A stretch of 64,000 nucleotides of DNA, from IMG/VR virus record IMGVR_UViG_3300028840_006907, positions 160,001-224,000 of that record; one strand, written 5' to 3'. The position numbers and the translations under genes are program-made. Positions 1 through 64,000 of this stretch are shown here, in pieces. The stretch comes from a virus. A model generated the notes under the pieces. That model saw only the letters and a list, made by a program, of their open reading frames with translations. It had not been told where the DNA came from and searched no databases. Positions within the stretch are counted from its first letter, which is position 1; each line of letters begins with the position of its first letter.

Positions 1-17
1 GTATAAAATATGCTTTA

Positions 18-548
18 TCATCTTTGGTCCATTTCATCATTAAGCCCTAACTTTTCAGAATATTCCTCAAAAAGAAATCTATGTTTATCACTTTTTGATA
101 AATTGTAGTCTTCCCAAATATCCTCTACTATAGATGTACCATAAAAACATATCCCTGCACAATTATTACTATTGTATTCGTTATAAATTTTCATACAATC
201 CTCACTCCACTCTATCAAATGACATCCTGCAGGAGGGGGAGGGAATGTTTCTACGAATTTTTTATAGTATCTGGATATTATTGGTAGTTTATTATATTCT
301 ACAATAATGTAGTCAAAAGTTGAAGCATGAATTAATCTTATCCATCCTGGAATTTTTTCATCTTTTACTGCATCCCATAATCGTTTATGATTTTTTTCAA
401 TTAACCATGTATCAAGATCACCTTTCTTTAAATATTTATTCCATATTGAATTCCATATGTAAGCGAGACCTCCCCAGGCATCCCTATATTCTTGATAGGT
501 CTCTACAAAGCCGTTTAATTCCGCTACTTTTAATTCTGTGTAACTCAT
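18..548 (-). CDS. hypothetical protein
   Basis: 176-aa ORF, no recognisable motif. Confidence 0.3.
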   Translation of the reverse strand: MSYTELKVAELNGFVETYQEYRDAWGGLAYIWNSIWNKYLKKGDLDTWLIEKNHKRLWDAVKDEKIPGWIRLIHASTFDYIIVEYNKLPIISRYYKKFVETFPPPPAGCHLIEWSEDCMKIYNEYNSNNCAGICFYGTSIVEDIWEDYNLSKSDKHRFLFEEYSEKLGLNDEMDQR

Positions 549-799
549 ACTTTTATGCTACCTGGTTCATTTTGTAAATGTCATATTTTAGGATTTTTCC
601 ATTCTTCCAGTTCTCTAATTTTTATTATTTGGTCAAGAGATAAATCTGTATATTCAGAAATACCAAATTTTTTCATATATTTTTTAACGACTTTGCCTCT
701 GGCTTCTAAAATTTTCTCAGTTTCTTCAGCCGCTTCTTTAGAACTAGTTGTATAATGTGTCTCACCGAATGGCGTTTTAATAGGATAATTCATTATTTT

Positions 800-1726
800 T
801 TACCTTTTATGTGTGAGTAATTTTACTTTTAGATTTTTAATATTTTCGTTTTTATTATCACTACTGATGATCTGTGATAATATATCGACAATACCTGGAT
901 TCTCCAGTTCCTGAACCATCATTTTACTTATCATACCATCAATAGAGATACAGCTATTGATTGTCATTTTTTTCATATTCTTGATATTATTCGCGTTGAC
1001 CACTTCAACGATGGTATTTATTTCACGTTTTATCTCTTCTTCAATGGATTCAATAAGGGTACCTATGACAAAGGTGCGCTCATCAGATCTAGGATCATGG
1101 GGATCATCTGCTATTACAAAAACAGCCTTACATTCTTTGACATTTGCTTTATGCAGAATATCCAGATCAGTAGGCATTCCCCTAATGAAAGAAATTTCAG
1201 TTTTAATATCTTCCGGAAGCTCTTCTAATTTTTCAGTTATTAGTACCATTTTACATTTAGAATATTTGGAAGTATTTTTTATTTCGTGAATGAAATATTT
1301 AATTTTCTTTTCATTGGGATATCCACAAAGGATAACATGATTTTTAAAGGCTATATCCATTAAGCCTCTCCTTTTCCTATTAATAAGATCGATTAATATA
1401 CTGGTTATAACACCGATTAAAGAGCCTATAATACCTATCCCAAGTATCATACAGGCATATGAAATGACAAACCGTCCTATAAAGGTTTTTGCATAAAAAT
1501 CCCCGTATCCTACGGTAGTCATTGTTACAATAGCCCACCAGATTGAATCCAGTAAAGAAATGTCTTGAGAGTCCCTTTCAACAAAATAGAAAGTAACTCC
1601 GAAGAATAGATTTAATACGGCAGCCAAACCTATTACGTATATTAAATCTCTTTTAAAGAGACTCCCAAAACGTAAAAATAATCTGAATATATTCATAAAT
1701 TTTATAATAGACCGTGGGAGAAACAA
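800..1726 (-). CDS. potassium channel with cytoplasmic RCK/TrkA-like domain
   Basis: Two hydrophobic helices flanking the K+ selectivity filter TTVGYGD, followed by a Rossmann-like stretch (HVILCGY) typical of RCK domains. Confidence 0.75.
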   Translation of the reverse strand: MFLPRSIIKFMNIFRLFLRFGSLFKRDLIYVIGLAAVLNLFFGVTFYFVERDSQDISLLDSIWWAIVTMTTVGYGDFYAKTFIGRFVISYACMILGIGIIGSLIGVITSILIDLINRKRRGLMDIAFKNHVILCGYPNEKKIKYFIHEIKNTSKYSKCKMVLITEKLEELPEDIKTEISFIRGMPTDLDILHKANVKECKAVFVIADDPHDPRSDERTFVIGTLIESIEEEIKREINTIVEVVNANNIKNMKKMTINSCISIDGMISKMMVQELENPGIVDILSQIISSDNKNENIKNLKVKLLTHKR

Positions 1727-1800
1727 CTTTAACTTTATATTTTTAATATTTAGCTTCGTTTATACGAAGAAGGGTAGATCCCCCACGGCTATGTTATTGA

Positions 1801-2448
1801 TTATAAATCATCATACCCTGGTAGATCTTGGCCTAATGCTTTTTCTGTTTCAGCATCAAGACTACCAGTAGGATCGGCACTTTGTTCAACAAGAGCATCA
1901 GAAGCATCTAACTCAGCTTGCATTTTTGCTTCTCTTTCCTTGAATTTAGCAACTGCTGACATGGAACTATCAGTATTTATTGTAGCAATGGCATCATTGG
2001 ATTTTTTAACTTCTTCCATTGTCTTCATGCGATCTATCGCACGTTTCATCGTGTCCAAATTTCCAGATAATGTAGTTACATTGCTCTCTTGCTTTTTATA
2101 AATGTTTTGATACTGTTCAAGACTCTTTTCCAGTGTCTGTAATTCGTTATCAAGTTCTAATTTAATAGCATATTGTTGTTTAGCCAGATCTTCATGTCCC
2201 GCCGTTTTTAATTTTTTTACTTTATCTATGCGACTAACAATTTCTTCTTTTTTAGTACTCACTTTTCTCTGTAAGCCCATTATTGAAGCTTTAGTATTTG
2301 CTAATCCAACTCTTGCTTTTTGAAAGTCCTCTTGTGCCTCTTCAATGTCTTGTTTAGCAAAAGCAATTCGATTTCCATCTTCAATTTTTTCTTCCACTTC
2401 GTTCATCTTTGCTTTACCAAATTTGAATATTGTTCCAAATAAACCCAT
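1801..2448 (-). CDS. PspA/IM30 (phage-shock protein A, ESCRT-III-like) family protein
   Basis: N-terminus MGLFGTIFKFGKAKMNEVEEKIED matches the PspA/Vipp1 start pattern, then long coiled coil. Start moved to the internal Met (2448), which has a GGAGGA Shine-Dalgarno 8 nt upstream; the track ORF start at 2469 lies inside that SD. Confidence 0.6.
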   Translation of the reverse strand: MGLFGTIFKFGKAKMNEVEEKIEDGNRIAFAKQDIEEAQEDFQKARVGLANTKASIMGLQRKVSTKKEEIVSRIDKVKKLKTAGHEDLAKQQYAIKLELDNELQTLEKSLEQYQNIYKKQESNVTTLSGNLDTMKRAIDRMKTMEEVKKSNDAIATINTDSSMSAVAKFKEREAKMQAELDASDALVEQSADPTGSLDAETEKALGQDLPGYDDL

Positions 2449-2452
2449 TATC

Positions 2453-2857
2453 TTATCCTCCAATTTCACTAATTTTTTTGATATTTTGACTAACTGTTAA
2501 GACCATCGATACAATTGACGCCTGCAATTCGTTAGAATCAAGGTTTGCGATTTCCAAGACATCTTTAAAAATGATTTTACCTTTACTTGTGTCCCATCCG
2601 AACCCACCGTGAACTGCTTCATCAGCATTTAGCTTTAATAGCAACTCACCAAATTCTTGTGATACTCGTTCGGCTGGACAAATATCCATGAGGAAAATTA
2701 TTGTTGTTTCCTCAACGTCAATAATTACTTCGAGCCCGGTATCGGGTTCGGTTACCAAGAAGATATCATCGGTTTTTTGTTCCGTATCGAAATCTCCTAA
2801 TTCTGTCAACATTTCGAAAACTTTAATTCCGTTTTCAATTTCTTTTTGACTTGCCAT
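2453..2857 (-). CDS. hypothetical protein
   Basis: 134-aa acidic ORF immediately upstream of PspA-like gene. Confidence 0.3.
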   Translation of the reverse strand: MASQKEIENGIKVFEMLTELGDFDTEQKTDDIFLVTEPDTGLEVIIDVEETTIIFLMDICPAERVSQEFGELLLKLNADEAVHGGFGWDTSKGKIIFKDVLEIANLDSNELQASIVSMVLTVSQNIKKISEIGG

Positions 2858-2888
2858 GATTTTTTATTCCTTTTTTATTTGTTATTTG

Positions 2889-3455
2889 TTATCTCATTGA
2901 AAGAATACTTACTTCGTGTTCTTTCACTTGACATCCATACCATATTTCTAGATATTCGTCATCATCACTACCTGACCATTCCAGAAATGCTATTGGATTA
3001 TTAATTTCACTATTCGTACCATATTCACAGATATGTAATGGCTCTCCTTCTTCTCCATTAACTTCAATTTCAACACCGAAAATAGGGGAAGATTTTTGAA
3101 TCCATGTTATATCTTCACCATCAAGTGTAATCTCGAAGTCATGTTCAAAATCTTCTCCATCTTCATCAATAATAGCTCCATAATAATCTGAAGCATCACC
3201 TTCCTGATCCAGATAGAATAATAAGATGTCAGTTACATTATCTACTTTCCGGATCATCAGCATATATTTACGTTTATCCGGAGCTATGACGATATAAGCA
3301 GTATAAGTGAAAAGATCACTTGGTTCGTGATAAATACGTACCTCTTCGATTTTGAAATCCACTCCATCACTAGCTTTAAAAGTAGCAATGGTTTGTAAAT
3401 CGGAGAGGGTCATAATATCACCTTCTCTGTGACCTAGTAATTCTTTTATTTCCAT
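2889..3455 (-). CDS. hypothetical acidic protein
   Basis: 188-aa ORF, D/E-rich. Confidence 0.3.
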   Translation of the reverse strand: MEIKELLGHREGDIMTLSDLQTIATFKASDGVDFKIEEVRIYHEPSDLFTYTAYIVIAPDKRKYMLMIRKVDNVTDILLFYLDQEGDASDYYGAIIDEDGEDFEHDFEITLDGEDITWIQKSSPIFGVEIEVNGEEGEPLHICEYGTNSEINNPIAFLEWSGSDDDEYLEIWYGCQVKEHEVSILSMR

Positions 3456-3456
3456 C

Positions 3457-4296
3457 TTAACTACCGCCCTTCATTTTAGTTATAATTACGCCAACTATTA
3501 CAGCGACAACTATAAATCCAATAAAAAGAAGAATGTACAGAACTATTTTTGCATCATTTTCATTTGTAGGTTTTCGATCTACATGTACGACTTGTGGTGT
3601 TTGTACATGTTGTACACGAGGAGTAGTTAAAGCAGTTAAAACGAGGGCATCAACAAGAAAATCATCATCGTCATAGACAACAAAAACCCCTGAGCTATTA
3701 CGATAACCGTATCTGCCATTATAAAAGTCAGTTTCATACCGTTGCCCGTTAATTTCACGGTATCTAGGAACATGATCTGGCATTACGTCAGGTTCTTTAT
3801 CATATGTTTGATTACTTAAAGATTTTCGATAAGCTGTTTCAGCTTCTTTTTTAGATTTAAAAGTTTTTCCTTTTAAAGCCTTGTGTTTTGACAGCTTTTT
3901 ATCAACAGCACTTTTCTGGGAAGCATTAAGTTTAGGAACAGTTGTAGTCTGATTTTTACTAGTTCCATCCTTTCCCTTTATAGTACTTGAACCGGTAGGT
4001 CGTGTTAAAGATGACTTGGTATTAGTACCTGTATTATTTTTTAATTCTGCAGCTTTTTTCTCAGCTTCTAATCGCTTTTTCTTTTCTGCTGCGGTTTCAA
4101 CTTTCTTCTTATCATCTTTTTTCTTTACTTTTGATGTCCCGGTAGGACGGGTAACTTGTTTCTTTTCTTGTTTCTTTTTGCTATCGCCACTCTTGCTACT
4201 ACCGGATTTTGATTTAGATTTTGCAGCATAAACATCATCAATTCCGGCACCAGAAACCAAAAGTGAAAGAAATAGAATTATAAAAATTCTTTTCAT
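3457..4296 (-). CDS. secreted/membrane-anchored lysine-rich low-complexity protein
   Basis: N-terminal signal-peptide-like segment (MKRIFIILFLSLLVSGAG), long K/S/T-rich region, C-terminal hydrophobic helix. Confidence 0.4.
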   Translation of the reverse strand: MKRIFIILFLSLLVSGAGIDDVYAAKSKSKSGSSKSGDSKKKQEKKQVTRPTGTSKVKKKDDKKKVETAAEKKKRLEAEKKAAELKNNTGTNTKSSLTRPTGSSTIKGKDGTSKNQTTTVPKLNASQKSAVDKKLSKHKALKGKTFKSKKEAETAYRKSLSNQTYDKEPDVMPDHVPRYREINGQRYETDFYNGRYGYRNSSGVFVVYDDDDFLVDALVLTALTTPRVQHVQTPQVVHVDRKPTNENDAKIVLYILLFIGFIVVAVIVGVIITKMKGGS

Positions 4297-4313
4297 AATA
4301 ACCTTCCATTTAA

Positions 4314-4338
4314 AAGTGATGGGGGCTAATGAGCCCCC
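4314..4338 (-). terminator. GC-rich hairpin (GGGGGCT/AGCCCCC) followed on the minus strand by a U-rich tract; possible intrinsic terminator or attenuator after the flotillin-like gene
   Basis: Perfect 7-bp GC-rich stem with 4-nt loop in an AT-rich background, just 3' of the stop at 4344. Confidence 0.4.
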
Positions 4339-4343
4339 TTTGC

Positions 4344-6209
4344 TTATGACGCTTCGACTTCTTCTATGAATTCTTGCTCTGCAGGTTCTGGAACTGGTTC
4401 TGTTACCTGTTCTTCGACCTGGGGAGATTCTTTAGGTTTTGTGGAAGTCATCATATTAGACACATTCTTCACTACATTTGGAAGATTATCACCTAATCCT
4501 GCTTCTTTTAATAATTGATCTACAACAGGAGCCTGAGCGCGATATCCAAGAAGTTGATCCAATAAAGATTGAGTAGAAAAACCTCCTGCAGACATTTTTG
4601 ACCCACCGTTACCATTACTATGGCCATTGCTACCGGTCAAACCTGATACGTTGATAACTTTGAAAGCTTCAATTTTTTCAAGGGGTTTTACACTGGATTC
4701 AATTACTGCTGATATGTGTTCAATTATTTGGAGTTTTACACGCATATCAACAATGTCTTTAGAGAGCCTGTTTTCAGCTTCATTGAGTTTTTCCTGACCT
4801 TCAGCTTCGACTTCGTATTTTCTTTCATCGGCATCAGCTTGAATTTTGATAGCCTCAGCTTTGGCTTTGGCTTCAATTTTGATAGCCTCAGCACGATCTT
4901 GAGCTGCTTCTTTTTCAGCCTGTGCAAGAACTTTAATTTTGGCTGCATCTGATCCGGCTACTTCTTCAGCTCTAATAATTGTAATTTCTCTGGCACGATT
5001 AGCAATTTCTTTTTCACGAGCGGTGGTTACTTTTTCCTCTGCAGAAATAGCGAGTGCTCTAGCTTCATTTGCTTCCTGATCAGCCAAAGAGGTTTCTTTA
5101 GATTTATTAGCAACTTCAATATCTCTTTCCTGTTCAGCAAGTTTTATTGCTTTCTGTTTTTCGATGGTAGCTGACTCTACTGCTTGTTCTTTAACAATAG
5201 TAGCTGATTCAATTGCTTGTTCTTTTTCAATATTGGCTTCTTGTAAAGCTTTTTCTTTTATAATATTTGCTTCGGCAATGGCTTGTTCTTTTCTAATATT
5301 CTGTTCTTCAAGAGCTTTGGTAGTTTCGATTGTTTTCTTTTTAACTTCTTTTTCAGATTCTATCCTTGCTTCTTGGGCTATCTTATTTTGTTCAGCATTA
5401 AATTTTTCTTTTGTGGCATTTTCTTCTGCTGTCCTAGTAGCAATTTCACGTTCTTGTTCAAGTCTAGAATACTCTTTTTCTTTATTAATTTTTAAAGTCT
5501 GTTGTTCAGCTTGAAGATTTTTTGTTTCAATTTTTACTAGATTATCTCTTTCAATCTCATTACGTTCTTTTCTACGCTCTTCGATGATTCTAGTTAATGC
5601 TGTCAATCCCTCAGCATCAAAAGCATTATTCTCATTGAAGTGCTCTCTACTGGTTTGATCAAAACCTGTAAGTGACACAGTTTCAAGCTCTAAGCCATTT
5701 TTCTTAAGGTCTTCCAGAACATTGTTTTGGACTTTTTGCACAAAATCAGCACGTTGCTCATGCAGTTCTCTCATTTGCATTTGAGCAGCAACAGCTCTTA
5801 AGGCGTCAACGAATTTACCTTCAATAAGTTCACGTAGTTTCTCTGGGTCAAGAGTGCGGTCACCAAGAGTTTGAGCGGCATTTGCTATGGAATCAGCTTC
5901 TGGTTGTACCCGCATATAAAACTCTACAAGAACGTCAACTCTCATACGATCTTTTGTAATTAATGCGTCCTTTTCATTTCTTCTTACCGGTAATTTTAAA
6001 GTACTAAGTTTTACCCAGGTTATTTGATGAAGTACAGGTAATACTACTGCTCCACCTTCTTTTATAACTTTTTTCTTGCCCATACCAGTACGGACAAAAG
6101 CCATATCAGATGAAGCTTTTACGTACATCCTAGCAATAATTAATCCTATAACAATTAGTGCCACTAGGATTATACCTGCCATAATTAAAATAGGCATAAG
6201 GTTTTCCAT
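4344..6209 (-). CDS. SPFH/band-7 (flotillin-like) protein with long repetitive coiled coil
   Basis: N-terminal TM helix then SPFH-domain-like sequence (VRTGMGKKKVIKEGGAVVLPVLHQ...), long E/K/A-rich coiled coil with internal repeats (EKEQAIESATIVKEQAVESATIEKQKAI). SD AAAGGGA upstream of start. Confidence 0.7.
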   Translation of the reverse strand: MENLMPILIMAGIILVALIVIGLIIARMYVKASSDMAFVRTGMGKKKVIKEGGAVVLPVLHQITWVKLSTLKLPVRRNEKDALITKDRMRVDVLVEFYMRVQPEADSIANAAQTLGDRTLDPEKLRELIEGKFVDALRAVAAQMQMRELHEQRADFVQKVQNNVLEDLKKNGLELETVSLTGFDQTSREHFNENNAFDAEGLTALTRIIEERRKERNEIERDNLVKIETKNLQAEQQTLKINKEKEYSRLEQEREIATRTAEENATKEKFNAEQNKIAQEARIESEKEVKKKTIETTKALEEQNIRKEQAIAEANIIKEKALQEANIEKEQAIESATIVKEQAVESATIEKQKAIKLAEQERDIEVANKSKETSLADQEANEARALAISAEEKVTTAREKEIANRAREITIIRAEEVAGSDAAKIKVLAQAEKEAAQDRAEAIKIEAKAKAEAIKIQADADERKYEVEAEGQEKLNEAENRLSKDIVDMRVKLQIIEHISAVIESSVKPLEKIEAFKVINVSGLTGSNGHSNGNGGSKMSAGGFSTQSLLDQLLGYRAQAPVVDQLLKEAGLGDNLPNVVKNVSNMMTSTKPKESPQVEEQVTEPVPEPAEQEFIEEVEAS

Positions 6210-6244
6210 TTGTTAAATCCCTTTCAGTTGATTTTTTAATTTAA

Positions 6245-6949
6245 TTAAAGTTCATTTTCGATACATCTAAATGTACCGTCTTTCTCCTTTCGAATTATTA
6301 AGACCTCATCACCAGCTTTAAATTCAGCGTCATCTTCTTCGGGTTCCAGGTAAACAAGATGTTGCTGTCCGTGTTTATCTTTAAGCCGTGCTTCAGCTCT
6401 AAGACCTCTTTTTGTACTACCAACAGTAATAGTTGCAAGGGTTCCAATAAATTCATCAGATGAGACCGCAGTGCTCTCATCTTTGAATGCAATATGACTG
6501 CATAATTTTGATATATAACGTGATATCAAAATCGAAAGAACAAAAGAGGCTGGCACAATTATAAACCATGGAAAGTAATGACTAGTATATTTTTTTATAT
6601 AAAATTGACCTATTAGACCTATACCGGAGAATGAAGATAAAAATATGATGAAGTAAACGAGCATCGGTACTTTTCCTTTCACCCAAATAAATAGCTTGGA
6701 TAAAGCAGGAACACTTGCTCCTTCTCCTACATCAGCTTCTACATCTACATCTGCGTCAGCATCTATGTCAATTTCAATTTCAGGTACGTCTATATCTGGT
6801 ACATCTACGTCAGCATCAAAATCTGGAATTAATCCATCTAGGAAACCAGAGATCACTCCGGATGAGAGTACTTCTAATAAAAAAATTAATACTAACAATA
6901 CTAATGCTACTGAAAAGGCCGTATTTTCAGTAGAAAGAAAGAGTTCCAT
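6245..6949 (-). CDS. NfeD-like membrane protein (SPFH partner)
   Basis: Hydrophobic helices, acidic DV/DI repeat, C-terminal short beta-rich domain (GDEVLIIRKEKDGTFRCIE) as in NfeD OB-fold; directly upstream of the SPFH gene. Start set at internal Met with AAGGAAG SD. Confidence 0.5.
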   Translation of the reverse strand: MELFLSTENTAFSVALVLLVLIFLLEVLSSGVISGFLDGLIPDFDADVDVPDIDVPEIEIDIDADADVDVEADVGEGASVPALSKLFIWVKGKVPMLVYFIIFLSSFSGIGLIGQFYIKKYTSHYFPWFIIVPASFVLSILISRYISKLCSHIAFKDESTAVSSDEFIGTLATITVGSTKRGLRAEARLKDKHGQQHLVYLEPEEDDAEFKAGDEVLIIRKEKDGTFRCIENEL

Positions 6950-7076
6950 TTTACTTCCTTCTTTGTAATTTGTAAATCTTATGGTTTTGGTTAATAGTGT
7001 ATTGAGACTTTTATGGTTAAAGGATTGGTTATTGCTATATTGTCCTCCTTTCAATTATTTAATTGAATATATTTAT

Positions 7077-7970
7077 TTAAGCAGCTCTACTCATATTATA
7101 TATGTTACCCATTTTTCTAAATTCTTCTTCGTCAATTTGAATCATGTTAAGGAATGCAATGACGTTATCAGTAGGTGGTATATTAGAATCTTTGATCCGT
7201 ACACAAACTTCCTCAATAATTTTTCCAGCTTTCCATACTCTGGTATGCGACCGGTTTCTATATACCTGATAGATTTTACCACTCTGCCCCTTTACCAGGA
7301 CAAAACCGTATTTGATGTATTTTCTAAATTCAGCTTCAGTGATCTCTTCGCGTAGGGTTTCGATTGCAATCTGTTCATTCTCAGGAATATTGCTTATAGG
7401 ATTGGCTCTTGATCTGATATTTATAGCTAAGTTTCTTCTGAAGTTATCTTTGATTTGCTGTCTCTTGATCTCTTTTTGTATTTCACTATAATTATCATCA
7501 CCTTTAAAGGTGAGAGTAGGCCAACTTATATAACCATCAATATTTGGATATTCTATAATGTACTTTGATGGATCGTAAGTATATTGAGCTGAATCTACAA
7601 CTCTTATTTCAGCCCCACTTGTTGCTGATCTTGTGGTAGGACTGTAATAAATTTCTGTTTTGGTAGCTGTACCTGTCCCTTGATAGACAGCATTGGTAGA
7701 CCCTGTGTCAAATATACAATTTCCAGATATTTTAATGGTAGATCCCGTGCTTCCACTATAGATATAATTAGCTGCTGATCCCGATGTAATATTGATCCTA
7801 GTAGTGTTAGCAGTACTACTTGTTGATACCAAGGCATCATATTCCGAGTATCTATCAGAGGTAATTGTACTGTTAGGGAAATAATCATTATTATTGTTTG
7901 CTCCACTTGGAGGATAATATAGGTATTTATCAGAAAATTCGAAAGTAGCTGGTGTAGCCATTATCAGCAA
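7077..7970 (-). CDS. hypothetical protein, S/T/G-rich N-terminal half
   Basis: 297-aa ORF. Confidence 0.3.
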   Translation of the reverse strand: MLIMATPATFEFSDKYLYYPPSGANNNNDYFPNSTITSDRYSEYDALVSTSSTANTTRINITSGSAANYIYSGSTGSTIKISGNCIFDTGSTNAVYQGTGTATKTEIYYSPTTRSATSGAEIRVVDSAQYTYDPSKYIIEYPNIDGYISWPTLTFKGDDNYSEIQKEIKRQQIKDNFRRNLAINIRSRANPISNIPENEQIAIETLREEITEAEFRKYIKYGFVLVKGQSGKIYQVYRNRSHTRVWKAGKIIEEVCVRIKDSNIPPTDNVIAFLNMIQIDEEEFRKMGNIYNMSRAA

Positions 7971-8338
7971 TCCTTTAAATGATTAATAAGTTTTTGTTTG
8001 ATACTACTACTGTTGTCAAGAAGGAATATGTTAAATTTACCTTGTTTTTTAATTAAACATAGACTGGTCTTAGTATTGCCTTGAATTTCTACCATGCCCT
8101 CTTTCTTTTTGAGTGCGTTAAAAGATTCCTCAACTTCCTTTTTTAAATCTTCCAAATCTAATTCAAATTTTATACTTCTGGAATCATCATGGAAATGGAT
8201 ATCTCCATTATTTACATGTATTCTTAGACCTGAAATTGTATCTTCGTTTGTACCACCCATAGTATTTTAATCCCTGTTTTATGGTCACCGGAGAAAGGTT
8301 GAAGCCCTCTCCGATGGTTCAAATTTATATAACTGCAA

Positions 8339-9160
8339 TTAAGCAGCCATGTTTTTTTGTTCTTCTAATTGATTTATTTTCATAAATATTTGTAAGGCTT
8401 TAGCGACTTCATCTATCCCCCAGAGTTCATAGTCCAGAAATTTAATCATGTCTGTTGGATCAGATCCGAGGATAGCAAAGGAATAAAGAATACCTGGCAT
8501 AATTGTCCCTATATCCCGAATGTAAAATTCCATGTTATTCTGACCATAGAATTCTCTTTTAATATCTGCTTCCATAACCCCTGTATCCATATATTTTGTA
8601 GCGCACCAAGCTACATGGTTGCCGTGTAATATATGTCTCATTTCCTCTGAATTAGCATTCTTTAAAGCAGCCGTTAACATATTTAAGACAGCTTTTTCAG
8701 TGTAGAGCACATCTTTTGAACCAAGAAAAGAGGAAATACTTTTAGCTAAAGACATAGTTGCTGTCTCGTTACTTATTCGGGCCTTTTCCGGTAAATCCTC
8801 AAATTTAACATAATTAGGATTCCACACTTTTTCTATTGGTTCAGCATCCGATTGAATACCTAAAGCTAACATCGCTTCTTTGGACAGATCTCTGACAAAA
8901 ACAGCATTTTTTTCTTTTCCTGTAAATGTGTAATCTCCCATTGGACCTCCTCCATACTCTATTCTGTACGTATCGCCAATTGGAAAAAAACCTCGGAAAG
9001 GATGATCTGGATTTTTTAAAAGTTTGGTTTGTCCTTCATACCATAATTGGTGAGGTAGGCGAGATGGTATGGCCATATTTTTGAGAAGATAGAGATAAAA
9101 GGCACTCCCACTTCCCGGAATACTACTCGCATTTTTTGTAGGATAATATCCCATAATCAC
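8339..9160 (-). CDS. hypothetical protein
   Basis: 273-aa ORF, no motif recognised. Confidence 0.3.
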   Translation of the reverse strand: MIMGYYPTKNASSIPGSGSAFYLYLLKNMAIPSRLPHQLWYEGQTKLLKNPDHPFRGFFPIGDTYRIEYGGGPMGDYTFTGKEKNAVFVRDLSKEAMLALGIQSDAEPIEKVWNPNYVKFEDLPEKARISNETATMSLAKSISSFLGSKDVLYTEKAVLNMLTAALKNANSEEMRHILHGNHVAWCATKYMDTGVMEADIKREFYGQNNMEFYIRDIGTIMPGILYSFAILGSDPTDMIKFLDYELWGIDEVAKALQIFMKINQLEEQKNMAA

Positions 9161-9615
9161 ATACTCCTTTATGATTTAAATGTATGTTTATGTTATTTAT
9201 GACTAACTTTTTCCAAGCATCTCCTCTTCACACTTAGAAAAAAGTTGTTTTCTATTCTTAAAATACAGATTCCACTAGTTTAAAAAAGAATTGTGAACTC
9301 TGTTTTATATATTCAGACCCTTCCCGTAAAACGAAAGGCATTTTCTTCTCAAAATCTTCTAAAATATCTTTAGCTTTCTTTTTATCTTTCCCCATTACAG
9401 TGATCATAATATTATATGAATCACCATCAGGAGTTCTGACTATGCAATCTCTTTGGGATATTAAAACCATTAATGAATCTGAAGGTGTAGCTCCTTTTAC
9501 ACGTAAAGCGTATTTTTTTACTCCTGGAAATCCTAAAGAAAGTTCAAAGAAGTCATTGGAATAACGTTCTATGTGTTCTCTAATATCATCATTAACAGTA
9601 CCGACTTTTACAGCA

Positions 9616-10002
9616 TTATCTTCCATTCTGGCGTTCCTTTACAACTATTAATTTTGCTTCTTCCCAATTTTCCTGAAAGAATTCTCCAATACCTTTAAAA
9701 ATGAAATACAGAGATACTATAAGAGTCCCTATAGAAAGTATTTGCATTCCTAGAAAAGTACTTTGAAATAAGAAATGGTATCTAGGTAAAGAATCTACAG
9801 CCAATGCTATGAAATTATTTGAATAAACTAAATTGCTTGAATGAAGAAATCCGAGAATGATTGAACCTATAATAGTTGCCCCTATTAATACACTTAACAG
9901 AAATAAGGAAACGTATTTATACATTTTTACCGTTGCTTCACCAAAAAATAATTCTGTTATTTCTTGGAATTTCAATCTGAGAAATATTTGGAAGGTTCTC
10001 AT
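9616..10002 (-). CDS. small membrane protein
   Basis: 128-aa ORF with several hydrophobic helices. Confidence 0.3.
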   Translation of the reverse strand: MRTFQIFLRLKFQEITELFFGEATVKMYKYVSLFLLSVLIGATIIGSIILGFLHSSNLVYSNNFIALAVDSLPRYHFLFQSTFLGMQILSIGTLIVSLYFIFKGIGEFFQENWEEAKLIVVKERQNGR

Positions 10003-10885
10003 ATTTTATCCTTTCGCGGTTTTGGGTACCATTAGAATTTCTTCGGCATCAACATCAAATTCAACAATTTTACGGTTTCTTTTACCATCCCTATCTACGC
10101 TATAAGCTTTCCATCCATCTTTTAACAATTGATTGAATCGTTCTTTAGCTTGTTTGGCTTCAATACCATCGTCTTTATCCCATACTATTCTTTCATCACC
10201 TTTTTGATTGAGGATTTTCATTTCATGCTTTTTAGTTACCTTTTTGGCTAGTACAACTATTTCTTCTAATGCTGGGTTAAATCTTTCGATAATAGCCGTT
10301 TTGCTTTCATTGGTAAATTGATAACCTTGTCTTTTATATCTCATAAACATAGTTTTGGCTTGATCGATTTGTTTTAAATGAGTTTTATCCCACATGATGC
10401 GAGTGTCTAAGACGAGTTCCATTATTTACCTCCCTTTTTCTTGGTCTTCTTTGCGATGCCTATTATACTTTTTAGTTTAGCCATCATACTGAATTCTGGC
10501 CTCTCTAGTGAAATGACTATATCACCATCTTTACAGGTAAATATGAGTGTATCATTATCCCCTGAACCAGGAATTTTTTTAACATCATCTTCTTTAAGAG
10601 AATTCAGATCAAGTTCATTGATGGCATCTTCGAAAAGGTCACAATCTTTTTTAAAGAGGAGTTTACCATCAGTGATATGGACAACACCACGTTTGAAAAC
10701 TTTGTAAGTAAGGCCACTTATTTTTCCCTCTTCTACGACATTTTGCTCTCTAGATTTTTTAGAGACTTTTCTCTTCGATTTAAATTCGAGGACATTCTTT
10801 TTTTTATTCATAATCAACCCTCATCAATAATAATTACTTTATGTATTAGCTTCATTACAATTACAATATCTATGTTTATTTATAA

Positions 10886-11299
10886 TCATGCTCTGAGAGA
10901 GAATTTTTCTTTCCATAACCGTCTCATAAATCCGTTAGCTGTCTGTAAATTATCTTCAGTTGTTTCTTCCTGATAATCCCGACATGATGCTAACATGGGC
11001 CGAAGATCATCTACAATAGGACTATTTTGGTTATCGAAAAATCTATCACCAGTAATTTCTCCATTCTCAATTTTCCTATAATGTATATGTCCACAGTTAG
11101 GGCAATGTACACGATGATTCCCATTCAAAGACATATTCATTTTGATATCAAAATATTTCCCACAGCTACTACAATAAAATTCTACCTTTTGACGCATCCC
11201 TTTTACCTTGTCTTGGCCCTTTTTGGTACAGTTTGTTATATATTTTACGAGATTAAGAACCCGTTTCATTAAGTAAATTTTTTTAAATTTTTTAGGCAA
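10886..11299 (-). CDS. zinc-ribbon protein
   Basis: CSSCG...CPNCGH paired CxxC. Confidence 0.3.
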   Translation of the reverse strand: MPKKFKKIYLMKRVLNLVKYITNCTKKGQDKVKGMRQKVEFYCSSCGKYFDIKMNMSLNGNHRVHCPNCGHIHYRKIENGEITGDRFFDNQNSPIVDDLRPMLASCRDYQEETTEDNLQTANGFMRRLWKEKFSLRA

Positions 11300-11711
11300 T
11301 CACTGTATCTTGTTATTTTAAAACCCCTTTCAGAAAATATTTTTTTTCGTTTTTTTATTAGGATCAGGTTTATTCTTATCTCCATATTCATGATCCATGA
11401 CAATATTTTTAATTTCATTCCAATACATATAAAGAGTCCCTTTTCCATCAGGAAATGGTATTCCGATTCTCAATGTCTCTTTTTCATATTCTGAGATTTC
11501 TATATTATATGTTCTATCCGATTGCTCTGATATATGCACTTCTGCAGATCCTGTGCCAATGTTAATTCGAGCTTCTTCATATGACTTTATTTTATTATTC
11601 ATTGTAATTTTCTTCTAATATTGGTTTTATATTATGCTCTGTAATATTTATACATGTGTGCAGATGCAATTATCTCAATTTTTTTTATTTTTTTTATCAG
11701 GCTAAATTTTA

Positions 11712-12353
11712 ATGAAAAATTTGGGCAAAACAATTGATCGATTAATCTCAATTGACCAGGGTCTTGAAAAATCTTTAAAACCCATAAAAAACAAATGGAA
11801 ACGATGGCCTAAAAGAACTATGAACTATTGGGCTGAACTTCTGGAAGTTTTAAATTCGGATGATTTGATGGAGCATCCTGATCGTGATAAAATGAGTCAA
11901 GTTCTTAATGATGCCAAAAAAAGGAAACGTCCTAATTATTCTTTTGAAGTAATATCAATGCATGATAGGATTGTAGGTCCTTTAACAGGTCTTTTAGCTG
12001 ATAAAATAAGACGTTTGGATCTCAGATCAATAAAAATAGGAAGAGACCGTGCTGAGGCTAATATGACGCATAATTTAAAGATGCAGATTGATGTGGCACG
12101 AAGAGAGCAACTTTTAGAAATTGAAACCAAAAAAATATGGGTTGCTTTAAGAGATGAATTTAAATTATGGACAAAGCCTGGTTATTACAATATCAAAGTT
12201 TCAACTGAAAATAATATCCTTTATATGGTGGAACAACTCCCACAACCTCAGTTGGTCGGACCAGGTGTAATAAAGATGAATCCGGATATGTTAAAAAAAT
12301 TTTTTGATTTTATGGGGATGGATCCTCCCCCCGAACTTTTTGGAGGTAAATAG
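11712..12353 (+). CDS. hypothetical protein
   Basis: 213-aa ORF, first gene of a three-gene plus-strand island. Confidence 0.3.
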   Translation: MKNLGKTIDRLISIDQGLEKSLKPIKNKWKRWPKRTMNYWAELLEVLNSDDLMEHPDRDKMSQVLNDAKKRKRPNYSFEVISMHDRIVGPLTGLLADKIRRLDLRSIKIGRDRAEANMTHNLKMQIDVARREQLLEIETKKIWVALRDEFKLWTKPGYYNIKVSTENNILYMVEQLPQPQLVGPGVIKMNPDMLKKFFDFMGMDPPPELFGGK

Positions 12354-12889
12354 TGATCAGAGCATTAAGAGTAGTTGAAGCATATTTAAAAGAAGCCTAT
12401 GATTTCAGCTCAGTCCAGGCTGAATTTCCTGAGAAGATAGCCCAGGAGCTTCGGGATTGGGGGTATAAACATATTCCTGAAGAAGCTCTTTCTGGTGACG
12501 GGTTTGAAGATGATAAACATGTGACTATTAAGTACGGAATCCATATTAATGATTTTACTGAAATAAGAGATCTGTTTAAAGATGAAAAACCGATAGAGAT
12601 GGTCCTTGGTAAAATGACCCTTTTTACTTCAAGTCCTGATTTTGATGTATTGAAAATTGATATTAAATCACCGGCTCTGCATCGATTAAACAAAGCTGTA
12701 TCAAAAAATTTTGAAGTCACAGATACACATCCAGAATACCTACCCCATTGCACAATAGCATATGTGAAGAAAGGTGCTGCAGATCCCTTTAATGGCGATA
12801 CTACATTTGAGGGTCGTAAGGTAATATCAGATTTAATTCTTTTTTCAGGAAAAGATAATCGTCATACGGAATTTAAATTGGTTAAATAA
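12353..12889 (+). CDS. 2H phosphoesterase (LigT/2'-5' RNA ligase / cyclic phosphodiesterase family)
   Basis: Two H-x-T-x motifs (DKHVTIKYG and LPHCTIAYV) at the spacing expected for the 2H fold. Confidence 0.55.
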   Translation: MIRALRVVEAYLKEAYDFSSVQAEFPEKIAQELRDWGYKHIPEEALSGDGFEDDKHVTIKYGIHINDFTEIRDLFKDEKPIEMVLGKMTLFTSSPDFDVLKIDIKSPALHRLNKAVSKNFEVTDTHPEYLPHCTIAYVKKGAADPFNGDTTFEGRKVISDLILFSGKDNRHTEFKLVK

Positions 12890-13681
12890 ATGAAATACGA
12901 TGTGATCATAATAATAGGTGGTGGTATTAATAAAGACGGTGACCTTCCTGAAGAGGCATCATTACGGGTCAAGGAAGGGGTAAAGAAGTATAATGATGGT
13001 ATTGCCCCGAAAATATTGATGTCAGGGCGTTGGGGTAAAGATATAGATTTTACTCCGAAGAAGAAAGAAGCAATAGCTATGAAAGAGATGGCTGTTGATT
13101 TAGGTGTACCATCCAAGGATATTTTAATTGAAACTAGGGCTATGGATACTTTAAGTAATGCTAAAGAATCTAAAAAAATTATTGATAATAGTGATTGGAA
13201 AAATATTCTTGTTGTAACCTTGGATTTTCATAAGGATCGGACTGAAAAAATATTTAGAGATATTTTCGGTGATTCTTATAATATAGATGTCTATGGAGGT
13301 AAGAGTAATTTAGAAGAGTCATTATATAAGAGACATCTGAAAATGGAAGATTTAAAAATGAAAAGATATGAGAGACAGAAAAAGTTTTCTTCTATAATAG
13401 ATACACTTGATCAAATTGCTGATGATATAGAATTACAGGATAAAAGAATTGCTCTGGCAATAGATATTGTCAGTGATCAAATAGAGAAGAGGGCTTTTTT
13501 CAATCAATCCACTTGGTTACCTGGGCGTTGTACAAGAACATATCCAAATAGGAATCAGAAATCTCATAGTAGATATGAGAAAAGAGCTACTTATATATGT
13601 ATTGCTTGTAATTTACGAAGATATTCGGCGAGTGAGTATTGCCCTCGATGCGGTCATTCTATGCAAAAGATCTTCTGCTAG
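12890..13681 (+). CDS. DUF218/YdcF-like domain protein with C-terminal zinc ribbon
   Basis: IIIIGGGINKDG...ILMSGRWG pattern typical of YdcF/ElyC-like domain; C-terminal CIACN...CPRCGH. Confidence 0.4.
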   Translation: MKYDVIIIIGGGINKDGDLPEEASLRVKEGVKKYNDGIAPKILMSGRWGKDIDFTPKKKEAIAMKEMAVDLGVPSKDILIETRAMDTLSNAKESKKIIDNSDWKNILVVTLDFHKDRTEKIFRDIFGDSYNIDVYGGKSNLEESLYKRHLKMEDLKMKRYERQKKFSSIIDTLDQIADDIELQDKRIALAIDIVSDQIEKRAFFNQSTWLPGRCTRTYPNRNQKSHSRYEKRATYICIACNLRRYSASEYCPRCGHSMQKIFC

Positions 13682-13937
13682 GTGTTCTTTTCCTAGCTTC
13701 ATTAATTTTTAGATTTCTACCACCTAATTCTCTGTTATTTAAGTTAGAGATAGCATCATCTGCTTCGCTATCCTTACTCATTTCGACAAAACCAAAACCT
13801 CGTGAACGGCCTGTATCACGATCTTTAATGATTTGAGCTGATACAACTGTACCAAAAGTACTGAAAAGTTCTTTTAATTCATCTTCTGTGGTTTTCCATT
13901 GAAGATTACCAACATAAATTTTCTTGTTTGGCAACAT
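13659..13937 (-). CDS. RRM-type RNA-binding protein
   Basis: RNP-2 (IYVGNL) and RNP-1 (RGFGFVEM) motifs at canonical spacing. Confidence 0.7.
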   Translation of the reverse strand: MLPNKKIYVGNLQWKTTEDELKELFSTFGTVVSAQIIKDRDTGRSRGFGFVEMSKDSEADDAISNLNNRELGGRNLKINEARKRTPSRRSFA

Positions 13938-13982
13938 ATCCTCCGATTAATTTTAAATAAATTTAGTAGGCAGTAATATAAT

Positions 13983-14906
13983 TTAAATGCCTGTTTGTAG
14001 TCTATAACTGATTAAAACTCTTTTTTGTATTGTATTTCCATAAATTCTGTGATCGAAAGCATCTTTCCCTTTTGTCTTTACCCATAAAAAGCCGTCTTTA
14101 TATTTAACTAGTGCGAATTGGCCTTTTAATTTTTTTCCATTAAAATTGAGAATATACTTGGTATCTCCTTCGGAATAAATAAGATCGAAAGTACCTTTAT
14201 CCCAAATTTTAACTTTACCTGCACCATAACCATCTTTTATTTCACCTTCGAATTGGCCATAAGCTATGGGATGATCTTCAGTTTCAATCAGATATACTTT
14301 GTTCTTTCTGGTAGGAATTTCGCGCAGTTTATTAACGAAAGACCTGTATACTGTTCCTGGATCCTTTGATCCTTTACCTGTAGGTTCATTGGTTTGAGGT
14401 CTCTTTTTATCATAGTTTTTAAGGGATCTTTCTAGTGATTTTACGGGGAATTCAAGTCTAACATCCCAATGTTTTCCAGCTTTGTCAGCTTCATGATTAT
14501 GGATAACGAATTTACCTTTATAACCTTGTTTCATTTTTTCCAGGTCATATCCGGCTGTAATAGTTCTGACTATATGAGATTCACCATTTATGCTTCGATT
14601 TATGATTGATGCAATTTTTTTGGATAACTTTTTATATTCTTCTGCGAAGGCATCAAATTTTTGAATAGCTTTTTTGATCTCATATTCTTTTACACCAGAA
14701 AGTGCTATTACAATTTGAGAGTCTTTTCGGTTAATGGTAAAACCGTGTTTACTTGCTATTTTAAAAACTCTTTTAGAAGGTTCATTATTAAAAATAAAAG
14801 CCCAATGATTTTTATACCATCCTAAACTAGCGGGTTTTTCTGGTATTAGGGCTTCAGCAGCATTTATGAGAGGTCCCTCTAAATGTATATGAGCTATTTT
14901 ATCCAT
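13983..14906 (-). CDS. protein with LigD-type 3'-phosphoesterase (LigD_N/PE) domain
   Basis: C-terminal half matches the LigD PE signature: FVIHNHEADKAGKHWDVRLE ... EDHPIAYGQFEGEIKDGYGAGKVKIWDKG. Confidence 0.65.
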   Translation of the reverse strand: MDKIAHIHLEGPLINAAEALIPEKPASLGWYKNHWAFIFNNEPSKRVFKIASKHGFTINRKDSQIVIALSGVKEYEIKKAIQKFDAFAEEYKKLSKKIASIINRSINGESHIVRTITAGYDLEKMKQGYKGKFVIHNHEADKAGKHWDVRLEFPVKSLERSLKNYDKKRPQTNEPTGKGSKDPGTVYRSFVNKLREIPTRKNKVYLIETEDHPIAYGQFEGEIKDGYGAGKVKIWDKGTFDLIYSEGDTKYILNFNGKKLKGQFALVKYKDGFLWVKTKGKDAFDHRIYGNTIQKRVLISYRLQTGI

Positions 14907-15768
14907 AAGTTTCTGTTAATACCGGTTTCTTACCTTTAAGTTTTAACCATTCATATTTCTTTTTGTTGTTTTTTAAATGGTTTAAATATTCTTCTGTAAC
15001 AGTGATTTCTTTAAATTCCCCATCTATAAATTCATTTATTACTTCTCCTACTTTAGGAAGGGGCTCTTCTGAAAGTGGGGTTGAAGGGATTGTTTCTCCT
15101 TTTTGATGTTGTTGCTCTCGTTTTCTTAACCTTTTTATTTTACTTACTTCTGCTGGTGAAAGGGGTTCACCATAAAGGCTTTCTTTTTTAAGATAAGCTG
15201 ATAATACTCTGTGGGCAGCTTCTTTATTTTTTGTATCCTCCATATTAATTGACGCTCCTTCTCTATATTTATTTATAACTTTCATAGCTTTCTTTTTTCG
15301 TTGTCTCCACATATTGAGACATTGAGCCACTGCTTCATCATGGTCTTTTTTCTCAACTTTTAATAATTGGTGCATACAAGCAGACATCCATTCTTTTTCA
15401 TTTTTAAATTTATTTGGATTAGGCATATCAATAACCTTTTTTAAAGATGTTTTTATTTTGATATCTGTAAAAGCTCTTTTAAGAATATCTTCAGTTTCTT
15501 CAATTCCTTCGAGATAGGATTTAAATTCCTCCGGTCTTAGATAGACGAGAAGACGTAGAAATTCCCCGGCATGAACAACTTCTTCTTCTGCGATATCTCT
15601 CAATACATTCTCAACTTTACTATCTTTTATAGAATCAGCCAATTGGGTATATAATTGAACCGCTTCATATTCTGCTGCAATTAAAAATCTAATCGCTCTT
15701 ATAATCTCTTCTTTATCTAAATTTCGGTCATTTCTCAATCCCGAAAAAGGTGTCCCAAAGTCAGGCAT
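14899..15768 (-). CDS. ferritin-like (rubrerythrin/EncFtn-like) domain protein
   Basis: Helix pair with AAEYEAVQLY and EEEVVHAGEF (E...E / ExxH diiron-type motifs); remainder K-rich. Confidence 0.35.
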   Translation of the reverse strand: MPDFGTPFSGLRNDRNLDKEEIIRAIRFLIAAEYEAVQLYTQLADSIKDSKVENVLRDIAEEEVVHAGEFLRLLVYLRPEEFKSYLEGIEETEDILKRAFTDIKIKTSLKKVIDMPNPNKFKNEKEWMSACMHQLLKVEKKDHDEAVAQCLNMWRQRKKKAMKVINKYREGASINMEDTKNKEAAHRVLSAYLKKESLYGEPLSPAEVSKIKRLRKREQQHQKGETIPSTPLSEEPLPKVGEVINEFIDGEFKEITVTEEYLNHLKNNKKKYEWLKLKGKKPVLTETYG

Positions 15769-15782
15769 AATATTATTTCTCC

Positions 15783-16076
15783 TTAAATTATTGGTATTGA
15801 AACCACATTTTGGTGAGGGTGAAAGAAAACTTTATGACCATGAATATCTATTTCTATAATTTTATCTTTTAAAGTAAAACGATAATAATTACGGCCTTTT
15901 TCAACTCCACTCACATTTGTTTTATTTATTACCTGATCAACTTTGTGCTTTTTAATAAATTCTTTTGTGTTTTTTGATAATTTTTTAAATTGATCATTTA
16001 AATTGTCATCATTAAAATCGATGGTAGCTTCATCACTAACAGCTCTTTTATATTCATTCCATGAAATCTTTTCCAT
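15783..16076 (-). CDS. small protein, tandem paralog A
   Basis: N-terminus KISWNEYKRAVSDE resembles neighbour. Confidence 0.3.
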   Translation of the reverse strand: MEKISWNEYKRAVSDEATIDFNDDNLNDQFKKLSKNTKEFIKKHKVDQVINKTNVSGVEKGRNYYRFTLKDKIIEIDIHGHKVFFHPHQNVVSIPII

Positions 16077-16375
16077 TATTCTTCCTCTTTAAAAGCATCT
16101 GGAAAATACACCGATGTTTTATTCGGCGCTGTACCCAAAGAAATGGCTTCTTTGAGTATTATTCTCATATCGTAAGCAGAAATTACATCGTCTTTTTTAA
16201 GGATAACTTCTAAAGAATCTCCATCATATCTAATCATCTTTTCAATGTGGCCTCTTTCTTTTCCCAGATCTTTTTGAAGTTTAACTGGAAGATCCGATGT
16301 CTTTTTAATTTCGATTTCTTCTGAAACTGCCATTTTATAATCATTCCATTTAACTTTTTTCATATTTGATTCCAA
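16076..16375 (-). CDS. small protein, tandem paralog B
   Basis: N-terminus KVKWNDYKMAVSEE resembles neighbour. Confidence 0.3.
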   Translation of the reverse strand: MESNMKKVKWNDYKMAVSEEIEIKKTSDLPVKLQKDLGKERGHIEKMIRYDGDSLEVILKKDDVISAYDMRIILKEAISLGTAPNKTSVYFPDAFKEEE

Positions 16376-16951
16376 TTAAGGTCCTGGTGGTATTGCTGGT
16401 TCTACATCTACATCTCTTTTAGCTTCTTCTTCCTGTCTTTTCTCTTCTGTTAATAGCTCATTTTCAGCCCATACAAAAACTTGAATGCCATCACTAGTCC
16501 AGGATAAATCTTTAAATAATTTTAAGTTTCGATCCATTCTATCAATAATATCAGGATCAATTATATCATTACGACGGATCATTACTTTATATAAAAACAT
16601 ATCACCGTCTTGTTCGTTTTCGAGAATTTGGACTTCATTTTTTTCGATTATATTATTTATACCTAATTTTTTTAAAGTAGGTAAAACCTGGTTGTAAAGA
16701 TACGAAACTTCATAAGGATTTTCTTGAGCTTTAATCAGATAAGCTGTTTCTCTTATTATGTTGGCAAGAAATGTATTTTTTTCAATTTTTTTTAATCTCT
16801 TTTCAATATTTTCCTTTTGTTTAAGAAGCCTTTTTCTCTCAGGAGTATCTACTTCCTTTTCCTTTTTTGTAGGATCATCAGGAATATTTGAAGGATTTGG
16901 GTTATTTGTTTTCCCTGGACTGGTAGTGAAATTTCTCTGTGTTATAGCCAT
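16376..16951 (-). CDS. hypothetical protein
   Basis: 191-aa ORF. Confidence 0.3.
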   Translation of the reverse strand: MAITQRNFTTSPGKTNNPNPSNIPDDPTKKEKEVDTPERKRLLKQKENIEKRLKKIEKNTFLANIIRETAYLIKAQENPYEVSYLYNQVLPTLKKLGINNIIEKNEVQILENEQDGDMFLYKVMIRRNDIIDPDIIDRMDRNLKLFKDLSWTSDGIQVFVWAENELLTEEKRQEEEAKRDVDVEPAIPPGP

Positions 16952-17013
16952 AAAGTGTATAATCCTTATCTAAAGTAAGAATTATACACTTCGTATTAAA
17001 AGATAATTAGCAA

Positions 17014-18534
17014 TTATGAATAGTTTTTTCTCCCTACAATGGTGAAGGAATTCTTTTCTTGATTATAATTTGAGTACATGATAATTAAATTATTCCCCAT
17101 ATCTTTTTTAACTTCATCAAAGAATTGTGGTACTCCACCCATCATCATATGAACGATAAAATATCCTCCAGGTCGTATAAGGCCCTTACAATTTTCATAA
17201 ACAGGTTTATTCTGTGGACTAAATCCATGTGGTCCTAGATAAAGTACAAATGGAAAACTCTCTCTTTTAAATTCGGTTCCAAGATCGTCTATATCTGGTT
17301 TAGCGAATTTATTGGTATCAACTGTAATAACATTATGATGTTTATAATAACCGGAAAAGAAACAAAGTCCTTTATCAGCAGAGAGCATATATTTGTCTAC
17401 TTCGGATAAGTCGGGAGTTATTAACATTTCTTTCATGTAATTAAAATGTTGCCCAGTGAATTTGATTTTTAAATGATCAATTGCCTGTAAAACGTCCTCA
17501 GGTCTCACCTGAGTGAAGCAAGGACTAGGGTGGCCTTTGACACAAGTTCTGAAATCATGCTTGTAGCAGGGGCTACAAACCACACTAGGATCCAATCCTA
17601 TAGCATTTTTAAAGTATCTCATTCTTACTTCACTTGGAAATGGCCCATAAAGTCCCACTAATGGTTTATCTAGTGCCCCAGCTACTTGTACCATGAATGT
17701 GTCAGGAGAGATCACCATATCGAATCTTGTGGCTAATATCATAACTTGTCTAACACTGTAGTTGGTGGCTAAATAGACATTATTATTGCCTCCTTTGAAA
17801 TAACTTCCTATTACGTTATGTTGTGGCATTCCTATTAGCACAATTTTAACTTTGTTCTCTCTTGCAAGTATATCAATGATAACTTTCATTTTTTCTTTAG
17901 GAAAATTACGTAATGGAGCAGAAGTTTCCATTTGGATTCCGATAACATATTCTTCGGATTTAATCCCTATAATTGCAAGTTCTTTTTCAAGCCAATCCAT
18001 TTCTTCTTTTACATAAAAGAGTTGTGGTTTTTTGTCCTCAGGAGGAAGATGGATGCTATCAATACTGAAATAACTAAAAAACATATCTACAGCGTGAGTT
18101 TTCTTTGATTGCTCACTAGAAGATTCTATGATACCTTGGAACATGAGATGGTAATCGACTTCTTCCAATAACTGAGCATCAAAAGGCATATCATAGAGTC
18201 CGTCTATTTCCGGAACGTTTTCAAGTGATTGCTTACATCCTGAAGCTACCCGTATGAAAGAAGTAGGATATTTTTTCTTAAGGTATCGGAGAACTGGACT
18301 AAGAAATAAGATATCACCAATACCACCAGTTCTCCAGCACATTAATTTTTTATTGGTTAAATCCTCACCTTTATATGGTCTGTATATGGTTTCAATAGGA
18401 TAAGACATTCCTATATTTTGAGGAAATAAATTACGGTATTGCCCTTCGATGTCTTCAGCCATAACATAACTATGATTGGCTTCAAGAGTTTTATCAGCAT
18501 GGGTAAATGTTTCAGATATTTCAACTTTTCTCAT
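17014..18534 (-). CDS. glycosyltransferase family 9 (heptosyltransferase-like) with C-terminal extension
   Basis: GGIGDILF motif near N-terminus and C-terminal GT9 block DMVISPDTFMVQVAGALDKPLVGLYGPF...CSPC; about 100 extra C-terminal residues (LIRPGGYFIV) of methyltransferase-like character. Confidence 0.65.
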   Translation of the reverse strand: MRKVEISETFTHADKTLEANHSYVMAEDIEGQYRNLFPQNIGMSYPIETIYRPYKGEDLTNKKLMCWRTGGIGDILFLSPVLRYLKKKYPTSFIRVASGCKQSLENVPEIDGLYDMPFDAQLLEEVDYHLMFQGIIESSSEQSKKTHAVDMFFSYFSIDSIHLPPEDKKPQLFYVKEEMDWLEKELAIIGIKSEEYVIGIQMETSAPLRNFPKEKMKVIIDILARENKVKIVLIGMPQHNVIGSYFKGGNNNVYLATNYSVRQVMILATRFDMVISPDTFMVQVAGALDKPLVGLYGPFPSEVRMRYFKNAIGLDPSVVCSPCYKHDFRTCVKGHPSPCFTQVRPEDVLQAIDHLKIKFTGQHFNYMKEMLITPDLSEVDKYMLSADKGLCFFSGYYKHHNVITVDTNKFAKPDIDDLGTEFKRESFPFVLYLGPHGFSPQNKPVYENCKGLIRPGGYFIVHMMMGGVPQFFDEVKKDMGNNLIIMYSNYNQEKNSFTIVGRKNYS

Positions 18535-18769
18535 TTTTTAACTCCTCCATCATAGAAATTGATTTTCAAGGATCCTTCCATGATCCCGTCTGGGCCTATG
18601 GCTCCTACATCATTTTTAAGAAAAAGAGGCCATCGTTTATCAAATTCTCCGGTAGCAAATATTCCTTTTTCTTCCATCATTTTAATTAGTAAGTTGATAC
18701 GTAAATCAATATTGTAGATATTCATCCGGTATTGATCTAAGATTTGATTTTGTTGAGCTGTTCTTAAAC

Positions 18770-19723
18770 TTAGAAGCTCAGTACTCTCACCTGGCATGGT
18801 GCCTCCTTTTCAAGTTGATATAATTTGTGATATAACAATTTTTCTTTTTCAGAAATTATTGAAGGTATTTTTATTTTAATAATTGCTTTAAAGTCCCCGA
18901 CTTCTTTTTTGTATGTTATTCCTTTGTTTTTGAATTCTATTTTCTGCCCGTATTGTGTCCCAGGAGGGATTTTTATGTTCACAGTTTTTTTGAAAACTTT
19001 AAGATTAAACGAATCTCCAAGTATTGCTTGAATAGGGCTAATGGTTATTTTTCCAATAATATCAAGGCCATTTACATAGTATCTGGGATCTTCTTTAATA
19101 ATTAGACTTACAATTAAATCGCCAGGAGATCCCCCAGGAATACAATTGCCAAGTTTAGGTATTCTTATGATTTCTAAAAGTGGGTTAAGGGTTATTGTAT
19201 GCTGAATTATCTCAGGCTGGAGAGCAGTTCCATTACATATCTTACATTGATCTCCTTCAGGAATTCTTCCCATACCTTTGCAATATGTACATTTCTTTTT
19301 AGATCCTAGTATCAGTGATAATCCCTGTAAGCCAGTGCCATTACAGTATACACATTTTTTTAATAGCCTCTCTGCTGAACCTGTGCCCGAGCAATCTTTG
19401 CATGGCCCTTTTCTTTTAATTACAATTAATTTATTTATACTTTGAATTAGGTCCATTCTGGTCACGTTTATAGAGACTTTTAAATTGCTTCCTTGTTTGA
19501 AACTTCTTTTCTTTACGAATTGGTTGTCATATTTTTTTCTTTTATTCTCATCTTTTAAAACTTCATAGGCATCTGTGGCTTCTCTGAATTTTTCTTCAGC
19601 AATTTTATCATCAGGGTTTTTGTCAGGATGATACTTTATAGCCAACTTTCGATAAGCGACTTTAATCTCTATATCTGTAGCATCTTCTGGTATATTTAAG
19701 ATCTTATAATAGTTCTTATTCAT
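18770..19723 (-). CDS. dnaJ: DnaJ/Hsp40-type co-chaperone
   Basis: J domain with HPD motif (KYHPDKNP) and four CxxCxGxG zinc-finger repeats. Confidence 0.85.
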   Translation of the reverse strand: MNKNYYKILNIPEDATDIEIKVAYRKLAIKYHPDKNPDDKIAEEKFREATDAYEVLKDENKRKKYDNQFVKKRSFKQGSNLKVSINVTRMDLIQSINKLIVIKRKGPCKDCSGTGSAERLLKKCVYCNGTGLQGLSLILGSKKKCTYCKGMGRIPEGDQCKICNGTALQPEIIQHTITLNPLLEIIRIPKLGNCIPGGSPGDLIVSLIIKEDPRYYVNGLDIIGKITISPIQAILGDSFNLKVFKKTVNIKIPPGTQYGQKIEFKNKGITYKKEVGDFKAIIKIKIPSIISEKEKLLYHKLYQLEKEAPCQVRVLSF

Positions 19724-19819
19724 TTCAAAAAATAGAAAAAAGTTTCAAAAGATTATTAATGGGTTTAATAATTATACGATATCTGGAAGTGATCGCGATA
19801 AGTAAAAAATTTTTTATTT

Positions 19820-20230
19820 TTAGGTGTAGGTATAAAAGAAGCGAAAATTAGGTTCATCAATTCCGGATCTGGTAGTGACTTGTGAGTCTATCCATAGATA
19901 ATAGGACGAAGTGGTATCCCAATTAACTGAGACTCCGTTTGGAGAGGATGCCGTAGCATCAGGGACTTCTGTAAAGTGAGTAGATAATTTGTTACTCCCT
20001 GATTCTATCGAGGATTCGAAAGCTGAGGAGATATAATACCCAAATTCAGTATCTTTCCATGTCCCTTTGTTTTCAAGATAAACTTTGAAATCTGTTATAT
20101 TTTCATTGGAGAAGGCTCTTAAAACAATAGGTTTAACTGAGTGTTGATTTTGGATAATATCACCAAAATTTAAAGCACTGACTTGTTCAATGAGATCACC
20201 AGTAATATAATCATATGTTTCGAAATACAT
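19820..20230 (-). CDS. hypothetical protein
   Basis: 136-aa ORF. Confidence 0.3.
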   Translation of the reverse strand: MYFETYDYITGDLIEQVSALNFGDIIQNQHSVKPIVLRAFSNENITDFKVYLENKGTWKDTEFGYYISSAFESSIESGSNKLSTHFTEVPDATASSPNGVSVNWDTTSSYYLWIDSQVTTRSGIDEPNFRFFYTYT

Positions 20231-20254
20231 ACTAGTGAACGGAATATTAAAAGA

Positions 20255-20299
20255 TAATCAAAAAAGGTAAAGGCTGAAGAGAGGCCAATCTCTTCAGCC
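20255..20299 (-). terminator. Rho-independent terminator (minus strand)
   Basis: Perfect 12-bp stem (aggctgaagaga / tctcttcagcct, loop ggccaa) followed on the minus strand by UUACCUUUUUUG; lies downstream of the 20364..20561 gene. Confidence 0.6.
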
Positions 20300-20564
20300 T
20301 TTGGCTCATATAGTTTAAAGGAAAACAAATAGAAAATATTTAAAAAGAAAGGAATCGTGCCCTTTAATTTTTGACTGTTTTATAACGAAGGTTTCCTTCG
20401 GGATCACAAAACGAAGTGTAAACTTTTCCACCACCGATGCCGAGGAGAACTGTGATAAAGATATTAGACCAGATATTTAAATGACTGAAACAAAAGAGTA
20501 ATATCATAAGGACAGTTAATATTGAAAATATGATTGTTGCTACAGTTTTATTGGTTTTCATTGG

Positions 20565-20966
20565 TTACCTCTTTCTCAAAGATGAAAAAATGGATTTTAA
20601 ACGAGCATCAGAAAGTAACTCTTCTTGTAAACGTTTCTGACAAGCTGTACATTTTTCTATATGTCCTGCAATAATTTCTTTTTGAATATTATTAAGATTG
20701 TCTATCCAATTATAATTGCTATCATTAATATCTTCTGTAAAAACATAGGCATTAATATGACCTTTTGGATCAAAAATTTCATGACGTAATAGGAACTCAT
20801 TACCACATTTATCACACTTACTAAGTTCATCCCAATGTTTCGGTTCGCTCCATCTCTTTTCTAAATAGGTTATATTATTAACGTCTGTAAGATTAGTACC
20901 ACATTTTTTGCAGTTAGTTTTTTTATCATCTAATTTAATAATCTGAATGCCTGTTGGTTTTTTCAT
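20565..20966 (-). CDS. zinc-ribbon protein
   Basis: Three CxxC pairs (CKKCG, CDKCG, CTACQ). Confidence 0.3.
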   Translation of the reverse strand: MKKPTGIQIIKLDDKKTNCKKCGTNLTDVNNITYLEKRWSEPKHWDELSKCDKCGNEFLLRHEIFDPKGHINAYVFTEDINDSNYNWIDNLNNIQKEIIAGHIEKCTACQKRLQEELLSDARLKSIFSSLRKR

Positions 20967-20969
20967 TTT

Positions 20970-21518
20970 TTATTTTGCCTTTTCTCTGTATATCTTTGCT
21001 CTCTCTTTATTTTTTTCTCTACATTTTTTGCAAAGGGTGGTACTCCCATCTGCTATAGGATATTTACCACATCGACCACATAGACCTAATTGGTAACGGC
21101 GACGGTATGATTGAGAAATACATTTTTTGCAAGAAGTTTGTCCAGGAAGTCTTGGATTGGTTTCACAATACCCGCATAAACCTTTTTTAAGGAATTTATT
21201 TCTTCTCCTTCTTTTATATTCTTTAGCAAACATTTTACAAGTTGAACAAGCTTTGATGAATTTTCCTTTATTTTTTTCCATATCTTCTTTAGAAAGCTTA
21301 TTTCCACAAATAAAACATTGGCTTTTGTATGCTTTTCTTGTAATTCTGGTAATATTATATATTTGTGTAACTGTGACACCAAATATTTTAGCCACTATTT
21401 CAGCAGGGATTTTATCTTTGTTTCTGAAGGTGTAAACCTGTCTTTTTTCTTCAGTAGTCCACTCATAATTTTTCTTTTCTTTTACACCATCTAAATACCA
21501 AGAAGGTCTCTCAGCCAT
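20970..21518 (-). CDS. Cys-rich basic protein, possible DNA-binding
   Basis: Multiple CxxC pairs, K/R-rich. Confidence 0.3.
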   Translation of the reverse strand: MAERPSWYLDGVKEKKNYEWTTEEKRQVYTFRNKDKIPAEIVAKIFGVTVTQIYNITRITRKAYKSQCFICGNKLSKEDMEKNKGKFIKACSTCKMFAKEYKRRRRNKFLKKGLCGYCETNPRLPGQTSCKKCISQSYRRRYQLGLCGRCGKYPIADGSTTLCKKCREKNKERAKIYREKAK

Positions 21519-22012
21519 TACATACCTCTTCTGTTAAACGTGTTTTTGAAGAGTACCAAATTTGTTCATCTATGCTGTATAATACACATGTGATGGTACC
21601 GTTCATTGGAGGTTTCTTCTCAGTAGAAGGGAAGGGAATTTTTATTTCATTTCTATCAATTTTCCCTACTACAACATATTTTTCTGGGCTTATATCAATT
21701 ATTCTTTCTATTTTAATCTGAAATGTTTTCTCTTTTATATTGTTTGCTTCATGATGTATCCTTTTACAATCAACTAAAAATTCTTCAGCTATTGAGATAA
21801 ATATCTTTTGTTTTTCTATGGGTAGGTTGAAAAACTCTTTCATTAAAAGGGTCTTGAACCATCTTTTATATTTATCAAATCGTTTTTCAATTTTGTTTAT
21901 GTTCATGCTGACTCCTTATAAATATTATACCAGTCTACAAAGGGAAAACTACCAACTTTTATTTAGGTTTTTTATAACCTAAATAGATATAAGGAGTTAT
22001 GACTAAAGAAAA

Positions 22013-22312
22013 TTAGTGTGGAATTCCCACAAGTTTCTTAGTTTTCTTTATTTTTGGGACAACTAATTTAAATTTATGTGGTTTTTTTGGTTTTCCAGGT
22101 TTAGTATGTTTTATTTTTTTAAACCAAGTTGGTTTATATCTCATGAACATTTTTCTATGTTTAAGAACACTTCCATGGGTTCGCATGTATCTACGTCTCT
22201 GTACTCGGATCTTACTTCGATTCTTTCTATAATATAAACGGGCTTTAAGTCTTTGAGAAGGACTTCTGCGAGTAGGAGGTTTAATTCTGAGTTTTACTGC
22301 GATTTTTTCCAT
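22013..22312 (-). CDS. highly basic small protein (possible DNA-condensing/internal protein)
   Basis: 99 aa, more than one third K/R/H. Confidence 0.3.
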   Translation of the reverse strand: MEKIAVKLRIKPPTRRSPSQRLKARLYYRKNRSKIRVQRRRYMRTHGSVLKHRKMFMRYKPTWFKKIKHTKPGKPKKPHKFKLVVPKIKKTKKLVGIPH

Positions 22313-23010
22313 AATATTAATGCTCGATTCCTTTTTCCATCTCTTCGAGTAAATCGTAATAGTTAGGTATCTCTGCTAAATGATCAAGAGCTATTTTAAG
22401 AGCTATTTTTTTATGAATCGTTTCTTGAAAAGAACTGTCTTTTTTGATGTGCTCTTTTTCTACTTTTATCCCTTTTTTTAGTTGTTTCTTATCTACATCT
22501 TTTTCTGTTATTTTTTTTTCTGTAGCTAAACCATTCGACATAAAAGATACAAATGCTGAGGCTAATTTATAGATCTCTTTTTCGAAGTCATGTATATCAT
22601 AATTATTTTTTTCTGCAAAAGAATGCACTTGAGAGTCACTAGGATTAGGATTCTCTTTTAAAAATGAGAAGACATCTTCTTCTATATTTTTGGCTATTTT
22701 TCTGGTGCACAATAAGGCTGCTACTCTTAATATAGATGAGATATTTATTTGTGACATATTTATACTCCTTATTAGTTTTTAGAAGTAAGTAGAAATAAAT
22801 AGATTATTACAAATTCTTTTTAAGAGTTTTTTGATATGATTATATATAATTTGATTGAAAGAACTATCTTTTCTTTCCCACAATCACACTTACATTTCAA
22901 ATATATATGACGGTTTTTATCTCTTTTCTCAATTTTTAATACAGTTAATCTGCCAAATTTTTTATTGATTAAATTATCAGGTTTACCTATCATAATCGTT
23001 GGAAGGGTTT

Positions 23011-23538
23011 TTATAGATCGTGCATCTTTTTAAATTTATAAAGTCGGTATTCTGCAGATTTTTTTAATTTTTTTTCAATTTGTTCATATTCATTCAATAA
23101 TTCCTGAACTTTATTTGTAGTGAGATGGCCTCGGGCTATTTTCTTTTCAATCTCTTTCATTCTCTTCAAAGGTCGAGTTACTTTTCTGTACATATTATTT
23201 TGACCTTGCAGAGCAGATTGATTTTTTAACTTATGACAATTTTTACAATAGTATTTTTGTACTCTTGTAGCTAATTCGATGGGAGGGAGAAATAGTTTGC
23301 TACATCTTTTCTTACATTTAGGGCATTTAAAAAACCATCTATATCCTCCCAGATAATTCTCCATAGCTTCATATTCAAAAACCTGATCATTTACTGTGAA
23401 TTTATTTAATTCTTTTAAAGTTAAGTCATAGAATTCTTCCTGTGTGGATTCAGGATAGTCTCTATTAATAATCTTTTTTATAGTTTTTTGTAGAGTATTT
23501 ATGTCTACTGAACTACAATTTTCCACTGTGATTTGCAT
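23011..23538 (-). CDS. zinc-ribbon protein
   Basis: CPKCKK...CKNCHK. Confidence 0.3.
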   Translation of the reverse strand: MQITVENCSSVDINTLQKTIKKIINRDYPESTQEEFYDLTLKELNKFTVNDQVFEYEAMENYLGGYRWFFKCPKCKKRCSKLFLPPIELATRVQKYYCKNCHKLKNQSALQGQNNMYRKVTRPLKRMKEIEKKIARGHLTTNKVQELLNEYEQIEKKLKKSAEYRLYKFKKMHDL

Positions 23539-23693
23539 TTATAACTGTCCTTCTAGAGTAAAAAAGTGTTTAATATAGATAAAATATCAAAAGATTATTA
23601 AAGATGACTTATAGTATATATAAAATAAATTGTTGAATATGGTTTTTAATTGGGTATAAATCATATTCTTAATGCTTTTTATATAATTTTACT

Positions 23694-23996
23694 TTATCCA
23701 GAAGTTTTTTTGTTATCGAATATATGTTGAGCTTCCTTTGAAAATTTGAAAAAAGGAGCTTGATATGATGGTATATCTACTGTTTCTCCTGTACGAGGGT
23801 TTCTTCCTATACGTTTGTTTCTTCTTTTCACACTAAAAGCTCCAAAGCCTCTGATTTCAATTCTGTTTTCCCTTGATAGATTTTCTAATACCTGATCAAG
23901 AAACAGTTCGACGACGGATTTTACGTCATTTACCGGTCTACCAAGTTTTTGTGCTATTTGGTTGCATATATCTAATTTTGTGGTATTTTTACTCAT
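23694..23996 (-). CDS. HU/IHF family DNA-binding protein
   Basis: Signature RGFGAFSVKRRNKRIGRNPRTGETVDIP (beta-arm of bacterial histone-like proteins). Confidence 0.85.
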   Translation of the reverse strand: MSKNTTKLDICNQIAQKLGRPVNDVKSVVELFLDQVLENLSRENRIEIRGFGAFSVKRRNKRIGRNPRTGETVDIPSYQAPFFKFSKEAQHIFDNKKTSG

Positions 23997-24510
23997 GCTA
24001 AACTCTCCTTAAAGACCTTTTATTTTTTTGGTTTAAATAAATTTATGTGGTAAAAGAATTTCCATAACCAACCGATGAATGGGATATCTGTTACAGGTTT
24101 TTCTAAAACCCATTCTAGAGCACAGATATCAGGATATTCTTTTTCTTTATATTTTTTGTCATTTAATCTCTCTTCGAATAATTGTTGAAGATCTTTTTTT
24201 GTATACCTATATACGAAAGCATTACAATTTTGACAATGGTGTATCTCTTGGCATATATCCAATAGATGGGGTTCAATCTTAGCATTTTCAGGATTTGGTG
24301 GTGGCCATATAAATCTTCCTTTTGGTAGATTTGATTCTGGCTGGTGAAGAAAACAAAGATTTATTACGGTAGATATTTTACCCTTTTTTAGATAATAAGG
24401 GTAATTATATCTACAATTCTCAGGTACTCTTTTAAGAAATTTCTTATAAAGTTTTACTAGATGGTAATATTTTACCTCTCTTAATTTTTTCCAAATTTTT
24501 CCAGTACTTT

Positions 24511-25179
24511 TCATTTTGGTTCCCAATTAAGTCCAAAAACCTTTACTTTAGGTTTTTTGTAAAAGAAATTTTCATCTATGAAATAGATTTTGTCCGCATA
24601 CGACTCTAAAGAAGAGTTGTAGCATTTTTTAAAGCTCCATATTTCTATCTGTTTATTTTTACTCTTTAAATACCGGCATAGATCAGTGAAATTCCCGTCT
24701 CCAGACATTAATATCCATTTAGAGTAATGGTTTATTTTATCCAAACAATCAATCACTATTTCTACATCATTATATGATTCTTTGTATATGGGTATATTAT
24801 ATGTCTGTTCATTCTGGACTGGTTTATTATATCCTGTTGTGGGTCGATTCTGCCTTTTAATTCTTACATTTTGTTTTTTTGCCTTCATAGACTTATTGTA
24901 AACGGGTTCATTCTGGACTAACCGGTTATGCCCTATTAAGGTCCGGTTTTGTTTTTTTGCCCTTATAGTGTATCCTATGGAAGTCAGTTTGGATTCAAAT
25001 CTGCTACTATCAAAATCATTTCCTCTGAACATATAAATACTTGCACCAATAAGAAATTCGGTTTCTCGACTATTAAAATATTCCCACACTTTTTCAAAAT
25101 CGATCTTTTCTTCTTTGTTTTTCATTTCATAAAAGAGATTTTGAAGATCTATTTGTAGGAATGTCGTAAAATTTTTCAT
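24511..25179 (-). CDS. NYN/PIN-like domain protein (tentative)
   Basis: LQIDLQNLFY near N-terminus and WILMSGDGNFTDL block resemble NYN/LabA motifs. Confidence 0.35.
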   Translation of the reverse strand: MKNFTTFLQIDLQNLFYEMKNKEEKIDFEKVWEYFNSRETEFLIGASIYMFRGNDFDSSRFESKLTSIGYTIRAKKQNRTLIGHNRLVQNEPVYNKSMKAKKQNVRIKRQNRPTTGYNKPVQNEQTYNIPIYKESYNDVEIVIDCLDKINHYSKWILMSGDGNFTDLCRYLKSKNKQIEIWSFKKCYNSSLESYADKIYFIDENFFYKKPKVKVFGLNWEPK

Positions 25180-25781
25180 TTAATTTTCTCCATGATAAGA
25201 CCGTTTTTTGATTCCTTCACTTTATATACTCGGTCTGCATCGTGTTTAAATTCTTTTTGATGGGTTACAAGAAGTATATCTATACCTATCTTTTTTGAGA
25301 GTTCACTTATTAATTTTGCTGTGTTAGAAATGTAAAGTTCTCCGACTGGTGCAAAGGTCTCATCTAAAAGCATCAATCGTGCGAGATCTTTTTTTAGTAC
25401 ACTGAGAATACGCATAAGAAAACTTTCTATAACAGCTACACTTCCTCCAAAAGATTTGAAATCACCTTCAATATCTCCATCTAAAGTTTTTAATTCAATA
25501 TTTATTTTTCCTGCTTTTTCTTTTTTGTCAGGTAAAAAAGTTAAATTCTGATCATCAAAGACACTTTTAAGACCGTAAGTGATAAGAGCTGCCATTCGGG
25601 TTATTTCATTTTTAACCATAATATCTAAAAGATGTTTTAATACCACACTAGCTTTTGAATCCCTTTCGATGTTTATCTTAAGGGATTCAATAGTATCTTT
25701 TAGTGACTGCTCTTGATTTAATAACGCCTTATAGAACCCATCAATCTGATCTGTTTGTCGTTGTAAAGCAGTAATATCCAT
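25176..25781 (-). CDS. ABC-type ATPase C-terminal lobe (Rad50/SbcC-like signature, Walker B, H-loop)
   Basis: SFGGS (signature-like), LMLLDETF (Walker B), ILLVTHQ (H-loop) in 201 aa; no Walker A. Confidence 0.5.
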   Translation of the reverse strand: MDITALQRQTDQIDGFYKALLNQEQSLKDTIESLKINIERDSKASVVLKHLLDIMVKNEITRMAALITYGLKSVFDDQNLTFLPDKKEKAGKINIELKTLDGDIEGDFKSFGGSVAVIESFLMRILSVLKKDLARLMLLDETFAPVGELYISNTAKLISELSKKIGIDILLVTHQKEFKHDADRVYKVKESKNGLIMEKIK

Positions 25782-25783
25782 TT

Positions 25784-26938
25784 TTATACTTTCCTAGCTA
25801 GTGTTAATAAAGCTATCGCAGTAAAAGGTATTGTGATTGGATCTTTGTCTTTCTCTTCTATGATAATACTAGCTTCACTATAGATAGTGCATTTTCTCGC
25901 TTTTAAATAGAAATTGACATTTTTTGCCTGAAAGAGACTTAAAATGTTTTTAAATTTAGCACATTCTATAAGGAAATCAAGTTTATTATTTCCTGAAATT
26001 CTTTTACATTCCATATTTTCATATGAAGGTCGATCAGTCAAGGTTTTCATTTTAAGTATTTGATCTTCTCCGTAAGAAGAATCGATGGCTATATCTTCCC
26101 ATGAAGAAAGAGCTAAACGATTCAACTTTTTTGAGAAATCTGAACAGTTCACATTAAAACCGTCTGTGTCTGGGACTTCAGTGGTAATTGGTAATTTCGG
26201 TTTTCCCACAATTGATTGTCTAAAACCGAAATAATTAAGGTCGTCTTCTGAAGAAAATGTAATGTATTTTTCAGAAGATTTAATAGTGACTTCAGAAGAT
26301 TTTGTTTTATCAACAAAATTGATAATTGATGGAAGCATTGCTCTTCTTAAAGCCAGTTCCGGGATACTATTGAAATCATCACTCTTGAAAGCCCCTATTT
26401 TAGTATTACCATCTGATCCGTATAATGTACCTTCTTCAATAAACAGATTGGAGAACTTTTTATCCTTATCATCCTTAGGAAGAAAACCCTGGATAAATTT
26501 TACTCCTTTAAGAAAAACAACTGAATTGATTTTGCCCCTTAATTCTTGATTGGTTAAATCAAAATTAAGAAATTTTTCAGGTTCGAAAGAAGCAAAAGAA
26601 ATGTAAGCTTTTTTGTTATCAGATGCATACACATTCAGAGTTTTCTTTTCAGGGTCGTAGGAAAAAGAGATCTCTTCTGAATCTGAATTGTTAATAAGTA
26701 AAAGTATTCTTTTTGGATCTGCTGTAAATTCTGTTATATCCCCTTCAACAGATTTTAAAGGAAAATGAGATTGAGCAATTTTATCTTCGTCTGTGGCATA
26801 CAAAGAAACGTTTTCATTACTTTCATTAATTCTGAATAAAGTATGGCTACGGATGGTATTAGCCACATCACCCGTTGCCAGGGAGACTACTGATAGAGCA
26901 GTTTTTAATTCTTTAGTTGGAGCTGAAAAATTTATCAT
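25784..26938 (-). CDS. DNA polymerase sliding clamp (beta-clamp-like)
   Basis: 384 aa; N-terminal pattern (LYATDEDKIAQSHFPL ... FEPEKFLNF) and overall length match DnaN-type clamps. Confidence 0.6.
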   Translation of the reverse strand: MINFSAPTKELKTALSVVSLATGDVANTIRSHTLFRINESNENVSLYATDEDKIAQSHFPLKSVEGDITEFTADPKRILLLINNSDSEEISFSYDPEKKTLNVYASDNKKAYISFASFEPEKFLNFDLTNQELRGKINSVVFLKGVKFIQGFLPKDDKDKKFSNLFIEEGTLYGSDGNTKIGAFKSDDFNSIPELALRRAMLPSIINFVDKTKSSEVTIKSSEKYITFSSEDDLNYFGFRQSIVGKPKLPITTEVPDTDGFNVNCSDFSKKLNRLALSSWEDIAIDSSYGEDQILKMKTLTDRPSYENMECKRISGNNKLDFLIECAKFKNILSLFQAKNVNFYLKARKCTIYSEASIIIEEKDKDPITIPFTAIALLTLARKV

Positions 26939-26941
26939 TTT

Positions 26942-27202
26942 TTATACCTCTATTAAGTTAAGTTTTTGTTTAGTTTCTTCTACTTCTTTTTCCAGATCTG
27001 TCAATAATTTCTGTAATTCATTTTCTTTCTCTTCTCTGATACTGGATAATTTTTTCGGATCATAACCTTTCTTTTTTATCTCCTTGAGGAGCTTTTCAAG
27101 ATTAATTTTTTCATTATTAAATCTCTCCTCCAGGCGGATTTTCTGATTAGAGATAGTATTCACATCTTCTTTGATTTTTTGATATCTTTCTGTTTCATTC
27201 AT
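26942..27202 (-). CDS. small coiled-coil protein
   Basis: 86 aa, heptad-like K/E-rich. Confidence 0.3.
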   Translation of the reverse strand: MNETERYQKIKEDVNTISNQKIRLEERFNNEKINLEKLLKEIKKKGYDPKKLSSIREEKENELQKLLTDLEKEVEETKQKLNLIEV

Positions 27203-27217
27203 AACATTTACCTCATT

Positions 27218-28060
27218 TTAATCGAGACCGAATTCGATAACTTCACCATCGCTCTCTAGGTTTTCTATTTTAGAAGGTTTTGCCCGAGAAGCCTTATCTT
27301 TAAGACCCTCAAGACATTCGTTTGCATAGTTACAATATTTACAGGATTTGGAACTAGGTGTAGGAAGATATTTCTCTGTATTAACAATCTCTTTAATATC
27401 CAAAGATAGATTTGCTCTGAATTCGTTTAATAATTCCTGATCAATTGCTACAGGAATAAGAGTGTTAAAACGGTAATAGAAAAATCCTAGTTCCATTGGT
27501 AATCTTTTAAATTGGAAATAGTAAAGTAAAGCATAAAATAGGAGTTGATTATTATCAATATTTTTACCTATTTTAGTAGTCCCTTTTCCATCAAAGATAG
27601 ATTCTTCTGTTGTTTTTATAGGATTTTTATGTATAAAATCTAACCTTCCTTTTAAAATTAGAGAATTTTTTAATGTTACTTCTATCTGTATTTCTGACCG
27701 TGTATTAAGAAAATAATTTCTATTCGTTGATTCCATGATATGGCATACATCAGAATAAGCTGATGCTAGGATCTCCTCTTTAGACTCTTTACAGAAAAAT
27801 GCAGTCCAGTCAACGAGGCTATTTCTTAAAATCATTTTGTATAAAGTAATTAGTTTTTCTCTTATTTCTGAAGAAGTCAAGATAGGGTTGGTTTTACACC
27901 AAATATTACAATATAATTCAAAGAATTTTTCTACCAGTCTTCCATACAAAGTGAAATACTCATTAATAGGTACAGTAGGAGGATCTTCCTTTACATATTG
28001 TTTATAGAATTTTTTAGGGCATTCTTTAAATGCCTTCCAGGATTTAAAGGTTATGTTCAT
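27218..28060 (-). CDS. PD-(D/E)XK nuclease with Cys cluster (Cas4/RecB-nuclease-like)
   Basis: GRLDFI ... DGKGT ... QLLFYALLYY core and N-terminal Cys plus C-terminal CKYCNYANEC, as in Fe-S-containing Cas4/AddB nuclease domains. Confidence 0.55.
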   Translation of the reverse strand: MNITFKSWKAFKECPKKFYKQYVKEDPPTVPINEYFTLYGRLVEKFFELYCNIWCKTNPILTSSEIREKLITLYKMILRNSLVDWTAFFCKESKEEILASAYSDVCHIMESTNRNYFLNTRSEIQIEVTLKNSLILKGRLDFIHKNPIKTTEESIFDGKGTTKIGKNIDNNQLLFYALLYYFQFKRLPMELGFFYYRFNTLIPVAIDQELLNEFRANLSLDIKEIVNTEKYLPTPSSKSCKYCNYANECLEGLKDKASRAKPSKIENLESDGEVIEFGLD

Positions 28061-29031
28061 TTAGAAGCCTCCTGGATAAAATAAAGCACTCTTTTCCGGA
28101 CAGCTTCAACCATATCCATTTTGTCTATCATATCATCAATTGTTTGGGATTTATCAGATGAATCAACTACAGCTTCAGTAGCTAATTTTTCCACAAATAA
28201 TTTTATTTCTTCTTTTTCCTGTTGTTCCTGTTTTTTCTTTTCAAGATCAAAAACCTCACTTGCAGGTTGAATTCTTAATCTTATAGGACGTACTAAATAC
28301 GATGGCTCACCGTTTTCTACCTGGATTTTTATGAAACCTATCTGAGGGTGATGGTCTATATCATCTTCTGATATAGCCCCGCGACTCATTGAGCCTATAT
28401 TTATAAAATATTTCCCGTTCTGTTTATAGATACCCTGGTCTATGTGATAATGCCCTATAACGAAAATGTCAGATGGGAGTTCACCTATCTCATCATACCC
28501 ATAAATTTTATTCTTAAAAAGCATAGTACTTTTTAAACCAGCATAAATGTGGAGAGCACATATCTGTGTAATACAATCACCTTTATCAGGTAGATTTAAA
28601 TTTGATAAATCAATATCTTCTGTAAATGGAATTCCTACAAGAGATATTTTCACATTATCCTTTTCAATTATCTCATGACGAAGTTGAATAAGGGTACCAT
28701 CAGCAAATAACACTCCCAGCGGTTGTTCAGAGATACTTTCCAATCGATCTGCTGAAAGATCATGATTTCCTTCTATCATATAGATGGGACAGGAAAATTT
28801 TTGAAATATTTTTATGAGTTCCCTGTTTAAGTTGTGGCTGTTTTTTGCCGGATTCTTAAGATTAAAAAGATCCCCTGCTATAATAGCAGCATCAGCATTT
28901 AATTTTCTACATGCCATGCCCATTTGGTCTATTTTATCAAGCATGGTTTTTTTAAAATCATCTGTCCTTGATCTGGGACCGTTATCACTAATATGGATAT
29001 CATTCGCTGTTATAATTGTAAATTCAGTCAT
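28057..29031 (-). CDS. sbcD: Mre11/SbcD-type calcineurin-like phosphoesterase nuclease
   Basis: Motifs ANDIHIS, GDLFN, EGNHD, GHYH. Confidence 0.8.
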   Translation of the reverse strand: MTEFTIITANDIHISDNGPRSRTDDFKKTMLDKIDQMGMACRKLNADAAIIAGDLFNLKNPAKNSHNLNRELIKIFQKFSCPIYMIEGNHDLSADRLESISEQPLGVLFADGTLIQLRHEIIEKDNVKISLVGIPFTEDIDLSNLNLPDKGDCITQICALHIYAGLKSTMLFKNKIYGYDEIGELPSDIFVIGHYHIDQGIYKQNGKYFINIGSMSRGAISEDDIDHHPQIGFIKIQVENGEPSYLVRPIRLRIQPASEVFDLEKKKQEQQEKEEIKLFVEKLATEAVVDSSDKSQTIDDMIDKMDMVEAVRKRVLYFIQEASK

Positions 29032-30329
29032 AATGGCCTCTCACATAAAGGGCATACTTTAATTTCGTTCTTTTCTTTTTGTGCTTTTTCAAGCTCAGAG
29101 GTAGTTTTCTTTAAATCATCCCTTGTGGTTTTCAGGGATTTAACTAGTGCAAGAAATTCAATTTCTATGCTTTGCATATTTGTTAAATCTTTTAGCTTTA
29201 ATGAAACCTTATTTATAGCTTTTTGGATTTGATCGAAATTTAGAGATTGTAAAACATTCTTTTGTTTTCGTATGTTTTCAGAAGTAGTGATTAAAGAATC
29301 ATCCCATTTTTTAAGGGATAATACTTCATTTAGAGATAATTCTGTATCTTCAATTTTAGGTATCTTTATTTTTGATATACTTTTTAATTTGTTAACTATT
29401 GACGTTAATACTTTATACTTTTCACTCTTTTCTTGAATCCATTCAAATTCATCTAATATTTCTTTACCTTTGGTTTCATTAGGAATACTTATTTCGGGAA
29501 TGCTTTTTAATTTTTCTATGACCTCTATTGATTTTTTATATTTGCTATCTGTTTCTTGAAGCCATGGTAATTCAGATATAACTTTTTTACATTTAGAACT
29601 ATCAGGTATCTCGATATCTTTTATGGATTTAAGACGTTGTAATATGTCAGTGAGGGATTTTAACTGTCCTTCTAAATATCTGATGGTATGGATTTCTTCT
29701 TGAAGTTCTTTTGCCTTTTTATCTTTTTCAGCAAGTAATTTTACTGTTTCTTTTATTGTTTTGAAATCCTTATATTTCTCAAGATCAATTTGAAGTGCTT
29801 TGAGATCAGCTTCCCTGGTTTTTAATAACGATTTATCAGCTTTAATTGCTTTTTGGCATAAACTATCTGCAGTACTGAGAGTATCGATTTGATATAGATT
29901 TGCTAAAACCTCTGTGACGACAGGACCAGGTTTATTGATAAGAAAAAGAGGATCGAATTGAGATGCTATTAATGGTGATATCTTTTGATCCCCTATTACC
30001 ATTTTTCGAAATCCTGCCTTTGTTATAGGTTCGGGAATAGTTCCTTTTAATTTTGTAAACGGTTCATCATAACCTTTGATTTTATAAGAAGCTGTACTTT
30101 TTGTTTTTTCCCATTCAAAATTAAGGTCTTTATAATCGACAATGACTCTAGCTTTTTTCTTACCTTTCTTTATGAAACCACTTCCGGTCTGGTTATTTAA
30201 AGCTGCATCAATTGCTCTTATAATAGCACTTTTCCCAATATTGTTCTTACCAATAACAACAGTGAATCCTTCAATATCGAAATCAACTTTATTTATACTC
30301 TGGAAATTTTCAATTGATATTTTAGTCAT
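29028..30329 (-). CDS. sbcC: Rad50/SbcC-like ATPase N-terminal lobe plus coiled coil ending in a CxxC hook
   Basis: Walker A GKNNIGKS after FTVVIGKN, long coiled coil, protein terminates ...KVCPLCERPL. Confidence 0.6.
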   Translation of the reverse strand: MTKISIENFQSINKVDFDIEGFTVVIGKNNIGKSAIIRAIDAALNNQTGSGFIKKGKKKARVIVDYKDLNFEWEKTKSTASYKIKGYDEPFTKLKGTIPEPITKAGFRKMVIGDQKISPLIASQFDPLFLINKPGPVVTEVLANLYQIDTLSTADSLCQKAIKADKSLLKTREADLKALQIDLEKYKDFKTIKETVKLLAEKDKKAKELQEEIHTIRYLEGQLKSLTDILQRLKSIKDIEIPDSSKCKKVISELPWLQETDSKYKKSIEVIEKLKSIPEISIPNETKGKEILDEFEWIQEKSEKYKVLTSIVNKLKSISKIKIPKIEDTELSLNEVLSLKKWDDSLITTSENIRKQKNVLQSLNFDQIQKAINKVSLKLKDLTNMQSIEIEFLALVKSLKTTRDDLKKTTSELEKAQKEKNEIKVCPLCERPL

Positions 30330-31538
30330 TTATTTTCTCTTTTTCTTTTCTTTTTCTTTTTTAACAAAACTATCTGCTACATTTTCCATTAAAGAATCAA
30401 AATCATCACCTTCATTTTCTGTATTCTGATATATTTCTTGAATCTCATTATCCTGATTGATTGTGAGACAGTCCTGAACTTTTTTAAATGCATCCATATC
30501 AGTATTAAGTTTTTTCCATAACTGCTCTTTTCCCTGTACTTTGAAAATGAGTTCCTTATTTAATGTAAAGCTATAAAAGGAACCTCCTTTAACAATGACT
30601 TTTGAATTAATTGCCAATTCCATAATAGATTTGATATTATCGAAGCCAATTCCAAAACGAATGTAAACTGGAGCAGATTTGTAAGGTTTATCGATTTTAT
30701 TTTTTACAACAGAAGCTTTAATAGTTACATTGGTAGGTTCCTTATCTTTTTTACCTGTTAATTTACTTGTAACATCAATTTTTTCTACAATACTTCTTTT
30801 TAGTGATATTCGAACAGATGAATAAAATTTCAATGCCCTACCACCACTAGATTCTTCATCTGGACCTGTCTCATATTTGCTCTTTTTAATAACAGTTCTT
30901 AACTGATTGGTAAAAAGAAGATTTGTATTACTGGCTTTAAGAAATTTGGTAATATAATTCAAAAATACAGACATTAATTGTGCTTGCAATCCAATACGAG
31001 CTGATTCATCAATATCTCCTTGAAGAAATTCTTTTGGAATCATGGCAGAGACACTATCAACAGCAATGATATAAGGTTTCATCATAAGCATATCGAATAT
31101 TTGTCTGGCTCCTTGCTGAAAATAATTTGGTTGAACTAGTATAAATTTATCCGGACTGAGGTCTACCCCTATTTTCTGGGCATAGTCAGGATGGAATGTT
31201 TGTTCAAAATCAACTAGGATACCAACACTACCTAATTCTTGAGCACATTTAATAGCACTTAAAACAAAGGTTGTTTTACCAGAAGATTCATCACCAAATA
31301 TTTCAACGATATGACCTCGGGGAAGTCCTCCCGGTTTACCTGTCATAGTACCGTCCCCGATAAGTGAATCGATTATCCAAGAACCGGTAGGGACGAAATC
31401 AATAGCTTGTCTATTTTTTAAATTGACAATAGTATGTGCATCTTCTTTATTTACTTTTCTTAGATACTCTTGAGCGCTTAGTGGCTTCTTGGCCTTTTTC
31501 AAATATTCTTCCGCTGTGAAGGCTTTCTTTTCCGCCAT
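30330..31538 (-). CDS. recA: RecA-family recombinase
   Basis: Walker A GDESSGKTT and conserved RecA core with extended C-terminus. Confidence 0.9.
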   Translation of the reverse strand: MAEKKAFTAEEYLKKAKKPLSAQEYLRKVNKEDAHTIVNLKNRQAIDFVPTGSWIIDSLIGDGTMTGKPGGLPRGHIVEIFGDESSGKTTFVLSAIKCAQELGSVGILVDFEQTFHPDYAQKIGVDLSPDKFILVQPNYFQQGARQIFDMLMMKPYIIAVDSVSAMIPKEFLQGDIDESARIGLQAQLMSVFLNYITKFLKASNTNLLFTNQLRTVIKKSKYETGPDEESSGGRALKFYSSVRISLKRSIVEKIDVTSKLTGKKDKEPTNVTIKASVVKNKIDKPYKSAPVYIRFGIGFDNIKSIMELAINSKVIVKGGSFYSFTLNKELIFKVQGKEQLWKKLNTDMDAFKKVQDCLTINQDNEIQEIYQNTENEGDDFDSLMENVADSFVKKEKEKKKRK

Positions 31539-32214
31539 TTGTAATTTCCTCCCTTATATTTATAGAATTTCTTTTCTGTTTTCTGTAATCAAAAAATTGA
31601 TCATTTTCCCGATATATTATTCCTGTATATTCGGTCAGACCTTTTTTGGCACCTCTTTTATATTTATGTTTACCACAGAAAAGTTTTTGTTCATATTCTG
31701 TTAATTCATCATCTTTGTATTTGTGTAAGAAGTACCATTGATAAAATTTTAATCCTATTTTTCCTACGAAATAAGCATCAGCTACATGTTCGGAGAATCT
31801 TCTCCCCATTAAACCAAGTTCTTTTTTGGCTTGGTGTGTGATATGATGTTTTGTTATTTCTTCCATTTTTACTTTAGGTAAAGCGTATCTTTTTAAGGTA
31901 TTTGGTTGAACATAGATTACAAAGATCTGTTCATCAAGAAAAGCTTCATGAATATGCTGGTTTAAAGCGAAGAGTAATTCAGTGTTATAATCTTGTAAAT
32001 ACGGTGCTTCCATTGAAACAAATTTCACTTTCCACGTTCTTAATAGCAATCGTAGCCTTTCTCTTTGGGTAATTAACCGTTGTACCAATAGCCCGTCAAT
32101 AGGTCTAGTTTGAAAAACACCTGCTTCCAGGACAGATCTTTTTCCTGTTTTATTTTCATCGAAAACAACCCAGCCTAAATGAGTTATTGATGGGTCTAAT
32201 GATACTATGGCCAT
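31447..32214 (-). CDS. RuvC-like (RNase H fold) Holliday-junction resolvase, tentative
   Basis: MAIVSLDPSITHLGWVVFD resembles the RuvC start with catalytic Asp; start set at Met with GAGAGG SD; 3' end overlaps recA start by about 90 nt. Confidence 0.4.
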   Translation of the reverse strand: MAIVSLDPSITHLGWVVFDENKTGKRSVLEAGVFQTRPIDGLLVQRLITQRERLRLLLRTWKVKFVSMEAPYLQDYNTELLFALNQHIHEAFLDEQIFVIYVQPNTLKRYALPKVKMEEITKHHITHQAKKELGLMGRRFSEHVADAYFVGKIGLKFYQWYFLHKYKDDELTEYEQKLFCGKHKYKRGAKKGLTEYTGIIYRENDQFFDYRKQKRNSINIREEITNGGKESLHSGRIFEKGQEATKRSRVSKKSK

Positions 32215-32269
32215 ATAAATAAACCTCTCTGTGCCAATGTGAATTGGCACAGGGTGTTTTAAAAGATTA

Positions 32270-32899
32270 TTAAACCTGATCCAGTACGTTATCCAGATCT
32301 AATTTTTGAGTTGGATCACTACCCACAGTACTGGAAATACCAAGGAGGTCATTAATGTCTTCTTGTGATAGATTAGAAGCAATAGACTTTTTAATGAAAT
32401 CCCATATGGGTTTCGCTTCATCAAGAATAGCCTGTTTAATATTATCTTTTGCTGTCCAAATAGATTCACTGCAAGGAGTAATATCTAGGTGTTGGTACTC
32501 TTCATTTGAACAGGATACTTTGATGTCGTGGGTTGCCAAAGGAAATTCTCCGTTAACTGTTTTTAATTTCAAATAGGTTTGTTCACTGAAAAGCCATGGG
32601 TACAATTCATACCCAAATGGCTTTTTGAGATTTCCCATTTTGTCGGTGTTATATTTCACGATAACAGCACCAACTCTCCATTTTGCAGGCCCTAATATCT
32701 CACAACATTTTCCTTTTTTACAAAGGAAGAATCTGTCTTTAAAATGAATTTTAGATCCTGCAAACATTGCTTTAGGATCCATATAAACTATGGCCGAACG
32801 GTGGACTTCACCTTTTTTGCCTTTGTATTTTTCATACATCCCACCTTTGATGTCCTCATTTTCAAATCCAAAGGTTTCAATTTGGTCACTCATTACCAA
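32270..32899 (-). CDS. hypothetical protein
   Basis: 209-aa ORF. Confidence 0.3.
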   Translation of the reverse strand: MVMSDQIETFGFENEDIKGGMYEKYKGKKGEVHRSAIVYMDPKAMFAGSKIHFKDRFFLCKKGKCCEILGPAKWRVGAVIVKYNTDKMGNLKKPFGYELYPWLFSEQTYLKLKTVNGEFPLATHDIKVSCSNEEYQHLDITPCSESIWTAKDNIKQAILDEAKPIWDFIKKSIASNLSQEDINDLLGISSTVGSDPTQKLDLDNVLDQV

Positions 32900-32920
32900 T
32901 CTCCTTTTACTCTTTAAAAT

Positions 32921-33907
32921 TTATGAATAGTTGTTTAGTAAATCATCAATATCGATTCCACTATCGTCGTCAATTTTAATTTTTGGATGGTCTTCTTTTT
33001 GGTTAACGACTTCATTTTTTAGATTTTTTGAAATTTTTTCAGTTTCTTTCTCATCTCCTTTTTGTGAGTCTATTTTACCTCCTTTTTTTTCAATATCTAT
33101 AACCTCATCTAGGTCAACTCCATTTTCTGTATCAGTCATTACACCTTTTTCTATTTCAAAAACTTTTTCTTTATCAATAGACCATTCTTCAACAGGAAGA
33201 TCTTCATCTTCAGTATTTTCATCAGGGCTGATATCGGGTACTGGATCAATTAAATTCTCATCTAAGCTCTCATCTTTTTTCTCTTCTTTTTCTTCAGAAA
33301 AGATATCTTCTACATTGACTGGAATGGAAGGATCTGCTATATCATCTGTTGATTCCTCGGCTAAAGCTTCTTTAAAAGAATCAGAATTTGCCATACTTCT
33401 ACCCATCTCTTCCATTAGACCTTTAGCTGCAGCACTTGTAGCATGACCACTTCCAAGTTTTACCTGTGCTTCCAATACTCTTAATTGCAATCTTATATCT
33501 GCATTAGCCCTAGTTAAATTTCTGATTTTCAAGGTGATTGCTTTCAAAAGATTATTAAGGTCGTTTAATTCATTTTGGTAGTTTTGGACTTTTTCACGAT
33601 CTGATCTTAAAAGAAGATTTGCTTGTGCCTCTCTATCCTTGATATTAGGTAGACTTTTAATAGGTTCTTGGGTTAAGAGAGTATCTTTTTTTAATTCAAA
33701 TTCAGCCGTAGAATTATTGAGAGCTTTCTGCATCACTGATAACTCTTTTTGTACTCGGATACTGAAATGCTCTACTTCCTCGATGTAAGCATGACATTCA
33801 CCGATCTTTTGATTAATCTCCGTAGGGTCGGGGATAGCACTGACGTCTATGTTGAATTTTATCTCAAGCAGACGGTCAAAAATTTTACCTTTATATTTCT
33901 CATCCAT
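32921..33907 (-). CDS. acidic coiled-coil protein
   Basis: 328 aa, D/E-rich C-terminus, coiled-coil N-terminus. Confidence 0.3.
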   Translation of the reverse strand: MDEKYKGKIFDRLLEIKFNIDVSAIPDPTEINQKIGECHAYIEEVEHFSIRVQKELSVMQKALNNSTAEFELKKDTLLTQEPIKSLPNIKDREAQANLLLRSDREKVQNYQNELNDLNNLLKAITLKIRNLTRANADIRLQLRVLEAQVKLGSGHATSAAAKGLMEEMGRSMANSDSFKEALAEESTDDIADPSIPVNVEDIFSEEKEEKKDESLDENLIDPVPDISPDENTEDEDLPVEEWSIDKEKVFEIEKGVMTDTENGVDLDEVIDIEKKGGKIDSQKGDEKETEKISKNLKNEVVNQKEDHPKIKIDDDSGIDIDDLLNNYS

Positions 33908-33948
33908 TTTATGTAGTGCTCCTCTTGGATTTTAAAAGATTATTAATG

Positions 33949-34338
33949 TTATTTTTCTCCTAATTGAATCATCTCTAAAGGAATCGAATCATCTTTTAGA
34001 GAATTTACAAATTCTACTGTTTTCACATCCGTAACTTTTCCAAAGAAATACACAGATTTTATACCTACGGAAACTACTAGAATCATTTCATCGAGGTAAG
34101 GAAAATAAGTAGAGAAAAGGATAAAATTTGACATATCAGCATCTTTAGCACCAAATACAGCATCATGGATAGCCGAAACTTCCCATTTCTTATTTTTAAT
34201 TACCTTTTTATTAAATCCGTAAGACTGAATTTGTCTCCCATCCACTAAAACGGCACCTCTTTTGGGTTCACATATGGAGAGGACACTGGCTCCCCATGCG
34301 ATGTTGGCAAAGAATCTTTTCTCTTTTTTTGTAAGCAT
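33949..34338 (-). CDS. hypothetical protein
   Basis: 129-aa ORF overlapping 3' end of the helicase gene frame. Confidence 0.25.
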   Translation of the reverse strand: MLTKKEKRFFANIAWGASVLSICEPKRGAVLVDGRQIQSYGFNKKVIKNKKWEVSAIHDAVFGAKDADMSNFILFSTYFPYLDEMILVVSVGIKSVYFFGKVTDVKTVEFVNSLKDDSIPLEMIQLGEK

Positions 34339-36524
34339 ATTTTTATGCGTTCTCCTAAATTTGTGTTTCTTCTGTGTACACTCGAATTATTTATGGCTTT
34401 TTCTATAGCAGAACCATGACCTATTACAATTACTTTTGTTTTGGCTCTGGTTATAGCTGTGTACAATAAATTTCGTTGTAGCATATTTCTACCAAATTGA
34501 TTTATGAAAGGAAGTATTATAAAGGGATATTCCTGCCCTTGTGCTCGATGAACGGTGAGAGAATAGGCAAGTCTGACTTTTTCTAGAGCCTCATCAACTC
34601 CAATATCTACGGTTTTTTCAATTAAATCAATGGTGAATTTACCACCTCCAACATGAATAACTTTTCCTACCTCACCATTAAATACAGCTAGTTCATAATC
34701 ATTTTTGATAATTATAACCCTATCTCCCCGTCGAATAATAAATTTACCTACAGTACACTCTGTTTCAGGTCCAGCAGGATTTAATACAGCTTGAAGGCCG
34801 TCATTTAATTCATTTACACTTAACGGCCCTTCGTTACGGGGAGTAATGATTTGAAATAATCTACGTTCGTCTTTAAATTTTTGAGCGATTCTTATTATAA
34901 AATTTTGAATTTTTTCTACATTGTTTTCTCTTATGAAAAAAACATCTGCTTTCGGATCAGGTTTGAATAAACTCAAATCAGTATCACCACTCTTAATTCG
35001 GTGTGCTACTTTGATGATATCGGATGCCTCATCTTGACGGAATATCTGTTCCAGTTTTATAATAGGGATTTGACCACAGTGTATAAGTTCTCTTAAAACA
35101 TTTCCAGCACCGACTGAAGGTAATTGATTATTATCTCCAACGAGGATAAGATGTACACGATTTCTTAGAGCTGATAGAAGTCTATAAAAAACTTCCTGAT
35201 CGATCATTGAACTTTCATCTAGAATTACAACATCTGTTTCATATTTATTATGCTCACCGAATAACCAATCATCACCTCGGAATCCCAACCGTCTATGTAT
35301 CGTATACGCCCTGTAATTAATTGTAGTCTCCATTTTCTTAGCTGAAATACCTGTAGGGGCCATACAGGTCAGGTCTAGTTTTAGGCGCTTTATGAGGCTT
35401 ACAACGGCCTTTAACACTGTAGTTTTTCCCGCACCGGGAAGTCCTGTAATAACAAAAACTTTTTTCTCTACAAAATAATAAAGTGCTTTCCTTTGCTCCT
35501 CACTTAATGTAAAGCCGTTTTCGTGTTCAAATTGAGTGATGTGTTCATCAACCGATTTTCGATTCAGAAAAATAAGATCTGATTCTTTTTTAATAATTTT
35601 ACATATTTTTGATGCTGACAAGACTTCAGACATATAACATGATTTTGAGTATAATGATCCTAAATCTTTTACAATTTTCTGATCATCAATAAGATGTTTA
35701 ATATGAATTAAAATATCTGTTACGGTTATGGTTTTCTTATCTATAAAGGTTGTGTTTGTCTCTCGACTGAATCTGTTGATAAGATCTACTGTGTCTTCAA
35801 TGGTAAGAAAAAGATGACCATTGGCAGGACAAAGGACATTTAATGAGTATAATATAAATGCTACTAATCTTGTTGGATCATTTTCTGGAATCCCTAATTG
35901 CCGTGCTATAAAATCAGCAGTACTAAAACCGAATCCTTCTATTTCTGTAAGAAGATACGGATTTTCTCTGATTCTTTCTTCAGCTTCGAGTCCACCTCCA
36001 AAATATCTGAGGATTTTTTTAACTCTTCTTTCTCTAATGCCAAGTGAATTTAAAAAGGCTCTTAAACTATAATCTTGACGCTCTTTCTTCCAGCGATTTC
36101 GGTTAGTTACCCAGGCTTCTGCCAGACTTTCAGCGGAAATTTTACCTATACCTTCAACTTCAATTAAACGAGCTGGTTCAGTATCGAGAACAGTGATAGT
36201 CTCACTGCCAAAATGTTTAACAATTGCCTGAGCCCTTTCGGGTCCTATATTAGGGGATATTGCACCTATAAATAATTCAATACTTTTTATTTCTTCAACA
36301 TTATGGGAAATCGTGAATGAAGTAACTTTGAAATTAGTTCCATACTTATGATGCTTTTTATAATCACCATGGAAATTAGCGACAGTACCACTAACTACTT
36401 CAGGGCCGAATTCACCGATAACAGTAATAACTGGTCCAGATGGTATCCTGACCTTCATTACTTTGAATCCGGATTCTTCATTTTGGAAGATAATTCTTTT
36501 TACTGTACCTTTAACTGTTTCCAA
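34245..36524 (-). CDS. recD: RecD-like (RecD2-type) superfamily 1 DNA helicase
   Basis: Walker A GLPGAGKTT, motif VILDESSMI, C-terminal SLTVHRAQGQEY ... YTAITRAK. Confidence 0.85.
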   Translation of the reverse strand: METVKGTVKRIIFQNEESGFKVMKVRIPSGPVITVIGEFGPEVVSGTVANFHGDYKKHHKYGTNFKVTSFTISHNVEEIKSIELFIGAISPNIGPERAQAIVKHFGSETITVLDTEPARLIEVEGIGKISAESLAEAWVTNRNRWKKERQDYSLRAFLNSLGIRERRVKKILRYFGGGLEAEERIRENPYLLTEIEGFGFSTADFIARQLGIPENDPTRLVAFILYSLNVLCPANGHLFLTIEDTVDLINRFSRETNTTFIDKKTITVTDILIHIKHLIDDQKIVKDLGSLYSKSCYMSEVLSASKICKIIKKESDLIFLNRKSVDEHITQFEHENGFTLSEEQRKALYYFVEKKVFVITGLPGAGKTTVLKAVVSLIKRLKLDLTCMAPTGISAKKMETTINYRAYTIHRRLGFRGDDWLFGEHNKYETDVVILDESSMIDQEVFYRLLSALRNRVHLILVGDNNQLPSVGAGNVLRELIHCGQIPIIKLEQIFRQDEASDIIKVAHRIKSGDTDLSLFKPDPKADVFFIRENNVEKIQNFIIRIAQKFKDERRLFQIITPRNEGPLSVNELNDGLQAVLNPAGPETECTVGKFIIRRGDRVIIIKNDYELAVFNGEVGKVIHVGGGKFTIDLIEKTVDIGVDEALEKVRLAYSLTVHRAQGQEYPFIILPFINQFGRNMLQRNLLYTAITRAKTKVIVIGHGSAIEKAINNSSVHRRNTNLGERIKICLQKKRKDSLPTSHGEPVSSPYVNPKEVPF

Positions 36525-36526
36525 GC

Positions 36527-38488
36527 CTACTCTTCTTCGTCAAATAGTGAATAACTTTCGTATTTTATTTTTTTGTTCTCAACTTTAGTTGTTTCTGGTT
36601 CCGGTTTAGGAGTATCTCCAGTTATACCTAACATCTCAAGGAAAATTTTTTCATTAATTACCTGAACTCCGTATTTCTCAGCTTTCTGGGATTTGTTTGA
36701 ACCTTTATCTTCATTACAAACCAAATATGATAAATTTTTAACAACGGAATTCTTATTAGTACCACCATTTTCTTTCACTAATCCTTGGTAATGCCCACGT
36801 GGATGTTCCATTGATCCGGTAAAACAAAAAGACAGTCCGTCCAGAATACCTTTTTTCTCTTCTTCAACAGTAATGACTTTAAGTAATTCTGTGATCTCAG
36901 ATTTATATTTGATTAATCCCATGACTACATTATTTGCTGAAATGTCAGAAAATCCTTTTAAGGCTTTTATATCATCCACACTTTTTTCCATTAAATTCTC
37001 TATTGTACCAAATGCCTTTATTAATTCTTCTGAGGTTCCTTCAGATATCCCAGGGATTCCTAGAGCAGATAAAAACACAACAGGGGTAAGAGTATATGTT
37101 TTATCAATATTATTCATGACTTTTTGAGCAGATTTTTTACCCCATTTTTCAATTACAGCTATATCCTCTTCTTGAAGTCTGTATATATCGAAAATTTTAT
37201 TCAGTTTCCCAGCTTCACTTAATTTGTCAGCTAAGCTTTCACCAAATTCCTCTATTTTAGTAACTTTGATCCAATTTAAAATTCGGTAGAATATTTTTTT
37301 GGGACAATCATCATTTTCACATATGAGTTTGATACCATCATTAAGAAGCTTAGAATTACAGCTAGGGCACTCTGTTGGGATCTCAATAGGGTTACCCATA
37401 TGAGTAAGAACTTTGGTTATCTTTGGGATTATATCCCCGGCTTTAACTACCATTACAACATCACTACGACCTATACCAAGTCTCTTTATTTCGGCAATAT
37501 TATGCAAGGTTGCTTTTTTAACTTCTGACCCATCGATTATTACTGGTTCCAAGTGAGCCAGAGGTGTAACTACTCCTGTTCTCCCTACTTCCCATGTTTC
37601 TTCATTGAATATTGTAGCTGCACCAGGGGGTTCGAATTTCCAGGCTATTTGGGCTTTAGGTCTGTTTCTGGTAACACCCATTTTTTTCTGAACTTGGTAA
37701 GAGTTCACTTTTATGACAGCACCATCAATATCGAAAGGAAGTTTTTCTCGTTCTACAGCTATTTTTTCGAAAGCATCTACGATTTCCTCTTTTTTACCCA
37801 CTACAGTGAAAGGAATGTTAAACCCAAGTTCATCAAGTCGTTTTATTTTATCCTGTTCATCAAGAGGTTCTGTTAAATCATATGCCATTAAGAATAGGTA
37901 TTTACTGAATTTTCCATCCAGTCTTCTACTAATACCAGAAGCAGCATTTCGTGGATTACTATATTTATCATTTTCAGATAAAACTGTATTGATTTCTTTG
38001 AAATGAGTTTTACTTAATAATATTTCAGCTCTAACAGATCCGGTAAAGTCAGGCATTTCAGATCTTAATACTTTCATATGATCTACATTCTCTTTTATAT
38101 TTTCCCCAGTAGTACCATCACCTCTGGTAATAGCTTTGACCAGTTTCGATTCTTCGTGATCAAGAGAGAGGCTTAATCCATCTAATTTATACTGTAAGAT
38201 ATAAACAGTATCAGGTTTGAATTTCGATGCCCACTTGATAAATTCTTCTTTACTATGTACTTTTTCAAGGCTACCCATGAATATACCATGTTTAGCTTTT
38301 TCCCAATGGGAGGATGGCTCATGACCTACCTTTTCAAAGTAAGGGTGATTAGGAGCCTGTTTTTTAACAAGTGCTCTTAAAGTATCATACTCTTCATCAG
38401 TCATAATTGGATGACCAGAAGATTCATAGGCTTTATCTGCAGCAATAAGTTTATTTATGCTTAATTGTATATCTATCTGTTTTCCCAT
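36527..38488 (-). CDS. ligA: NAD-dependent DNA ligase
   Basis: Adenylation motif KLDGLS, OB and zinc-finger (CPSC...C) regions, C-terminal BRCT-like tail; 653 aa. Confidence 0.9.
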   Translation of the reverse strand: MGKQIDIQLSINKLIAADKAYESSGHPIMTDEEYDTLRALVKKQAPNHPYFEKVGHEPSSHWEKAKHGIFMGSLEKVHSKEEFIKWASKFKPDTVYILQYKLDGLSLSLDHEESKLVKAITRGDGTTGENIKENVDHMKVLRSEMPDFTGSVRAEILLSKTHFKEINTVLSENDKYSNPRNAASGISRRLDGKFSKYLFLMAYDLTEPLDEQDKIKRLDELGFNIPFTVVGKKEEIVDAFEKIAVEREKLPFDIDGAVIKVNSYQVQKKMGVTRNRPKAQIAWKFEPPGAATIFNEETWEVGRTGVVTPLAHLEPVIIDGSEVKKATLHNIAEIKRLGIGRSDVVMVVKAGDIIPKITKVLTHMGNPIEIPTECPSCNSKLLNDGIKLICENDDCPKKIFYRILNWIKVTKIEEFGESLADKLSEAGKLNKIFDIYRLQEEDIAVIEKWGKKSAQKVMNNIDKTYTLTPVVFLSALGIPGISEGTSEELIKAFGTIENLMEKSVDDIKALKGFSDISANNVVMGLIKYKSEITELLKVITVEEEKKGILDGLSFCFTGSMEHPRGHYQGLVKENGGTNKNSVVKNLSYLVCNEDKGSNKSQKAEKYGVQVINEKIFLEMLGITGDTPKPEPETTKVENKKIKYESYSLFDEEE

Positions 38489-38805
38489 TATTCTCCCTCG
38501 TCGTTATCGGTGTCATCATCATCTATATCAATTAAGATGTAACTGAATTGATCAAGTGTTTGTAAAGAGTGCCCAATTAATTTTGTTATATAATCTAAAA
38601 GTTTTTCCTTTAAAGGATCTTCCGATTTAAGAATGGTATAAGAATCTAGTGATTTACCAAATACATCGGATATAGATTTCAGTTTAAACTTCACAGCATC
38701 TAAAACCTGAAGTAAAGAATCGTTGTTCTGTTGGTCACTATTAAGTTTTTCCATATACTCCTTAAATTTATCATCCCCATATTCAGGGTCATTATTATTA
38801 CTCAT
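38488..38805 (-). CDS. small acidic protein
   Basis: 105 aa, ends in DDDDTDNDEGE. Confidence 0.3.
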   Translation of the reverse strand: MSNNNDPEYGDDKFKEYMEKLNSDQQNNDSLLQVLDAVKFKLKSISDVFGKSLDSYTILKSEDPLKEKLLDYITKLIGHSLQTLDQFSYILIDIDDDDTDNDEGE

Positions 38806-39086
38806 TTTTGTCTATTCCTTTAAAATTGATAGAAGCTATCCTATATAATGATATGGAACTAACAAGGGTTTTCGATAAGTAAAAAATAAAAAAAGTTTTT
38901 AAGTCTAATGGTTTGAGTAAGTTACAAGAGGTAATTTTAGGTTTAAAAAAACCATGTTTTTTGATAAGAATATATAATATAGAGTATAAATAATCCTGTT
39001 TTTATGATTTACTAAAAAAGTAATTAATATAAATAGCTATATGAATATGTATATATGAATATAGTTATTTATTTTTTCCTGAATAA

Positions 39087-39149
39087 GGAAAAGTAAAATA
39101 AAAAAGAACAGAAAAATAGTAGTAGAAGAAGAGAGGAATGAGGATTAAA
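39087..39149. repeat. 63-bp direct repeat, copy 1
   Basis: Identical to 40188..40250. Confidence 0.9.
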
Positions 39150-39395
39150 AAAGATATAGATGATATAAAAAGAACCAATATAATGAATTTAATAGTAAAA
39201 ATAAAAATTTAAGTCACCAATATAATGAATAAACTTATGAACAAAGTAAAAATATAACCTATAAAATCTTCAAAAAAAGTTAAATCATAACCTTATTTAT
39301 TCGAACCAGTTATAACAAAAAAAATAAAACCTTAAAAATTTTACTTATCACTTTACCTTTCTAACTTTGTATAAATAGTAGGAGGTAAATTTGAA

Positions 39396-39770
39396 ATGAA
39401 CACAATTTTTATCACAGGTTTGGATAAAATCTCTATTAAAAGATTCATCCAATTTATTCTAAAATACTTAAATGATTACCAAGTTGGTACACTTCATTAC
39501 TTAATGAGTGAAGAGAGCATAAACTATTACATCGAAGATTTTTCAAATAAATTTCAAAAAAGGATCTTCTCTTACTTCTTAAGGAAATCAGGAGATTCTA
39601 TACCCAATCTTCCTACTTCAATAACTGATAGTGCTGATCTTATCATATGGTTTGATTTATACAGTACTAAACCAATAGTTAAACAGAGTAAGACAGAACC
39701 GCATATTCTTAAAGGGGCTCTTATGGATTGGGCAAGACACATAGAGAAATTAGAGAAAGGGGGATTGTAG
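39396..39770 (+). CDS. hypothetical protein
   Basis: 124-aa ORF with AGGAGG SD; lies between the 63-bp repeats. Confidence 0.35.
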   Translation: MNTIFITGLDKISIKRFIQFILKYLNDYQVGTLHYLMSEESINYYIEDFSNKFQKRIFSYFLRKSGDSIPNLPTSITDSADLIIWFDLYSTKPIVKQSKTEPHILKGALMDWARHIEKLEKGGL

Positions 39771-40160
39771 AAAGCCAGTTTGAGGAGGATATTAGGGCTC
39801 AACCCTGTTTGAGGACCACCGGGGCACACGAGGCCGTTGTAACGATGTAAGTCGGTAGTGCCGTGTCATTTAGGAGTTCGATCCAGGGGGATAGATCGTG
39901 CCATGACTCCTGTCAGTATACCGTCATAGGTAAAACCGAGTTACTCAAGATATATTATACCGGTCTGAAGGGTTCATCAAACATGAGAAGTTTACATGGG
40001 TACAAGCCGTTTCTAAGAGTACCTCAAAATTGAATTTTAGCTGTTTTAGGAAACAAAGCCTTACTATGCATGTAGTAAGCGAAATGTCGCAGGCTCGTGC
40101 CTCGCTAGTGACCCAGCGGGGATGGTGAAGACAGAAAGGTGCATTAAAATTGAGTAATAG
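39771..40160. ncRNA. candidate structured RNA of unknown class (GC-rich, hairpin-rich non-coding segment)
   Basis: Local GC well above flanks, several perfect short hairpins (e.g. cttacta-tgcatg-tagtaag), no convincing ORF. Confidence 0.3.
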
Positions 40161-40187
40161 ATGTATCAATAAATAAAAAAATCAATA

Positions 40188-40250
40188 GGAAAAGTAAAAT
40201 AAAAAAGAACAGAAAAATAGTAGTAGAAGAAGAGAGGAATGAGGATTAAA
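40188..40250. repeat. 63-bp direct repeat, copy 2
   Basis: Identical to 39087..39149, spacing 1101 bp. Confidence 0.9.
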
Positions 40251-40376
40251 TAGTGAATTAAATCAATGAGTTACAGTGAGTGCTACTGTGTAATTTAAAG
40301 CGGATTTAAATTTAAAATTAGTACTAAAAAATACAGTATAGTCTAAAAATAAAGGACTATTTATTAGGAATAAATT

Positions 40377-40559
40377 ATGTGTAATGGTTTATCTATTAAG
40401 GAAGATTTACCTAAAGTTGATATCCATGTTGAGTGTGACTGTGGAGAAGAATTAGACATCGATTTACATGGATGGAGTCTGTCTGTGTACGGTGGACTAG
40501 TATTTAAATGCCCTTCCTGTGAGTCAGAAATAAAGACCTATATGGTAGAGAGTGTGTGA
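40377..40559 (+). CDS. small zinc-ribbon protein
   Basis: CDCG...CPSC. Confidence 0.3.
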   Translation: MCNGLSIKEDLPKVDIHVECDCGEELDIDLHGWSLSVYGGLVFKCPSCESEIKTYMVESV

Positions 40560-41367
40560 TACAGTTATGTGGAAACAAGATATAATACATGAGTTATTTA
40601 AAGAGACGATTAAAGTTAAAGGTGTTTTATACAAAATGGATATAGGAGAAGCTTATCCTCATGTCAAAGAGGGTCTCCCTATTTTAAAAGAATTCCTTCC
40701 AAAAACTGATTGTTATTACATGGGTACTCTTGATCTTACTGTGAAACTTATGGGTCAGTTTGAGAAGAATGCAGAACAAATGAAGTCAAATTATGATTAT
40801 GAAAACATACATTTTCCAAAGAAATATACTTTATGGGAATACTCTCTTCCTAAAGGAGGAAGGCATGGTATCAAAAAAGAGGCTCTGTATGTTTTAGATG
40901 AAGATAATAAAATATTCATTTGGCCGTTAATTTTTAGTCCAGAATTTAAAATATGGATTCCAGGTATGTATTGGGTATTTCTTTTTAAGAATCCTGCAGG
41001 TACGATGAAATTAGTGGGTCCAAATGATTTAAAAGAAGAAGAGATAGAGGATTTTGAAGAGACAGGACGGCGAGTTGTGTCTTATGTTCTAACCTTTTTG
41101 AAGATATTATCTTGTAAAAATGTAAAACAAGAAACCGTGACTTCTTATTTAACAAAACAGAAAAGGTACGGTAATAGACCTCTTTACCCTTATAAAATGG
41201 TGAGAGTTAAATCTATTAAATCGTATGAAGAGGATCCTGATTCTTCTGATTATGAAAACATTAGCTTCTGTCGTGGGCATTTTAAACAATATTTCCCAGA
41301 TAAACCGTTATTAGGAAAGTATACAGGTCTTTATTGGTGGGATCCTCATTTGCGGGAGGATGAGTAA
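40552..41367 (+). CDS. hypothetical protein
   Basis: 271-aa ORF. Confidence 0.3.
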   Translation: MCDTVMWKQDIIHELFKETIKVKGVLYKMDIGEAYPHVKEGLPILKEFLPKTDCYYMGTLDLTVKLMGQFEKNAEQMKSNYDYENIHFPKKYTLWEYSLPKGGRHGIKKEALYVLDEDNKIFIWPLIFSPEFKIWIPGMYWVFLFKNPAGTMKLVGPNDLKEEEIEDFEETGRRVVSYVLTFLKILSCKNVKQETVTSYLTKQKRYGNRPLYPYKMVRVKSIKSYEEDPDSSDYENISFCRGHFKQYFPDKPLLGKYTGLYWWDPHLREDE

Positions 41368-41372
41368 AGAAA

Positions 41373-42332
41373 ATGAAGTTACCTCAAGTAATTGGTCATG
41401 AAGAATTGAAAATCAGATTGATACCTCGTTTAGAAAAACATCCTGCAGGAGTCTTTCTCTTCTGTGGTCCAGCCAGTGTGGGGAAACGTACAACTGCTTT
41501 TGAAGTGGGTAAATCCATCTTATGCAAAAATAAATCAGAAAAGTGTAAGTGCGATTCATGTAAGAGATTTAATGAAGGTCATCCGGACTTTTTGTGTATT
41601 GGTACTGAAAGTAGAATAAAGGTAGCTGATGTTAATTCTATTATAGATTTTTGTACCACTGCTCCATTTTTATCAAATAGTAAAATTATTGTTATTGATA
41701 ATGCCCATGAAATAACTCTTGAGGCAGCTAACCGGTTATTGAAATTATTGGAAGAACCTCCTTTAAATTTTTCCTTTTTCTTAATTACGTCAAATCCGGA
41801 AGCAATAATACCTACTATTGTTTCCAGGTGTATTAGGTATGAATTTGGAAATTTATCCCGAGAGGAACTGACTATAATTATAAAGAAGAAATTGGGATTC
41901 AGTCCTAAAAAGGCTGAAACTCTGGGATGGCTTGCAGCAGGTTCTTCATTAGATATATTCGATAAGGCTGGAGAGTATTTAAAATATCGAAACATGGCTC
42001 TTGAATTGGTTTCGAATATGAAAAAAAGATATCTGGTAGATTCTATTGATTATATCGATAAGATCGAAAAAGGTGATTTATCTCTTTTTAATGATATGAT
42101 TGTTTTAGTATTAACAGATTTAATATTATTAAAAAATAATATTTCAGAGATTGCAAATATAGATAAGAAAGACAATCTTGTTAAAATAGCTGAGATTTAT
42201 AATGACCGAGCATTGATAGGAATTGTTGGGTTATTCAGTCAAGTAAAAAGATACTTGTATTTGAATATAAATCTGAATCTCTATTTAAAAAATGCTGTGA
42301 TAAAAACATATCCATTATTTAAGGCGGATTAA
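41373..42332 (+). CDS. holB: clamp-loader AAA+ subunit (DNA polymerase III delta-prime/HolB-like)
   Basis: GVFLFCGPASVGKRT, zinc module CKCDSCKRF, IIVIDNAHEITLEAANRLLKLLEEPP. Confidence 0.75.
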   Translation: MKLPQVIGHEELKIRLIPRLEKHPAGVFLFCGPASVGKRTTAFEVGKSILCKNKSEKCKCDSCKRFNEGHPDFLCIGTESRIKVADVNSIIDFCTTAPFLSNSKIIVIDNAHEITLEAANRLLKLLEEPPLNFSFFLITSNPEAIIPTIVSRCIRYEFGNLSREELTIIIKKKLGFSPKKAETLGWLAAGSSLDIFDKAGEYLKYRNMALELVSNMKKRYLVDSIDYIDKIEKGDLSLFNDMIVLVLTDLILLKNNISEIANIDKKDNLVKIAEIYNDRALIGIVGLFSQVKRYLYLNINLNLYLKNAVIKTYPLFKAD

Positions 42333-43297
42333 TGAAATATAGGGAAGCTTTAACTTCATTACGTTTTAAGAAGAATACAAAATTTGCTCTAGTTGGTAAA
42401 GAGAGTTATTTGAAAGAATATTTCATTAAAATAGCAAATAAAATCTATAATACTTATACAATAAAAACATTTTTCCCTGAGGACCAGTCAGAAGCTCTCA
42501 GTCTATTGAGATGCGATTCTTTATTTGAAGATAATTTTTTAGTTTTAAATAATTTTGATAAAATGAAGATTGACATTTTTCAGGATACTTTAAATACCTA
42601 TGATGGAGTAGTGGTTATTACTCTCTCAGAAAAAGCTAATATAAAATCGAGAGCTATCACAAAAATTTTTAGTGATTTAACTGTAGTTGAGTGTTCTAAA
42701 CTGCGTGAATACGGCAACGATTATCCTTTATGGATAAGAGGATTGATAACAGAAGCAGGTTTTAGTGCAGGTGATAATATTGACCAATTGCTTTTTTCTA
42801 GAGTTGGGCCGAATATGCATGTCCTTGCTCGGGAACTGGAAAAATTGTTTTTATTAAAATCAGAGGAAAAAGTGATTACTTCAGAGGATGTGAAAAAAGT
42901 CGTTGCAATATCAGCAGTAAGTACTGCATTTGAATTGTTTGAACATCTTTTAAGAAGGAATGTTAATAAAGCGTTGGCTTGTTTTTCCTCTTATTCGAGA
43001 AATAGTGATAATTTTTTCGAGATTGTGTCATTTATAGGTTCTTATCTTGAAAAGATGTATCGGATGATTCTTTTACGGGAGAGAAAATTTGATGTTAATG
43101 ATGTAGCTGATATAGTAGGTATACCTAAATTTCTTGTAAAAATGAAATATTTGCCGTGGGCCTTATCTTTTGGGAAAAATGGTCTCGCTAAAAAAATAGA
43201 TGCTATCTGTAATTTAAACATTCAGTTAAGGTTATTTAGGGGAAATAAAAAAATTCTCTTTGAGAGATTTATTTATAGTTTTTCAAAAGATTATTAA
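42332..43297 (+). CDS. clamp-loader delta (HolA)-like subunit, tentative
   Basis: N-terminal pattern and position immediately after HolB-like gene with 1-nt overlap. Confidence 0.4.
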   Translation: MKYREALTSLRFKKNTKFALVGKESYLKEYFIKIANKIYNTYTIKTFFPEDQSEALSLLRCDSLFEDNFLVLNNFDKMKIDIFQDTLNTYDGVVVITLSEKANIKSRAITKIFSDLTVVECSKLREYGNDYPLWIRGLITEAGFSAGDNIDQLLFSRVGPNMHVLARELEKLFLLKSEEKVITSEDVKKVVAISAVSTAFELFEHLLRRNVNKALACFSSYSRNSDNFFEIVSFIGSYLEKMYRMILLRERKFDVNDVADIVGIPKFLVKMKYLPWALSFGKNGLAKKIDAICNLNIQLRLFRGNKKILFERFIYSFSKDY

Positions 43298-43305
43298 TTT
43301 GTTGT

Positions 43306-43983
43306 TTGCATTTTTTTAAACACGTTGTAAGATTATATATGGTTTTAAATGATGTTGAAGGTGCGGTCCATCTCATTCATGAGCATGGTGAAAGATTCGA
43401 AGGTTGGTATTTTTCTAAAAATATTTTAGAGAAAAAAGACCTTACACTTAAATATAAAAAGATCCAGTTAACGTACAATTTTAATGTACTGGATTATAAT
43501 TTTCGTTTTGTTATGCCTTCCAGGATAGAGTTCATTGGGGGCCTAATTTCTTATTCAAATGGGGAACGGGAATTAGGGATATTTAGGTTTCCGCGTGATG
43601 CTGATGGTAAGTTTATAGCTCCTATATCTTTGGATAATAAAGAGATAAATGATTACATGAATTTATCAAAGGATGCAATAGATAAATTACTATCTTTAAA
43701 AGAACCTTTAATTTTTGAAGCCTTTAGAATACCTCAATATGGGTTTGAGTTGTTTGACCTAACTCCTGAAATTATTGAGGATATAAGAAAAGACACTGAT
43801 GATGAGTTTGTGGAGTATGTAAAGAGTGTTCCCGACCGCGTCATTAAAGAGAAAACAGCCGAAATCATAAATAAAATTAACTCTGGGATTAATTATCTTT
43901 TAATACTCAGAAATGTCTTGAATCGTCAATGGAAAGACCTAAATGAGGTATCCTTGGCGACAGATGGAATAATACATATATAA
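43306..43983 (+). CDS. hypothetical protein
   Basis: 225-aa ORF. Confidence 0.3.
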   Translation: MHFFKHVVRLYMVLNDVEGAVHLIHEHGERFEGWYFSKNILEKKDLTLKYKKIQLTYNFNVLDYNFRFVMPSRIEFIGGLISYSNGERELGIFRFPRDADGKFIAPISLDNKEINDYMNLSKDAIDKLLSLKEPLIFEAFRIPQYGFELFDLTPEIIEDIRKDTDDEFVEYVKSVPDRVIKEKTAEIINKINSGINYLLILRNVLNRQWKDLNEVSLATDGIIHI

Positions 43984-44002
43984 GTATAGGAAATCAAATA
44001 AG

Positions 44003-47000
44003 ATGGAGATCGAGATGCTATCACCTTTTGGGAAAATTGTCTGGGAAGATCGATACGCGCTGAAGGATGAATATGGGAAATTAATTGAAAAAAATATTTT
44101 AGAAACATTTCGTAGAGTTGCTACAGCTATTGCTTCTAAGGAAAAAGACTCTAAGTTTTGGGGTGACAAATTTTATAAGATTATGGCAGACCAATCTTTC
44201 TGTCCAGCCGGTAGAGTCCTAGCCCATTCAGGTACACATTATTCTCAACTTCTCAATTGTTTTGTTCTCCCATTCCAGGATGACAGTCTGGAAGAGATTA
44301 TGAACACTGGTAAAAACATGGCTATTGTTCAAAAATATGGTGGGGGCTGTATTGGAGGTGAGAGTAATATTCTTACTAATAAAGGTGTTGTACCATTAAA
44401 AGAAATTGTTGAAGGAAATGATAAAGATCTTAAAGTACTATCTTTTAATTCTGATAATAATGAGATGGAATACTGTGATATTTTAGAAAGACATACAAAT
44501 AATTTATCTGGGGATCGTGTATTCGAAATTGAGTTCGATAATACAAAAGGCGGTGTTGCATCAAGAATAAGAGCTAGCGATTGGCATCCCTTTTTTGTTT
44601 TTGATGGAGTAAAGATAATCCAAGTACGTGCTGATGAGTTAAAACCTGGGATGGCTGTAATAGGCTCAACTGATTTAGGGGTAAATTTAAAGTATGATTC
44701 TATGGGTTGGTTATTAGGTTATATTGCTGGTGACGGTTCGATTGATACTAATAATGGGGAAGATGTACGTGTTAGGGTAGTAGATGACAGTGAAGAGTGT
44801 GTTAAACGTGCAGCAGGAATATTTAATACATCTTATAAACCTTCTAGTGATAAACGTTATAAAGTAAAAATGTGGGCTTGTGAGGTTTATGGAGATGAAG
44901 CTGGGATGGTAAAGGATGAGTTTGGGGGGTATCAAACTAGTGGTACAAAACATGTCCCGAATTCTATCTGGGAAAGTTCTCCTGAAAGAAGACTTTCTTT
45001 TTTAGTTGGGCATATTGATGCAGATGGCTGGTTTAATAAAGAGAAAAAAAGATTTGAAGTTTTTACTGTTAGTAATGAATTGGCAAAAGAATTAATAGCC
45101 TTAGCTGGTGGTCTTGGTATTCGGGCTTCACTACGTTTTAGAAAATCACGTAAAGAAAATGAGCAAGATGGTTGGGAAGTTAGGTATAGTAGCTCTCAAT
45201 TTTCGATTGATTTAATTGTTAATATTAGTGCAAAACATAACCCACTCAATGCTGGATGGGTTATGGGTACTATAAATTTATCTCATGAATGGAAAGATCA
45301 TTTAAAAAGCGTAGGTATTAATGTTTATACAAATAAAGCATGGAGAAAGTCAATTGAAATTGATGGTGTAAAAAGATCATTAGTTTATTGGTTACAGCAT
45401 GGTAAAGCTTCAAGAGAAACTGCTGCTTCTATTCTTAGAGTGTGTGGTGAAGAAAAGATAGCAAGTGCTGTTTTATCTAGCCAAATAGTACTCTCTTCAA
45501 AGGCTACAGGAATTTCAGAAACATTATATGATCTCACTATTGCAAAAAATCAAACATATATGGCATCAGACCCAACTACAGGGGCTTATGTTGTTGTGCA
45601 TAATACAGGATTTAATTTCAGTAGGCTCAGACCATCAGGTTCATATATAAAAGGTGTCAATGGTCGTAGTAGTGGACCCATCGGATTTATTAGCATGATG
45701 TCAACTATCTCAGAAATAATTGAACAAGGCGGGACCCGCAGGGGCGCGTCAATAGGGCTTCTTGAGGCATGGCACCCTGATTTATGGGAGTTTGTTTCTT
45801 ATAAAACTGAACATAATTGGGAATGTCTTCGAGAATTTATTGATGTGAATGATTACGATAAATGGGAATCATTTAAATATGAAAATTTATATAAATGGCA
45901 AATGTTCAATGTCTCTGTAGGAATTACTGATGATTTCTTAGAATCTGTTAAAAACAATAAGGAATGGGTATTTAATTGGAAAGGGGAAGAGTGGGAACTT
46001 TATACCGTTATTTTTAAGAAATATATAAGTGAAGGTAATTACAAAGAATTAACATTTGAAGTTACAGCTAACAATGATCCTACTGCTATATGGAAAGTAA
46101 GAAAGAAAATACCTTATCCTACTGGTAGTGATATATTTGAAGTTACATCAAAAAGAAAAGTAAAAGCTTCCGAGATCTGGGATAGACTGTGTTATAATGC
46201 CTGGGCTGATGGATGTCCGGGCATTATCAATTTAAGTACTGCTCGTAGGATGCATAATTTAGAATATGCCTTCCCTATAGAAGCTACTAATCCTTGTTTT
46301 ACTGGAGATTGTAAATTGGATACTATCAATGGTCCTATGACTTTTGAAAGTCTTGAGGATAAAGAAATTGATCTTAAAACTCCATATGGTTCTATTGAAA
46401 AAGGTAGAATTTGGAAAACAGGGGTAAAATCTACTATCAGATTAAAATTTAATGATGGTAGTTCAATAACGGTTACTCCCGATCAACTATTTTTGTGTCA
46501 TAAAGGAAAAGAGATACGGGCTAAGGATTGTTTAAATAAATGTTTAAATACTTCGGATATACCGTTAAGTGTAGTTTCAATAGAGGATAATGGTGAACAA
46601 GAGGTCTATGATTTTTCAATCCCATGTAATTGGGGTATAGTTAATGGAATAGTGGCTCATAATTGTGGGGAGCAACCTTTAGGGGGATTTAGTTCTTGCA
46701 ATTTGTCAAGCATACTCCTTCCTAATTTTGTTATAGAGGATACCAAATCAGTTGATTGGGATAAACTTAAAGAGGTTGTTCATACTGCTGTCAGATTTTC
46801 GGATAATGTTGTAGATAATTGTGAATTTCCGATTCCGGAAATTAAAGATAAAGCATATCAGGAAAGACGTGTCGGACTAGGTACTATGGGAGTTCATGAC
46901 ATGTTAATCAAAATGGGACTAGATTATGATAGTGATGTGGGTCGTGATGCTGTGGAAGAGGTATTAAGATTTATTCGGGATGAAGCTTATAAAGCATCAA

Positions 47001-48085
47001 TTAAAATTGCGGAAGAGAAGGGGTCTTTTCCAGCCTTTAAAAAGAAAGAAATTTTAAAGAGTGGGTTTATAAAAACACTTCCACCAGAGATCGTAAAATT
47101 GATTGGGAAAAATGGTATTAGAAATAGTGCCCTTTTATCCCAGGCACCCACAGGATCGATCTCAGCGTTAAATAACGTTTCATCTGGGTGTGAACCATGG
47201 TATTCATTATCCTTCCAAAGAAACACTCGTTTGGGTTCCTATGAAGATGGTTGTCCAACTTATATTGAATGGAAGAAAAATAACCCCGAAGCTCCCATAC
47301 CATCCTATTTTAAAACAGCTCCAGAAATAAGCCCTACAGATCACGTAAAAATGCTTATTCTTTTTAGTAAATACATTGATTCAGCGGTGAGTAAGACAGT
47401 TAATCTCCCAAATCATACAACAGTAGATACAGTTAAAGAGACATTTATTTATGCTATGGAAAATGGTGTAAAAGGTCTGACTGTTTTTCGGGATGGTTCT
47501 AAAGAAGGTGTTTTAGTAAATAAACAAAACAAGAAAAAAATTGAAGAAATAATTCCATATACAGATAAAGAAGATTGTTATGAAAATGTAATGTCTCCTA
47601 AAAAGCGGGGAGATAAAACAACTGGTTCAACATATCGTATTCATATGCAAAGTCATAATTTATATGTTACAGTTAATCGAAATAGAGATGGTGATTTAGT
47701 AGAGCTTTTTACTACAGTTGGAGAGAGTAAAAAACCTAATGCACATCATACTAGTGGTGTTGAAGATTCCTGGGCAGAGGGTCTTGGTAAAATAATTAGT
47801 CTAGCTCTGCGTGCAGGAGTGAAACCTAGTTCAATAATTCGGAATTTAAAAAATATTCCATCAGATAAACCAGTATTTGTTACTATCGGTGATAATGAAA
47901 ATTCTGAGCATATACCTTCTCCACCTCATGCTATTGCTAGGGTAATAGAAGATGAGATGAGTAATGGTGAAGAAGAAATTAATATTCAAGGAGGTTATTG
48001 CTCAGAATGTGGCTCAACAAATACTAAAAAGAAGAGTCCCACTTGTTACGAGTGTTTTGACTGTGGCTACGTAGCTTGTGGTTAA
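44003..48085 (+). CDS. nrdJ: class II (adenosylcobalamin-type) ribonucleotide reductase interrupted by two inteins
   Basis: Extein motifs QKYGGG|TGFNFSRLRPSG, GGTRRGA, TNP|CGEQPLGG; C-terminal Cys cluster; 1360 aa before splicing, about 818 aa after. Confidence 0.85.
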   Translation: MEIEMLSPFGKIVWEDRYALKDEYGKLIEKNILETFRRVATAIASKEKDSKFWGDKFYKIMADQSFCPAGRVLAHSGTHYSQLLNCFVLPFQDDSLEEIMNTGKNMAIVQKYGGGCIGGESNILTNKGVVPLKEIVEGNDKDLKVLSFNSDNNEMEYCDILERHTNNLSGDRVFEIEFDNTKGGVASRIRASDWHPFFVFDGVKIIQVRADELKPGMAVIGSTDLGVNLKYDSMGWLLGYIAGDGSIDTNNGEDVRVRVVDDSEECVKRAAGIFNTSYKPSSDKRYKVKMWACEVYGDEAGMVKDEFGGYQTSGTKHVPNSIWESSPERRLSFLVGHIDADGWFNKEKKRFEVFTVSNELAKELIALAGGLGIRASLRFRKSRKENEQDGWEVRYSSSQFSIDLIVNISAKHNPLNAGWVMGTINLSHEWKDHLKSVGINVYTNKAWRKSIEIDGVKRSLVYWLQHGKASRETAASILRVCGEEKIASAVLSSQIVLSSKATGISETLYDLTIAKNQTYMASDPTTGAYVVVHNTGFNFSRLRPSGSYIKGVNGRSSGPIGFISMMSTISEIIEQGGTRRGASIGLLEAWHPDLWEFVSYKTEHNWECLREFIDVNDYDKWESFKYENLYKWQMFNVSVGITDDFLESVKNNKEWVFNWKGEEWELYTVIFKKYISEGNYKELTFEVTANNDPTAIWKVRKKIPYPTGSDIFEVTSKRKVKASEIWDRLCYNAWADGCPGIINLSTARRMHNLEYAFPIEATNPCFTGDCKLDTINGPMTFESLEDKEIDLKTPYGSIEKGRIWKTGVKSTIRLKFNDGSSITVTPDQLFLCHKGKEIRAKDCLNKCLNTSDIPLSVVSIEDNGEQEVYDFSIPCNWGIVNGIVAHNCGEQPLGGFSSCNLSSILLPNFVIEDTKSVDWDKLKEVVHTAVRFSDNVVDNCEFPIPEIKDKAYQERRVGLGTMGVHDMLIKMGLDYDSDVGRDAVEEVLRFIRDEAYKASIKIAEEKGSFPAFKKKEILKSGFIKTLPPEIVKLIGKNGIRNSALLSQAPTGSISALNNVSSGCEPWYSLSFQRNTRLGSYEDGCPTYIEWKKNNPEAPIPSYFKTAPEISPTDHVKMLILFSKYIDSAVSKTVNLPNHTTVDTVKETFIYAMENGVKGLTVFRDGSKEGVLVNKQNKKKIEEIIPYTDKEDCYENVMSPKKRGDKTTGSTYRIHMQSHNLYVTVNRNRDGDLVELFTTVGESKKPNAHHTSGVEDSWAEGLGKIISLALRAGVKPSSIIRNLKNIPSDKPVFVTIGDNENSEHIPSPPHAIARVIEDEMSNGEEEINIQGGYCSECGSTNTKKKSPTCYECFDCGYVACG
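44348..45604 (+). mobile_element. intein 1 (419 aa) with LAGLIDADG homing-endonuclease domain
   Basis: Starts with Cys after QKYGGG, ends VVHN before Thr; two LAGLIDADG motifs (LGYIAGDGSID, LVGHIDADGWF). Confidence 0.8.
46295..46663 (+). mobile_element. intein 2 (123-aa mini-intein, no endonuclease domain)
   Basis: Inserted between TNP and CGEQ of the active-site motif; starts CFTGD, ends VAHN before Cys. Confidence 0.75.
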
Positions 48086-48123
48086 TATATAAACAAAAGG
48101 TAATTTTTAAAGGAGATCGATCT

Positions 48124-48429
48124 ATGATTACAGAGATCCAAGGTAATTGTATTTCAAAAGAAGGTAATGTAATAGTGGATTTTTATACAAGTACATGTAG
48201 TCCTTGTAAAGCTTTGAACCCTATTTTAGAGGAAATTTCTGAAATTGAAGGGTTAGTAGTTCAAAAAGTTGATGTTACGAAGAATCCTGAATTATCTCAA
48301 CAATTTGGGGTGATGAGTGTCCCTACTGTGGTATTCATGAAAAATAATCAAGTGAAGAATACGGTACGGGGTTTAAAATCCAAAAATGATTTGCTATCGA
48401 TGGCAAGGAAATGCTTTAGTGGACGATGA
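48124..48429 (+). CDS. thioredoxin-like protein
   Basis: CSPC redox motif in thioredoxin-fold context; AAGGAG SD before the internal Met; adjacent to RNR. Confidence 0.65.
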   Translation: MITEIQGNCISKEGNVIVDFYTSTCSPCKALNPILEEISEIEGLVVQKVDVTKNPELSQQFGVMSVPTVVFMKNNQVKNTVRGLKSKNDLLSMARKCFSGR

Positions 48430-48928
48430 AAAGTATAAAATAGAATTAGATCTGGATAGGAATAGAATAAAATCTGTATTATTGGAAACATATAAAACTT
48501 GTATGAATGTACTTGAAGTTGATTTCAATATAACTGCAGATGAATTTGTCTCAAAAGTAAATAAATTTCTTGAGAGTAATCGGGTGGCATCGGTGCCTAT
48601 TTCTTTGAATTTACCATCTAAGAAATACCCTGAATTGAAGATAGATGTAAATTTTCAAAAAAAGAGTGTCATTGCCAGGATGCTTAATAAAAAGAAACGT
48701 ATACTTTTAAATAGGTATCTAACTAAATTATGAAAGAAAAAATAAAAGTTACAGGTAAAGTTAAGTCAACCTCTGATCCATTTTTAATGGATAGAACAAG
48801 TTATCATTTAATTACAGTTGAAACTGACCGAGGTTTATTTAGCCTGCCTGTTGAGAGACCAGATTCATATAAACTTTTTGAAGAGGTAGAAATTTCTGTA
48901 GTTATTAAAAGTAAAGATAAAAAATAAT

Positions 48929-49414
48929 ATGTCTATTAATCCTTTGTTTTTAAAATTTCTAAATCGTGAAGCTCCTGTACTTGAAATGTTGAGTTCATTT
49001 TCACGGTCTAAAGATCCTTATACTTCTGAGGCTGCTAATGAATTAATGGAAAATCCTCCTGACTTGGAGGAGTTCCGGAAAGAATTTATCGATGCTGTAA
49101 GAGATATTATTAAAGAAGGACCAGGTAAGGAATTTTCTGCTTTTGTTGACCATTATATGGCACCTTCTTTAGAAGAGGATGTAAAAACTGTTAAGGGTCA
49201 ACGGGGTGAAAACATACATCGTACAGCTAGAGTAAAAGACAAAAATGAACCTTGGGTGCAAGCTTTAATTTGTTATAATCTCTGTCTTTATATCAGAGCT
49301 TTTGGTTTAGAAGCTTTAAAAACATGTAAGGTTTGCGGTAGATTTTTTGCTCATAAGGGAAAATGGGCCGTATACTGCAGTGACGTATGTAAATCAAATA
49401 AAAATAAGAAATAG
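48929..49414 (+). CDS. hypothetical protein with C-terminal zinc ribbon
   Basis: CKVCGRFF...CSDVC. Confidence 0.3.
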   Translation: MSINPLFLKFLNREAPVLEMLSSFSRSKDPYTSEAANELMENPPDLEEFRKEFIDAVRDIIKEGPGKEFSAFVDHYMAPSLEEDVKTVKGQRGENIHRTARVKDKNEPWVQALICYNLCLYIRAFGLEALKTCKVCGRFFAHKGKWAVYCSDVCKSNKNKK

Positions 49415-49421
49415 AGATAAT

Positions 49422-50177
49422 ATGATAAAGATTGGTGCTGTTTATTGCGTCTATGATGCCTCTACATTTTTATATGAGTCTGTTCATAGAATTTATCCTT
49501 TAATGGATAAAATTGTTTTCATTATAAATACAAAACCATGGTATGGTGAACCTGTACAAGATGAACCTTTTAATACCTATAAAAAGATTCTGTCTATAGA
49601 AGATCCTCAGAATAAATCTCTCATTTTAACAGGTACTTGGAATAATGAAGCTTCTCAAAGAAATGATGGCTTAAAATTATTAAAAGGTCTTGATATTGAT
49701 TGGTGTCTTATAGTAGATGATGATGAACTTTATAATCGCTCTGAATTGCTCTCTATTATAGGTATGCTTCAGAATGCTGAGCATGCTGCTTATTTAATTT
49801 ACCATCAAATTTATTGGAAAAACAGAAATACTATTATTGAAGGTAAATTTGGTTCTTTTCCTACTTTTACTAGAACTAATGGAACTGTGCATTTTAATGA
49901 GGATAGAATGATACTTGTTAGTGAACCTCATACTTGGTTTACAATATCTTCAAATAATATAATGTGTCATCATATGTCTTATATACGTTCAGATTCTGAA
50001 ATGTTGAGAAAAATCAAAAATTTTTCTCATGCTGATGGAGTACCTGAAAATTGGTATAAGGAAAAATGGTTGAATTGGAATAAGGATACAGTTAATTTAC
50101 ATCCTTCACCTAATAATGCTTTTAAGAGAGCAATCTCAGTTTCAGAATCAAAATATAATCTTGATCCAATTTTTTAG
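49422..50177 (+). CDS. GT-A fold glycosyltransferase-like protein, tentative
   Basis: DxD-like LIVDDDE after a Rossmann-like N-terminus. Confidence 0.3.
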   Translation: MIKIGAVYCVYDASTFLYESVHRIYPLMDKIVFIINTKPWYGEPVQDEPFNTYKKILSIEDPQNKSLILTGTWNNEASQRNDGLKLLKGLDIDWCLIVDDDELYNRSELLSIIGMLQNAEHAAYLIYHQIYWKNRNTIIEGKFGSFPTFTRTNGTVHFNEDRMILVSEPHTWFTISSNNIMCHHMSYIRSDSEMLRKIKNFSHADGVPENWYKEKWLNWNKDTVNLHPSPNNAFKRAISVSESKYNLDPIF

Positions 50178-50212
50178 TTATCGAAAACTCTCCTTCGTGT
50201 CGTATAATAAGT

Positions 50213-50812
50213 ATGGGAAAAACAGAAAGATTAAAAAAACTTGAAGAAATTGCAGAGAAGTGTTATAACTGTGAATTAGGTAAAACACGTAATAGGTTAG
50301 TCTTTGGTGAAGGTAGTGCTAACTCAACTTTTATGATAATAGGTGAAGGTCCTGGGGAAACAGAGGATAAAGAAGGTCGTCCTTTTGTGGGGAGATCAGG
50401 TCAATTATTACGAAAGATGTTAACAGCCATTGATCTTAATCCTGAAAAAGACGTTTTTATTGCTAACATAGTAAAATGTCGCCCTCCGAAAAATCGGGAT
50501 CCTAAAAAGAATGAAATTACAACATGTATAAAATTTTTGAGAAAACAGATAGAGATTATTGAACCGAAATTAATAATTCTTTTAGGTAAGTCTGCAGTAA
50601 AAGGCATTTGCCCTGATTTAGCGAAAGAGAGTGTTGAAAGATTACGTATTATATCAAAAAATCTCGGTATGTTAATTTACAATGATATTCCAGTTGTTGT
50701 TACTTATCATCCTAGTGCTTTACTAAGAACTCAATGGAGAAGAGTAGGTGCCAAGGAAGATTTTGAATTTCTTCAGAATGTTTATAAGGAATTCAAGAAT
50801 GATGAGCGATAA
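50213..50812 (+). CDS. uracil-DNA glycosylase, family 4
   Basis: GEGPGETEDKEGRPFVGRSGQLL and Cys-containing N-terminus (CYNCELG), HPSALL near C-terminus. Confidence 0.85.
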   Translation: MGKTERLKKLEEIAEKCYNCELGKTRNRLVFGEGSANSTFMIIGEGPGETEDKEGRPFVGRSGQLLRKMLTAIDLNPEKDVFIANIVKCRPPKNRDPKKNEITTCIKFLRKQIEIIEPKLIILLGKSAVKGICPDLAKESVERLRIISKNLGMLIYNDIPVVVTYHPSALLRTQWRRVGAKEDFEFLQNVYKEFKNDER

Positions 50813-51413
50813 AAATAGGAGTTTTTGGGAAAAAATGCATAAAGATAATAGTAGATTGTGGTTAACCGATTCTGATCCGAATTATGTCTATGAGTTACAC
50901 AGTTTGACAAAAGATTTAATTAGATCTAAATATAATATTCTGGAAGTTGGTGTCGGCACAGGTAGATCTATTATTCGGTTAAGTGACATGCATTCTGTCT
51001 ATGCCGTAGATATAGCGGAAGAGGCATTAAAGAAGGTTAGGTTATTTGCTACTACTATTCAGGTTTATGATGAAGAGAATTGGCCTAAAGATAAAATTGA
51101 TATAGCTCTTTGTCATTTAGTATTTCAACACTGTAATGATAATAATTTCAGGTATTTAATTAGGCAAATATTAGAGAGTTTAACTCCTAAAGGTTATTTT
51201 ACTTTTCAAAGTGCTGATGCAGAGAAAAAGAATTTAAATAAAAATTATAAAAAATATGTAAAAGAGAACCACATGTATTTTAGGTCAAAAGATGATGTGA
51301 CAAGAACCGTTGAAAAGATGGGGGGAAGAGTTTTATCTATTTCTGATGATATTGTTCATATCAATGAATGTTATATAGTTTGGAATATTTTCAGAGTAAA
51401 AAGGTCCTTTTAA
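50799..51413 (+). CDS. SAM-dependent methyltransferase
   Basis: Motif I ILEVGVGTGRS, acidic residue after beta-2 (AVDIAEE). Confidence 0.55.
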   Translation: MMSDKNRSFWEKMHKDNSRLWLTDSDPNYVYELHSLTKDLIRSKYNILEVGVGTGRSIIRLSDMHSVYAVDIAEEALKKVRLFATTIQVYDEENWPKDKIDIALCHLVFQHCNDNNFRYLIRQILESLTPKGYFTFQSADAEKKNLNKNYKKYVKENHMYFRSKDDVTRTVEKMGGRVLSISDDIVHINECYIVWNIFRVKRSF

Positions 51414-51417
51414 ATAA

Positions 51418-52098
51418 ATGGTAATTCTTGAATCCGGTGTTGGTTATAGAATACAAGAGAATTATGTATTTGATAACGAGGTGATTCAATTTGGAGCTGC
51501 TAGAAGTGGCACTACCTTAATGTGGAATATACTAGCACGATTATTTAGAAAAGTTTGGAAATCTCATCAATATATACCAAAATCGATGGTTGAGAAAGAT
51601 ACGAAAGTATTTATAACAATAAGACATCCAAGAGATATGGTCCTGTCTTTAATGAGGGTGGAAGAAGATATTGATGATTTATCTTCAATTACTAAAGAAA
51701 AATTAGAAGCTTATATAACATGGATTGAGAGTTATCAGAAATTTTATGAAACTTTTTATAATGAATACGATCATTTTGATTTCAGGTTTGAGAATTATAA
51801 TATTAATACAGTATTTAATGTAATTGAAAATAATTATGGGGAGATACCTGAAAATCTTAAAGAAAAAATTAAAAAAGATGTAAGTAAAGAACAGGTATTA
51901 AAGGATGTATCTCATAAAGGAAAAAGGCAATTAATAAAAAATGGTTATAGTGCTTATTTTCTTAATAGGAATAGTAAACATATATCAGATAAAGAACCAG
52001 ATGAATATTTTAATATGTTATCTTTAAATTTACAGAAGAAATTAAATAAAAGTCTTGGCGAGTTTAAAATTTTTCTAGGATATAGTGCAGGAATTTAA
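51418..52098 (+). CDS. sulfotransferase family protein
   Basis: 5'-PSB-like loop GAARSGTTLMWN and 3'-PB-like ITIRHPRDMVLS. Confidence 0.5.
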   Translation: MVILESGVGYRIQENYVFDNEVIQFGAARSGTTLMWNILARLFRKVWKSHQYIPKSMVEKDTKVFITIRHPRDMVLSLMRVEEDIDDLSSITKEKLEAYITWIESYQKFYETFYNEYDHFDFRFENYNINTVFNVIENNYGEIPENLKEKIKKDVSKEQVLKDVSHKGKRQLIKNGYSAYFLNRNSKHISDKEPDEYFNMLSLNLQKKLNKSLGEFKIFLGYSAGI

Positions 52099-52141
52099 AA
52101 GAAAGATAGTTCTTTTATAAAACTAATAATCTTTCAATATT

Positions 52142-52663
52142 TTGGCTATATGTATGGATGTATTGCTAGTAATGAATCCTCAAAATAGCTTTCTTTCTGA
52201 GACCGGAAGCGTTTATATGGGAGAAAGAGCTGAGGTTTTAAAAATCCGGTTAATTGATTATTTTTCAAGATTTACTAAAAAGATAATATTTTTCCGAGAG
52301 AAACACGCTCTAGAAGATGAATTTTTTGTAACAGATAAAACTCATTCAATTACAAATACAGAAGATTTTTTAATTTGTGATTCATTGAAGAAGTTTGCTA
52401 ATACTATAATAGACAAAACAAGGTACAATGCCTTTTTTCGGACTCCGCTTGAAGAGACATTAATGCGATTAAAGGCAAAACATATAGGTATTGTAGGAAT
52501 TGAAACACATTCTTCAGTTCTGTTTACTGCTGAAGAATTACGAAATAGATTATATGAAGTAACAGTAATAGAGCCATGTGTGATGTCAAGAGATGATTAT
52601 TTACATGGTTATGCTATTACATTAATGTGTCATCTTTTAGGAGTGAGGATAGCCAATGGATAA
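52142..52663 (+). CDS. isochorismatase-like hydrolase family protein
   Basis: VLLVMNPQNSF and KTRYNAFF...IGIVGIETHSSV pattern; the usual catalytic Cys position appears to be Ser. Confidence 0.45.
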   Translation: MAICMDVLLVMNPQNSFLSETGSVYMGERAEVLKIRLIDYFSRFTKKIIFFREKHALEDEFFVTDKTHSITNTEDFLICDSLKKFANTIIDKTRYNAFFRTPLEETLMRLKAKHIGIVGIETHSSVLFTAEELRNRLYEVTVIEPCVMSRDDYLHGYAITLMCHLLGVRIANG

Positions 52664-52997
52664 AACAACTTATTTTAAGCTTGAGTGTCCAAGATGTCAT
52701 TCCCCAGCTCGTGCCAAAGTGAACAAGAAAGTGTATAAATTTTTAATCTATCGATGCCCTTTTTGTGATAGTAATGTTGTTTATTATGAAGACACTGTAG
52801 ATATTTTGTCTGATGAATTTATGAAAACATTGATGAAAGATAAACATCTTACTTTTTGTGGCGATGCTGTATTTCCAAAAGTCTCTCCATCAAACGAAAG
52901 TATTATAAAGGAAGAAATCACACTTGATCGAATTAGAGATTTTGTGATTACTCTTAATACAGAAAAGGATTTTCAGACATTCCTTAAAAAAATTTAA
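52656..52997 (+). CDS. zinc-ribbon protein
   Basis: CPRCH...CPFCD. Confidence 0.3.
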   Translation: MDKTTYFKLECPRCHSPARAKVNKKVYKFLIYRCPFCDSNVVYYEDTVDILSDEFMKTLMKDKHLTFCGDAVFPKVSPSNESIIKEEITLDRIRDFVITLNTEKDFQTFLKKI

Positions 52998-53040
52998 TTT
53001 TTCTTCTGAACATTTCTCTGTCTCACTTCGTATAATATGT

Positions 53041-53451
53041 ATGGAAGAAAACATTAAAGCTGGCGATTTGTTGTTTTTAACTGAGTCTTTTCATAAATAT
53101 ATTAGTAAAAAGTTCCCAGACTCAAAAATTATTCTGACAAATAGGATAGCAAAGTTAGAAGAAATTATTGATTGGGAAAGTGTTAAAGGTAAATCTATAA
53201 AAGCAGCTCGGTTAAAAAGCGGTAAGTGGAAAAACCTACCCATTGAAGAGAATAAGTACATAGTCTCTATCTATTACCATGATTTAACTGGTCGAAAGGG
53301 CCAAAAGGGTGTTGCTGAACGGGCTGTGCCTATGTTTCGGTATCACCCCAAGTCTGGTAAACCCTTCTTTGTTAAAATCCCTGATTGGATATATAAAGAA
53401 ATAAATAAGAAATGTGAACATTTTCGTGTGGAATTGGAGGAAGAAGAATGA
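53041..53451 (+). CDS. hypothetical protein
   Basis: 136-aa ORF. Confidence 0.3.
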   Translation: MEENIKAGDLLFLTESFHKYISKKFPDSKIILTNRIAKLEEIIDWESVKGKSIKAARLKSGKWKNLPIEENKYIVSIYYHDLTGRKGQKGVAERAVPMFRYHPKSGKPFFVKIPDWIYKEINKKCEHFRVELEEEE

Positions 53452-53804
53452 ATGGTAGTACCTCAGATAAATTCCTTTATGCTGTAAGAAATAAAAAGGG
53501 CTTATGGTTTAAGAACGGTAGAAGATATGAAGACGATAATTGGGTGGAAGATTTTCAGAAAGCTCGTATTTATAGCAGAATAGGAGATGCTCGAAGGACT
53601 ATTACTTGCTTTATGGATGATGATGACATTGCTAATGTCGTTGTATTTAAAGTAACTGAAGTTAGAAGTATTGATGATACGGAACGTCAAGAAGTACGCA
53701 TCGATAGGGAAGAGAAGAAAGAAAAAAGAAAACAATTAAAAAAAGCCAAAATAAAAATGGAAGAAGCTCAACGAGAATACCAAAAACAATTAAGTGGGGT
53801 CTAA
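53448..53804 (+). CDS. hypothetical protein
   Basis: 118-aa ORF. Confidence 0.3.
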   Translation: MNGSTSDKFLYAVRNKKGLWFKNGRRYEDDNWVEDFQKARIYSRIGDARRTITCFMDDDDIANVVVFKVTEVRSIDDTERQEVRIDREEKKEKRKQLKKAKIKMEEAQREYQKQLSGV

Positions 53805-54348
53805 AGTGAGGATAGTTACTACTTCATGCACTAAGGGTAGGTCAACTGCCATCACTATAGAAGCTGATAAAGAAGAAGATTTAACTGTTCTTAAGGGAAT
53901 GTTAAATTCTCATGTATGGGTTCGTATGAATAAATATAATGAACTCGAATCAGCCCCAGCCCATCGGGATCCTCCACTAGTATATGATGATAGAATTGAT
54001 CCTATATGGGATGGTAAACCTGCTATGACCAAAAAACTTCGTGATTTTGAAAAAGAAGATAACTTGGGAAAAGATCGTTCTATTTATGTGCAGTCTATTG
54101 AAGGTTATGATGGTGATAGAGATACAAAGGCTCAGAAATTAACATTTAATGGATTTGTATCTTTGCGAAGTAGAAAAGGTATGAGAGATGGTAAGTGCTG
54201 GGAAATATGGTATTTACCAGGACCCTGGGCAGCAGAAGGAGAATTAAGAGGGAAAAATATTGAATATATAATAGATTGGTTATGTAGGGAAATAAGACCG
54301 GGAACTATTGAACTTGGTGGTCGCCGTTATGGATTGGTTTTGGATTAA
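53794..54348 (+). CDS. hypothetical protein
   Basis: 184-aa ORF. Confidence 0.3.
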   Translation: MGSKVRIVTTSCTKGRSTAITIEADKEEDLTVLKGMLNSHVWVRMNKYNELESAPAHRDPPLVYDDRIDPIWDGKPAMTKKLRDFEKEDNLGKDRSIYVQSIEGYDGDRDTKAQKLTFNGFVSLRSRKGMRDGKCWEIWYLPGPWAAEGELRGKNIEYIIDWLCREIRPGTIELGGRRYGLVLD

Positions 54349-54350
54349 TT

Positions 54351-55034
54351 ATGTTTCTTGATATTTTAATAAAAAATCTTCATAGATCGATACATCGTTA
54401 TCCTGAGGTAATACGTTATTTACATTCTCGGTATGTTACAGATGAAGATATAAAAAAATATGAGATAGGTTATAATAAAATAGTATCTATACCTGAAGAT
54501 CCTGGTACTGATAGACAGAGAATGATGGAAGAGTGTTATAAAGGGAGAAAATTAGAAGGGAAGATTATTTTTCCAATAAAGGATAATATGGGTAATATTG
54601 TGGGTTTGACAAGTAGATCCATTGAGAATAAGGAATTTAAAATATTCGTTACTGAAATTGCCCGGTATACTGGATTTTTCTTTGGGTTACCAGAAGCTTT
54701 ACCGTTTGCTTATAAAGAAAATAGAATTTATGTAGTTGAGGGTCAGTTCGATTTCTTTGCTCTTGTTAAAGTTTTTCCGAATACTGTAGCAACATTGACA
54801 TCATATTTATCAGAAGCTCAGTATAATTTTTTACGCTTTTTTTGTGACACAATTGTTACTGTTTTTGATCATGATGAAGCCGGGATACGTGGTCGGGAAA
54901 ACGCAGAGAATTTTAAAGGAGTTATTCAGATGGATTTAGGTGTTCATAAAGATCCTGCGAGATGTTTAGAAAAACGTTCTTTTCAAGATTTTAAAAAATA
55001 TGTTTTACGTAAATCTCCTGCAAATATTTCATAG
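54351..55034 (+). CDS. TOPRIM-domain protein (DnaG-primase-like core, no zinc finger)
   Basis: IYVVEGQFD and DHDEAG acidic motifs. Confidence 0.45.
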   Translation: MFLDILIKNLHRSIHRYPEVIRYLHSRYVTDEDIKKYEIGYNKIVSIPEDPGTDRQRMMEECYKGRKLEGKIIFPIKDNMGNIVGLTSRSIENKEFKIFVTEIARYTGFFFGLPEALPFAYKENRIYVVEGQFDFFALVKVFPNTVATLTSYLSEAQYNFLRFFCDTIVTVFDHDEAGIRGRENAENFKGVIQMDLGVHKDPARCLEKRSFQDFKKYVLRKSPANIS

Positions 55035-55076
55035 AACTATATATAGGAGAACTATTTGTGAAGAGGATGTATATCT

Positions 55077-55454
55077 ATGAGTGAAAAGAGCCCTTTTAAA
55101 AAGACTCGATTGGAAGAATATAGAGAGAAATTGTATAAAAAGATTACTTGGATTATTTATATAGTAAGGTGTGCTGATGATACTTATTTCGGAGGAATGA
55201 CAAGAAATTTAAAAGAAGATTTAGAGTTAATTAATGTTCATAGAAGGGGAAAATATTTCAGTAAGAATCCAGAAAGGTTACCAGTAGAGCTTGTTTACCA
55301 TGAATATGTTCCTTTTAAAGAAGCTATGGCTAAATTCAATTATTTGAAAAAGATGAATAAAAGATTGAAGTTAAAGTTGATTAGAACTAAAGTATGGCCA
55401 TATGGTGGGGCTTGGAAGGAATTTGCTGAAAATAATCCTGAATATTTAGTGTAG
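55077..55454 (+). CDS. GIY-YIG nuclease superfamily protein
   Basis: WIIYIVRCADDTYFGGMTRNLKEDLELINVHRRG. Confidence 0.5.
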   Translation: MSEKSPFKKTRLEEYREKLYKKITWIIYIVRCADDTYFGGMTRNLKEDLELINVHRRGKYFSKNPERLPVELVYHEYVPFKEAMAKFNYLKKMNKRLKLKLIRTKVWPYGGAWKEFAENNPEYLV

Positions 55455-55574
55455 GAAGTTGTTGACAAGTATTCGCCTTATATTTATTATTTAAAATAAG
55501 TTTAATTTAAGTAATAAATAATGTATAATGAGTATTTATCTACGGATAAGTCAAAAATGTAAGGGAGAACTCAA

Positions 55575-56954
55575 ATTAAACTAGCTATAAAATACAGACC
55601 ATTGACATTTGATGACGTGGTAGGCCAAGAAGGGACTGTTCTAGTCTTAAAAAAAGCTGTAAGCAATGATAATTATGGTTCAGCCTATCTATTCTCTGGG
55701 CCTTCAGGTGTTGGGAAAACTACAATAGGTAGAATCTTTTCAAATACGATCCTTTGTGAATCACCTATAAATAATAGCCCATGTCTTAAATGTGAATCTT
55801 GTTTATTATTTAGAAAAGAGCAACATTTTAGTTATAGAGAATTAGATTCTGCCTCTTTTGGTGGTAAAGAAGATATGGTAAAATTACGTGATGATGCCTC
55901 TTCTCTGGGAGTATCAAAGAAAAAGATCATTCTTCTTGATGAGAGCCATGATATCAGTAAAGCTGGTCAGGATTCCTTATTAAAACAAATAGAACAGTGT
56001 CCTGAGCATTTAATTTATTTGTTCTGTACGACTGATCCTGATAAAATGAATGAAACTTTACGAAACAGATGTACTCCATTTCATTTTACCCGTATAGAAC
56101 CACCTCTTATAAAACAAAGATTAAAAGTAATTTGTGAAAAAGAAGGCTTTACATATCAGGAAGAAGTATTGGATATTATATCGGAGAGATCTGAAGGTCA
56201 CGTACGCAATGCCATAAATCTATTGGAGTTAGTCGCTTATCTTGGTGAAATTACTATTGAGAATTTAGACAAGATCTCCAAAGATTTTGAAGAAGATATC
56301 TTTACTATTTTATCTAATTTAGGTATTGATCTTAATAAAGTTATCAGTACTTATAGAAAGATTTCTTCCTATTTATCGGTATTTGAATTCTATAACTCAT
56401 TTCTATCTTTAGTAAATGATTCGGTAAAATTATTATACGGCTATGAAGATTTTCTTGAAAAAAGAAAAAAATTATTAATGAAATTGAAAACCATTCATGG
56501 TCAGAGTCTCCCTGAGTTCCTGAATTACCTTATTACACGGGATAAATATGTGGAAAAGGTTGGAATTGAGAGTGATTTGTTAATTTTACATTACAAATAT
56601 AGTGCTGATAGTTTTGTACCTCGGATACAACAAAAACCCTTAAAAAACCCACAAATAACTAATCCTAAAAATAAAGATGAAGAACTTAAACCTCCGTCTT
56701 TCACTGTGGATGAACTCACAAAAATGGGCGTTGAAAAACGTAGTGAGTTTCTTCGTAATCAGCGAAAAAATCATAAATTGGAGGATAAGGAAGAATCATT
56801 AGTTGTGCCAGCAGAATGGCCCTTACCAAAAGAAGAGAGACCGGGGAATACTGACAATGGGGAGGTTGAGTTAACACCTCACGAATTCTCTTTGAGATTG
56901 GTAGGAGGACGAGGTGGCAAAAAGCAACAAATGGCTGATTCTCGAACTGAATGA
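55575..56954 (+). CDS. dnaX: DNA polymerase III tau/gamma-like clamp-loader ATPase
   Basis: KYRPLTFDDVVGQE, Walker A GPSGVGKTT, zinc module CLKCESC, sensor motifs; start placed at in-frame ATT 7 nt after GGGAG SD, as the conserved N-terminus precedes the first TTG (55602). Confidence 0.8.
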   Translation: MKLAIKYRPLTFDDVVGQEGTVLVLKKAVSNDNYGSAYLFSGPSGVGKTTIGRIFSNTILCESPINNSPCLKCESCLLFRKEQHFSYRELDSASFGGKEDMVKLRDDASSLGVSKKKIILLDESHDISKAGQDSLLKQIEQCPEHLIYLFCTTDPDKMNETLRNRCTPFHFTRIEPPLIKQRLKVICEKEGFTYQEEVLDIISERSEGHVRNAINLLELVAYLGEITIENLDKISKDFEEDIFTILSNLGIDLNKVISTYRKISSYLSVFEFYNSFLSLVNDSVKLLYGYEDFLEKRKKLLMKLKTIHGQSLPEFLNYLITRDKYVEKVGIESDLLILHYKYSADSFVPRIQQKPLKNPQITNPKNKDEELKPPSFTVDELTKMGVEKRSEFLRNQRKNHKLEDKEESLVVPAEWPLPKEERPGNTDNGEVELTPHEFSLRLVGGRGGKKQQMADSRTE

Positions 56955-57426
56955 AATCGAGGATATTAATTATCATGAAATAGAATCGACAATTATCAAC
57001 ATTTTTGGAGATAAGGTTGATTATTTCATACCAATCCATCATGAGCGGATGGGTTCGTATATTAGCACAAGTGTTTTAATTGATGGCTATGTTTTTGTAA
57101 GAGATTGTTTAGAAGTTCGTGAAAATTTGAACAATCTACAAGAAACAAGAGTTTTTTCAGGAGCTTTGTTTCTTTCAGGTAAATACCAAACAGTGAATTC
57201 GGATGAAATAGGATCATTAAAGAAAAAATTAAAGAATTCATTAAAAAGAAAATTCATTGTTGGTATGAGAGTGATAGTACTTGATGGAGTTTTTAAAAAT
57301 TTGAAAGGTGAAGTGATTAGTATAGAAGATAGTGGGAAAAAAGTTATGATTAAGATTAAGCGCTTGACCCGTGAAATTATAGCACCCATACCTTCGACAC
57401 TTTTGGAGTATTATAAAGACAATTAA
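56914..57426 (+). CDS. NusG/Spt5-like protein with KOW motif, tentative
   Basis: C-terminal FIVGMRVIVLDGVFKNLKGEVISIED resembles a KOW element. Confidence 0.4.
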   Translation: MAKSNKWLILELNEIEDINYHEIESTIINIFGDKVDYFIPIHHERMGSYISTSVLIDGYVFVRDCLEVRENLNNLQETRVFSGALFLSGKYQTVNSDEIGSLKKKLKNSLKRKFIVGMRVIVLDGVFKNLKGEVISIEDSGKKVMIKIKRLTREIIAPIPSTLLEYYKDN

Positions 57427-57458
57427 TAATCTTTTGAAACTTTTCTTGAGATAGAGAT

Positions 57459-58373
57459 ATGGATAATTTAATAGTAGATGGTTTTGGTATAGTTTATAAG
57501 TCACATTATGCTTTTAATACCCTATTAACTTCTACAGGGATATTATCTGGAAGTGTTTATGGTTTTTTGATTAGTATGAGAACTATTAAAAATAGTTATC
57601 CTCATTGTCATCTGACGATTGCTTGGGATAATGATGCTACAAGAAGAAAAGAAGCCTTTAGCAGTTATAAAAGTAATCGTAAAAAAATAGGTCTCTTTGA
57701 ACAAATAGAAGATCTCAAAGAAATTTTTTCAAATTTAAATGTCTCTCAGGCCGAATATGCGGGAGAAGAAGCTGATGATGTTATAGCATCTCTGACAAAG
57801 AAATACACTGAAAATTTAGTCTATATTTACAGTTCAGATAAAGATATGTTTCAATTGGTTGAAAATGGGAAAGTTATTGCCATAAGACCTAAAAAAGGCA
57901 AAAATCCTGAGAGATATTATGATGAAGAGAAAGTCAAAGAAGAATTTGAGGTCAGTCCGAAAAATTTTGCTTGTTTTCAATGTTTTCGAGGGGATTCTGT
58001 CGATGGCATCCCAGGAGTCCCACGTGTGAAATCTTCTTTACTTGCTTACCTTTCAGAAAAATACGAAACTCCAGAAAGAATCTACCAACATCTCGATGAA
58101 GAAAAATTAACTCCTTATCAAAGAAAAGCTCTTTTAGAATTTAAGGAACAAATAACAGTTAATATGCAGTTAGTGACATTACGTACAGATTTAGTATTAA
58201 ATGTGATTGATGGTGAACCTAAACCTTCTGCATTATTACCTTTTTTAGATAAGTATGAAATACGTTCAATTAACCCAGATACATATGCAAGAGTCTTTGC
58301 AGATATCCCTTCTTTTAATGCAAGAAAAGCTCCTAGTTTTGAGAGCTATTCTTTATTTGATGATGAGGAGTAA
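57459..58373 (+). CDS. 5'-3' exonuclease / flap endonuclease (Pol I N-terminal-type)
   Basis: LIVDGFGIVYKSHYAF and acidic clusters (EADDVIASL, SSDKDMFQL, H3TH region). Confidence 0.8.
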   Translation: MDNLIVDGFGIVYKSHYAFNTLLTSTGILSGSVYGFLISMRTIKNSYPHCHLTIAWDNDATRRKEAFSSYKSNRKKIGLFEQIEDLKEIFSNLNVSQAEYAGEEADDVIASLTKKYTENLVYIYSSDKDMFQLVENGKVIAIRPKKGKNPERYYDEEKVKEEFEVSPKNFACFQCFRGDSVDGIPGVPRVKSSLLAYLSEKYETPERIYQHLDEEKLTPYQRKALLEFKEQITVNMQLVTLRTDLVLNVIDGEPKPSALLPFLDKYEIRSINPDTYARVFADIPSFNARKAPSFESYSLFDDEE

Positions 58374-58377
58374 AGTT

Positions 58378-59016
58378 ATGAAAAATAGTTCTTTTTTAAG
58401 ACGGATGGATTGTGTTGAGATGGATGCTCGTTTTTCTAATGAGAATGCCATTAAATACAGTGAACTGAAAAGTTCTTTAATAACTTACGAAGAAATCAGA
58501 CCTTTTTTATATCGTTTACCTCCTCGGGAAATAGATCTCATAGAGCTTTATTATAATGAACGTAAAAATCAAAAGGATATTGCAAAGATATTCGGTGTTA
58601 CTCAAGGAGCTATTTCTAGCCGGTTGACTCGGGCAAAGAAACGATTGAGATTTTTAAAGGATCTTCCTAAAATTAGTGACGAGGAAATTGATGGTTGTTT
58701 GTGTAAATATTTTGACCGATTAGAGTTAGAGATAATTAAATTTATGATGTTGACTACTTGTCAGAGTAAAACAGCTCAATTGATAAATAAAAAGTTCAAT
58801 CTTGTTGATGCAAAGAAAAAAATGACACAGGTCAAAGTCCGTCACAGATTCGAAAAATGTTTATGCAGATTAAAAGAAGAGATGAAAAAAGATCCTGAGA
58901 TAAAGAAGTACCATAAGTTGCTCGAATATATAAAGAAGAACCTTTATAAATTGCATGAAGTGAAGTTACCTCATTTTGATCGGGGTACTCATGCGGTTTT
59001 TTCAATTATTGTGTAA
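58378..59016 (+). CDS. sigma-70 region 4-like HTH protein (possible phage sigma factor or regulator)
   Basis: IDLIELYYNERKNQKDIAKIFGVTQGAISSRLTRAKKRLR; start set at ATG after GGAG SD. Confidence 0.5.
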   Translation: MKNSSFLRRMDCVEMDARFSNENAIKYSELKSSLITYEEIRPFLYRLPPREIDLIELYYNERKNQKDIAKIFGVTQGAISSRLTRAKKRLRFLKDLPKISDEEIDGCLCKYFDRLELEIIKFMMLTTCQSKTAQLINKKFNLVDAKKKMTQVKVRHRFEKCLCRLKEEMKKDPEIKKYHKLLEYIKKNLYKLHEVKLPHFDRGTHAVFSIIV

Positions 59017-59168
59017 AAAATAAAAATTTTACTTGCTCTTTCTGGTTTTTTAATTTATTTACTTTAAATGACCGAGCATGCAGGTCTAAGCGCATGTGTG
59101 GGTGGGCCGCCAATCGAGATGCCCAAAATAAGTAACTGTTACAGGTTACTATGAAAAAGGAGACATTT

Positions 59169-60128
59169 ATGTCTAACGAATTAACTCCCCGTATTGAAAA
59201 AGCATCCGAACTCCTGGGTGTAGAAACCAATTCCCTTACAAAACATCTTGATGAAAATGGAATTTCCAATGATTCCACTGGTGTGACCGTTTTGGGAGCA
59301 AAAACTACTACGATTGATGATCTTGTAGAAATTCTTGGTAGTCTTGAAACTAAAGCTCCTAAACTTAAAATCAAGACTGCTGCAGGTTTTCTGAAGAATG
59401 GTTTAGAAGAAAAGCCGGAGCCTACCCCTGAACTTGTTCCTTCCTCTCCAAGTTTTTCTATTGCACGAGAGCTAAAAATGGCTCGTCCTATTGAGCAATG
59501 GTCTGATGATGATCTTCTAGCCAGATATATCAAGGATCGTGAAGTAGATGTCGAATTAGAGCTTCATAAACGGGCTAAACAGGATCGTTTTATTGTTTTA
59601 GAACCGTCTGATAAAGGTTATGAGCCGGGTAAGGAAGTAATAGATTTTGTTAAGAGTATAGAACTTCTTAAAAGTGCTCGTAAAGGTAAAATGAAAAATC
59701 CTTCAACACTCCCCGTGATTGGTGGAGTCAGACCTGTTTATTTTATCACTGAGTTCAATATTAATGATCGAATGACTGAATTATGCCCTATCTGTGGACA
59801 GGGTTTATATAACAGTTATTGTGATCGTTGCATCATTGATTTTACTGGGATTGATGATGATTCTCGTGCTTATATGAATCTTGTAGCAAAGATGGAAACA
59901 TTTAATACCAGTAGTGCGAGTGATCGTAAGGCTCTATTTGCTAGCGCTAAAAACGGTATCACTGGTTTGAAATCAGAATGGCCAGCTTTGGCACAGACAT
60001 TCGATGAACTTAAAGCTACACAGCAATTACCTCAGATTAGGGTAATTACATCACGTCCTTCGAAACAGGGTAAAGAAGATCCTTTTTTCCAAGATGGTAA
60101 TCGTTCCGTTGGAAATAAGAAATTTTAA
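59169..60128 (+). CDS. hypothetical protein with zinc ribbon
   Basis: CPICGQG...CDRC; AAGGAG SD; gene GC noticeably above window average. Confidence 0.35.
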   Translation: MSNELTPRIEKASELLGVETNSLTKHLDENGISNDSTGVTVLGAKTTTIDDLVEILGSLETKAPKLKIKTAAGFLKNGLEEKPEPTPELVPSSPSFSIARELKMARPIEQWSDDDLLARYIKDREVDVELELHKRAKQDRFIVLEPSDKGYEPGKEVIDFVKSIELLKSARKGKMKNPSTLPVIGGVRPVYFITEFNINDRMTELCPICGQGLYNSYCDRCIIDFTGIDDDSRAYMNLVAKMETFNTSSASDRKALFASAKNGITGLKSEWPALAQTFDELKATQQLPQIRVITSRPSKQGKEDPFFQDGNRSVGNKKF

Positions 60129-60192
60129 TTAATTGGTTTTAACACATAGTCCTCTTATGAGGACTATGAAAATAGATAGGGAGAATAAAAAT

Positions 60193-61332
60193 ATGTCTAT
60201 AAATAGGCTCACAATGGAATATAAGGGTTTTAAAGCCCAGATCATGGAAGCTAGGCGTCTTACAGGTAAGGGTGTGCATGGGCTACCTCAAGGAACACCT
60301 ATTCCTGTTTATTATTCTGATGAATTTCTGAAATTACCTGAAAATTGGATGAGGGGTCCTGGTGTCTTCGTTATTCCGGTGAGACCTGAGAAAGGTCTCT
60401 GGTTTAATTGGCGGGATAATGATGAACTAAATACTGCGGTTATTCCAACCGTTAAAGGGGCTAATCCGATTACAGGTCTTCAAACTTCTGGTTTTCATCT
60501 GGAGCAATATGATACAAAATGCCCAAAACATGGCTGTGATTTTCTAGCAGATCGATTTTGCCAAAAATGTAATCATAAATGGGAGAATCGTAATTATTGC
60601 AGTATGAGTCCTTTGTGGTGGGATGGGTTCAGAGCTGATGACGGTACCGTACGTCAGTTTTTCTTTACTGAGGATTCTATGAGAGATGTAGCAACAGCTC
60701 TTATTGGGAAAGAACAGACTGTTCCGGCTTTTGGTTTTGCTTTTTATTCAACTAAAGTAAAACGTGAGATTAAAAGAGTAGAGAGAAGATCTGGTTATGA
60801 ACAACAGATTTTATTCAATAATGCCACTCTTGATTCGCTTGATTTCCCTGTAATGAAAGAATTTAGTTCTAAGAAATCTTTTAATCCTTCTAAAACTATT
60901 GGTTCTTTTAATAAGGGTCATACCGATACTTCTTATAGTACTGAAAGTAGTTTTTTAGGTAGTCCTGAGCTATGTGGAGCTACACTAGGATCTACGACAG
61001 GTGGAGATGATAATTCAAAATATAAGAAAAGTGCTTCTCATAGAGGTATTTTAAGACAAAAACTTGAAATCCAACATGATCCTGACACAAGAGGTGTTGA
61101 TATTCCTGAGCAGAAACCAGTAATTAAAGATGTTTCAATAGGTGCTGGAGCTAAGATTCGACAAAAGTTAAATGATGATAATTACTCTTTGGAGAATTGG
61201 AATGATTCTCCTGATGCAGTAATGACTATATATTTTGTGTTCCATGATAAGTTCGAAGAAATTAAAGCTGGTGGAATGCGAGATTTAAGTGGAAAATCTG
61301 AGGGTATGTTAAATGGCATTCCAGTAGGTTAA
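60193..61332 (+). CDS. hypothetical Cys-containing protein
   Basis: CPKHGC...CQKCNH; GGGAG SD. Confidence 0.35.
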   Translation: MSINRLTMEYKGFKAQIMEARRLTGKGVHGLPQGTPIPVYYSDEFLKLPENWMRGPGVFVIPVRPEKGLWFNWRDNDELNTAVIPTVKGANPITGLQTSGFHLEQYDTKCPKHGCDFLADRFCQKCNHKWENRNYCSMSPLWWDGFRADDGTVRQFFFTEDSMRDVATALIGKEQTVPAFGFAFYSTKVKREIKRVERRSGYEQQILFNNATLDSLDFPVMKEFSSKKSFNPSKTIGSFNKGHTDTSYSTESSFLGSPELCGATLGSTTGGDDNSKYKKSASHRGILRQKLEIQHDPDTRGVDIPEQKPVIKDVSIGAGAKIRQKLNDDNYSLENWNDSPDAVMTIYFVFHDKFEEIKAGGMRDLSGKSEGMLNGIPVG

Positions 61333-61452
61333 AATAATAAATATAAATAACAAATAAGATATTCCTCGGATCTTACCGGGGTTGGCCCACAGTGTGAACG
61401 GATCTAAATTTATCTAGGTTATATCCCTTACATTAGCGGGGTTATTTAAAGG

Positions 61453-61489
61453 GAATTTGATCAGTAGGTCAAATTCTCTTTTTTTATTT
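61453..61489 (+). terminator. possible intrinsic terminator
   Basis: 8-bp stem gaatttga/tcaaattc followed by tctttttttattt. Confidence 0.4.
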
Positions 61490-61570
61490 AATTCTCCTTT
61501 TTTTTCCTTCCTAAATGGCTGTAATAATGTATTAATATGAAAGCCCTAACATAATAATAATGTTCTGTAT

Positions 61571-62155
61571 ATGTTAGGGGGCAATCTCTTGAATAATAAG
61601 CATTCCGACTATGTTTTCCACGAACCCGGTGGAAGTTCACTTCCTGGTTCACCTGATGCGAATCCCTATGTCTTTTACCCACCGGATGAGATTCGACGAT
61701 TATTAGAATCAGAGAAAGATCCTGATGAATTGGCTAAAATGAAGAGTGCCTTACGACAATGGGAACGGATTTATGTCTATCCTGGTTACCCATATAGGTT
61801 GGCAAAAGCATTAAGATTTATAGCAGCCAAGCTTCAGAAGATAGCTGAACGAACTCCAGTCCCACAGAACAAACCTTATTACAATGATAGTCAAGTTCCA
61901 GAAGGTTTTGAAGAGATTATGGATTCTCTTCGCAGTCCTCACGATAACCAGAATCAGATCTGGGATGATTATCACAGACAAGGCGAACGACCTAAAGTTG
62001 ATATAGATACAGGAAAAGGTGACTTTCTATCTCCATCGGAACCACCTATTGGTGATACCGTAAAGGAAAGAGGAGATGGTCCAGATCCGGAAGGAATGGA
62101 GATTCCTCAACCGGGTACTGGTGGTGATCCTGATTCATGGTTTCAAGGAATTTAA
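61571..62155 (+). CDS. hypothetical protein
   Basis: 194-aa ORF. Confidence 0.3.
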   Translation: MLGGNLLNNKHSDYVFHEPGGSSLPGSPDANPYVFYPPDEIRRLLESEKDPDELAKMKSALRQWERIYVYPGYPYRLAKALRFIAAKLQKIAERTPVPQNKPYYNDSQVPEGFEEIMDSLRSPHDNQNQIWDDYHRQGERPKVDIDTGKGDFLSPSEPPIGDTVKERGDGPDPEGMEIPQPGTGGDPDSWFQGI

Positions 62156-62168
62156 TGGGAGGATATAT

Positions 62169-62459
62169 ATGGATGATATTTATAAAGAGCTAATTAAAAA
62201 TGTAGGTTCTTTAAAAAATGCTGATGAAGTTGATGTATGCGGTATGGACGATTTTATTGAGCCTAAGAAAGCCGAATCTCGATTACCTGACAAGGTAAAA
62301 GTGGCCTCACTAGGTGACCTTTCAGAATTTTTCCGAATTGCTAACAACACTTTAGTCCATAAAGCTGAAAAGGATTTATGGCGTATCAGTGAAGATGAGA
62401 ATGGTTGTGTCATTGAGAGACTTTTTAATCCTGATACTAAAGAACCTATTAGAGTATAA
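62169..62459 (+). CDS. hypothetical protein
   Basis: GGGAGGA SD then ATG; 96 aa. Confidence 0.3.
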   Translation: MDDIYKELIKNVGSLKNADEVDVCGMDDFIEPKKAESRLPDKVKVASLGDLSEFFRIANNTLVHKAEKDLWRISEDENGCVIERLFNPDTKEPIRV

Positions 62460-62468
62460 AGGAGTCAA

Positions 62469-63014
62469 GTGATGAGAAAACGGCTTACTGATGATGCGGG
62501 AAGATTTAAATCGGCTGGTATGAGAAGAGAAATACCAGAGGATTTTAAATATAACCCTAAGAAGTTGAAACATTTAAAACACATTCTTCATAATGTTACG
62601 ATAGCTCTAGGCACTTTAACATCCTCTTTAAATGAGTTTTCTAAATTAAAGGGGCCTGAAGTAAGTCCCGATGGACTTCTTGGAGGAATAGGTTATATCA
62701 TTCCCTTAAAAGACATAAAAGAGACCATTAATTCTACGATTCGCGGTTTAAGTGATGTAGCAGATTGTCTAGCTGATGAGTTGACAAATCCTAAATGGAA
62801 TTCGAAAGAAGACAAAGAGGTAAAAGAACTCATCAAGGAAAAAGAGGAAGTTCAGGAAAAAGTTGATGAAGAGGTAAATCCTGAGGATCTGGTAACCGTT
62901 GAAGAGTTAGAAGAAGATATAGATAAAAAAGAAACAGTTGATAAACAGGCTAATACCACTGTTTTGGAATCGGCTGTTAAAAATTCCCTCGTAAAATTTT
63001 TTGAAACAGCATAA
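62469..63014 (+). CDS. hypothetical acidic protein
   Basis: 181-aa ORF. Confidence 0.3.
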   Translation: MMRKRLTDDAGRFKSAGMRREIPEDFKYNPKKLKHLKHILHNVTIALGTLTSSLNEFSKLKGPEVSPDGLLGGIGYIIPLKDIKETINSTIRGLSDVADCLADELTNPKWNSKEDKEVKELIKEKEEVQEKVDEEVNPEDLVTVEELEEDIDKKETVDKQANTTVLESAVKNSLVKFFETA

Positions 63015-63026
63015 AGGAGATCTAAT

Positions 63027-64000
63027 ATGTTAGGTGAACTTAATCAAGATATAATGGGTTGTGAAATTGGAACAAACCCAAAGTATCCTCCGATTAATAA
63101 TCTCGATTACTTAACGGTGGATACAAGAACTTATGATAATTATCCTTCTGATAATAATCCAGTACGGATACAGCCTAAACTCGCTGATTTATGGAATCAC
63201 AATAAAAACAATTGTGGTATAAATTTGATCCCCAATCAGACGGTTCAGTCTTTGGGTTTAAGAAGTGCCGATGAAAATATGAGTGAAGCAGTAGCTAATT
63301 TTTGCTGTGAGACCAAAAAAGCAATGATGATGGGTTACACAGGGAAAGAATTAGCAAAATATCTTCGTGCACGTTTTGATAAAGAAACTATTGAAGCCGC
63401 GAAAGAGGAAATGGTTAAACTTTCTGAAGAGCAAGGTTTAATGGGAAATGTTTATATTGATGCATCCGCTTTTATTTCTGCAAAAGAAGCCGAGCAATTT
63501 TTAACAATGCATCGAAATCGTCTTGCCCAGGACATTGTTATAGAAGGAGCTACCGTAGATCCGAATGTAGTGGCTTATTTGGCTAATAAGTTTCATAAAA
63601 ATGTAGTTGAAAAAATTTCATATGATGAAAAACTTTACAGAAAATATAAAGCTTATCTCGTGGATGCAAATAAAATTCCTGTTGATTTTGTAATAGATTC
63701 TAAAGAATCTCTTAGATCGGCTTTTTTATCTGAACCTGTAGAAGAAGTTGTAAAGAAAGCTAAAGCTGAAAAATCGGAACCTTTATCTAAGGAAAAAGTT
63801 GCAGAAGAATTAGTAAATAGAGGTGATAAGAATGATACAGCTCATAAACTTGCAACTGCTGATATTACTTTTCGTGAAGTTCGTCCTATCATAGAATTTA
63901 CCAGAGAACAACTCTCAAAAGGAAAAACAGGAAATAATTTAAAGGAGATATTACGTGGAAAGTATGCTTCAGTAGATTTGAACAAAGCAGCCAAATATAT
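63027..64000 (+). CDS. hypothetical protein, 3'-truncated by window end
   Basis: AAAGGAG SD then ATG, open frame to end of window; not in the supplied track because no stop is reached. Confidence 0.4.
   Translation, partial: MLGELNQDIMGCEIGTNPKYPPINNLDYLTVDTRTYDNYPSDNNPVRIQPKLADLWNHNKNNCGINLIPNQTVQSLGLRSADENMSEAVANFCCETKKAMMMGYTGKELAKYLRARFDKETIEAAKEEMVKLSEEQGLMGNVYIDASAFISAKEAEQFLTMHRNRLAQDIVIEGATVDPNVVAYLANKFHKNVVEKISYDEKLYRKYKAYLVDANKIPVDFVIDSKESLRSAFLSEPVEEVVKKAKAEKSEPLSKEKVAEELVNRGDKNDTAHKLATADITFREVRPIIEFTREQLSKGKTGNNLKEILRGKYASVDLNKAAKY

Follow-up and report, generated by a model that had tools for sequence, protein, structure and literature searches.

The gene module located at positions 800-6949 of the window (the whole 64,000-nucleotide stretch of viral DNA analysed here) is, on balance, probably the phage counterpart of a bacterial envelope-stress system centred on PspA, which would act on the host cytoplasmic membrane during infection. 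Such a system is already known in bacteria, and it is the phage-borne variant that is new. Ravi et al. 2024 (PMC11237479) described bacterial CesT/Tir-PspA dyads joined to flotillin and YqiJ, as well as CesT/Tir-PspA operons that are linked to polyamines and include a ligand-gated K+ channel; our module joins both operon classes and adds two proteins known only from phage-like contigs, rather than being an arbitrary island. The first-pass annotation had offered, as one of two options, that a phage invests here in host-membrane manipulation. That option stands, but the genes make up a PspA-centred system already recognised in bacteria and not a loose collection.

The contig carrying the window originates from a sediment metagenome and is 388,651 bp long (~390 kb). 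About 1-3 kb past the window end, it encodes a terminase large subunit followed by a tail-fibre-like giant ORF. The terminase matched three TerL PHROGs at ~1e-12, and displayed 35.5% identity over 91% of its length to that of a 485-kb uncultured phage and 27.5% identity to the terminase annotated in a 309-kb phage. The contig size, these genes beyond the window and the phage-type replication genes within it identify the replicon as a huge tailed phage. The choice between phage and plasmid, which the first-pass annotation proposed to make from the full contig, thus falls to the phage by the terminase found just past the window end, and the contig is not an ordinary bacterial chromosome segment.

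The module comprises seven co-oriented genes on the minus strand (consecutive, as first described, but counted then as six), all with ORFs present, starting with a YqiJ-like gene and ending with a K+ channel gene; four of the encoded proteins are membrane proteins, the other three soluble. Intergenic gaps are 1-47 nt, with 104 nt ahead of the channel gene, and the operon structure is inferred from this spacing only, since promoter-like sites were no more frequent than in shuffled sequence. The collinear relative L008 carries six of these genes in identical order and lacks the channel, and all six window/L008 orthologue pairs gave dN/dS values of ~0.1-0.26 (approximate, dS being saturated). These pairs are under purifying selection, and the genes are real.

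The first gene (6245-6949; ATG at 6949, preceded by AAGGAAG) encodes a 234-aa inner-membrane protein with three TM segments in the TM scan and a C-terminal OB domain (YqiJ_N 3.8e-21, YqiJ_OB 1.1e-20). It is followed by a YqiK-type flotillin of 621 aa (4344-6209; Band_7 9e-18, Flot 4.8e-37), composed of an N-terminal TM segment, the SPFH/Band_7 domain, a coiled coil and the Flot domain. This flotillin shows 50-55% identity to its counterparts in Microbulbifer, Balneolaceae and Chitinivibrionales, rising to 56-63% for proteins encoded on phage-like contigs. The flotillin and its pairing, proposed earlier as an SPFH/flotillin-NfeD pair, held, but the partner belongs more exactly to the YqiJ family, with an NfeD-like OB fold; YqiJ orthologues adjoin flotillin in L003, L006, L008, L010, L011 and L019, in phage Phosso and in Microbulbifer. 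The GC-rich hairpin previously noticed after the flotillin gene is real: GGGGGCT-CATT-AGCCCCC (4321-4338, minus strand; 7-bp stem with 6 G-C pairs, 4-nt loop) lies 5 nt past the stop, with a fold energy of z = -3.5 relative to shuffles. A hairpin occupied this position in 9/9 loci examined, with a canonical T-run where the operon stops after flotillin. The canonical T-run is missing from the window (where it is degenerate) and from L008, both of which have four more genes after flotillin, and the L008 stem has a sequence unlike that of the window. A terminator that kept its stem and lost its T-run exactly where genes follow is consistent with modules fused into one transcription unit.

Downstream of the hairpin lie the p279 and p188 genes. 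The first product, p279 (3457-4296), is a predicted bitopic membrane protein, based on the TM scan and homologue alignment. Its signal-like N-terminus and 16% Lys agree with the signal-peptide Lys-rich protein of the first description, and a C-terminal TM anchor was found in addition. Alignment with the L008 and L015 homologues delimits a Lys-rich low-complexity region, a conserved KSKxEAExAYRxxL motif and a P/Y/G-rich stretch; homologues also occur in L016, L017 and L019, and no family was found in Pfam, NCBIfam, PHROG or PADLOC. The second, p188 (2889-3455), is an acidic (D+E 0.23) soluble all-beta protein, for which family matches were absent; its small family is marked by a conserved motif at the C-terminus, AFLEW.G...LE.WYGC. 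Among the genomes of 185,579 species, p188/p279 gave only two matches, both on contigs shorter than 4 kb with the same phage-type module; by these searches, the two proteins were found only on phage-like contigs. Note that p273 (8339-9160, minus strand), whose module membership is uncertain, accompanies the module in five phage-like lineages. Its homologues (55-70% identity) adjoin or lie near the module in L006, L008, L015 and L016, and it had no match in Pfam, PHROG, PDB or phage records.

Two acidic unknowns had been reported, of which p188 remains one; the other, acidic as stated (D+E 0.20), is the CesT/Tir partner of PspA. This 134-aa protein of CesT/Tir-like chaperone fold (2453-2857; CesT_Tir_1 4.5e-19, 69 bits for a cut-off of 27) is 32% identical to a CesT_Tir_1 protein adjoining PspA in a Chitinivibrionales MAG, and its gene stops 4 nt ahead of the start codon of PspA. 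PspA itself (1801-2448, 215 aa) is of the ESCRT-III type, as first proposed (PspA_IM30 1.3e-17, 64.6 bits for a cut-off of 33.9), and falls in a YjfJ-like subfamily. Its start was set at Met8 using the JGI gene call and the alignment to E. coli YjfJ (25% identity), which begins there. The N-terminus MG.F..IF..GKA is common to L008, L015, L013 and YjfJ but not to PspA of the trio-type loci, and an amphipathic N-terminal helix is predicted, weakly supported since 6.7% of shuffles reached its hydrophobic moment.

Parts of the module recur together in at least five divergent phage-like lineages, two of which carry a GluR0-type K+ channel. That two non-orthologous channel types lie beside the same PspA core argues for K+ conductance as part of the function. 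In L019, which shares only these module genes with the window, p279-p188-CesT-PspA accompany this channel, with YqiJ-Flot 5.4 kb off; the IMG/VR viral contigs L014/L015 display p279-p188-CesT-PspA-p273 and a GluR0-type channel, and the core is present in L016 and L017. YqiJ-Flot with PspA or XpaC-TelA was found in L003, L006, L010, L011 and the isolated phage Phosso. In bacteria, PspA-YqiJ-Flot occurs on a Microbulbifer chromosome, and consecutive genes for 7TM-spermine synthase, DUF350, a K+ channel, CesT_Tir_1 and PspA occur in a Chitinivibrionales MAG (L013) and in a contig from JGI. The channel of these operons is 49-55% identical to that of the window, and the polyamine-linked operon is likely, on similarity grounds, the source of both the window channel and the dyad.

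The channel (800-1696; Ion_trans_2 1.8e-14, Slo-like_RCK 2.5e-11, TrkA_N 1.7e-5) is an MthK-like protein with two TM segments (TM scan) and a TVGYGD filter invariant relative to bacterial homologues. The channel and filter first described are thus present, but the RCK-like domain is an N-lobe only. All seven bacterial homologues aligned run ~65 residues further, most ~360-aa homologues among the matches listed contain TrkA_C, and no TrkA_C remnant was found downstream of the gene; the channel is C-terminally truncated and lacks this lobe. The truncation could reflect decay rather than adaptation, although three or more contigs, drawn from several public sources, carry the identical protein. 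Since the channel is missing from L008, the closest relative, the other module genes can do without it.

Loss of the regulatory C-lobe would also suit a channel acting as a deregulated effector, which shifts the host potential for takeover or superinfection exclusion, blocking DNA entry of competing phages or reprogramming transport, with PspA and flotillin merely protecting the cell from self-inflicted stress. Viral channels that depolarise the host have a precedent in Kcv of chloroviruses, and PHROGs already includes phage K+-channel-like families. Moreover, K+ channels of two gating types adjoin the PspA core in three phage lineages. We nevertheless consider this explanation doubtful: L008, L016 and L017 have the PspA core without a channel in the available sequence, as do L003 and L006 for PspA-YqiJ-Flot, so the conserved unit is the PspA/flotillin part, and the same channel type sits inside a bacterial stress operon, making a homeostatic role the more economical reading.

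The membrane is the target of many abortive-infection effectors, and the module might instead neutralise those that permeabilise it, or phage PspA might be a decoy or sink for a PspA-tethered immune component such as a CBASS cyclase. In L019, an Acb2/Tad1-hairpin anti-defence protein is encoded 2.6 kb from the flotillin gene, and in Bacillus a CBASS cyclase is reversibly conjugated to PspA, according to the account in PMC11153139. However, PADLOC defence models matched no module protein, spurious coiled-coil matches aside, and no tie was found between this host and CBASS. We regard this counter-defence role as unlikely, and it would overlap with membrane sealing rather than exclude it.

That the genes are neutral passengers, i.e., a bacterial stress island recently acquired by horizontal transfer and without infection role, seems very unlikely. 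Host-like genes are many in huge phages, bacterial proteins match flotillin, YqiJ and the channel at 45-55% identity, and Chitinivibrionales is among the best-named matches for both flotillin and channel; yet order and content are conserved across contigs otherwise sharing almost nothing, dN/dS is well under 1, GC is that of the phage (33%, versus 51-54% in bacterial donors), and p188 and p279 are confined to phage-like contigs as given above. Finally, although PspA/ESCRT-III proteins remodel membranes, flotillins form dome-shaped membrane cages (as described in PMC13000311) and the phage is very large, the shaping of vesicles or a compartment for genome protection or assembly is hardly credible, since in bacteria the prototypes of these very operons serve as stress systems, and the 84 kb examined showed no genes for a nuclear shell or any other compartment.

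Under the envelope-stress reading that we favour, flotillin and its YqiJ partner would build a membrane microdomain or cage and thereby recruit or arrange PspA at the inner leaflet, following the pattern of YdjI in Bacillus subtilis; PspA, held or delivered by the CesT-like protein, would polymerise on the stressed membrane and limit ion leak. p279, with an extracytoplasmic low-complexity domain and C-terminal anchor, and p188, a cytoplasmic beta protein, may form a phage-specific sensor/adaptor pair in place of the PspB/C-type partners of classical systems, but these two roles are guesses. K+ movement through the channel would reset membrane potential and turgor, with gating probably unlike that of bacterial relatives given the missing TrkA_C lobe. 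If so, the host would remain sealed and energised through a long replication cycle, and premature depolarisation, with the aborted infection or early lysis that it would bring, would be avoided.

Among known systems, P. aeruginosa bacABCD (PA3732-PA3729, PMC10948618) is grouped with the CesT/Tir-PspA operons containing TM-band-7-flotillin and YqiJ/YuaF. These operons share with the window's module the CesT/Tir-like, PspA, YqiJ and flotillin families, and in both the CesT-like gene immediately precedes PspA, as YqiJ does flotillin. In contrast, the window's module is phage-borne, its order is permuted (YqiJ-Flot first, dyad last, p279 and p188 between), an AAA+ ATPase is absent, and its CesT-like protein matches PF22550 and not DUF2170. 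Compared to the polyamine-linked operons, the channel follows PspA instead of preceding CesT and lacks TrkA_C; no spermine synthase, DUF350 or ATP-grasp was found among the YqiJ-to-channel genes or their neighbours, nor p188 and p279 counterparts in L013. In B. subtilis pspA-ydjGHI (samGHI), PspA is likewise genetically coupled to an SPFH protein, YdjI, and to membrane partners. According to PMC8581546, YdjI connects PspA with the membrane, and the system provides a working model for flotillin-dependent PspA recruitment; this chromosomal stress operon differs by a YdjI subfamily without Flot domain or YqiJ partner and by the partners YdjG/YdjH. In E. coli yjfIJKLMC, the PspA paralogue YjfJ is also preceded by a CesT/Tir-superfamily protein, YjfI, although no similarity was detected between the CesT-like protein and YjfI (BLASTP), p188 and YjfK, or p279 and YjfM. 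For the channel, the best solved relative is the Ca2+-gated 2-TM MthK of Methanothermobacter (PDB 1LNQ and others; 5e-19), with which it shares two TM segments, the TVGYGD filter and an aligned pore and RCK N-lobe; it stops ~38 residues past this lobe, without the C-terminal RCK subdomain, and Ca2+-gating is a property of MthK, the likeness covering the pore and RCK N-lobe. Sinorhizobium phage Phosso (469 kb) and the IMG/VR contig L010 (480 kb) carry a YqiJ-flotillin-XpaC-TelA set, which has TelA and XpaC-like genes instead of PspA/CesT/p188/p279, no K+ channel and a flotillin only 38-41% identical, but displays, as in the window, a huge-phage YqiJ-flotillin pair adjoining other envelope-stress genes.

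The membrane gene cluster of the window is a module of seven co-oriented genes on the minus strand, transcribed in the order YqiJ, flotillin, p279, p188, CesT-like, PspA and K+ channel, with intergenic gaps of 1–47 nt within the module and of 104 nt preceding the channel gene. The first-pass annotation had described six such genes; the common orientation stands, and the number of ORFs is seven. The first gene encodes a YqiJ-family protein (6245–6949; YqiJ_N 75.9 bits and YqiJ_OB 73.8 bits, both about 1e-21; three TM segments), followed after a 35-nt gap by a YqiK-type flotillin (4344–6209; Band_7 65.4 bits, Flot 127.3 bits; N-terminal TM segment at residues 7–25). The proposed flotillin-NfeD pair is therefore right as to the flotillin and an adjacent upstream OB-domain membrane partner; the latter is more precisely a member of the YqiJ family, which has an NfeD-like OB fold, the NfeD Pfam model itself being absent from the matches. 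Then come p279 (3457–4296; signal-like N-terminus, 16% Lys, C-terminal TM segment) and p188 (2889–3455; soluble, 23% Asp+Glu), a CesT/Tir-like protein (2453–2857; CesT_Tir_1 69.1 bits against a cut-off of 27) and PspA (1801–2448; PspA_IM30 1.3e-17). The CesT-like gene stops at 2453, directly ahead of the PspA start at 2448 on the same strand, and the two genes thus show the arrangement of the known CesT/Tir-PspA dyad; one of two ‘acidic unknowns’ is hence the CesT/Tir-type partner of PspA (CesT_Tir_1 4.5e-19), and the other, p188, matches no family.

PspA scores 64.6 bits against PF04012 (curated cut-off 33.9), with residues 10–211 aligned on profile positions 2–200 of 220. Its N-terminal segment MGLFGTIFKFGKAKMNEV, a possible amphipathic membrane-binding helix, has a hydrophobic moment of 1.19, compared with 0.66 +/- 0.33 for shuffled sequences, 6.7% of which score as high. 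The CesT-like protein and the flotillin gave no match in PDB searches. A scan for promoter-like sites gave no enrichment over shuffled sequence, and we therefore claim no promoter. Note that the gene upstream of YqiJ (7077–7970) belongs to a family sharing a conserved C-terminal domain of ~110 aa, two paralogues of which (L008:2016–2900 and L008:8195–8926) flank the module in a collinear relative, L008, the second in the slot of the window's K+ channel.

The last gene of the module (800–1696) encodes a predicted 2-TM K+ channel (Ion_trans_2 53.8 bits; TM segments at 18–36 and 84–102), whose TVGYGD filter is invariant in an alignment with seven bacterial homologues (A1) and is followed by an RCK N-lobe (Slo-like_RCK 43.7 bits, TrkA_N 25.6 bits). 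Among solved structures, MthK comes closest (5e-19), with pore and N-lobe aligned. The earlier description of a channel with an RCK-like domain holds, but the RCK is incomplete, as the TrkA_C lobe, carried by most of the ~360-aa channel homologues listed, is missing; all seven aligned bacterial homologues run about 65 residues beyond the end of the window channel. A lobe frameshifted into another frame was rejected, since no TrkA_C remnant was found in the 1 kb downstream of the channel or elsewhere in the window. Several public sources record the identical truncated protein, on three contigs or more, and the truncation, which may change gating or abolish function, is therefore not an assembly accident.

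The module lies on a huge tailed phage. Of the replicon types first considered, a phage or else a plasmid or small chromosome with a stress island, the former holds: a terminase large subunit is encoded on the same contig, which is not an ordinary segment of a bacterial chromosome. The exact flotillin protein was found on a 388,651-bp JGI metagenome contig (3300017963, Ga0180437_10000019), of which the window represents about 216–280 kb, as well as on others as long as 469,617 bp. In L018, a stretch of this contig reaching 8 kb past the far end of the window, the terminase gene (L018:13574–15466, window-equivalent 65144 onward, 630 aa) starts about 1.1 kb beyond the window end. Since a phmmer search of PDB gave no match for it, the assignment relies on three TerL PHROG profiles (1e-12 to 6e-5) and on tblastn, with 35.5% identity over 91% of its length to LR745208.1 (a 485-kb uncultured phage) and 27.5% identity to the annotated terminase of Tunturiibacter phage Tunturi_5 (309 kb). 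It is followed by a giant ORF (L018:15470–20584, > 1,700 aa read, 2,337 aa in the JGI call) with matches to many tail-fibre PHROGs (3e-62) that are due in part to collagen-like repeats, and both genes come directly after the replication block. This block and the rest of the window encode a UvsX-like recombinase, a sliding clamp, several clamp-loader subunits, a primase, a RuvC-like resolvase and an NAD ligase, as well as SbcCD-like nucleases, ribonucleotide reductase, a Dda/ExoV helicase, an RNA ligase and a sigma factor, while most small ORFs have no match. No tRNA gene was found in the window, and no capsid or portal gene within the ~84 kb of contig read. A 9-kb megablast query matched none of 50,697 phage records, and an exact DNA search gave no match in IMG/VR either.

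Other features of the phage region may be mentioned. The ribonucleotide reductase large subunit (44003–48085) has 1,360 aa and is matched by the phage RNR profile only from about residue 535, which implies a large extension or insertion at the N-terminus. A row of five co-oriented ORFs of 122–138 aa without family match (9258–11299) may form a paralogous array, and a short plus-strand islet (11712–15768; a 213-aa protein, a 2',5'-RNA-ligase-like protein and DUF218) lies within the minus-strand block, adjoining LigD_N-like and rubrerythrin-like genes. Coding strand and GC skew both change sign at about 38500–39400, where the minus-strand NAD ligase gives way to the plus-strand clamp-loader/RNR block, which may mark a point of divergent transcription or a replication origin. 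On the contig side beyond window position 1 (L002:16267–21866), an acyl-carrier-protein-like gene, an NAPRTase and a PP2C phosphatase + Ser/Thr kinase pair are found near the module; the kinase/phosphatase pair also occurs in L008 (L008:12449–15844).

Relatives of the flotillin in IMG/VR were found with an alignment query, none with a single-protein query. The 29.5-kb contig L008 is collinear with window 1801–9626 at 50–74% identity and has the order YqiJ-Flot-p279-p188-CesT-PspA without the channel, a paralogue of the YqiJ-upstream gene being in its place. L019 (47 kb, 44% GC), which has only the module genes in common with the window, carries p279-p188-CesT-PspA, a GluR0-type K+ channel (SBP_bac_3 + Ion_trans_2) and, 5.4 kb on, YqiJ-Flot, and the IMG/VR viral contigs L014 and L015 (119 and 211 kb) carry p279-p188-CesT-PspA-p273, then a GluR0-type channel. 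In L003 and L006 (398 kb and 48.5 kb), the trio PspA-YqiJ-Flot has the bacterial order and a PspA of a different subfamily; the 381-kb IMG/VR contig L011 has YqiJ-Flot, and both L010 (480-kb IMG/VR contig) and Phosso, an isolated Sinorhizobium phage of 469 kb, have YqiJ-Flot-XpaC-TelA. The CesT/Tir-PspA dyad is also present in L008, L015, L016, L019 and the Chitinivibrionales MAG locus L013. This comparison of loci implies that the conserved phage core is p279-p188-CesT-PspA, that this core tends to be adjoined by a K+ channel, which may be of one or the other of two gating types, and that YqiJ-Flot is a frequent companion which also occurs alone. Such recurrence across phages is the main argument for a putative function of the module.

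Several genes accompany these loci. The protein p273 (window 8339–9160; 273 aa), whose HGNH.AWC motif is invariant, accompanies the PspA module in the window, L008, L006, L015 and L016, which makes five phage-like lineages, and has no match in Pfam, PHROG, PDB or deposited phage records. In the GluR0-type phage channels (L015:10308–11345, L019:2837–3898), a periplasmic SBP_bac_3/glutamate-receptor ligand-binding domain surrounds a TTVGYGD pore. Downstream of the L019 flotillin (L019:14336–21737) lie genes for an Acb2/Tad1-hairpin protein, an AdoMet decarboxylase (a polyamine link), a PARP-like protein and an ADP-ribosylglycohydrolase, and a transposase-like gene (L006:8445–9812; phrog_506, 2e-15) is located 4.6 kb downstream of the L006 flotillin gene. 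A rhomboid protease gene is found directly beside the PspA module in L015 (L015:6305–6838) and also adjoins a bacterial spermine-synthase/K+ channel/CesT/PspA operon (JGI 3300042731 contig).

The GC-rich hairpin noticed after the flotillin gene was confirmed at 4321–4338, 5 nt past the stop codon, and each of the nine loci compared has such a hairpin behind its flotillin gene. At loci whose operon stops at this point (L003, L006, L019, L011, L010 and Phosso), the hairpin is followed by a T-run and has the form of a canonical intrinsic terminator. The window and L008 have four or five further genes downstream, and there the stem is kept, the sequence differs and the T-run is degenerate. A former terminator may have become a leaky terminator or a stabiliser when the two modules were joined.

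The proteins p188 and p279 sit between the two borrowed parts of the module (YqiJ-Flot on one side, CesT-PspA and the channel on the other) and represent two uncharacterised families, candidate partners of PspA. For p188, 9 homologues were found in a collection of 5.8 billion sequences, 104 representatives among 1.84 billion by profile search, and two matches in a scan of one genome per species (185,579 species; alignment A5), both on MAG contigs < 4 kb bearing the same phage-type module. Its second AlphaFold model (60-sequence alignment) is confident (pLDDT 95.9), nearly all beta and without a match in PDB or BFVD, and long members of the family have N-terminal fusions without any Pfam domain. 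Members of the p279 family have a signal peptide and a C-terminal anchor in common, and also low-complexity sequence rich in Lys or Ser, the motif KSKxEAExAYRxxL and a P/Y/G-rich stretch. Neither p188 nor the CesT-like protein nor PspA is in any deposited phage record.

We infer the account of the module beyond domain identity, topology, synteny and conservation. On balance, the phage probably expresses a Psp-like system in the inner membrane of its host. Flotillin and YqiJ would form a microdomain that positions PspA, by analogy with the SPFH-PspA link described in a B. subtilis study (PMC8581546), in which an SPFH protein is needed to link PspA to the membrane. PspA, controlled or delivered by the CesT-like protein, would seal the stressed membrane, p279 and p188 would provide a phage-specific input, and the channel would reset membrane potential and turgor. 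The host could in this way be kept sealed and energised over a long infection and shielded from premature depolarisation.

A bolder proposal, with a small but appreciable chance of being right, is that huge phages operate a membrane-homeostasis organelle of their own inside the host, in which the conserved core p279-p188-CesT-PspA would be coupled to the K+ channel and a flotillin cage. This core would sense the state of the envelope by means of two proteins that were not found in cellular genomes, and the fold of one of these has no solved relative. Control of membrane potential and integrity would then lie with the phage rather than the host, for instance to defeat depolarising abortive-infection systems, time lysis or build membrane structures. 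If true, phage host-takeover systems would gain a new class, and ESCRT-III-type PspA proteins a new input module.

Other explanations were weighed. The phage might manipulate the potential deliberately, for takeover or superinfection exclusion, which we regard as unlikely; phage K+-channel pore families do exist among the PHROGs, and none exists there for PspA, CesT, YqiJ, p188 or p279. Counter-defence, including PspA as a CBASS decoy, seems slightly less likely still: L019 carries an Acb2/Tad1-type anti-defence protein, and the module proteins gave only weak coiled-coil matches to PADLOC defence models (PspA to JetC/LmuB). There is little probability that the module genes are neutral passengers, dN/dS being about 0.1–0.26 for all window/L008 orthologue pairs (an approximate ratio, with dS saturated). 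Membrane remodelling serving a phage structure is very improbable.

PspA owes its name, ‘phage shock protein’, to its induction in the host by phage products, and here a phage supplies its own PspA, plus a flotillin and a K+ channel. If the phage does express a Psp-like system, very large phages, with their long replication cycles, would actively keep the host membrane intact and energised. The module also offers a compact natural set for studying how PspA, a CesT-like chaperone, flotillin/NfeD and a K+ channel cooperate, and Phosso is an experimental entry point because it is culturable and carries the flotillin pair. In the jumbo-phage reviews searched, PspA, flotillin, SPFH and potassium channels are all without mention, and huge or jumbo phages were not found together with SPFH or flotillin among the top-ranked literature matches; the nearest literature concerns Jug phages, with a pspA-like gene beside terD, and a Ca2+ ATPase.

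Among known bacterial systems, operons founded on the CesT/Tir-PspA dyad have been described by Ravi et al. 2024, one class of which adds a TM-band-7-flotillin and a YqiJ/YuaF protein (PMC11237479), as in the P. aeruginosa bac cluster (PMC10948618). A first prototype, PspA-YqiJ-Flot, occurs on a Microbulbifer chromosome, with a flotillin 55% identical to that of the window. The second, in a Chitinivibrionales MAG and a second contig, comprises a 7TM-spermine synthase, an unknown, DUF350, an unknown, a K+ channel, CesT_Tir_1 and PspA, its channel being 49–55% and its CesT-like protein 32% identical to those of the window. With both prototypes found, the window module combines YqiJ-Flot of the first class with the channel and dyad of the second. 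It differs from the polyamine-linked class, in which a spermine/spermidine synthase or ATP-grasp ligase and a DUF350 (YjfL) membrane protein are part of the operon, as none of these has a match among the seven module genes or their neighbours. The idea that p188 and p279 are the unannotated proteins of the Chitinivibrionales operon was rejected for want of any match. Likewise, the middle genes are not counterparts of E. coli yjfIJKLMC: PspA-YjfJ alone aligns, the motif of the N-terminal PspA segment being shared with YjfJ, and neither BLASTP nor hhalign gave anything significant for the CesT-like protein against YjfI (DUF2170), p188 against YjfK (DUF2491) or p279 against YjfM (DUF1190). Chitinivibrionales-type bacteria are among the best-named matches for both flotillin and channel, which is a weak hint to the donor or host; GC content is 33% in the phage region versus 51–54% in the bacterial loci. 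Altogether, the module is built from known protein families after known classes of bacterial operon; what is new is that it is carried by a phage, with two uncharacterised partner families.

Follow-up and report, generated by a model that had tools for sequence, protein, structure and literature searches.

Canonical Rad50/SbcC-Mre11/SbcD complexes, among them E. coli SbcCD, T4 gp46/gp47 and their archaeal counterparts, combine a bipartite ABC ATPase head with a helical arm ending in CPxC, and their Mre11 is encoded next to Rad50 by the same operon, as part of a recombination module. It has long been asked how Rad50 uses its long coiled coil and its zinc hook to control the ATPase-nuclease head, a question that has so far been approached with engineered truncations. 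It is common practice to reconstitute the head domains of Rad50 and SMC from N and C fragments expressed separately, and such fragments stand as separate chains in PDB entries 1f2t (A/B), 3qkr (A/B), 1ii8 (A/B) and 3kta. Phage genes in pieces are also known, such as the nrdA gene of Aeh1, split by mobE, and the T4 topoisomerase genes 39 and 60. Finally, Mre11 is fused to Rad50 in Mimivirus R555 and its relatives (PMC3175470). Here we describe a conserved phage Rad50 that shares the head, the CPxC-ended arm and the adjacent Mre11 with the canonical complexes and is broken at the putative zinc hook. The break is not an artefact; assembly of the pieces in trans is inferred. We found no description of this split architecture in the searchable literature.

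The window, by which we mean the whole stretch of DNA analysed, comprises 64,000 nt of a huge phage (IMGVR_UViG_3300028840_006907, positions 160,001-224,000). An ORF check recovered every gene that an earlier note had picked out, all on the minus strand: the N-half of Rad50/SbcC (29028-30329, 433 aa), an Mre11/SbcD nuclease (28057-29031, 324 aa; Metallophos in Pfam, SbcD and Mre11 models in NCBIfam), a Cas4-like PD-(D/E)XK nuclease (27218-28060; Pfam PDDEXK_1 and Cas_Cas4), an 86-aa helical hairpin protein (26942-27202), a sliding clamp (25784-26938, 384 aa; PHROG 947 "DNA polymerase processivity factor", E 5e-10) and the C-half of Rad50/SbcC (25176-25781, 201 aa). The two lobes are separate genes 3.2 kb apart on the same strand, and the four genes between them, complete and conserved, are those that the note had named there. 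RecA abuts the N-half (gap of 0 nt), ATGA overlaps join the N-half to Mre11, Mre11 to Cas4 and the C-half to a gene for an NYN nuclease, and the clamp gene is flanked by gaps of 2-3 nt. This tight packing indicates a single operon, and the overlap between N-half and Mre11 suggests translational coupling. The N-half lies within a RuvC and RecA/UvsX recombination module; the NYN nuclease and an HU-like protein are also tightly linked to the split Rad50, Cas4 and the clamp. An unidentified ORF flanks the module at the place where phage Tunturi_5 carries an SSB gene.

The N-half contains lobe I of the head. Its Walker A motif, GKNNIGKS (residues 27-34; 30228-30251, minus strand), has G27, G32, K33 and S34 invariant in an alignment of 50 homologues reaching down to 24% identity, and the Q-loop glutamine Q124 (29958-29960) is nearly invariant (at least 90%). 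Pfam reports AAA_15, SMC_N and AAA_23, and the protein matches PHROG 16465 and 77, "SbcC-like". A helical region spans approximately residues 135-422, an arm of about 290 residues, and the chain ends ...KVCPLCERPL*, with the hook-like CPLC motif (29043-29054) four residues ahead of the stop codon, which bears out the claim that this ORF stops right after such a motif. C426, P427 and C429 are invariant in the 50 sequences, and a CxxC lies at most 25 aa from the C-terminus in 35/35 distinct N-halves from related loci. Residues 158-433 align to positions 191-445 of the 878 in the NCBIfam Rad50 profile PRK03918, so that the chain ends near the midpoint of the profile; the hook cysteines of P. furiosus Rad50 are C444 and C447. 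The Pfam Rad50_zn_hook match at residues 406-433 is sub-threshold (E 1e-3, 19.3 vs 24.3 bits). The N-half family counts about 100 members of 345-491 aa, all with a CxxC end, and lobe II is absent from every one of those examined.

The arm was previously described as a long coiled coil. Its helical nature stands, but it is punctuated by proline-containing breaks and contains a variable number of tandem units of about 43 aa (residues 230-360; 29250-29642), each made of an I-x-I-P break and a ~32-aa helix. The alignment of units 1 and 2 scores z = 12.9, and the AF2 model of the N-half (pLDDT 82.6) has one helix per unit. Homologues have 2, 3 or 4 units, giving proteins of about 390, 433 and 478 aa.

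The C-half supplies the complement, and the signature, Walker B and H-loop that had been attributed to it could all be located. It starts with a long helix (residues 3-74) that includes a coil stub of about 40 aa, followed by lobe II with a variant signature motif FGGS (residues 111-114; 25440-25451), Walker B LMLLDE (residues 136-141; 25359-25376), a D-loop and the H-loop histidine H174 (25260-25262). Across 53 diverse sequences at 20-53% identity, D140 and E141 are the sole invariant columns, G112, G113 and H174 are nearly invariant, and the serine of the canonical LSGG is not conserved. Pfam matches SMC_N at profile positions 150-218 of 220. The family comprises 2979 clusters, at least 1150 of them at E <= 1e-10; the best 150 are all 116-313 aa long and none of these carries an N-half in canonical order. 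For both window proteins, the best sequence and fold matches are chains of the engineered two-chain heads (Rad50 1F2T/1F2U, 1II8 and 3QKR; SMC 3KTA and 1XEW), in which separate N and C segments likewise form one ATPase domain. Those are laboratory truncations without arm or hook, whereas the split family is natural and keeps arm and CxxC on one chain.

Structure comparison, which the earlier note had proposed as a check, was informative only in part. The top Foldseek PDB match of the N-half is Rad50 3auy, with 27% identity across 112 columns, and heads of SMC, RecN and RecF come next, but the fold comparison cannot tell Rad50 from SMC. We rejected SMC proper on other grounds: neither Pfam nor the AF2 model shows a hinge domain in the N-half, its arm has CPxC at the end, and the linked partner is Mre11 rather than a kleisin. 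RecN and RecF are single chains with a short coil (RecN) or none (RecF) and have neither a CxxC hook nor an Mre11 partner. Their heads alone look alike, but the terminal CPxC, the 290-aa arm and the coupling and fusion to Mre11 led us to discard them as well.

Taken together, it is likely that this phage Rad50/SbcC consists of separately encoded polypeptides that assemble non-covalently. From the N-half would come lobe I with Walker A and the Q-loop, as well as the outgoing arm and its terminal CPxC; the C-half would add lobe II with the signature motif, Walker B and H-loop. The N-terminal helix of the C-half would pack antiparallel on the first arm helix of the N-half and so restore the coiled-coil base, the docking site of Mre11. 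With ATP sandwiched between them, two composite heads of this kind would join an Mre11 dimer in a DNA-end-processing nuclease that serves recombination-dependent replication of the phage, while one zinc ion shared by two CPxC ends may tether two complexes. Judging from the motifs that each contains, neither half could hydrolyse ATP alone, yet both appear strongly constrained. Physical assembly, zinc binding and nuclease activity are inferred, and so is ATP-driven head dimerisation with stimulation of the nuclease. Several points speak against a split Rad50. No complex model or experiment shows the halves binding to each other, the signature departs from LSGG(E/Q) and lacks a conserved counterpart of the serine needed in P. 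furiosus Rad50, and the zinc-hook match falls short of its threshold. Moreover, the C-half stub (about 40 aa) and the hairpin (86 aa) are too short to provide most of the roughly 290-residue arm with a canonical antiparallel partner, and arm length varies without a matching change in either.

The split itself is observed in many other phages. Of the 37 related metagenomic loci whose sequence extends 8 kb or more upstream of the C-half, 36 have a separate N-half 2.3-6.5 kb upstream of it, in the recurring order RecA, N-half, Mre11, Cas4, hairpin, clamp, C-half, and these are independent contigs from many metagenomic samples. The cultured Bacillus phages 0305phi8-36, phBC6A51 and vB_BboS-125 have separate halves, as do Microcystis, Tunturiibacter and Microbacterium phages, usually with a small helical hairpin gene, and a Bacillus cereus prophage also carries a member of the family. 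The split is ancient, and the phages that have it come from at least four bacterial phyla. The earlier note would have taken an intact single sbcC in related genomes as a sign of an artefact; none was found in any of them, every relative that we found being split. An assembly error or a decaying pseudogene, for which nothing speaks beyond the unusual layout, is already refuted: dozens of independent contigs and the finished genomes of several cultured phages share the layout, and the motifs are conserved down to 20-24% identity.

We also considered that the two halves might be joined into one chain after all, through a split intein, ribosomal bypass or a recoded stop codon. The window encodes an intein-containing ribonucleotide reductase, and stop-codon recoding is sometimes seen in huge phages. 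However, only ERPL follows CPLC, neither half has intein blocks or Pfam intein domains, and the N-half stop codon overlaps the Mre11 start codon. TAA and TGA both end ORFs whose lengths match those of homologues. With four complete conserved genes between the halves here and 108 kb between them in Tunturi_5, we regard such joining as extremely improbable.

Distance has a bearing on another alternative, raised by the note itself, that the C-half belongs to a different ABC ATPase or acts alone and the N-half is a truncated scaffold without ATPase activity. In Tunturi_5 the halves are separated by 108 kb, in the linear Magritte record by roughly 93 kb, and in searches against PDB sequences the C-half reaches Rad50 only at E ~0.01, with transporter NBDs at similar E-values. 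Yet Walker A and the Q-loop remain conserved in the N-half, and the locus has no other lobe I that is missing its lobe II. The halves co-occur as separate genes in all seven complete genomes examined (LR745208, Tunturi_5, Magritte, 0305phi8-36, vB_BboS-125, phBC6A51 and Mvi-JY20); among these genomes, the C-half was never without an N-half. Above all, we observed circularly permuted natural fusions in 15 protein clusters (349-747 aa, two being truncated entries), in which the C-half profile (E ~1e-33) is followed by a linker of 20-28 aa and then by the N-half profile. The full-length fusions (613-747 aa) retain the PCxxC end, and one fusion gene lies directly downstream of an Mre11 gene. These fusions largely refute the assignment of the C-half to another ATPase, which we now hold to be very improbable. 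The relatives with split halves, their co-occurrence and the permuted and Mre11 fusions instead support a naturally split Rad50 acting in trans, the other option offered by the note.

In phage 0305phi8-36, gp8 is Mre11 fused to the N-half (Metallophos and AAA_23, both above Pfam thresholds), the C-half is a separate gene, gp5, three genes downstream, and gp7 is the hairpin homologue. Gp8 belongs both to this split family and to the Mre11-Rad50 fusions typified by Mimivirus R555; unlike those, most split-family members are not fused to Mre11. That an ATPase segment was missing from 0305phi8-36 had been noted in 2011, without the segment being identified (Yoshida, Claverie and Ogata, PMC3175470). 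On the strength of sequence comparison, we place it in gp5.

This phage also informs a further possibility, that the halves do assemble, but that the complex, with its unpaired, repeat-bearing arm and the hairpin protein, has another SMC-like task than the classical Mre11-Rad50 break-processing nuclease. It might, for instance, hold genome ends or concatemers together, arrange replication compartments or oppose host defence. The atypical arm with its proline breaks and variable number of units, the variant signature motif, the tight linkage with Cas4, the clamp, the NYN nuclease and the HU-like protein, and the resemblance of the N-half P-loop region to OLD, Gabija and retron ATPases would all be compatible with such a role. 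We nevertheless find it unlikely. In the window, an ATGA overlap ties the N-half to Mre11, to which it is fused in 0305phi8-36, and the N-half sits among RuvC and RecA/UvsX recombination genes. Furthermore, according to Yoshida et al. (PMC3175470), the gp8 version of SbcCD is the only one that 0305phi8-36 encodes, so the split version must cover the usual SbcCD role there.

The phage Rad50, as inferred here, departs from the canonical protein in several respects: its chain breaks a few residues past the CxxC, the return strand is reduced to the stub on the C-half, the arm has 43-aa tandem units and proline breaks, the signature serine is not conserved, and a small hairpin protein is genetically linked to it. 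As with other phage genes in pieces, a normally single-chain enzyme comes from two genes with others between them. Unlike in those cases, the intervening genes are mostly of cellular replication and repair types rather than homing endonucleases, the split is ancient, and permuted re-fusions exist. In vB_BboS-125, an AP2/HNH-type endonuclease-like gene lies exactly at the junction of N-half and hairpin.

The intervening genes differ in their relation to the split protein. The Cas4-like nuclease, with its four cluster cysteines (Cys14 and C240-x2-C243-x5-C249), keeps its position across related loci and is a conserved operon member, with no evidence that it is a Rad50 subunit. The sliding clamp is probably not part of the Rad50 system: in two related loci (L007 and L089), no clamp homologue was found between the C-half and the hairpin or the place where the hairpin would be, nor is there one at this place in the Bacillus and Microcystis phages. 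The hairpin protein, two helices joined by a G-Y-D-P turn, is a candidate third subunit; it probably acts as an additional subunit or an accessory factor. Its proposed place in the Rad50 system is supported by conserved linkage only, and its role is not established. The gene is conserved between N-half and C-half in the clade of the window, and its profile finds 0305phi8-36 gp7 (E 1e-14), BboS-125 gp34, phBC6A51 BC1854 and a homologue in LR745208; the match to Tunturi_5 gp180, at E 0.055, lacks significance and is based on a common architecture. Among the 155 family matches, all 120 listed are 78-103 aa long. Acidic proteins predominate in the family (median pI 5.2); the copy in the window has a pI of 6.4 and a net charge of 0.

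The hairpin family may weakly resemble GapR/UPF0335 (PF10073), a small DNA-clamping nucleoid protein of similar size (~80-90 aa); in both, the first helix is long and leads into a G-[YF]-D-x-K-x-L turn. PF10073 is matched at E <= 1 by 17/31 family members (best E 4e-6), and a PDB profile search returned seven GapR chain sequences at E 0.003-0.1. The window protein has no PF10073 match at E <= 1, and the likeness is confined to helix 1 and the turn.

More tentatively, the complex might be a Rad50 of at least three subunits, with an arm that the hairpin binds in trans and that does not form an intramolecular antiparallel coiled coil. The N-half alone would then bear the outgoing arm and zinc hook, the return strand having been lost. 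The hairpin helices (~36-40 aa) would match the 32-35-aa helix of an arm unit and could form a three-helix bundle on each, so that hairpin copy number would follow unit number. In the related loci, arm length steps by single 43-aa units while the lengths of C-half and hairpin stay constant (r = 0.11 and -0.21, respectively).

The halves are now labelled "exonuclease", "ATPase", "chromosome segregation ATPase" or "hypothetical protein", annotations that can be corrected. The family is large and natural, its chain is cut at the putative hook and its return strand is nearly absent; with culturable members and with permuted and Mre11-fused forms, it offers a tractable test of which covalent connections Rad50 needs. 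Should the three-subunit arrangement prove true, communication between hook and head would not require a covalently continuous two-stranded coil, and the family, its permuted single-chain forms among them, would lend itself directly to tests of how the Rad50 arm functions.

The proposed Rad50/SbcC halves lie within a tightly packed minus-strand run of genes that has operon-type junctions. A 433-aa P-loop protein (29028-30329, here the N-half) begins directly after the stop codon of RecA/UvsX (30330-31538) and is followed by Mre11/SbcD (28057-29031), a Cas4-like PD-(D/E)XK nuclease (27218-28060), an 86-aa helical protein (26942-27202, the hairpin), the sliding clamp (25784-26938), a 201-aa ABC "C-lobe" protein (25176-25781, the C-half) and an NYN-domain protein (24511-25179). 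The earlier note had placed the same four genes between the halves on the same strand, and all were located. ATGA overlaps join the N-half to Mre11, Mre11 to Cas4 and the C-half to the NYN gene, and the clamp is flanked by gaps of 2-3 nt. RuvC, also on the minus strand, separates RecA/UvsX from an unidentified minus-strand ORF of 209 aa, the first gene listed for this run, which sits where Tunturiibacter phage Tunturi_5 has its SSB gene. The longest RuvC ORF (GTG start at 32250) runs 92 nt into the start of RecA (31447-31538); its homologues are 192-263 aa long.

Elsewhere, the window (G+C of about 32%) encodes a RecD2-like helicase, an NAD-dependent ligase, a clamp loader, a 621-aa flotillin/SPFH protein (4344-6209, minus strand) and a full DnaJ (18770-19723, minus strand) with J domain, CXXCXGXG zinc finger and C-terminal domain. 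An intein bearing a LAGLIDADG homing endonuclease occupies about residues 124-534 of the large subunit of its ribonucleotide reductase (44003-48085, plus strand, 1360 aa). The sign of the GC skew and gene orientation flip at about 38800-40550, with minus-strand genes to the left and plus-strand genes to the right, and the sparsely coding gap between these two blocks might serve as an origin of replication or as a region of divergent promoters.

The motif sets of the two halves are complementary, so that each holds exactly the ATPase motifs missing from the other. As previously claimed, the N-half carries a Walker A motif (GKNNIGKS) and ends just past CPLC, its C-terminus reading CPLCERPL; a conserved Q124 provides the Q-loop, and six helices are predicted from about residue 135 (135-184, 189-234, 244-275, 285-316, 328-362 and 365-422). 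The C-half, also as described, has the signature motif (FGGS, a variant without the canonical serine), Walker B (LMLLDE) and H-loop (H174) in a lobe II preceded by a single long helix (3-74). In the NCBIfam archaeal Rad50 profile, N-half residues 158-433 correspond to positions 191-445 of 878. The hook cysteines of P. furiosus Rad50 are C444 and C447; the alignment stops at 445, and the N-half therefore ends at the archaeal hook-cysteine position, near the profile midpoint. The AlphaFold model of the N-half (mean pLDDT 82.6) is matched best in Foldseek by Rad50 3auy, with 27% identity in the head region, and next by SMC, RecN and RecF heads. Foldseek TM-scores to relatives are low (∼0.3), with large rmsd, and are uninformative on arm geometry. 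Two-chain Rad50 and SMC crystal fragments are the best matches to the N-half and C-half. Sequence-profile searches of the PDB gave weak matches for the C-half (E ∼0.01) and mostly coiled-coil and LRR-like noise for the N-half, and count as supporting evidence only. In PHROGs the halves already form two families of their own, annotated as "exonuclease" and "ATPase".

The split is characteristic of the family, not accidental. Among 5.8 billion proteins searched, about 100 N-half relatives of 345-491 aa were found, none of which has lobe II in the canonical position. An alignment of 50 N-halves, with identities as low as 24%, shows no variation at C426, P427 and C429, which sit 2-20 residues before the C-terminus. 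At E <= 1e-3 the C-half profile matched 2979 clusters (50% identity), of which 1150 also passed E <= 1e-10, and the best 150 are all 116-313 aa long. Among 53 diverse C-halves sharing 20-53% identity, only the D and E of Walker B are invariant, with the signature GG and the H-loop histidine nearly so. In 92 loci the genes follow essentially one order: RecA, N-half, Mre11, Cas4, hairpin, clamp, C-half, NYN. Where at least 8 kb was available upstream of the C-half, a separate N-half was found 2.3-6.5 kb away in 36 of 37 loci, with CxxC at the end of all 35 distinct N-halves. Misassembly, which the earlier note had wished to see excluded, and a pseudogene were both rejected, as the layout recurs in independent contigs and finished genomes. 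A split intein, readthrough or recoding, by which a single product might be restored, were likewise rejected: neither half has intein domains, and the N-half stop overlaps the Mre11 start. The N-half, C-half and hairpin sequences of the window are also found, identical, on a 469,617-bp contig, so they come from a huge phage.

Cultured phages, and one uncultured one, have the split system as well. Uncultured phage LR745208 (485 kb) has N-half, hairpin and C-half in the window's gene order. In Tunturi_5 (308 kb) the N-half is gp181 (485 aa) and the C-half, gp14, lies 108 kb away near the clamp; gp180, a 97-aa helical hairpin directly 3' of the N-half, is a look-alike without a significant profile match (E 0.055). 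Microbacterium phage Magritte has an N-half (gp155) and a C-half (gp2), and no hairpin was identified in it. Microcystis phage Mvi-JY20 has both halves, with Mre11 between the N-half and a 94-aa coil that has no significant hairpin match. In the B. cereus prophage phBC6A51, BC1852 ("SbcC", 518 aa, ending in CPLC) is the N-half, BC1854 (77 aa) the hairpin, BC1855 ("chromosome segregation ATPase") the C-half and BC1857 SbcD. Bacillus phage vB_BboS-125 encodes N-half, AP2/HNH-like protein, hairpin and C-half as gp32 to gp35. Just 3' of its C-half gene we observed a 326-aa Mre11/SbcD ORF (positions 7854-8834 of locus L012, about 22423-23403 of the record), in a 1-kb stretch without a CDS in the RefSeq record. 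The endonuclease-like gp33 (L012 6014-6586), which matches AP2 and HNH_3 weakly, lies precisely at the boundary between N-half and hairpin, and an unrelated 100-aa ORF occupies the same place in phBC6A51, which hints that this junction is an insertion hot spot.

Natural fusions are of two kinds. In Bacillus phage 0305phi8-36 (gp8 to gp5 at L093 3978-8014), gp8 is Mre11 fused to the N-half. The second kind joins C-half to N-half in circularly permuted chains, which appeared as weak matches in the N-half search: 15 clusters (P0220-P0235 except P0222) of 349-747 aa, two entries being truncated. Residues ∼5-208 match the C-half profile (E ∼1e-33) and, after a linker of 20-28 residues, the N-half profile matches from its position 3-5 (E 1e-18 to 1e-28). 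Such a fusion is sensible only if both halves form one head. The full-length chains (613-747 aa) still terminate in PCxxCxxLG[FY], showing that the break at CxxC is a retained structural feature and not an incidental cut. Permuted genes were located in three loci, at L098 8001-10217, L099 5862-7847 and L100 3880-5721; the last is directly 3' of an Mre11 gene, and 5' of this Mre11 gene is an ORF for a 77-aa helical hairpin. Contigs L098 and L099 have a G+C content of 22-26% and carry very large ORFs.

The observed domain content, conservation, linkage and fusions thus support the proposal that this is a Rad50 naturally split at a hook-like CPxC whose halves assemble in trans, and we hold it to be likely. 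Trans-assembly is well established for such proteins, Rad50 and SMC heads having been crystallised from N and C fragments expressed separately. Here, lobe II of the C-half would dock onto lobe I of the N-half to give a composite ABC head, and the variable part of the C-half helix (∼3-44) would pair with the first N-half arm helix, rebuilding the coiled-coil base, where Mre11 usually docks. ATP would then drive two composite heads together over DNA. This assembly, zinc binding by the paired CPxC ends and a nuclease function are all inferred, and the arm geometry and subunit contacts rest on no complex model.

The arm itself fits canonical Rad50 poorly. The long coiled coil first described stands as a helical arm of ∼290 residues, the length of the archaeal Rad50 outgoing strand, but it is not continuous: it contains tandem ∼43-aa units, in each of which an I-x-I-P break is combined with a helix of 32-35 aa. 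The first two units can be aligned to each other (z = 12.9), and relatives have 2, 3 or 4 units. The canonical return strand is missing from the split system. N-half length (363-482 aa) is not correlated with that of the C-half (∼201 aa) or the hairpin (∼86 aa), which rules out residue-by-residue pairing of the arm's variable part with either protein. The arm must fold back on itself, pair with a second N-half or carry several partner copies.

The hairpin is probably an accessory or subunit of the split Rad50, with an unknown role. It consists of two helices separated by a G-[YF]-[DN]-P turn, in which P49 is invariant and G46 nearly so (19-sequence alignment). It has 155 relatives, the 120 listed being all 78-103 aa. 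Its gene lies between N-half and C-half in every lineage with a homologue or look-alike, usually just 5' of the C-half, whereas the Tunturi_5 look-alike is just 3' of the N-half. Homology to GapR is weakly supported at the sequence level: PF10073 (GapR/UPF0335) is matched by 17 of 31 family members (best E 4e-6), though not by the window's own copy, and GapR chains match helix 1 and the turn (E 0.003-0.1). The mostly acidic composition of the family (median pI 5.2) weakens this reading. That the hairpin is a remnant of the return coil is neither supported nor excluded. Matching helix lengths are the sole basis for the speculation that the hairpin completes a three-helix bundle with each arm unit.

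The jumbo-phage reviews examined handle SbcC as one protein. Phrase and keyword searches of the accessible literature returned nothing that describes Rad50/SbcC as split, bipartite or permuted, although an earlier mention in the main classification of ABC ATPases (Krishnan et al., 2020, NAR 48:10045) is not excluded. The fusion protein of 0305phi8-36 was described in 2011 as being without one SbcC P-loop segment, which was not located, and as having no other homologue in the phage (Yoshida, Claverie and Ogata, 2011, PMC3175470). The SbcC ATPase segment missing since then is gp5, the C-half of this phage (E 3e-16). Its gp7 is a hairpin homologue (E 1e-14) that shares the GYDPK turn, and the 238-aa gp6 between them has no detectable family.

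With a narrow C-half alignment and one genome for each of 185,579 prokaryotic species, just one 10-kb MAG contig of the window's clade was found, and this near-absence indicates that the clade lives in phages. Next to the NYN gene, the minus strand beyond the C-half encodes a 168-aa unknown, an HU-like protein (23694-23996) and a 175-aa Cys-rich unknown, the four genes together spanning 23011-25179. They are downstream of the C-half in almost all related loci, and their retention there implies that the module reaches beyond Rad50.

Follow-up and report, generated by a model that had tools for sequence, protein, structure and literature searches.

The 1.57-kb strand-switch gap described here is best read as a huge phage's early control region (388-kb contig). 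It holds a cassette of two neighbouring elements, a gene for a 124-aa protein (ORF124) and a structured RNA of ~390 nt on the + strand, which are bracketed by identical 64-nt repeats and preceded by a lineage-specific iterated motif. This layout is conserved in distant relatives. A two-gene cassette of ORF124 and RNA within an early control region is our best explanation of the site, held with middling confidence. The RNA itself is best read as a family outside the catalogue and a new phage RNA gene, which probably acts together with ORF124 in this region. An earlier note on the window (the whole stretch of DNA analysed, 64 kb) had seen in the gap the classic signature of a bidirectional origin; such an origin is not supported by the data.

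Several observations of that note are borne out. Transcription diverges at 38806/39396: in the 64-kb window nearly all ORFs on the left are encoded on the - strand and all ORFs on the right on the + strand, the exception being a + strand island at 11.7-13.7 kb within the left arm. The strand switch itself covers 38806-39395. Replisome genes are indeed nearby, with Pol III delta', delta and tau/gamma and RNR on the right, while the DNA-metabolism genes on the left encode LigA, RecD2, RuvC-like, RecA and SbcCD-like proteins. The description of the gap as mostly non-coding and AT-rich is only partly correct. No 300-nt windows in the 64 kb are richer in AT than those at 38776-39500 (18% GC, against a mean of 32.8% with sd 3.8), as expected of the unwinding region of a bidirectional origin. 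Nonetheless, about half of the 1.57 kb is taken up by ORF124 (375 nt) and the RNA, and the RNA block reaches ~46% GC, more than any other 300-nt windows of the 64 kb. From the leftward 105-aa gene to the left repeat (38806-39085, no strand assigned) the intergenic DNA is extremely AT-rich (18-21% GC, including the lowest-GC 300-nt windows); it is likely to contain divergent promoters and is a candidate site of DNA unwinding. Neither sigma-70-like matches nor promoters or terminators in general exceed shuffle expectation in the strand-switch region.

Upstream of ORF124 the 15-mer ACCAATATAATGAAT occurs twice on the + strand (39174-39188 and 39216-39230), as the earlier note had seen. The copies are 42 nt apart, and no others, exact or with up to two mismatches, are present in the window. 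None of 1000 dinucleotide shuffles of the intergenic region produced a local repeat as long as 15 nt. A second pair put forward as a signal, the 11-mer TATATGAATAT at 39038/39052, is at chance level (a local repeat of at least 11 nt arises in 244 of 1000 shuffles). At the same position L003 carries a 31-mer twice with a spacing of 44 nt and L004 a 44-nt unit three times. Set against the three to four or more direct repeats of an iteron array, the window holds two exact 15-mers, and its relatives a 31-mer x2 and units of 44 nt (x3) and 28 nt (x6). The copies of ACCAATATAATGAAT are candidate protein-binding sites, either iterons or operators.

In a classical iteron origin an initiator would bind such repeats and melt the AT-rich DNA, from where forks would move both ways, each co-directional with transcription. 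We consider this reading improbable for the gap. It agrees with the divergent orientation of the genes (over no less than 38 kb leftward and 25 kb rightward), with the position of the window's most AT-rich DNA, with the replication and recombination genes all round, with the significant 15-mer pair at four helical turns and with the stronger arrays of the relatives (28-nt unit x6, 44-nt unit x2-3), even though the motif occurs only twice in this genome. The raw cumulative GC-skew minimum of the 64-kb window also falls at 38818. The skew at four-fold degenerate sites (64 kb of the 388-kb replicon), however, does not change sign: on the + strand the G-C skew is +0.26 in the left arm and +0.09 in the right arm. 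As the + strand is G-rich at these sites on both arms, the neutral-site component shows no sign change at the switch. Coding-sense skew differs between the arms, with 8/8 codon families shifting the same way (Fisher p = 5e-11), and the + strand island in the left arm has a positive skew like that of the right arm, from which it follows that the raw skew flip is a coding-strand effect.

Initiators give a similar picture. No DnaA-box cluster was found, and none of the ORF124, ORF60, 266-aa and 105-aa proteins matches an initiator family, so the site has neither the adjacent initiator gene (Rep, O or DnaA-like) nor the DnaA boxes of an iteron origin. Given the unmirrored neutral skew and the absence of an initiator gene and a DnaA-box cluster, a classic bidirectional origin is not supported; moreover, the gap is occupied by a protein gene and an RNA gene. 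What remains of the origin reading is the divergence, the AT-richness, the 15-mer, the DNA-metabolism genes and the conserved layout. Replication may nevertheless start in the AT-rich stretch, above all in a unidirectional or transcript-primed manner. A caution follows for similar loci: a textbook-looking signature of a strand switch and a raw GC-skew minimum can vanish at neutral sites.

ORF124 (39396-39770, + strand) is a real protein family, since it comprises 76 clusters at E<=1e-3 and its AF2 model reaches a pLDDT of 84. The conserved 124-aa protein has a P-loop-NTPase-like alpha/beta fold; the Walker A motif (GxxxxGK[ST]) that would mark it as a P-loop NTPase was not found in the sequence. 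PADLOC and NCBIfam gave no match to a defence or anti-defence function. The gene is preceded by a conserved element at 39306-39395 (+ strand), which emerges from an alignment of the upstream regions of 7 relatives. Its first part is CCAGTTATAAC at 39306-39316 and its second part GTATAAATAGTAGGAGG at 39369-39385, the latter comprising a TATAAATA-like box and a Shine-Dalgarno sequence. The element is a putative promoter.

The structured RNA (39774-40165, + strand) begins no more than a few bases after the stop codon of ORF124. It is composed of a 5' multi-branch domain (~39778-40029), a 3' domain of four hairpins (40040-40121) and a conserved tail containing GGTGAAGACAGAAAGGTGC. Folding of single sequences is uninformative, with z-scores that are not significant on either strand, and covariation was therefore needed to recognise the RNA. 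With RNAalifold on 7 relatives we obtain 78 pairs in 14 helices, and 32 of these pairs show compensatory changes against 2-5 in slid controls. The paired cells amount to 96.5% (37-43% in slid controls), which was matched by 0 of 500 shuffles. Two relatives (L015 and L016) were poorly aligned by sequence-only MAFFT, and a covariance model was used in its place. With this model (R1) the window yields a single copy and both relatives weak matches; in the central domain, 21 of the 30 pairs are compensatory across 12 distinct sequences. The covariation thus covers 7-12 related sequences. The RNA gene is on the + strand, because the reverse complement folds worse (-37 vs -61 kcal/mol) and G-U pairs are abundant (56 cells in the alignment). 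No reading frame is conserved across the block. Compensatory pairs beyond those of the controls, in the absence of a conserved ORF, are what is generally expected of a structured non-coding RNA. We infer its ends, its stability and its co-transcription with ORF124.

Searches against known families did not place the RNA. Rfam at gathering thresholds gives no match in the 64-kb window, and Rfam 15 at E<=10 no relevant match in 38800-40400 or in 7 relatives, the families covered being RNase P, tmRNA, group I/II introns, GOLLD, ROOL, OLE, 6S and riboswitches. Matches to Oskar_OES, SpR14 and snoRNA models at permissive thresholds were rejected as noise. ARAGORN reports neither a tRNA nor a tmRNA. 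The RNA shows some likeness to group I intron motifs by eye; this identity was rejected, since there is no model match and the order of the helices is wrong. No match was obtained in GenBank phages (BLAST), in IMG/VR or in one-genome-per-species contigs (pattern scan). The IMG/VR scans comprised three DNA or protein patterns and a scan with the ORF124 alignment, and yielded no new relatives; a pattern scan of metagenome contigs returned a single contig, already among the relatives. All relatives were obtained solely through exact-protein look-ups.

Among these relatives the layout is maintained. The order of repeat, iterated motifs, ORF124, RNA and repeat recurs even where ORF124 is only 36-66% identical, and the cassette occupies the same syntenic site in all of them. 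A conserved RNA block lies directly 3' of the ORF124 homologue in 9/9 lineages with DNA (the window, L003-7, L008, L009, L010/11, L012, L013, L015 and L016). A tenth contig, available as gene calls only, has a gene-free gap of ~490 nt at the same place, following a 45-aa gene call. The linkage between RNA and ORF124 can equally be read as that of a cis-acting 3' UTR or of a replication-related RNA.

The repeats that bracket the cassette were given as 63 bp in the earlier note; they are real, but their true length is 64 nt. The left copy (39086-39149) and the right copy (40187-40250), both on the + strand, form a perfect direct repeat (64/64 identical) at a distance of 1101 nt, and a third copy is absent from the 64-kb window. 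The repeats are unstructured and purine-rich on the + strand (86% purine at 39101-39150). Their sequence varies between lineages and matches within each genome. The flanking repeats of L003 are 63/64 identical; those of L016, as read from the sequence, are ~50 nt long and ~90% identical. Assembly data agree with such repeats in other lineages: the right flank of L010 is identical to the first 30 nt of L011, an overlap of this kind is seen at the ends of L015, and the Logan unitigs L002, L013 and L015 end at the positions where the repeats are expected. Three functions of the 64-mer were considered and rejected. It is not a general promoter, as the 64 kb contains no further copies and no sigma-70 consensus or promoter is shared across lineages. 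It is not coding sequence, as a start codon is absent upstream of both copies. Pairing with the RNA was also discarded, as RNAduplex energies are no better than for shuffled repeats in 3 lineages.

Identical repeats could mean that the cassette, which with 1037 nt and one repeat totals 1101 bp, can be excised or is mobile. If the repeats recombined, a small circle would be looped out, and Campbell-style re-insertion would keep them identical. The perfect identity over 64 nt in spite of divergence between lineages, and the RecA, RuvC-like, RecD2 and SbcCD-like proteins encoded next door, fit this picture. De Bruijn unitigs that are exactly cassette-long occur in several samples; these lengths, however, are explained by k-1 overlaps at the repeat (1037 + 2x30 = 1097), and the 1097-nt Logan contig was for that reason rejected as a free circle. 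The constant syntenic site and the lack of a recombinase inside the cassette also argue against mobility, which we regard as very improbable.

Our preferred explanation of a two-gene cassette suggests the following mechanism. Rightward transcription of ORF124 and RNA as a single unit would start from the AT-rich region. The RNA would be a stable trans-acting molecule forming a ribonucleoprotein with ORF124, a proposal made because the physical linkage between the two is strict in every relative. The 64-nt repeats would be two copies of one cis-acting site, one preceding the cassette and the other the rightward replisome operon, and gene conversion or recombination would maintain their identity within each genome. 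For the 15-mers, a role as binding sites of a lineage-specific regulator is proposed. Going one step further, the RNA is possibly the core of a new phage ribonucleoprotein with ORF124, perhaps catalytic and with a recombination-bracketed cassette, or in a variant the pre-primer of an RNA-primed origin; we advance this only tentatively.

The sequence directly after the RNA bears on such priming. An A-rich spacer (40166-40186, + strand) connects the RNA to the right repeat, and in all relatives the GC profile falls to 10-18% immediately after the RNA. The purine-rich tract of the right repeat aligns with the matching region of L008, L009, L010 and L003. In a transcript-primed unidirectional origin of the ColE1, T4 oriF/oriG or T7 type, with rightward replication only, the RNA would serve as a pre-primer, and its fold would govern whether a persistent RNA-DNA hybrid forms on this A-rich and purine-rich tract. 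The most stable hybrids are those of purine RNA with pyrimidine DNA, and the identical repeats, at a distance of 1.1 kb, are reminiscent of ori and crr in satellite phage P4. The succession of A-rich and purine-rich tracts is seen in the window and in the same four relatives, the site adjoins replisome genes, and neutral sites of both arms show an excess of G and T on the + strand, as expected of rightward unidirectional replication around a circle. This strand bias may nevertheless have other sources, and over >38 kb the forks would meet left-arm transcription head-on. The repeat of L016 is not purine-rich, and neither an antisense regulator nor an RNase H site nor a hybrid-forming G-run was identified. 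Strongly conserved unpaired segments and an ornate multi-domain fold are also less usual in a primer than in an RNP or catalytic RNA. Overall, we consider a transcript-primed origin rather unlikely.

A second conserved element (40262-40345, + strand), recognised by alignment and RNAalifold, is located 3' of the right repeat. In it AATCAAT is followed by a hairpin region (TTACAGTG...ACTGT and AATTTAAA-GCGGA-TTTAAATT) and this by a promoter-like stretch ahead of the rightward operon. RNAalifold on 5 sequences predicts 15 pairs, 6 with compensatory changes. The element is a candidate terminator, operator or leader. The first gene of the operon, called in the source contig, is ORF60 (40377-40559, + strand), encoding a small CxC...CxxC zinc-ribbon-like protein for which we find no family match; relatives carry genes of similar size at this position. 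The next sizeable gene encodes a 266-aa protein with an AcrVA2-like fold. It was rejected as an initiator, its sole structural match being AcrVA2.

The position of this operon (ORF60, AcrVA2-like protein, clamp loader and RNR) raises the option that the RNA acts in cis, either as a long 3' UTR of ORF124 or as a leader or riboswitch-like sensor of the replisome genes. The RNA always lies between ORF124 and the rightward operon, and in L016 only the repeat separates it from the Pol III delta' gene. Between RNA and operon no terminator was detected. Still, ~230 nt separate the RNA from ORF60 in the window, and these contain the repeat, the separate conserved hairpin element and the promoter-like sequence. 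With ~390 nt and 14 helices the RNA also far exceeds known leaders, and it matches no riboswitch family. A cis-acting role is therefore quite improbable.

Large ornate structured RNAs are rare, and new classes have tended to reveal new biochemistry. The RNA presented here combines strong covariation with absence from Rfam and from GenBank phages, and it is tied to an uncharacterised protein family (76 clusters) at the centre of a replication and recombination block in a clade of huge phages. ORF124 and the RNA thereby form a concrete RNA-protein pair for experiments. If the RNA is indeed an RNP core, or the pre-primer of a phage with a Pol III replisome, it would represent a new class of RNA and a new role for RNA in the biology of huge phages. 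In the pre-primer case it would show how DNA synthesis starts in huge phages with bacterial-type replisomes.

Comparison with known systems reveals partial similarities only. The RNA is similar in size to bacterial RNase P RNA and, by eye, has short motifs like CR-I (GAUAGAAAGUCC vs GAGGAAAGUCC) and like the GGUGAAAGGGUGC region, but the order of its helices differs from the P1-P4 architecture. Given this misfit and the lack of an RNase P model match even at E<=10, we rejected that identity. The region resembles iteron origins (lambda ori, plasmids, P4 ori/crr) in its AT-richness, its direct motifs at helical-turn spacing and its lineage-specific repeats, and P4 crr in its distant second repeat copy. 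It differs from them in having only two 15-mers, no adjacent initiator gene and no skew reversal at neutral sites, and in that a protein gene and an RNA gene fill the space between the repeats. ColE1 RNA II, T4 oriF/oriG and the T7 primary origins likewise have a structured transcript that ends at an AT- or purine-rich tract near replication functions. ColE1 has a small accessory protein gene nearby as well (Rom), and replication along the direction of transcription, as in these systems, would fit the uniform strand bias. Unlike in these systems, no antisense RNA I equivalent was found, and there is no sequence or model match to them. GOLLD and ROOL are found in phages and prophages (PMC5737381, PMC12286853). 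Compared with these two and with OLE and raiA, our RNA is smaller (~390 nt), does not match their Rfam models, and is set apart by its strict linkage to a 124-aa protein gene, by the direct repeats that bracket it and by its location at a strand switch near replisome genes. It shares with all four a length of hundreds of nucleotides, many covarying helices and highly conserved unpaired stretches.

The more important content of the interval 38806-40376 is a new RNA, the structure of which is well supported, together with the gene of a dedicated partner protein; both lie in a cassette that is bracketed by repeats and conserved across a clade of huge phages. The earlier note had read the interval as a bidirectional replication origin, an interpretation that is only partly supported.

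Positions 29396-49770 of the window match base for base a part of the JGI metagenome contig 3300017963|Ga0180437_10000019 (388,651 bp), the gene content of which is that of a huge phage. The divergence of transcription is real: a NAD-dependent ligase, RecD2 helicase, a dCMP-deaminase-like ORF, a RuvC-like resolvase, RecA and SbcCD-like proteins are all encoded on the minus strand of the left arm, and Pol III delta' and delta, an intein-containing ribonucleotide reductase, thioredoxin and a tau/gamma-like clamp-loader subunit all on the plus strand of the right arm. A plus-strand island of three genes (11712-13681) lies within the otherwise minus-strand left arm. Intein-splicing and LAGLIDADG homing-endonuclease domains are among the precomputed Pfam matches of the ribonucleotide reductase (1360 aa; 44003-48085, +), which thus has one intein or more. 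The phage also encodes a flotillin/SPFH-domain protein (621 aa; 4344-6209, -) and a full DnaJ co-chaperone with J domain, zinc-finger domain and C-terminal domain (18770-19723, -), both atypical cargo for a phage. The first leftward gene (38488-38805, -) specifies a 105-aa protein with a strongly acidic C-terminus (DIDDDDTDNDEGE) and only a weak PHROG match, phrog_31449 (unknown function); one distant relative has a gene of similar size at the same position.

The cumulative raw GC skew reaches its minimum at 38818, at the switch. However, since skew follows the coding strand (the three plus-strand genes at 11.7-13.7 kb, a natural control in the minus arm, have the GC skew of the right arm, positive at 0.22 against 0.22), the raw flip alone is no indicator of replication polarity. 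We therefore compared G with C at four-fold degenerate third positions as a neutral-site test. The coding-sense skew was -0.257 for the minus genes of the left arm (95% interval -0.33 to -0.18), +0.091 for the plus genes of the right arm (0.02 to 0.18) and +0.091 for the plus island in the left arm (-0.125 to 0.263), corresponding to +0.26, +0.09 and +0.09 in plus-strand sense. Both arms are thus G-rich in the latter sense, and there is no sign change or mirror image at the switch. On both sides of the switch, and in 8 of 8 codon families, neutral sites of the plus strand have more G than C and more T than A. The two arms likewise differ in 8/8 four-fold families (Fisher p = 5e-11), and they still do so when only genes of one functional class within about 11 kb of the switch are compared (p = 2e-6); T relative to A shifts the same way as G relative to C. 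All three gene sets are fitted by one coding-strand term plus one constant plus-strand term, but not by a model in which the sign changes at 39 kb. This suggests a uniform strand-specific mutational bias, e.g. from unidirectional replication, over at least 64 kb; rightward unidirectional replication starting anywhere, this locus included, would agree with such a bias. The features cited for a classic bidirectional origin are largely real, but the neutral sites lack the mirror image and a search for DnaA boxes found no cluster. By the criterion that the earlier note itself had set against its reading, a classical bidirectional origin is weakened, and we regard it as quite unlikely.

The gap between the arms had been described as mostly non-coding and AT-rich. 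It is AT-rich at 38776-39500, where the lowest 300-nt windows of the whole 64 kb reach 18% GC (mean 32.8%, sd 3.8), but it also holds the gene of a 124-aa protein (ORF124; 39396-39770, +) and, directly after its stop codon, a block of about 390 nt (39774-40165, +) with the highest-GC 300-nt windows of the 64 kb (about 46%). The reported 63-bp repeats are a perfect 64-nt direct repeat (39086-39149 and 40187-40250; 64/64 identical, spaced 1101 nt) with no third copy within the 64 kb. Also confirmed is the pair of ACCAATATAATGAAT: there are exactly two copies, spaced 42 nt, no other sites with up to 2 mismatches occur in the window, and no local exact repeat as long arose in 1000 dinucleotide shuffles of the intergenic sequence. 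The proposed TATATGAATAT pair is not significant as an iterated motif, as 244 of 1000 shuffles gave at least 11 nt.

ORF124 is a genuine protein family, with seven close clusters and, among 1.84 billion representatives, 76 related clusters at E<=1e-3, nearly all of 85-160 aa. Its AlphaFold model is confident (pLDDT 84), and no match was found in Pfam, PHROG, PADLOC or NCBIfam.

For the RNA we compared contigs encoding ORF124 homologues of 52-66% identity. The RNA is linked to ORF124: in every one of these contigs a GC-rich block lies directly downstream of the homologue, after which GC falls abruptly to 10-18%. No frame stays consistently open through the block. The alignment shows long invariant stretches interrupted by length-variable insertions at fixed points, and RNAalifold yields 14 helices with 78 pairs. 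Standard pairs fill 96.5% of the cells of this structure, against 37-43% after a shift of the 3' partners by 1-3 columns; both sides have changed in 32 pairs, against 2-5 in the shifted controls, and 0 of 500 shuffles equalled this. An additional nested helix (alignment A2, columns 100-103 with 327-330) covaries between G-C, A-U and G-U. Two observations place the RNA on the plus strand: the reverse complement folds far less stably, at -37 kcal/mol compared with -61 kcal/mol for the forward sequence, and 56 G-U cells occur in the forward structure. It consists of a 5' multi-branch domain (about 39778-40029, +) and a 3' domain of four hairpins (40040-40121, +), with a conserved tail after it. 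With a covariance model built on the central domain, the window has a single significant copy (127 bits); L015 and L016, contigs of far more distant relatives (ORF124 identity 36-38%), give weak matches (E of about 0.007) where they are expected and on the expected strand. There the aligned helices are retained with different bases, and on the covariance-model alignment including both contigs 21 of 30 pairs show double changes. We are nearly certain that an RNA gene exists at this site.

Judged from the contigs, what is conserved of the flanking direct repeat is its presence, not its sequence. The copies are 63/64 identical in relative L003 (spaced 1158 nt) and, by eye, about 90% identical over about 50 nt in L016; the first 30 nt of L011 are identical to the right flank of L010, and both ends of L015 overlap, as expected of a repeat-bounded unitig. 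Between lineages homology is recognisable but the sequence has diverged; the identity of the copies within a genome, a concerted evolution, therefore points to gene conversion or a shared constraint. An excisable cassette, which may coexist with other readings, has a slim chance of being correct. The 1097-nt Logan contig L002 equals window positions 39120-40216, which is the cassette with k-1 = 30 nt of a repeat copy at either end; as evidence of a circle it was ruled out, being a de Bruijn-graph effect. Together with L002, the Logan contigs L011, L013 and L015 (about 0.95-1.1 kb) are cassettes bounded by about 30 nt of each copy, a k-mer graph effect that nevertheless offers a fast way to spot more cassettes in Logan assemblies.

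Relatives have their own iterated motifs between left repeat and ORF124, spaced about 42-44 nt: L003 has a 31-mer in two copies, and a 44-nt unit is present in two copies there and in three in L004. Upstream of its left repeat, L003 carries in addition a tandem array of six 28-nt copies. Iterated sites lie at 1-180 and 330-404 of L003 and at 1-132 of L004, a near-identical contig from another sample, and vary in copy number. The synteny of leftward ligase and small ORF, then rightward ORF124, RNA and clamp loader, is found as well in a contig with 35% ORF124 identity. Between the right repeat and ORF60 (40377-40559, +), the small first gene of the replisome operon, an AATCAAT box, hairpin and promoter-like sequence are separately conserved (40262-40345, +). 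The hairpin element covaries among five relatives (15 pairs, 6 compensatory) and could serve as a terminator of the RNA, as an operator or as leader of the operon to the right.

We propose that ORF124 and the RNA form a single rightward transcription unit, the expression of which would start in the AT-rich control region. The RNA would be trans-acting, the simplest case being a ribonucleoprotein that it forms with ORF124, and the two repeats may be copies of one cis-site, ahead of the cassette and of the replisome operon. In our estimation this joint reading stands at even probability. RNA-repeat pairing gave no signal above shuffles. That the RNA acts as a cis-regulatory leader or 3' UTR seems very improbable to us. 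The foremost rival reading makes the RNA the pre-primer of a transcript-primed unidirectional origin; the uniform strand bias agrees with it, as does an A-rich, then purine-rich tract after the RNA in the closer lineages (the window, L003, L008, L009 and L010). However, the L016 repeat is not purine-rich and nothing direct speaks for such an origin, which we consider unlikely.

At gathering thresholds Rfam 15 had no match in the 64 kb; at E<=10 the region and seven relatives gave none of relevance, and ARAGORN found no tRNA or tmRNA. The RNA had no match in GenBank phages, IMG/VR or species-representative genomes; a metagenome collection yielded a single contig, which was known already. We found no description of such an RNA in the literature. 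RNase P was considered and ruled out, there being no model match: by eye, some unpaired motifs of our RNA are like conserved regions of RNase P, whereas the order of the helices is different.

Follow-up and report, generated by a model that had tools for sequence, protein, structure and literature searches.

How do two identical stretches of intergenic DNA come to bracket a unit of about 1.1 kb among the replication genes of a very large phage, and what keeps them identical? The unit lies in a 388.6-kb metagenomic phage (genome ∼31% GC), between ligase/helicase genes on one side and clamp-loader/RNR genes on the other. We analyzed a 64-kb stretch of this genome, referred to here as the window. 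The original prediction had singled out a perfect 63-bp direct repeat flanking a small ORF and a GC-rich element, and had offered recent duplication or active maintenance as its cause.

Within the 64-kb window, the 63-mer occurs exactly twice (39087–39149 and 40188–40250) with 0 mismatches, compared to 0 matches expected from 100 dinucleotide-preserving shuffles. Identity reaches one base further to the left, giving a perfect repeat of 64 bp with 1101 bp from the start of copy 1 to the start of copy 2; if one gap is allowed, the similarity covers 68 columns. The tract boundaries are sharp. A coding role for the repeat was rejected, as no ORF of at least 40 aa overlaps either copy. The predicted repeat is therefore real and intergenic, and it is the sole long perfect repeat of the window. 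The further copies that one might have looked for are not present in these 64 kb, and 18-mers of the repeat are not enriched elsewhere in the window (22 versus 23.3 ± 8.0 for shuffled versions).

We rejected an assembly artefact as the source of the pair, since independent assemblies agree. A JGI contig (L001) matches the window identically, and an independent Logan assembly (L002, SRR6963591) contains a unitig that spans exactly 39120–40216, beginning with the final 30 nt of copy 1 and ending with the initial 30 nt of copy 2. Ends at these points are what a k = 31 graph should give if the 64-bp repeat is genuine and causes a branch. Also against an artefact, a single read is longer than the repeat, and so is the k (141) used for the MEGAHIT contigs that run through the homologous repeats in two relatives (L003 and L150). 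The 1097-bp Logan contig of L002 was considered as evidence of a circle and rejected, because any repeat that exceeds k leaves just such a unitig between its two copies. Coordinates of all features are collected in Table 1.

Table 1. Features at and around the repeat-bounded unit, in window coordinates
Feature	Coordinates	Strand	Remarks
AT-rich tract, 15–17% GC	38950–39085 (GC low through 39099)		Composition profiles; centre of the divergent intergenic region
Perfect palindrome TTTTCCT-gaata-AGGAAAA	39074–39092		Copy 1 starts with the 7 nt of the right arm
Direct repeat copy 1	39086–39149	+	64 bp, 86% purine on the + strand
Two exact copies of ACCAATATAATGAAT, 42 bp apart	39174–39188, 39216–39230	+	Contain TATAAT
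Promoter-like block and RBS, TTTACTTATC...GTATAAATAG...AGGAGG	39340–39385	+	Directly upstream of the ORF; cross-lineage conservation
Small ORF, 124 aa	39396–39770	+	Strong RBS
Structured non-coding RNA, ∼395 nt	39776–40171	+	RNAalifold covariation; directly after the 124-aa ORF
Direct repeat copy 2	40187–40250	+	64 bp, identical to copy 1
Two conserved hairpins	40271–40312	+	Just past copy 2; comparison of the window, L003, L008, L009 and L011

The content of the unit is as originally described, with a 124-aa ORF and a segment of up to 55% GC. The ORF founds a family of 26 proteins (107–133 aa) with no Pfam match and no PHROG match. Its product is predicted to be P-loop-like, with a minimal P-loop/RecA-like α/β core that lacks a canonical Walker A motif, and this fold is generic. 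The block directly upstream is conserved in the right-aligned upstream sequences of the lineages, from which we infer that it acts as a promoter and ribosome-binding site. Neither GTATAAATAG (13 versus 9.3 expected) nor AAATAGTA (8 versus 6.95) is significantly enriched in the window.

The GC-rich element (∼39770–40170, in a genome of ∼31% GC) was correctly spotted in the original prediction, but its nature was missed: by covariation, it is the gene for a large structured RNA. The RNAalifold consensus contains 80 pairs, 44 of them with compensatory changes, and 94% of alignment cells are paired, compared to ∼40% when partners are slid. Double-sided changes are found in 45 pairs, versus 19.5 ± 2.8 in shuffles, a value reached in 0 of 500. 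The RNA has 14 helices, with long-range helices closing a 5′ multi-helix domain that is followed by 3′ hairpins, and it can be assigned to the + strand because, read from the opposite strand, its conserved G:U pairs would turn into C:A. A covariance model (R1) detects the RNA after the ORF at every related locus. Rfam gave 0 hits in the window at gathering thresholds; at E ≤ 10, nothing in Rfam 15 overlaps the RNA, and the weak matches, confined to the ORF, were dismissed as chance. In eight relatives, there were 0 Rfam hits on the RNA at E ≤ 1, and ARAGORN found neither tRNA nor tmRNA. On this comparative evidence, the ∼395-nt RNA is previously uncatalogued and has unusually strong covariation support. 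Newly found large structured RNAs are rare, and are often ribozymes or RNP scaffolds.

The structure of this RNA is visible through comparative analysis only; single-sequence folding of the GC-rich element is uninformative (z = +0.45 on the + strand). A scan of metagenomes with a degenerate 20-nt RNA motif returned mostly chance matches, the real ones being L057 and L139. We also considered whether the RNA might pair with the repeats in the manner of a bridge-RNA-like guide, and rejected this for want of lineage-specific complementarity: in lineage-matched RNA/repeat pairs, matches are no longer, and duplex energies no better, than in mismatched pairs.

In 13/13 related lineages recovered, the ORF is accompanied by the RNA and the two keep one syntenic location; all of these lineages were found via the ORF or the RNA, a search from which genomes without the module would escape. 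No DNA match was seen among cultured phages, no relatives were found in GTDB genomes, and a search of IMG/VR yielded only 25%-identical clamp loaders and did not turn up the 271-aa neighbour. For the ligase, identity to the best hits does not exceed 33%.

In six lineages (ORF identity 36–100%), a near-perfect pair of 30–64 nt occupies the same two positions, to the right of the palindrome upstream of the ORF and 8–40 nt past the RNA 3′ end (16 nt in the window). Identities are 64/64 in the window, 63/64 in L003, 30/30 in L012, 48/49 in L149, 50/50 in L150 and 43/44 in L155. The pair is thus present in 6 of about 9 assessable lineages. Spacing between copies ranges from 847 to 1157 bp and distance to the ATG from 88 to 246 nt, the surrounding intergenic DNA being much altered in both length and content over this divergence. 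The two copies end 246 and 126 nt before the ORF and the next start codon (40377), respectively, in the window, and the corresponding distances are 88/75 nt in L149, 92/85 in L150 and 119/195 in L155; the L003 repeat, also 64 nt, ends 241 nt before its ATG, compared to the 246 of the window. In 4/5 lineages, a conserved palindrome marks the left edge of copy 1. The palindrome of the window is found at copy 1 and absent from copy 2, and palindromes of the same type stand at the same boundary in L003 (ATTCTTTT/AAAAGAAT), L150 (CTTTTCTC/GAGAAAAG) and L155 (AATCTTTC/GAAAGATT). Perfect hairpins of at least 7 bp occur in just 3.3% of 55-nt windows of this DNA.

Within each genome, the copies are 98–100% identical, whereas between lineages the repeats resemble one another only at the level of composition-matched shuffles. 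ORF identity among the pair-bearing lineages is 36–54%. The one exception among the repeats is the comparison of the window with L150 (score 20 versus 11.1 ± 2.0), in which 35/40 positions are identical although the ORFs are only 39% identical, a likeness that hints at some constraint on the repeat sequence. In L009, a decayed pair (31/37, gapped) is seen at the same positions. L152 and L156 have kept ORF and RNA and have no repeat pair, which indicates that the pair is dispensable for the module. A 1066-bp Logan contig, L012, carries the same 30-mer at both ends; this could be a closed cycle or an exactly-30-nt repeat in a k = 31 graph, and is compatible with, though no proof of, a circular or tandem form.

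These comparisons indicate that the pair is old and under concerted evolution, and is neither a recent duplication nor a hopping cassette. Active maintenance, one of the two causes originally offered, is borne out by six diverged lineages that carry pairs at the same positions, each with its own repeat sequence. Recent duplication fails, as the pair predates lineages whose ORF identity is only 36–52%. A cassette that inverts, also envisaged, is impossible between direct repeats. The further suggestion of a mobile cassette has appeal in that identical direct repeats round a discrete ∼1.1-kb unit look like an integrated element, with the copies as attL and attR of a site-specific event. However, the unit sits at one syntenic site in every relative, and no empty or alternative insertion site was found among the 13 lineages, all recovered via ORF or RNA. 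No tyrosine or serine recombinase domain, nor an IS110-like one, was found in or beside the unit among the annotated neighbours (ligase, RecD2-like helicase, clamp-loader subunits, RNR and small unknowns). Relatives that keep the unit with a single copy of the repeat had been named beforehand as an argument against mobility, and L152 and L156, with the unit and no pair, bear this argument out. Integration of a mobile cassette, or else an artefact of assembly, accordingly seems extremely improbable as the origin of the pair.

Our preferred explanation, held with somewhat less than even confidence, is that the copies owe their identity to homologous recombination or gene conversion and that the module can loop out or amplify. 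Recombination between the copies during phage replication, by gene conversion and unequal crossing-over, would homogenize them. Identity itself is probably the thing retained, since it persists while the sequence drifts freely. The module would then be a recombination-bounded cassette, able to loop out as a ∼1.1-kb circle or to expand in tandem, either of which would raise the dose of RNA and protein, while simple loss of the module would be selected against. At 30–64 nt, the tracts have the length usual for conversion or recombination and not that of protein sites, and the decay in L009 is what would be expected once divergence escapes conversion. The junctions to look for are ...GATGTATCAATAAATAAAAAAATCAAT + repeat + AAAGATATAGATG... 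for a tandem array or circle (RNA 3′ end, repeat, 39150) and ...TTTTTTCCTGAATA + repeat + TAGTGAATTAAATC... for a deletion (39085, repeat, 40251). The assemblies show no deletion, tandem junction or circle, short-read graphs being blind to these when the repeat exceeds k.

Conversion could also act on a pair that does nothing. An ancient partial tandem duplication may have left a repeat–unit–repeat arrangement that is perpetually gene-converted, functionless and slowly lost. Such a relic would be free to drift in sequence between lineages, would show the decay seen in L009 and the loss with intact module seen in L152 and L156, and would contain no functional motif or structure, none of which was detected in the repeat. 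Yet the pair has lasted in about two-thirds of the assessable lineages, down to 36% ORF identity, despite the changes in the surrounding intergenic DNA, and the left edge of copy 1 keeps to a conserved palindrome. Moreover, perfect repeats round a needed module are a standing deletion hazard that selection should erode. We regard a neutral relic as rather unlikely.

The copies of L149 and L150 lie 75–92 nt upstream of start codons, which fits homogenization of a recombination-bounded module and regulatory duplication equally well. According to the latter idea, a cis-regulatory block has been duplicated in front of two transcription units, one comprising the ORF and RNA and the other the clamp-loader/RNR operon, so that they are controlled alike. 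The ∼50–64-nt element would be an activator, repressor or UP-like site, or a shared leader, with gene conversion preserving the identity of the copies as a side effect. Every copy in the window, L149, L150 and L155 is upstream of a gene start, the repeats of the window and L150 are significantly similar, a loose AAAG(A)AACAGAAA(A)TAG motif is common to several repeats, and that of L003 includes GAATATAATG, a −10-like element. Copy 2 is also followed by AT-rich, promoter-like DNA and two conserved hairpins. The first of these is TTACAGT-N7-ACTGT(G)TAA. The second, AATTTAAA-gcgga-TTTAAATT, covaries across lineages (TTTAAA, CTTGAA, TTATAA) with G:T wobbles, and hence is probably transcribed on the + strand.

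Several results speak against such control. Six sigma-70-like sites were found in 38700–40500, none of them within either copy, and the region is poorer in such sites than shuffles (6 versus 8.9 ± 3.6). No terminator-like site was found in the region. The window repeat folds with an MFE of 0.0 kcal/mol, and the repeats of other lineages fold no better than shuffles. We rejected the repeat as a terminator or stem-loop, as it is without structure, and as a general promoter or operator, as its sub-segments do not recur, AAATAGTA and GTATAAATAG are not significantly enriched and no sigma-70-like site lies inside it. With no promoter consensus, structure, RNA complementarity or extra copies, sequence-specific roles are unsupported. 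In addition, the promoter-like block conserved ahead of the ORF is close to the ORF and not inside the repeat; most pairs of lineages show no repeat similarity beyond composition; binding sites rarely need perfect identity over 44–64 nt; other operons in the window contain no segment of the repeat; and L152 and L156 manage without it. A duplicated regulatory block is possible, if on balance unlikely.

The setting of the unit raises another explanation. Genes to the left of the locus are on the minus strand and those to the right on the plus strand, and the cumulative GC-skew minimum, at 38–40 kb, coincides with this switch. The AT-rich tract sits at the same point and for this reason is a candidate origin or unwinding region. 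One caveat here is that the GC skew of this genome is also tied to the direction of the genes (as in the 12–14 kb block), and hence the minimum is no proof of an origin. The strand and skew switch, together with the AT-rich tract, leave both the origin and the duplicated-regulatory explanations viable. In the former, the copies would either bind an initiator or, as polypurine sites, form R-loops, and would flank a control module near the origin. The arrangement would recall the iteron sets that enclose a rep gene, or else a primer RNA with a purine tract after it. In line with this, replication genes lie on both sides, the AT-rich tract adjoins copy 1 with the conserved palindrome at its edge, and the purine-rich repeat follows directly on the RNA 3′ end. 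The ACCAATATAATGAAT pair, moreover, lies where relatives have iteron-like tandem arrays, with units of 44 bp (L003–L007), 28–34 bp and 37 bp (×3 in L057). Against it, the repeat has only two copies, which point the same way and are separated by 1.1 kb, and purine richness is not universal (86% in the window, 53% in L149). No homolog of an initiator (Rep) was found at the locus, where the small ORF has neither a Pfam nor a PHROG hit and a fold that is generic. As to the array of at least three direct repeats of 17–22 bp that is typical of iterons, the picture is mixed: besides the 64-bp pair, the window itself holds only the two 15-nt copies of ACCAATATAATGAAT, and relatives carry the tandem arrays mentioned above at this place. 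An origin element is, in our judgment, very unlikely.

A bolder version of the recombination explanation, which we think quite unlikely, is that the pair is a selected device by which an origin-proximal ∼1.1-kb unit is circularized or tandem-expanded during infection, amplifying a wholly new class of RNP. The unit would bring together iteron-like repeats, a P-loop-like protein and a new large structured RNA, and the RNA may be a ribozyme, or a replication or primer RNA at the adjacent origin. If true, a whole clade of huge phages would share a programmed cassette for gene amplification driven by homology. More generally, homology-bounded excision or amplification of an RNA gene beside a candidate origin is a concrete hypothesis, testable in existing reads. 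The non-coding pair drifts in sequence while its within-genome identity is kept over deep divergence, and it may offer a clean natural viral example of homology preserved as an end in itself. Should the neutral or regulatory explanations alone hold, the repeat is of modest interest. The module itself, an uncatalogued RNA always paired with a small, predicted P-loop-like protein amid the replication genes of a very large phage clade, would still be worth following.

Several known systems bear comparison with this locus. Concerted evolution by gene conversion is familiar from tufA/tufB and the rRNA operons, where, as here, copies are identical within a genome and orthologous copies diverge between genomes. 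Those, however, are genes selected for their products, while the present case concerns a non-coding tract of 30–64 nt with no recognizable function. Iterons are multi-copy, Rep-bound repeats of ∼17–22 bp, and sets of them flank an initiator gene in P1 (incC-repA-incA) and in mini-F ori2. The likeness lies in repeats on both sides of a small gene beside an AT-rich tract, and in relatives with true tandem arrays; the differences are that each side has one 64-bp copy, that there is no Rep homolog, and that a large structured RNA lies inside the unit. Sites such as attL and attR are likewise identical direct repeats bounding a discrete unit, but here there is no integrase, synteny is fixed, and some relatives have the unit without repeats. 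In size and structural complexity, the RNA is comparable to GOLLD, ROOL, HEARO, OLE, RNase P RNA, tmRNA and group I/II introns, and like GOLLD and ROOL it is phage-borne. Unlike these large Rfam RNAs, it matches no Rfam 15 model and is always preceded by a gene for a protein of 107–133 aa.

The closest parallel may be the PeSL (promoter-early stem-loop) cassettes of T4-type phages, short repeated intergenic cassettes (PMC2839356; PMC4122927). A PeSL consists of a sigma-70 consensus promoter and a stable stem-loop terminator, and there are ∼50 per genome, marking hypervariable ORFan regions (PMC2839356; PMC4122927). Recombination between neighbouring copies leads to deletions, duplications and small circles, seen as indels and encapsidated mini-circles (PMC2839356). 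Both systems involve short, near-identical intergenic repeats that flank small genes in large phages, those with PeSLs being lytic. Here, by contrast, there are only two copies (within 64 kb), with no promoter consensus and no stem-loop, and the repeats bracket a strictly conserved syntenic module with a repeat sequence private to each lineage. PeSLs are nonetheless the best documented model for what such a repeat pair can do.

The original prediction described a perfect 63-bp direct repeat bracketing a small ORF and a GC-rich element. This 63-mer occurs exactly twice on the plus strand of the window, with no mismatches and a chance expectation of none, and the perfect identity in fact extends to 64 bp, with a spacing of 1101 bp. 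The source contig is from a JGI metagenome (Ga0180437_10000019, 388,651 bp), and the sequence of its locus L001 matches the window exactly. Independently, a Logan assembly contains a 1097-bp unitig (L002) that corresponds exactly to window positions 39120–40216. This is the stretch separating the two copies when a repeat exceeds k=31, and a second data set thereby bears out the repeat; being simply that piece, the unitig was rejected as evidence of a circle. A search for further copies in the 64-kb window returned only these two. Repeat 18-mers (≤3 mismatches) were not enriched elsewhere in the window (22 versus 23.3 ± 8.0 for shuffled versions), ruling out a genome-wide motif at the level of this recurrence search, and the window holds no other long perfect repeat. 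The arms of its longest inverted pair (57 nt, 75% complementary) are 37.6 kb apart. A 621-aa ORF contains two adjacent tandem repeats of 33 bp (11 codons), suggesting a repetitive protein, possibly coiled-coil or structural.

Several identities for the repeat can be set aside. It is 86% purine with an MFE of 0.0, ruling out an intrinsic terminator; neither copy is overlapped by an ORF of ≥40 aa, ruling out a coding repeat; and there is no lineage-specific complementarity to the adjacent RNA, ruling out a target of that RNA. Read on the minus strand, both copies contain ...TTTTTCTGTTCTTTTTTATTTT..., and a CTGTT-plus-T-run motif is also present in the repeats of two relatives, L150 and L003. This may resemble the class II pause/termination signal of T7 RNAP (ATCTGTT followed by a U-run), with a match of only 6/7.

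The unit sits in a divergent intergenic region of ∼1.57 kb. No close cultured phage was found (the ligase is ≤33% identical to its best matches), and members of the clade are all but missing from IMG/VR and GTDB genomes. Searching with the ORF family or the RNA, we recovered 13 distinct lineages (L003–L013, L057, L139, L149, L150, L152, L155, L156). Where contigs are long enough, gene order is constant: ligase and acidic protein on the minus strand, then small ORF, RNA, clamp loader and ribonucleotide reductase on the plus strand. Hence the unit is a fixed part of the clade's replication region rather than a mobile cassette. The acidic protein has a poly-Asp/Glu tail and matches nothing in Pfam and PHROG only weakly; its gene is conserved as the first one leftward in every relative whose contig extends that far (L057, L149, L152, L155, L156). 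Intein and LAGLIDADG homing-endonuclease domains split the reductase (1360 aa); its L149 counterpart (1740 aa) has two intein-splicing matches. Cumulative GC skew reaches its minimum at the locus, being negative over 1–38 kb and positive over 40–64 kb, and a tract of 15–17% GC lies immediately 5′ of copy 1. Together these features mark a candidate origin or control hub, but are suggestive only, as skew here also tracks gene orientation. That the copies themselves are origin repeats or an R-loop tract is improbable.

For each locus, we compared the sequence preceding the ORF with that following the RNA, leaving out L008, whose upstream DNA is truncated. Copy 2 always starts 8–40 nt 3′ of the RNA end, and copy spacing is 847–1157 bp. 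The ORFs of repeat-bearing lineages are only 36–54% identical to the window's. Within genomes the copies are 98–100% identical; between lineages their similarity is at the level of composition-matched shuffles, the exception being window versus L150 (35/40 identical, score 20 versus 11.1 ± 2.0). The pair is conserved as architecture, not as sequence. This pattern is the signature of concerted evolution; of the two readings initially proposed, it supports active maintenance and rejects recent duplication. The Logan contig L010 ends at both homologous repeat positions, as does L002 (SRR6963591).

Features of the locus and its relatives
Feature	Position	Strand	Details
Genes left of locus		−	acidic 105-aa protein, NAD-dependent ligase, RecD2-like helicase
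Genes right of locus		+	60-aa Cys-rich protein, 271-aa protein, clamp-loader delta′ and delta, intein-containing ribonucleotide reductase
Acidic ∼105-aa protein	38488–38805	−	
Ribonucleotide reductase	44003–48085	+	
621-aa ORF	4344–6209	−	33-bp repeats at 4830–4895 and 5145–5210
Longest inverted pair	19716–19772 / 57410–57466		
Repeat pair, window	39086–39149 and 40187–40250		64 nt, 64/64 identical; ends 246 nt before ATG
Repeat pair, L003			64 nt, 63/64; ends 241 nt before ATG
Repeat pair, L012	contig ends		30/30
Repeat pair, L149			49 nt, 48/49
Repeat pair, L150			50 nt, 50/50
Repeat pair, L155			44 nt, 43/44
Repeat pair, L009			decayed, 31/37, gapped
Repeat pair, L152 and L156			none
TTTTTCTGTTCTTTTTTATTTT reading of repeat	39106–39122, 40207–40223	−	
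Palindrome	window 39074–39092; L003 ∼231–250; L150 ∼142–160; L155 ∼606–625		
ACCAATATAATGAAT motifs	39174–39230		2 × 15 nt, 42 bp apart
Tandem arrays	L003 1–330; L004–L007 5′ parts; L057 ∼900–1215 (reverse strand)		between divergent genes and small ORF
Structured RNA, window	∼39776–40171	+	∼395 nt, directly 3′ of small-ORF stop codon
Structured RNA, relatives	L003 950–1385; L149 ∼5400–5703; L150 ∼700–1076; L057 29–380 (−)		
Hairpins 3′ of copy 2	40271–40312		

The repeats are direct, so the inversion once envisaged is excluded. Att sites of a mobile element fare no better: L152 and L156 carry the unit without repeats, no recombinase was found in or beside the unit and synteny is fixed. These observations rule out att sites, and att sites or an artefact together are very improbable as an explanation of the pair. 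A PeSL-type cassette, as defined for T4-type phages (PMC2839356), is also ruled out, as the repeat has neither a sigma-70 consensus nor a stem-loop.

A perfect 7–8-bp palindrome (TCTTTTC...GAAAAGA type) marks the left edge of copy 1 in four of five lineages and is never found at copy 2. In the window it reads TTTTCCT-gaata-AGGAAAA, the right arm being repeat nucleotides 1–7; when this DNA is scanned in 55-nt windows, only 3.3% of them hold such a hairpin. The palindrome, central in the divergent region, could bind a protein or form a cruciform; alternatively, it could be a breakpoint or limit a conversion tract. In the window, two exact ACCAATATAATGAAT motifs lie between copy 1 and the ORF, a position where relatives have tandem arrays (44-bp units in L003–L007, 37-bp ×3 in L057). 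The L003 lineage has 44-bp units ×2–4 plus 28–34-bp units, and L057 adds a 28-nt pair. The arrays are iteron-like, and many contigs of relatives end at them. A conserved promoter-like block (TTTAC...GTATAAATAG) and RBS adjoin the ORF, outside the repeat. Two conserved hairpins follow copy 2, with homologs in L003, L008, L009 and L011. The second covaries (arms TTTAAA / CTTGAA / TTATAA) with G:T wobbles, and hence this region is probably transcribed on the plus strand. These hairpins could serve the downstream replication operon as a leader or in processing, or could mark where the ORF–RNA transcript ends on its 3′ side.

The GC-rich element itself is more conserved among relatives than the ORF, with invariant blocks alternating with inserts of variable length. 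Single-sequence folding was uninformative. RNAalifold (eight sequences) predicted 80 pairs, 44 with compensatory changes; 94% of cells are paired, compared to 38–42% with partners slid 1–3 columns. Double-sided changes occur in 45 pairs, versus 19.5 ± 2.8 in shuffles (0/500 reach 45) and 9–13 in slid controls. Invariant G:U pairs assign the RNA to the plus strand. Neither a tRNA nor a tmRNA lies at this position, and Rfam 15 gave no match, with cut-offs of E ≤ 10 for the window and E ≤ 1 for eight relatives. A covariance model of the 3′ domain, R1, located the RNA directly behind the ORF at all related loci, among them the most divergent three (L152, E = 4e-5; L156, E = 1e-4; L155, E = 0.025, at the expected position); remote clamp-loader relatives gave no R1 match. 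Throughout this huge-phage clade, the RNA directly follows a gene for a predicted P-loop-like protein of 107–133 aa. Judged by comparative sequence analysis, it appears to be an undescribed class, strongly supported and always coupled to this small protein. For specialists, this RNA class would be a more attractive subject than the repeat.

These comparisons show that the pair is old, positionally conserved and homogenized within genomes. Homogenization would proceed by homologous recombination between copies, with gene conversion and unequal crossing-over taking place as genomes replicate, a process at which large lytic phages are efficient. Decay of the pair in L009 and its loss in L152 and L156 would fit a neutral relic perpetuated by conversion, which we consider unlikely. 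A regulatory block duplicated upstream of two transcription units is a somewhat doubtful reading; it draws on the window–L150 similarity and on L149 and L150, whose copies lie 75–92 nt from start codons. While the repeat sequence drifts freely, identity and position persist across deep divergence, and a perfect repeat flanking a needed module poses a standing deletion hazard. We therefore lean toward identity itself being useful. On this reading, to which we give a little under an even chance, homology would bound the module as a cassette, and its copy number could change by loop-out (a ∼1.1-kb circle) or tandem expansion. In L012 (Logan SRR31655991, 1066 bp), the first and last 30 nt are the same, giving a period of 1036 bp; for a graph built at k=31, such ends are equally compatible with a closed cycle (circular or tandem unit), an exactly 30-nt repeat or pruned flanks.

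In T4-type phages, recombination between short repeated intergenic cassettes yields deletions, duplications and encapsidated mini-circles (PMC2839356). Conversion-homogenized repeats and recombinogenic phage cassettes are already known kinds. Unlike PeSL cassettes, the window has only two copies, flanking a conserved module. What is new here is a single private pair, conserved as architecture, around a fixed ORF–RNA module at an origin-like locus.
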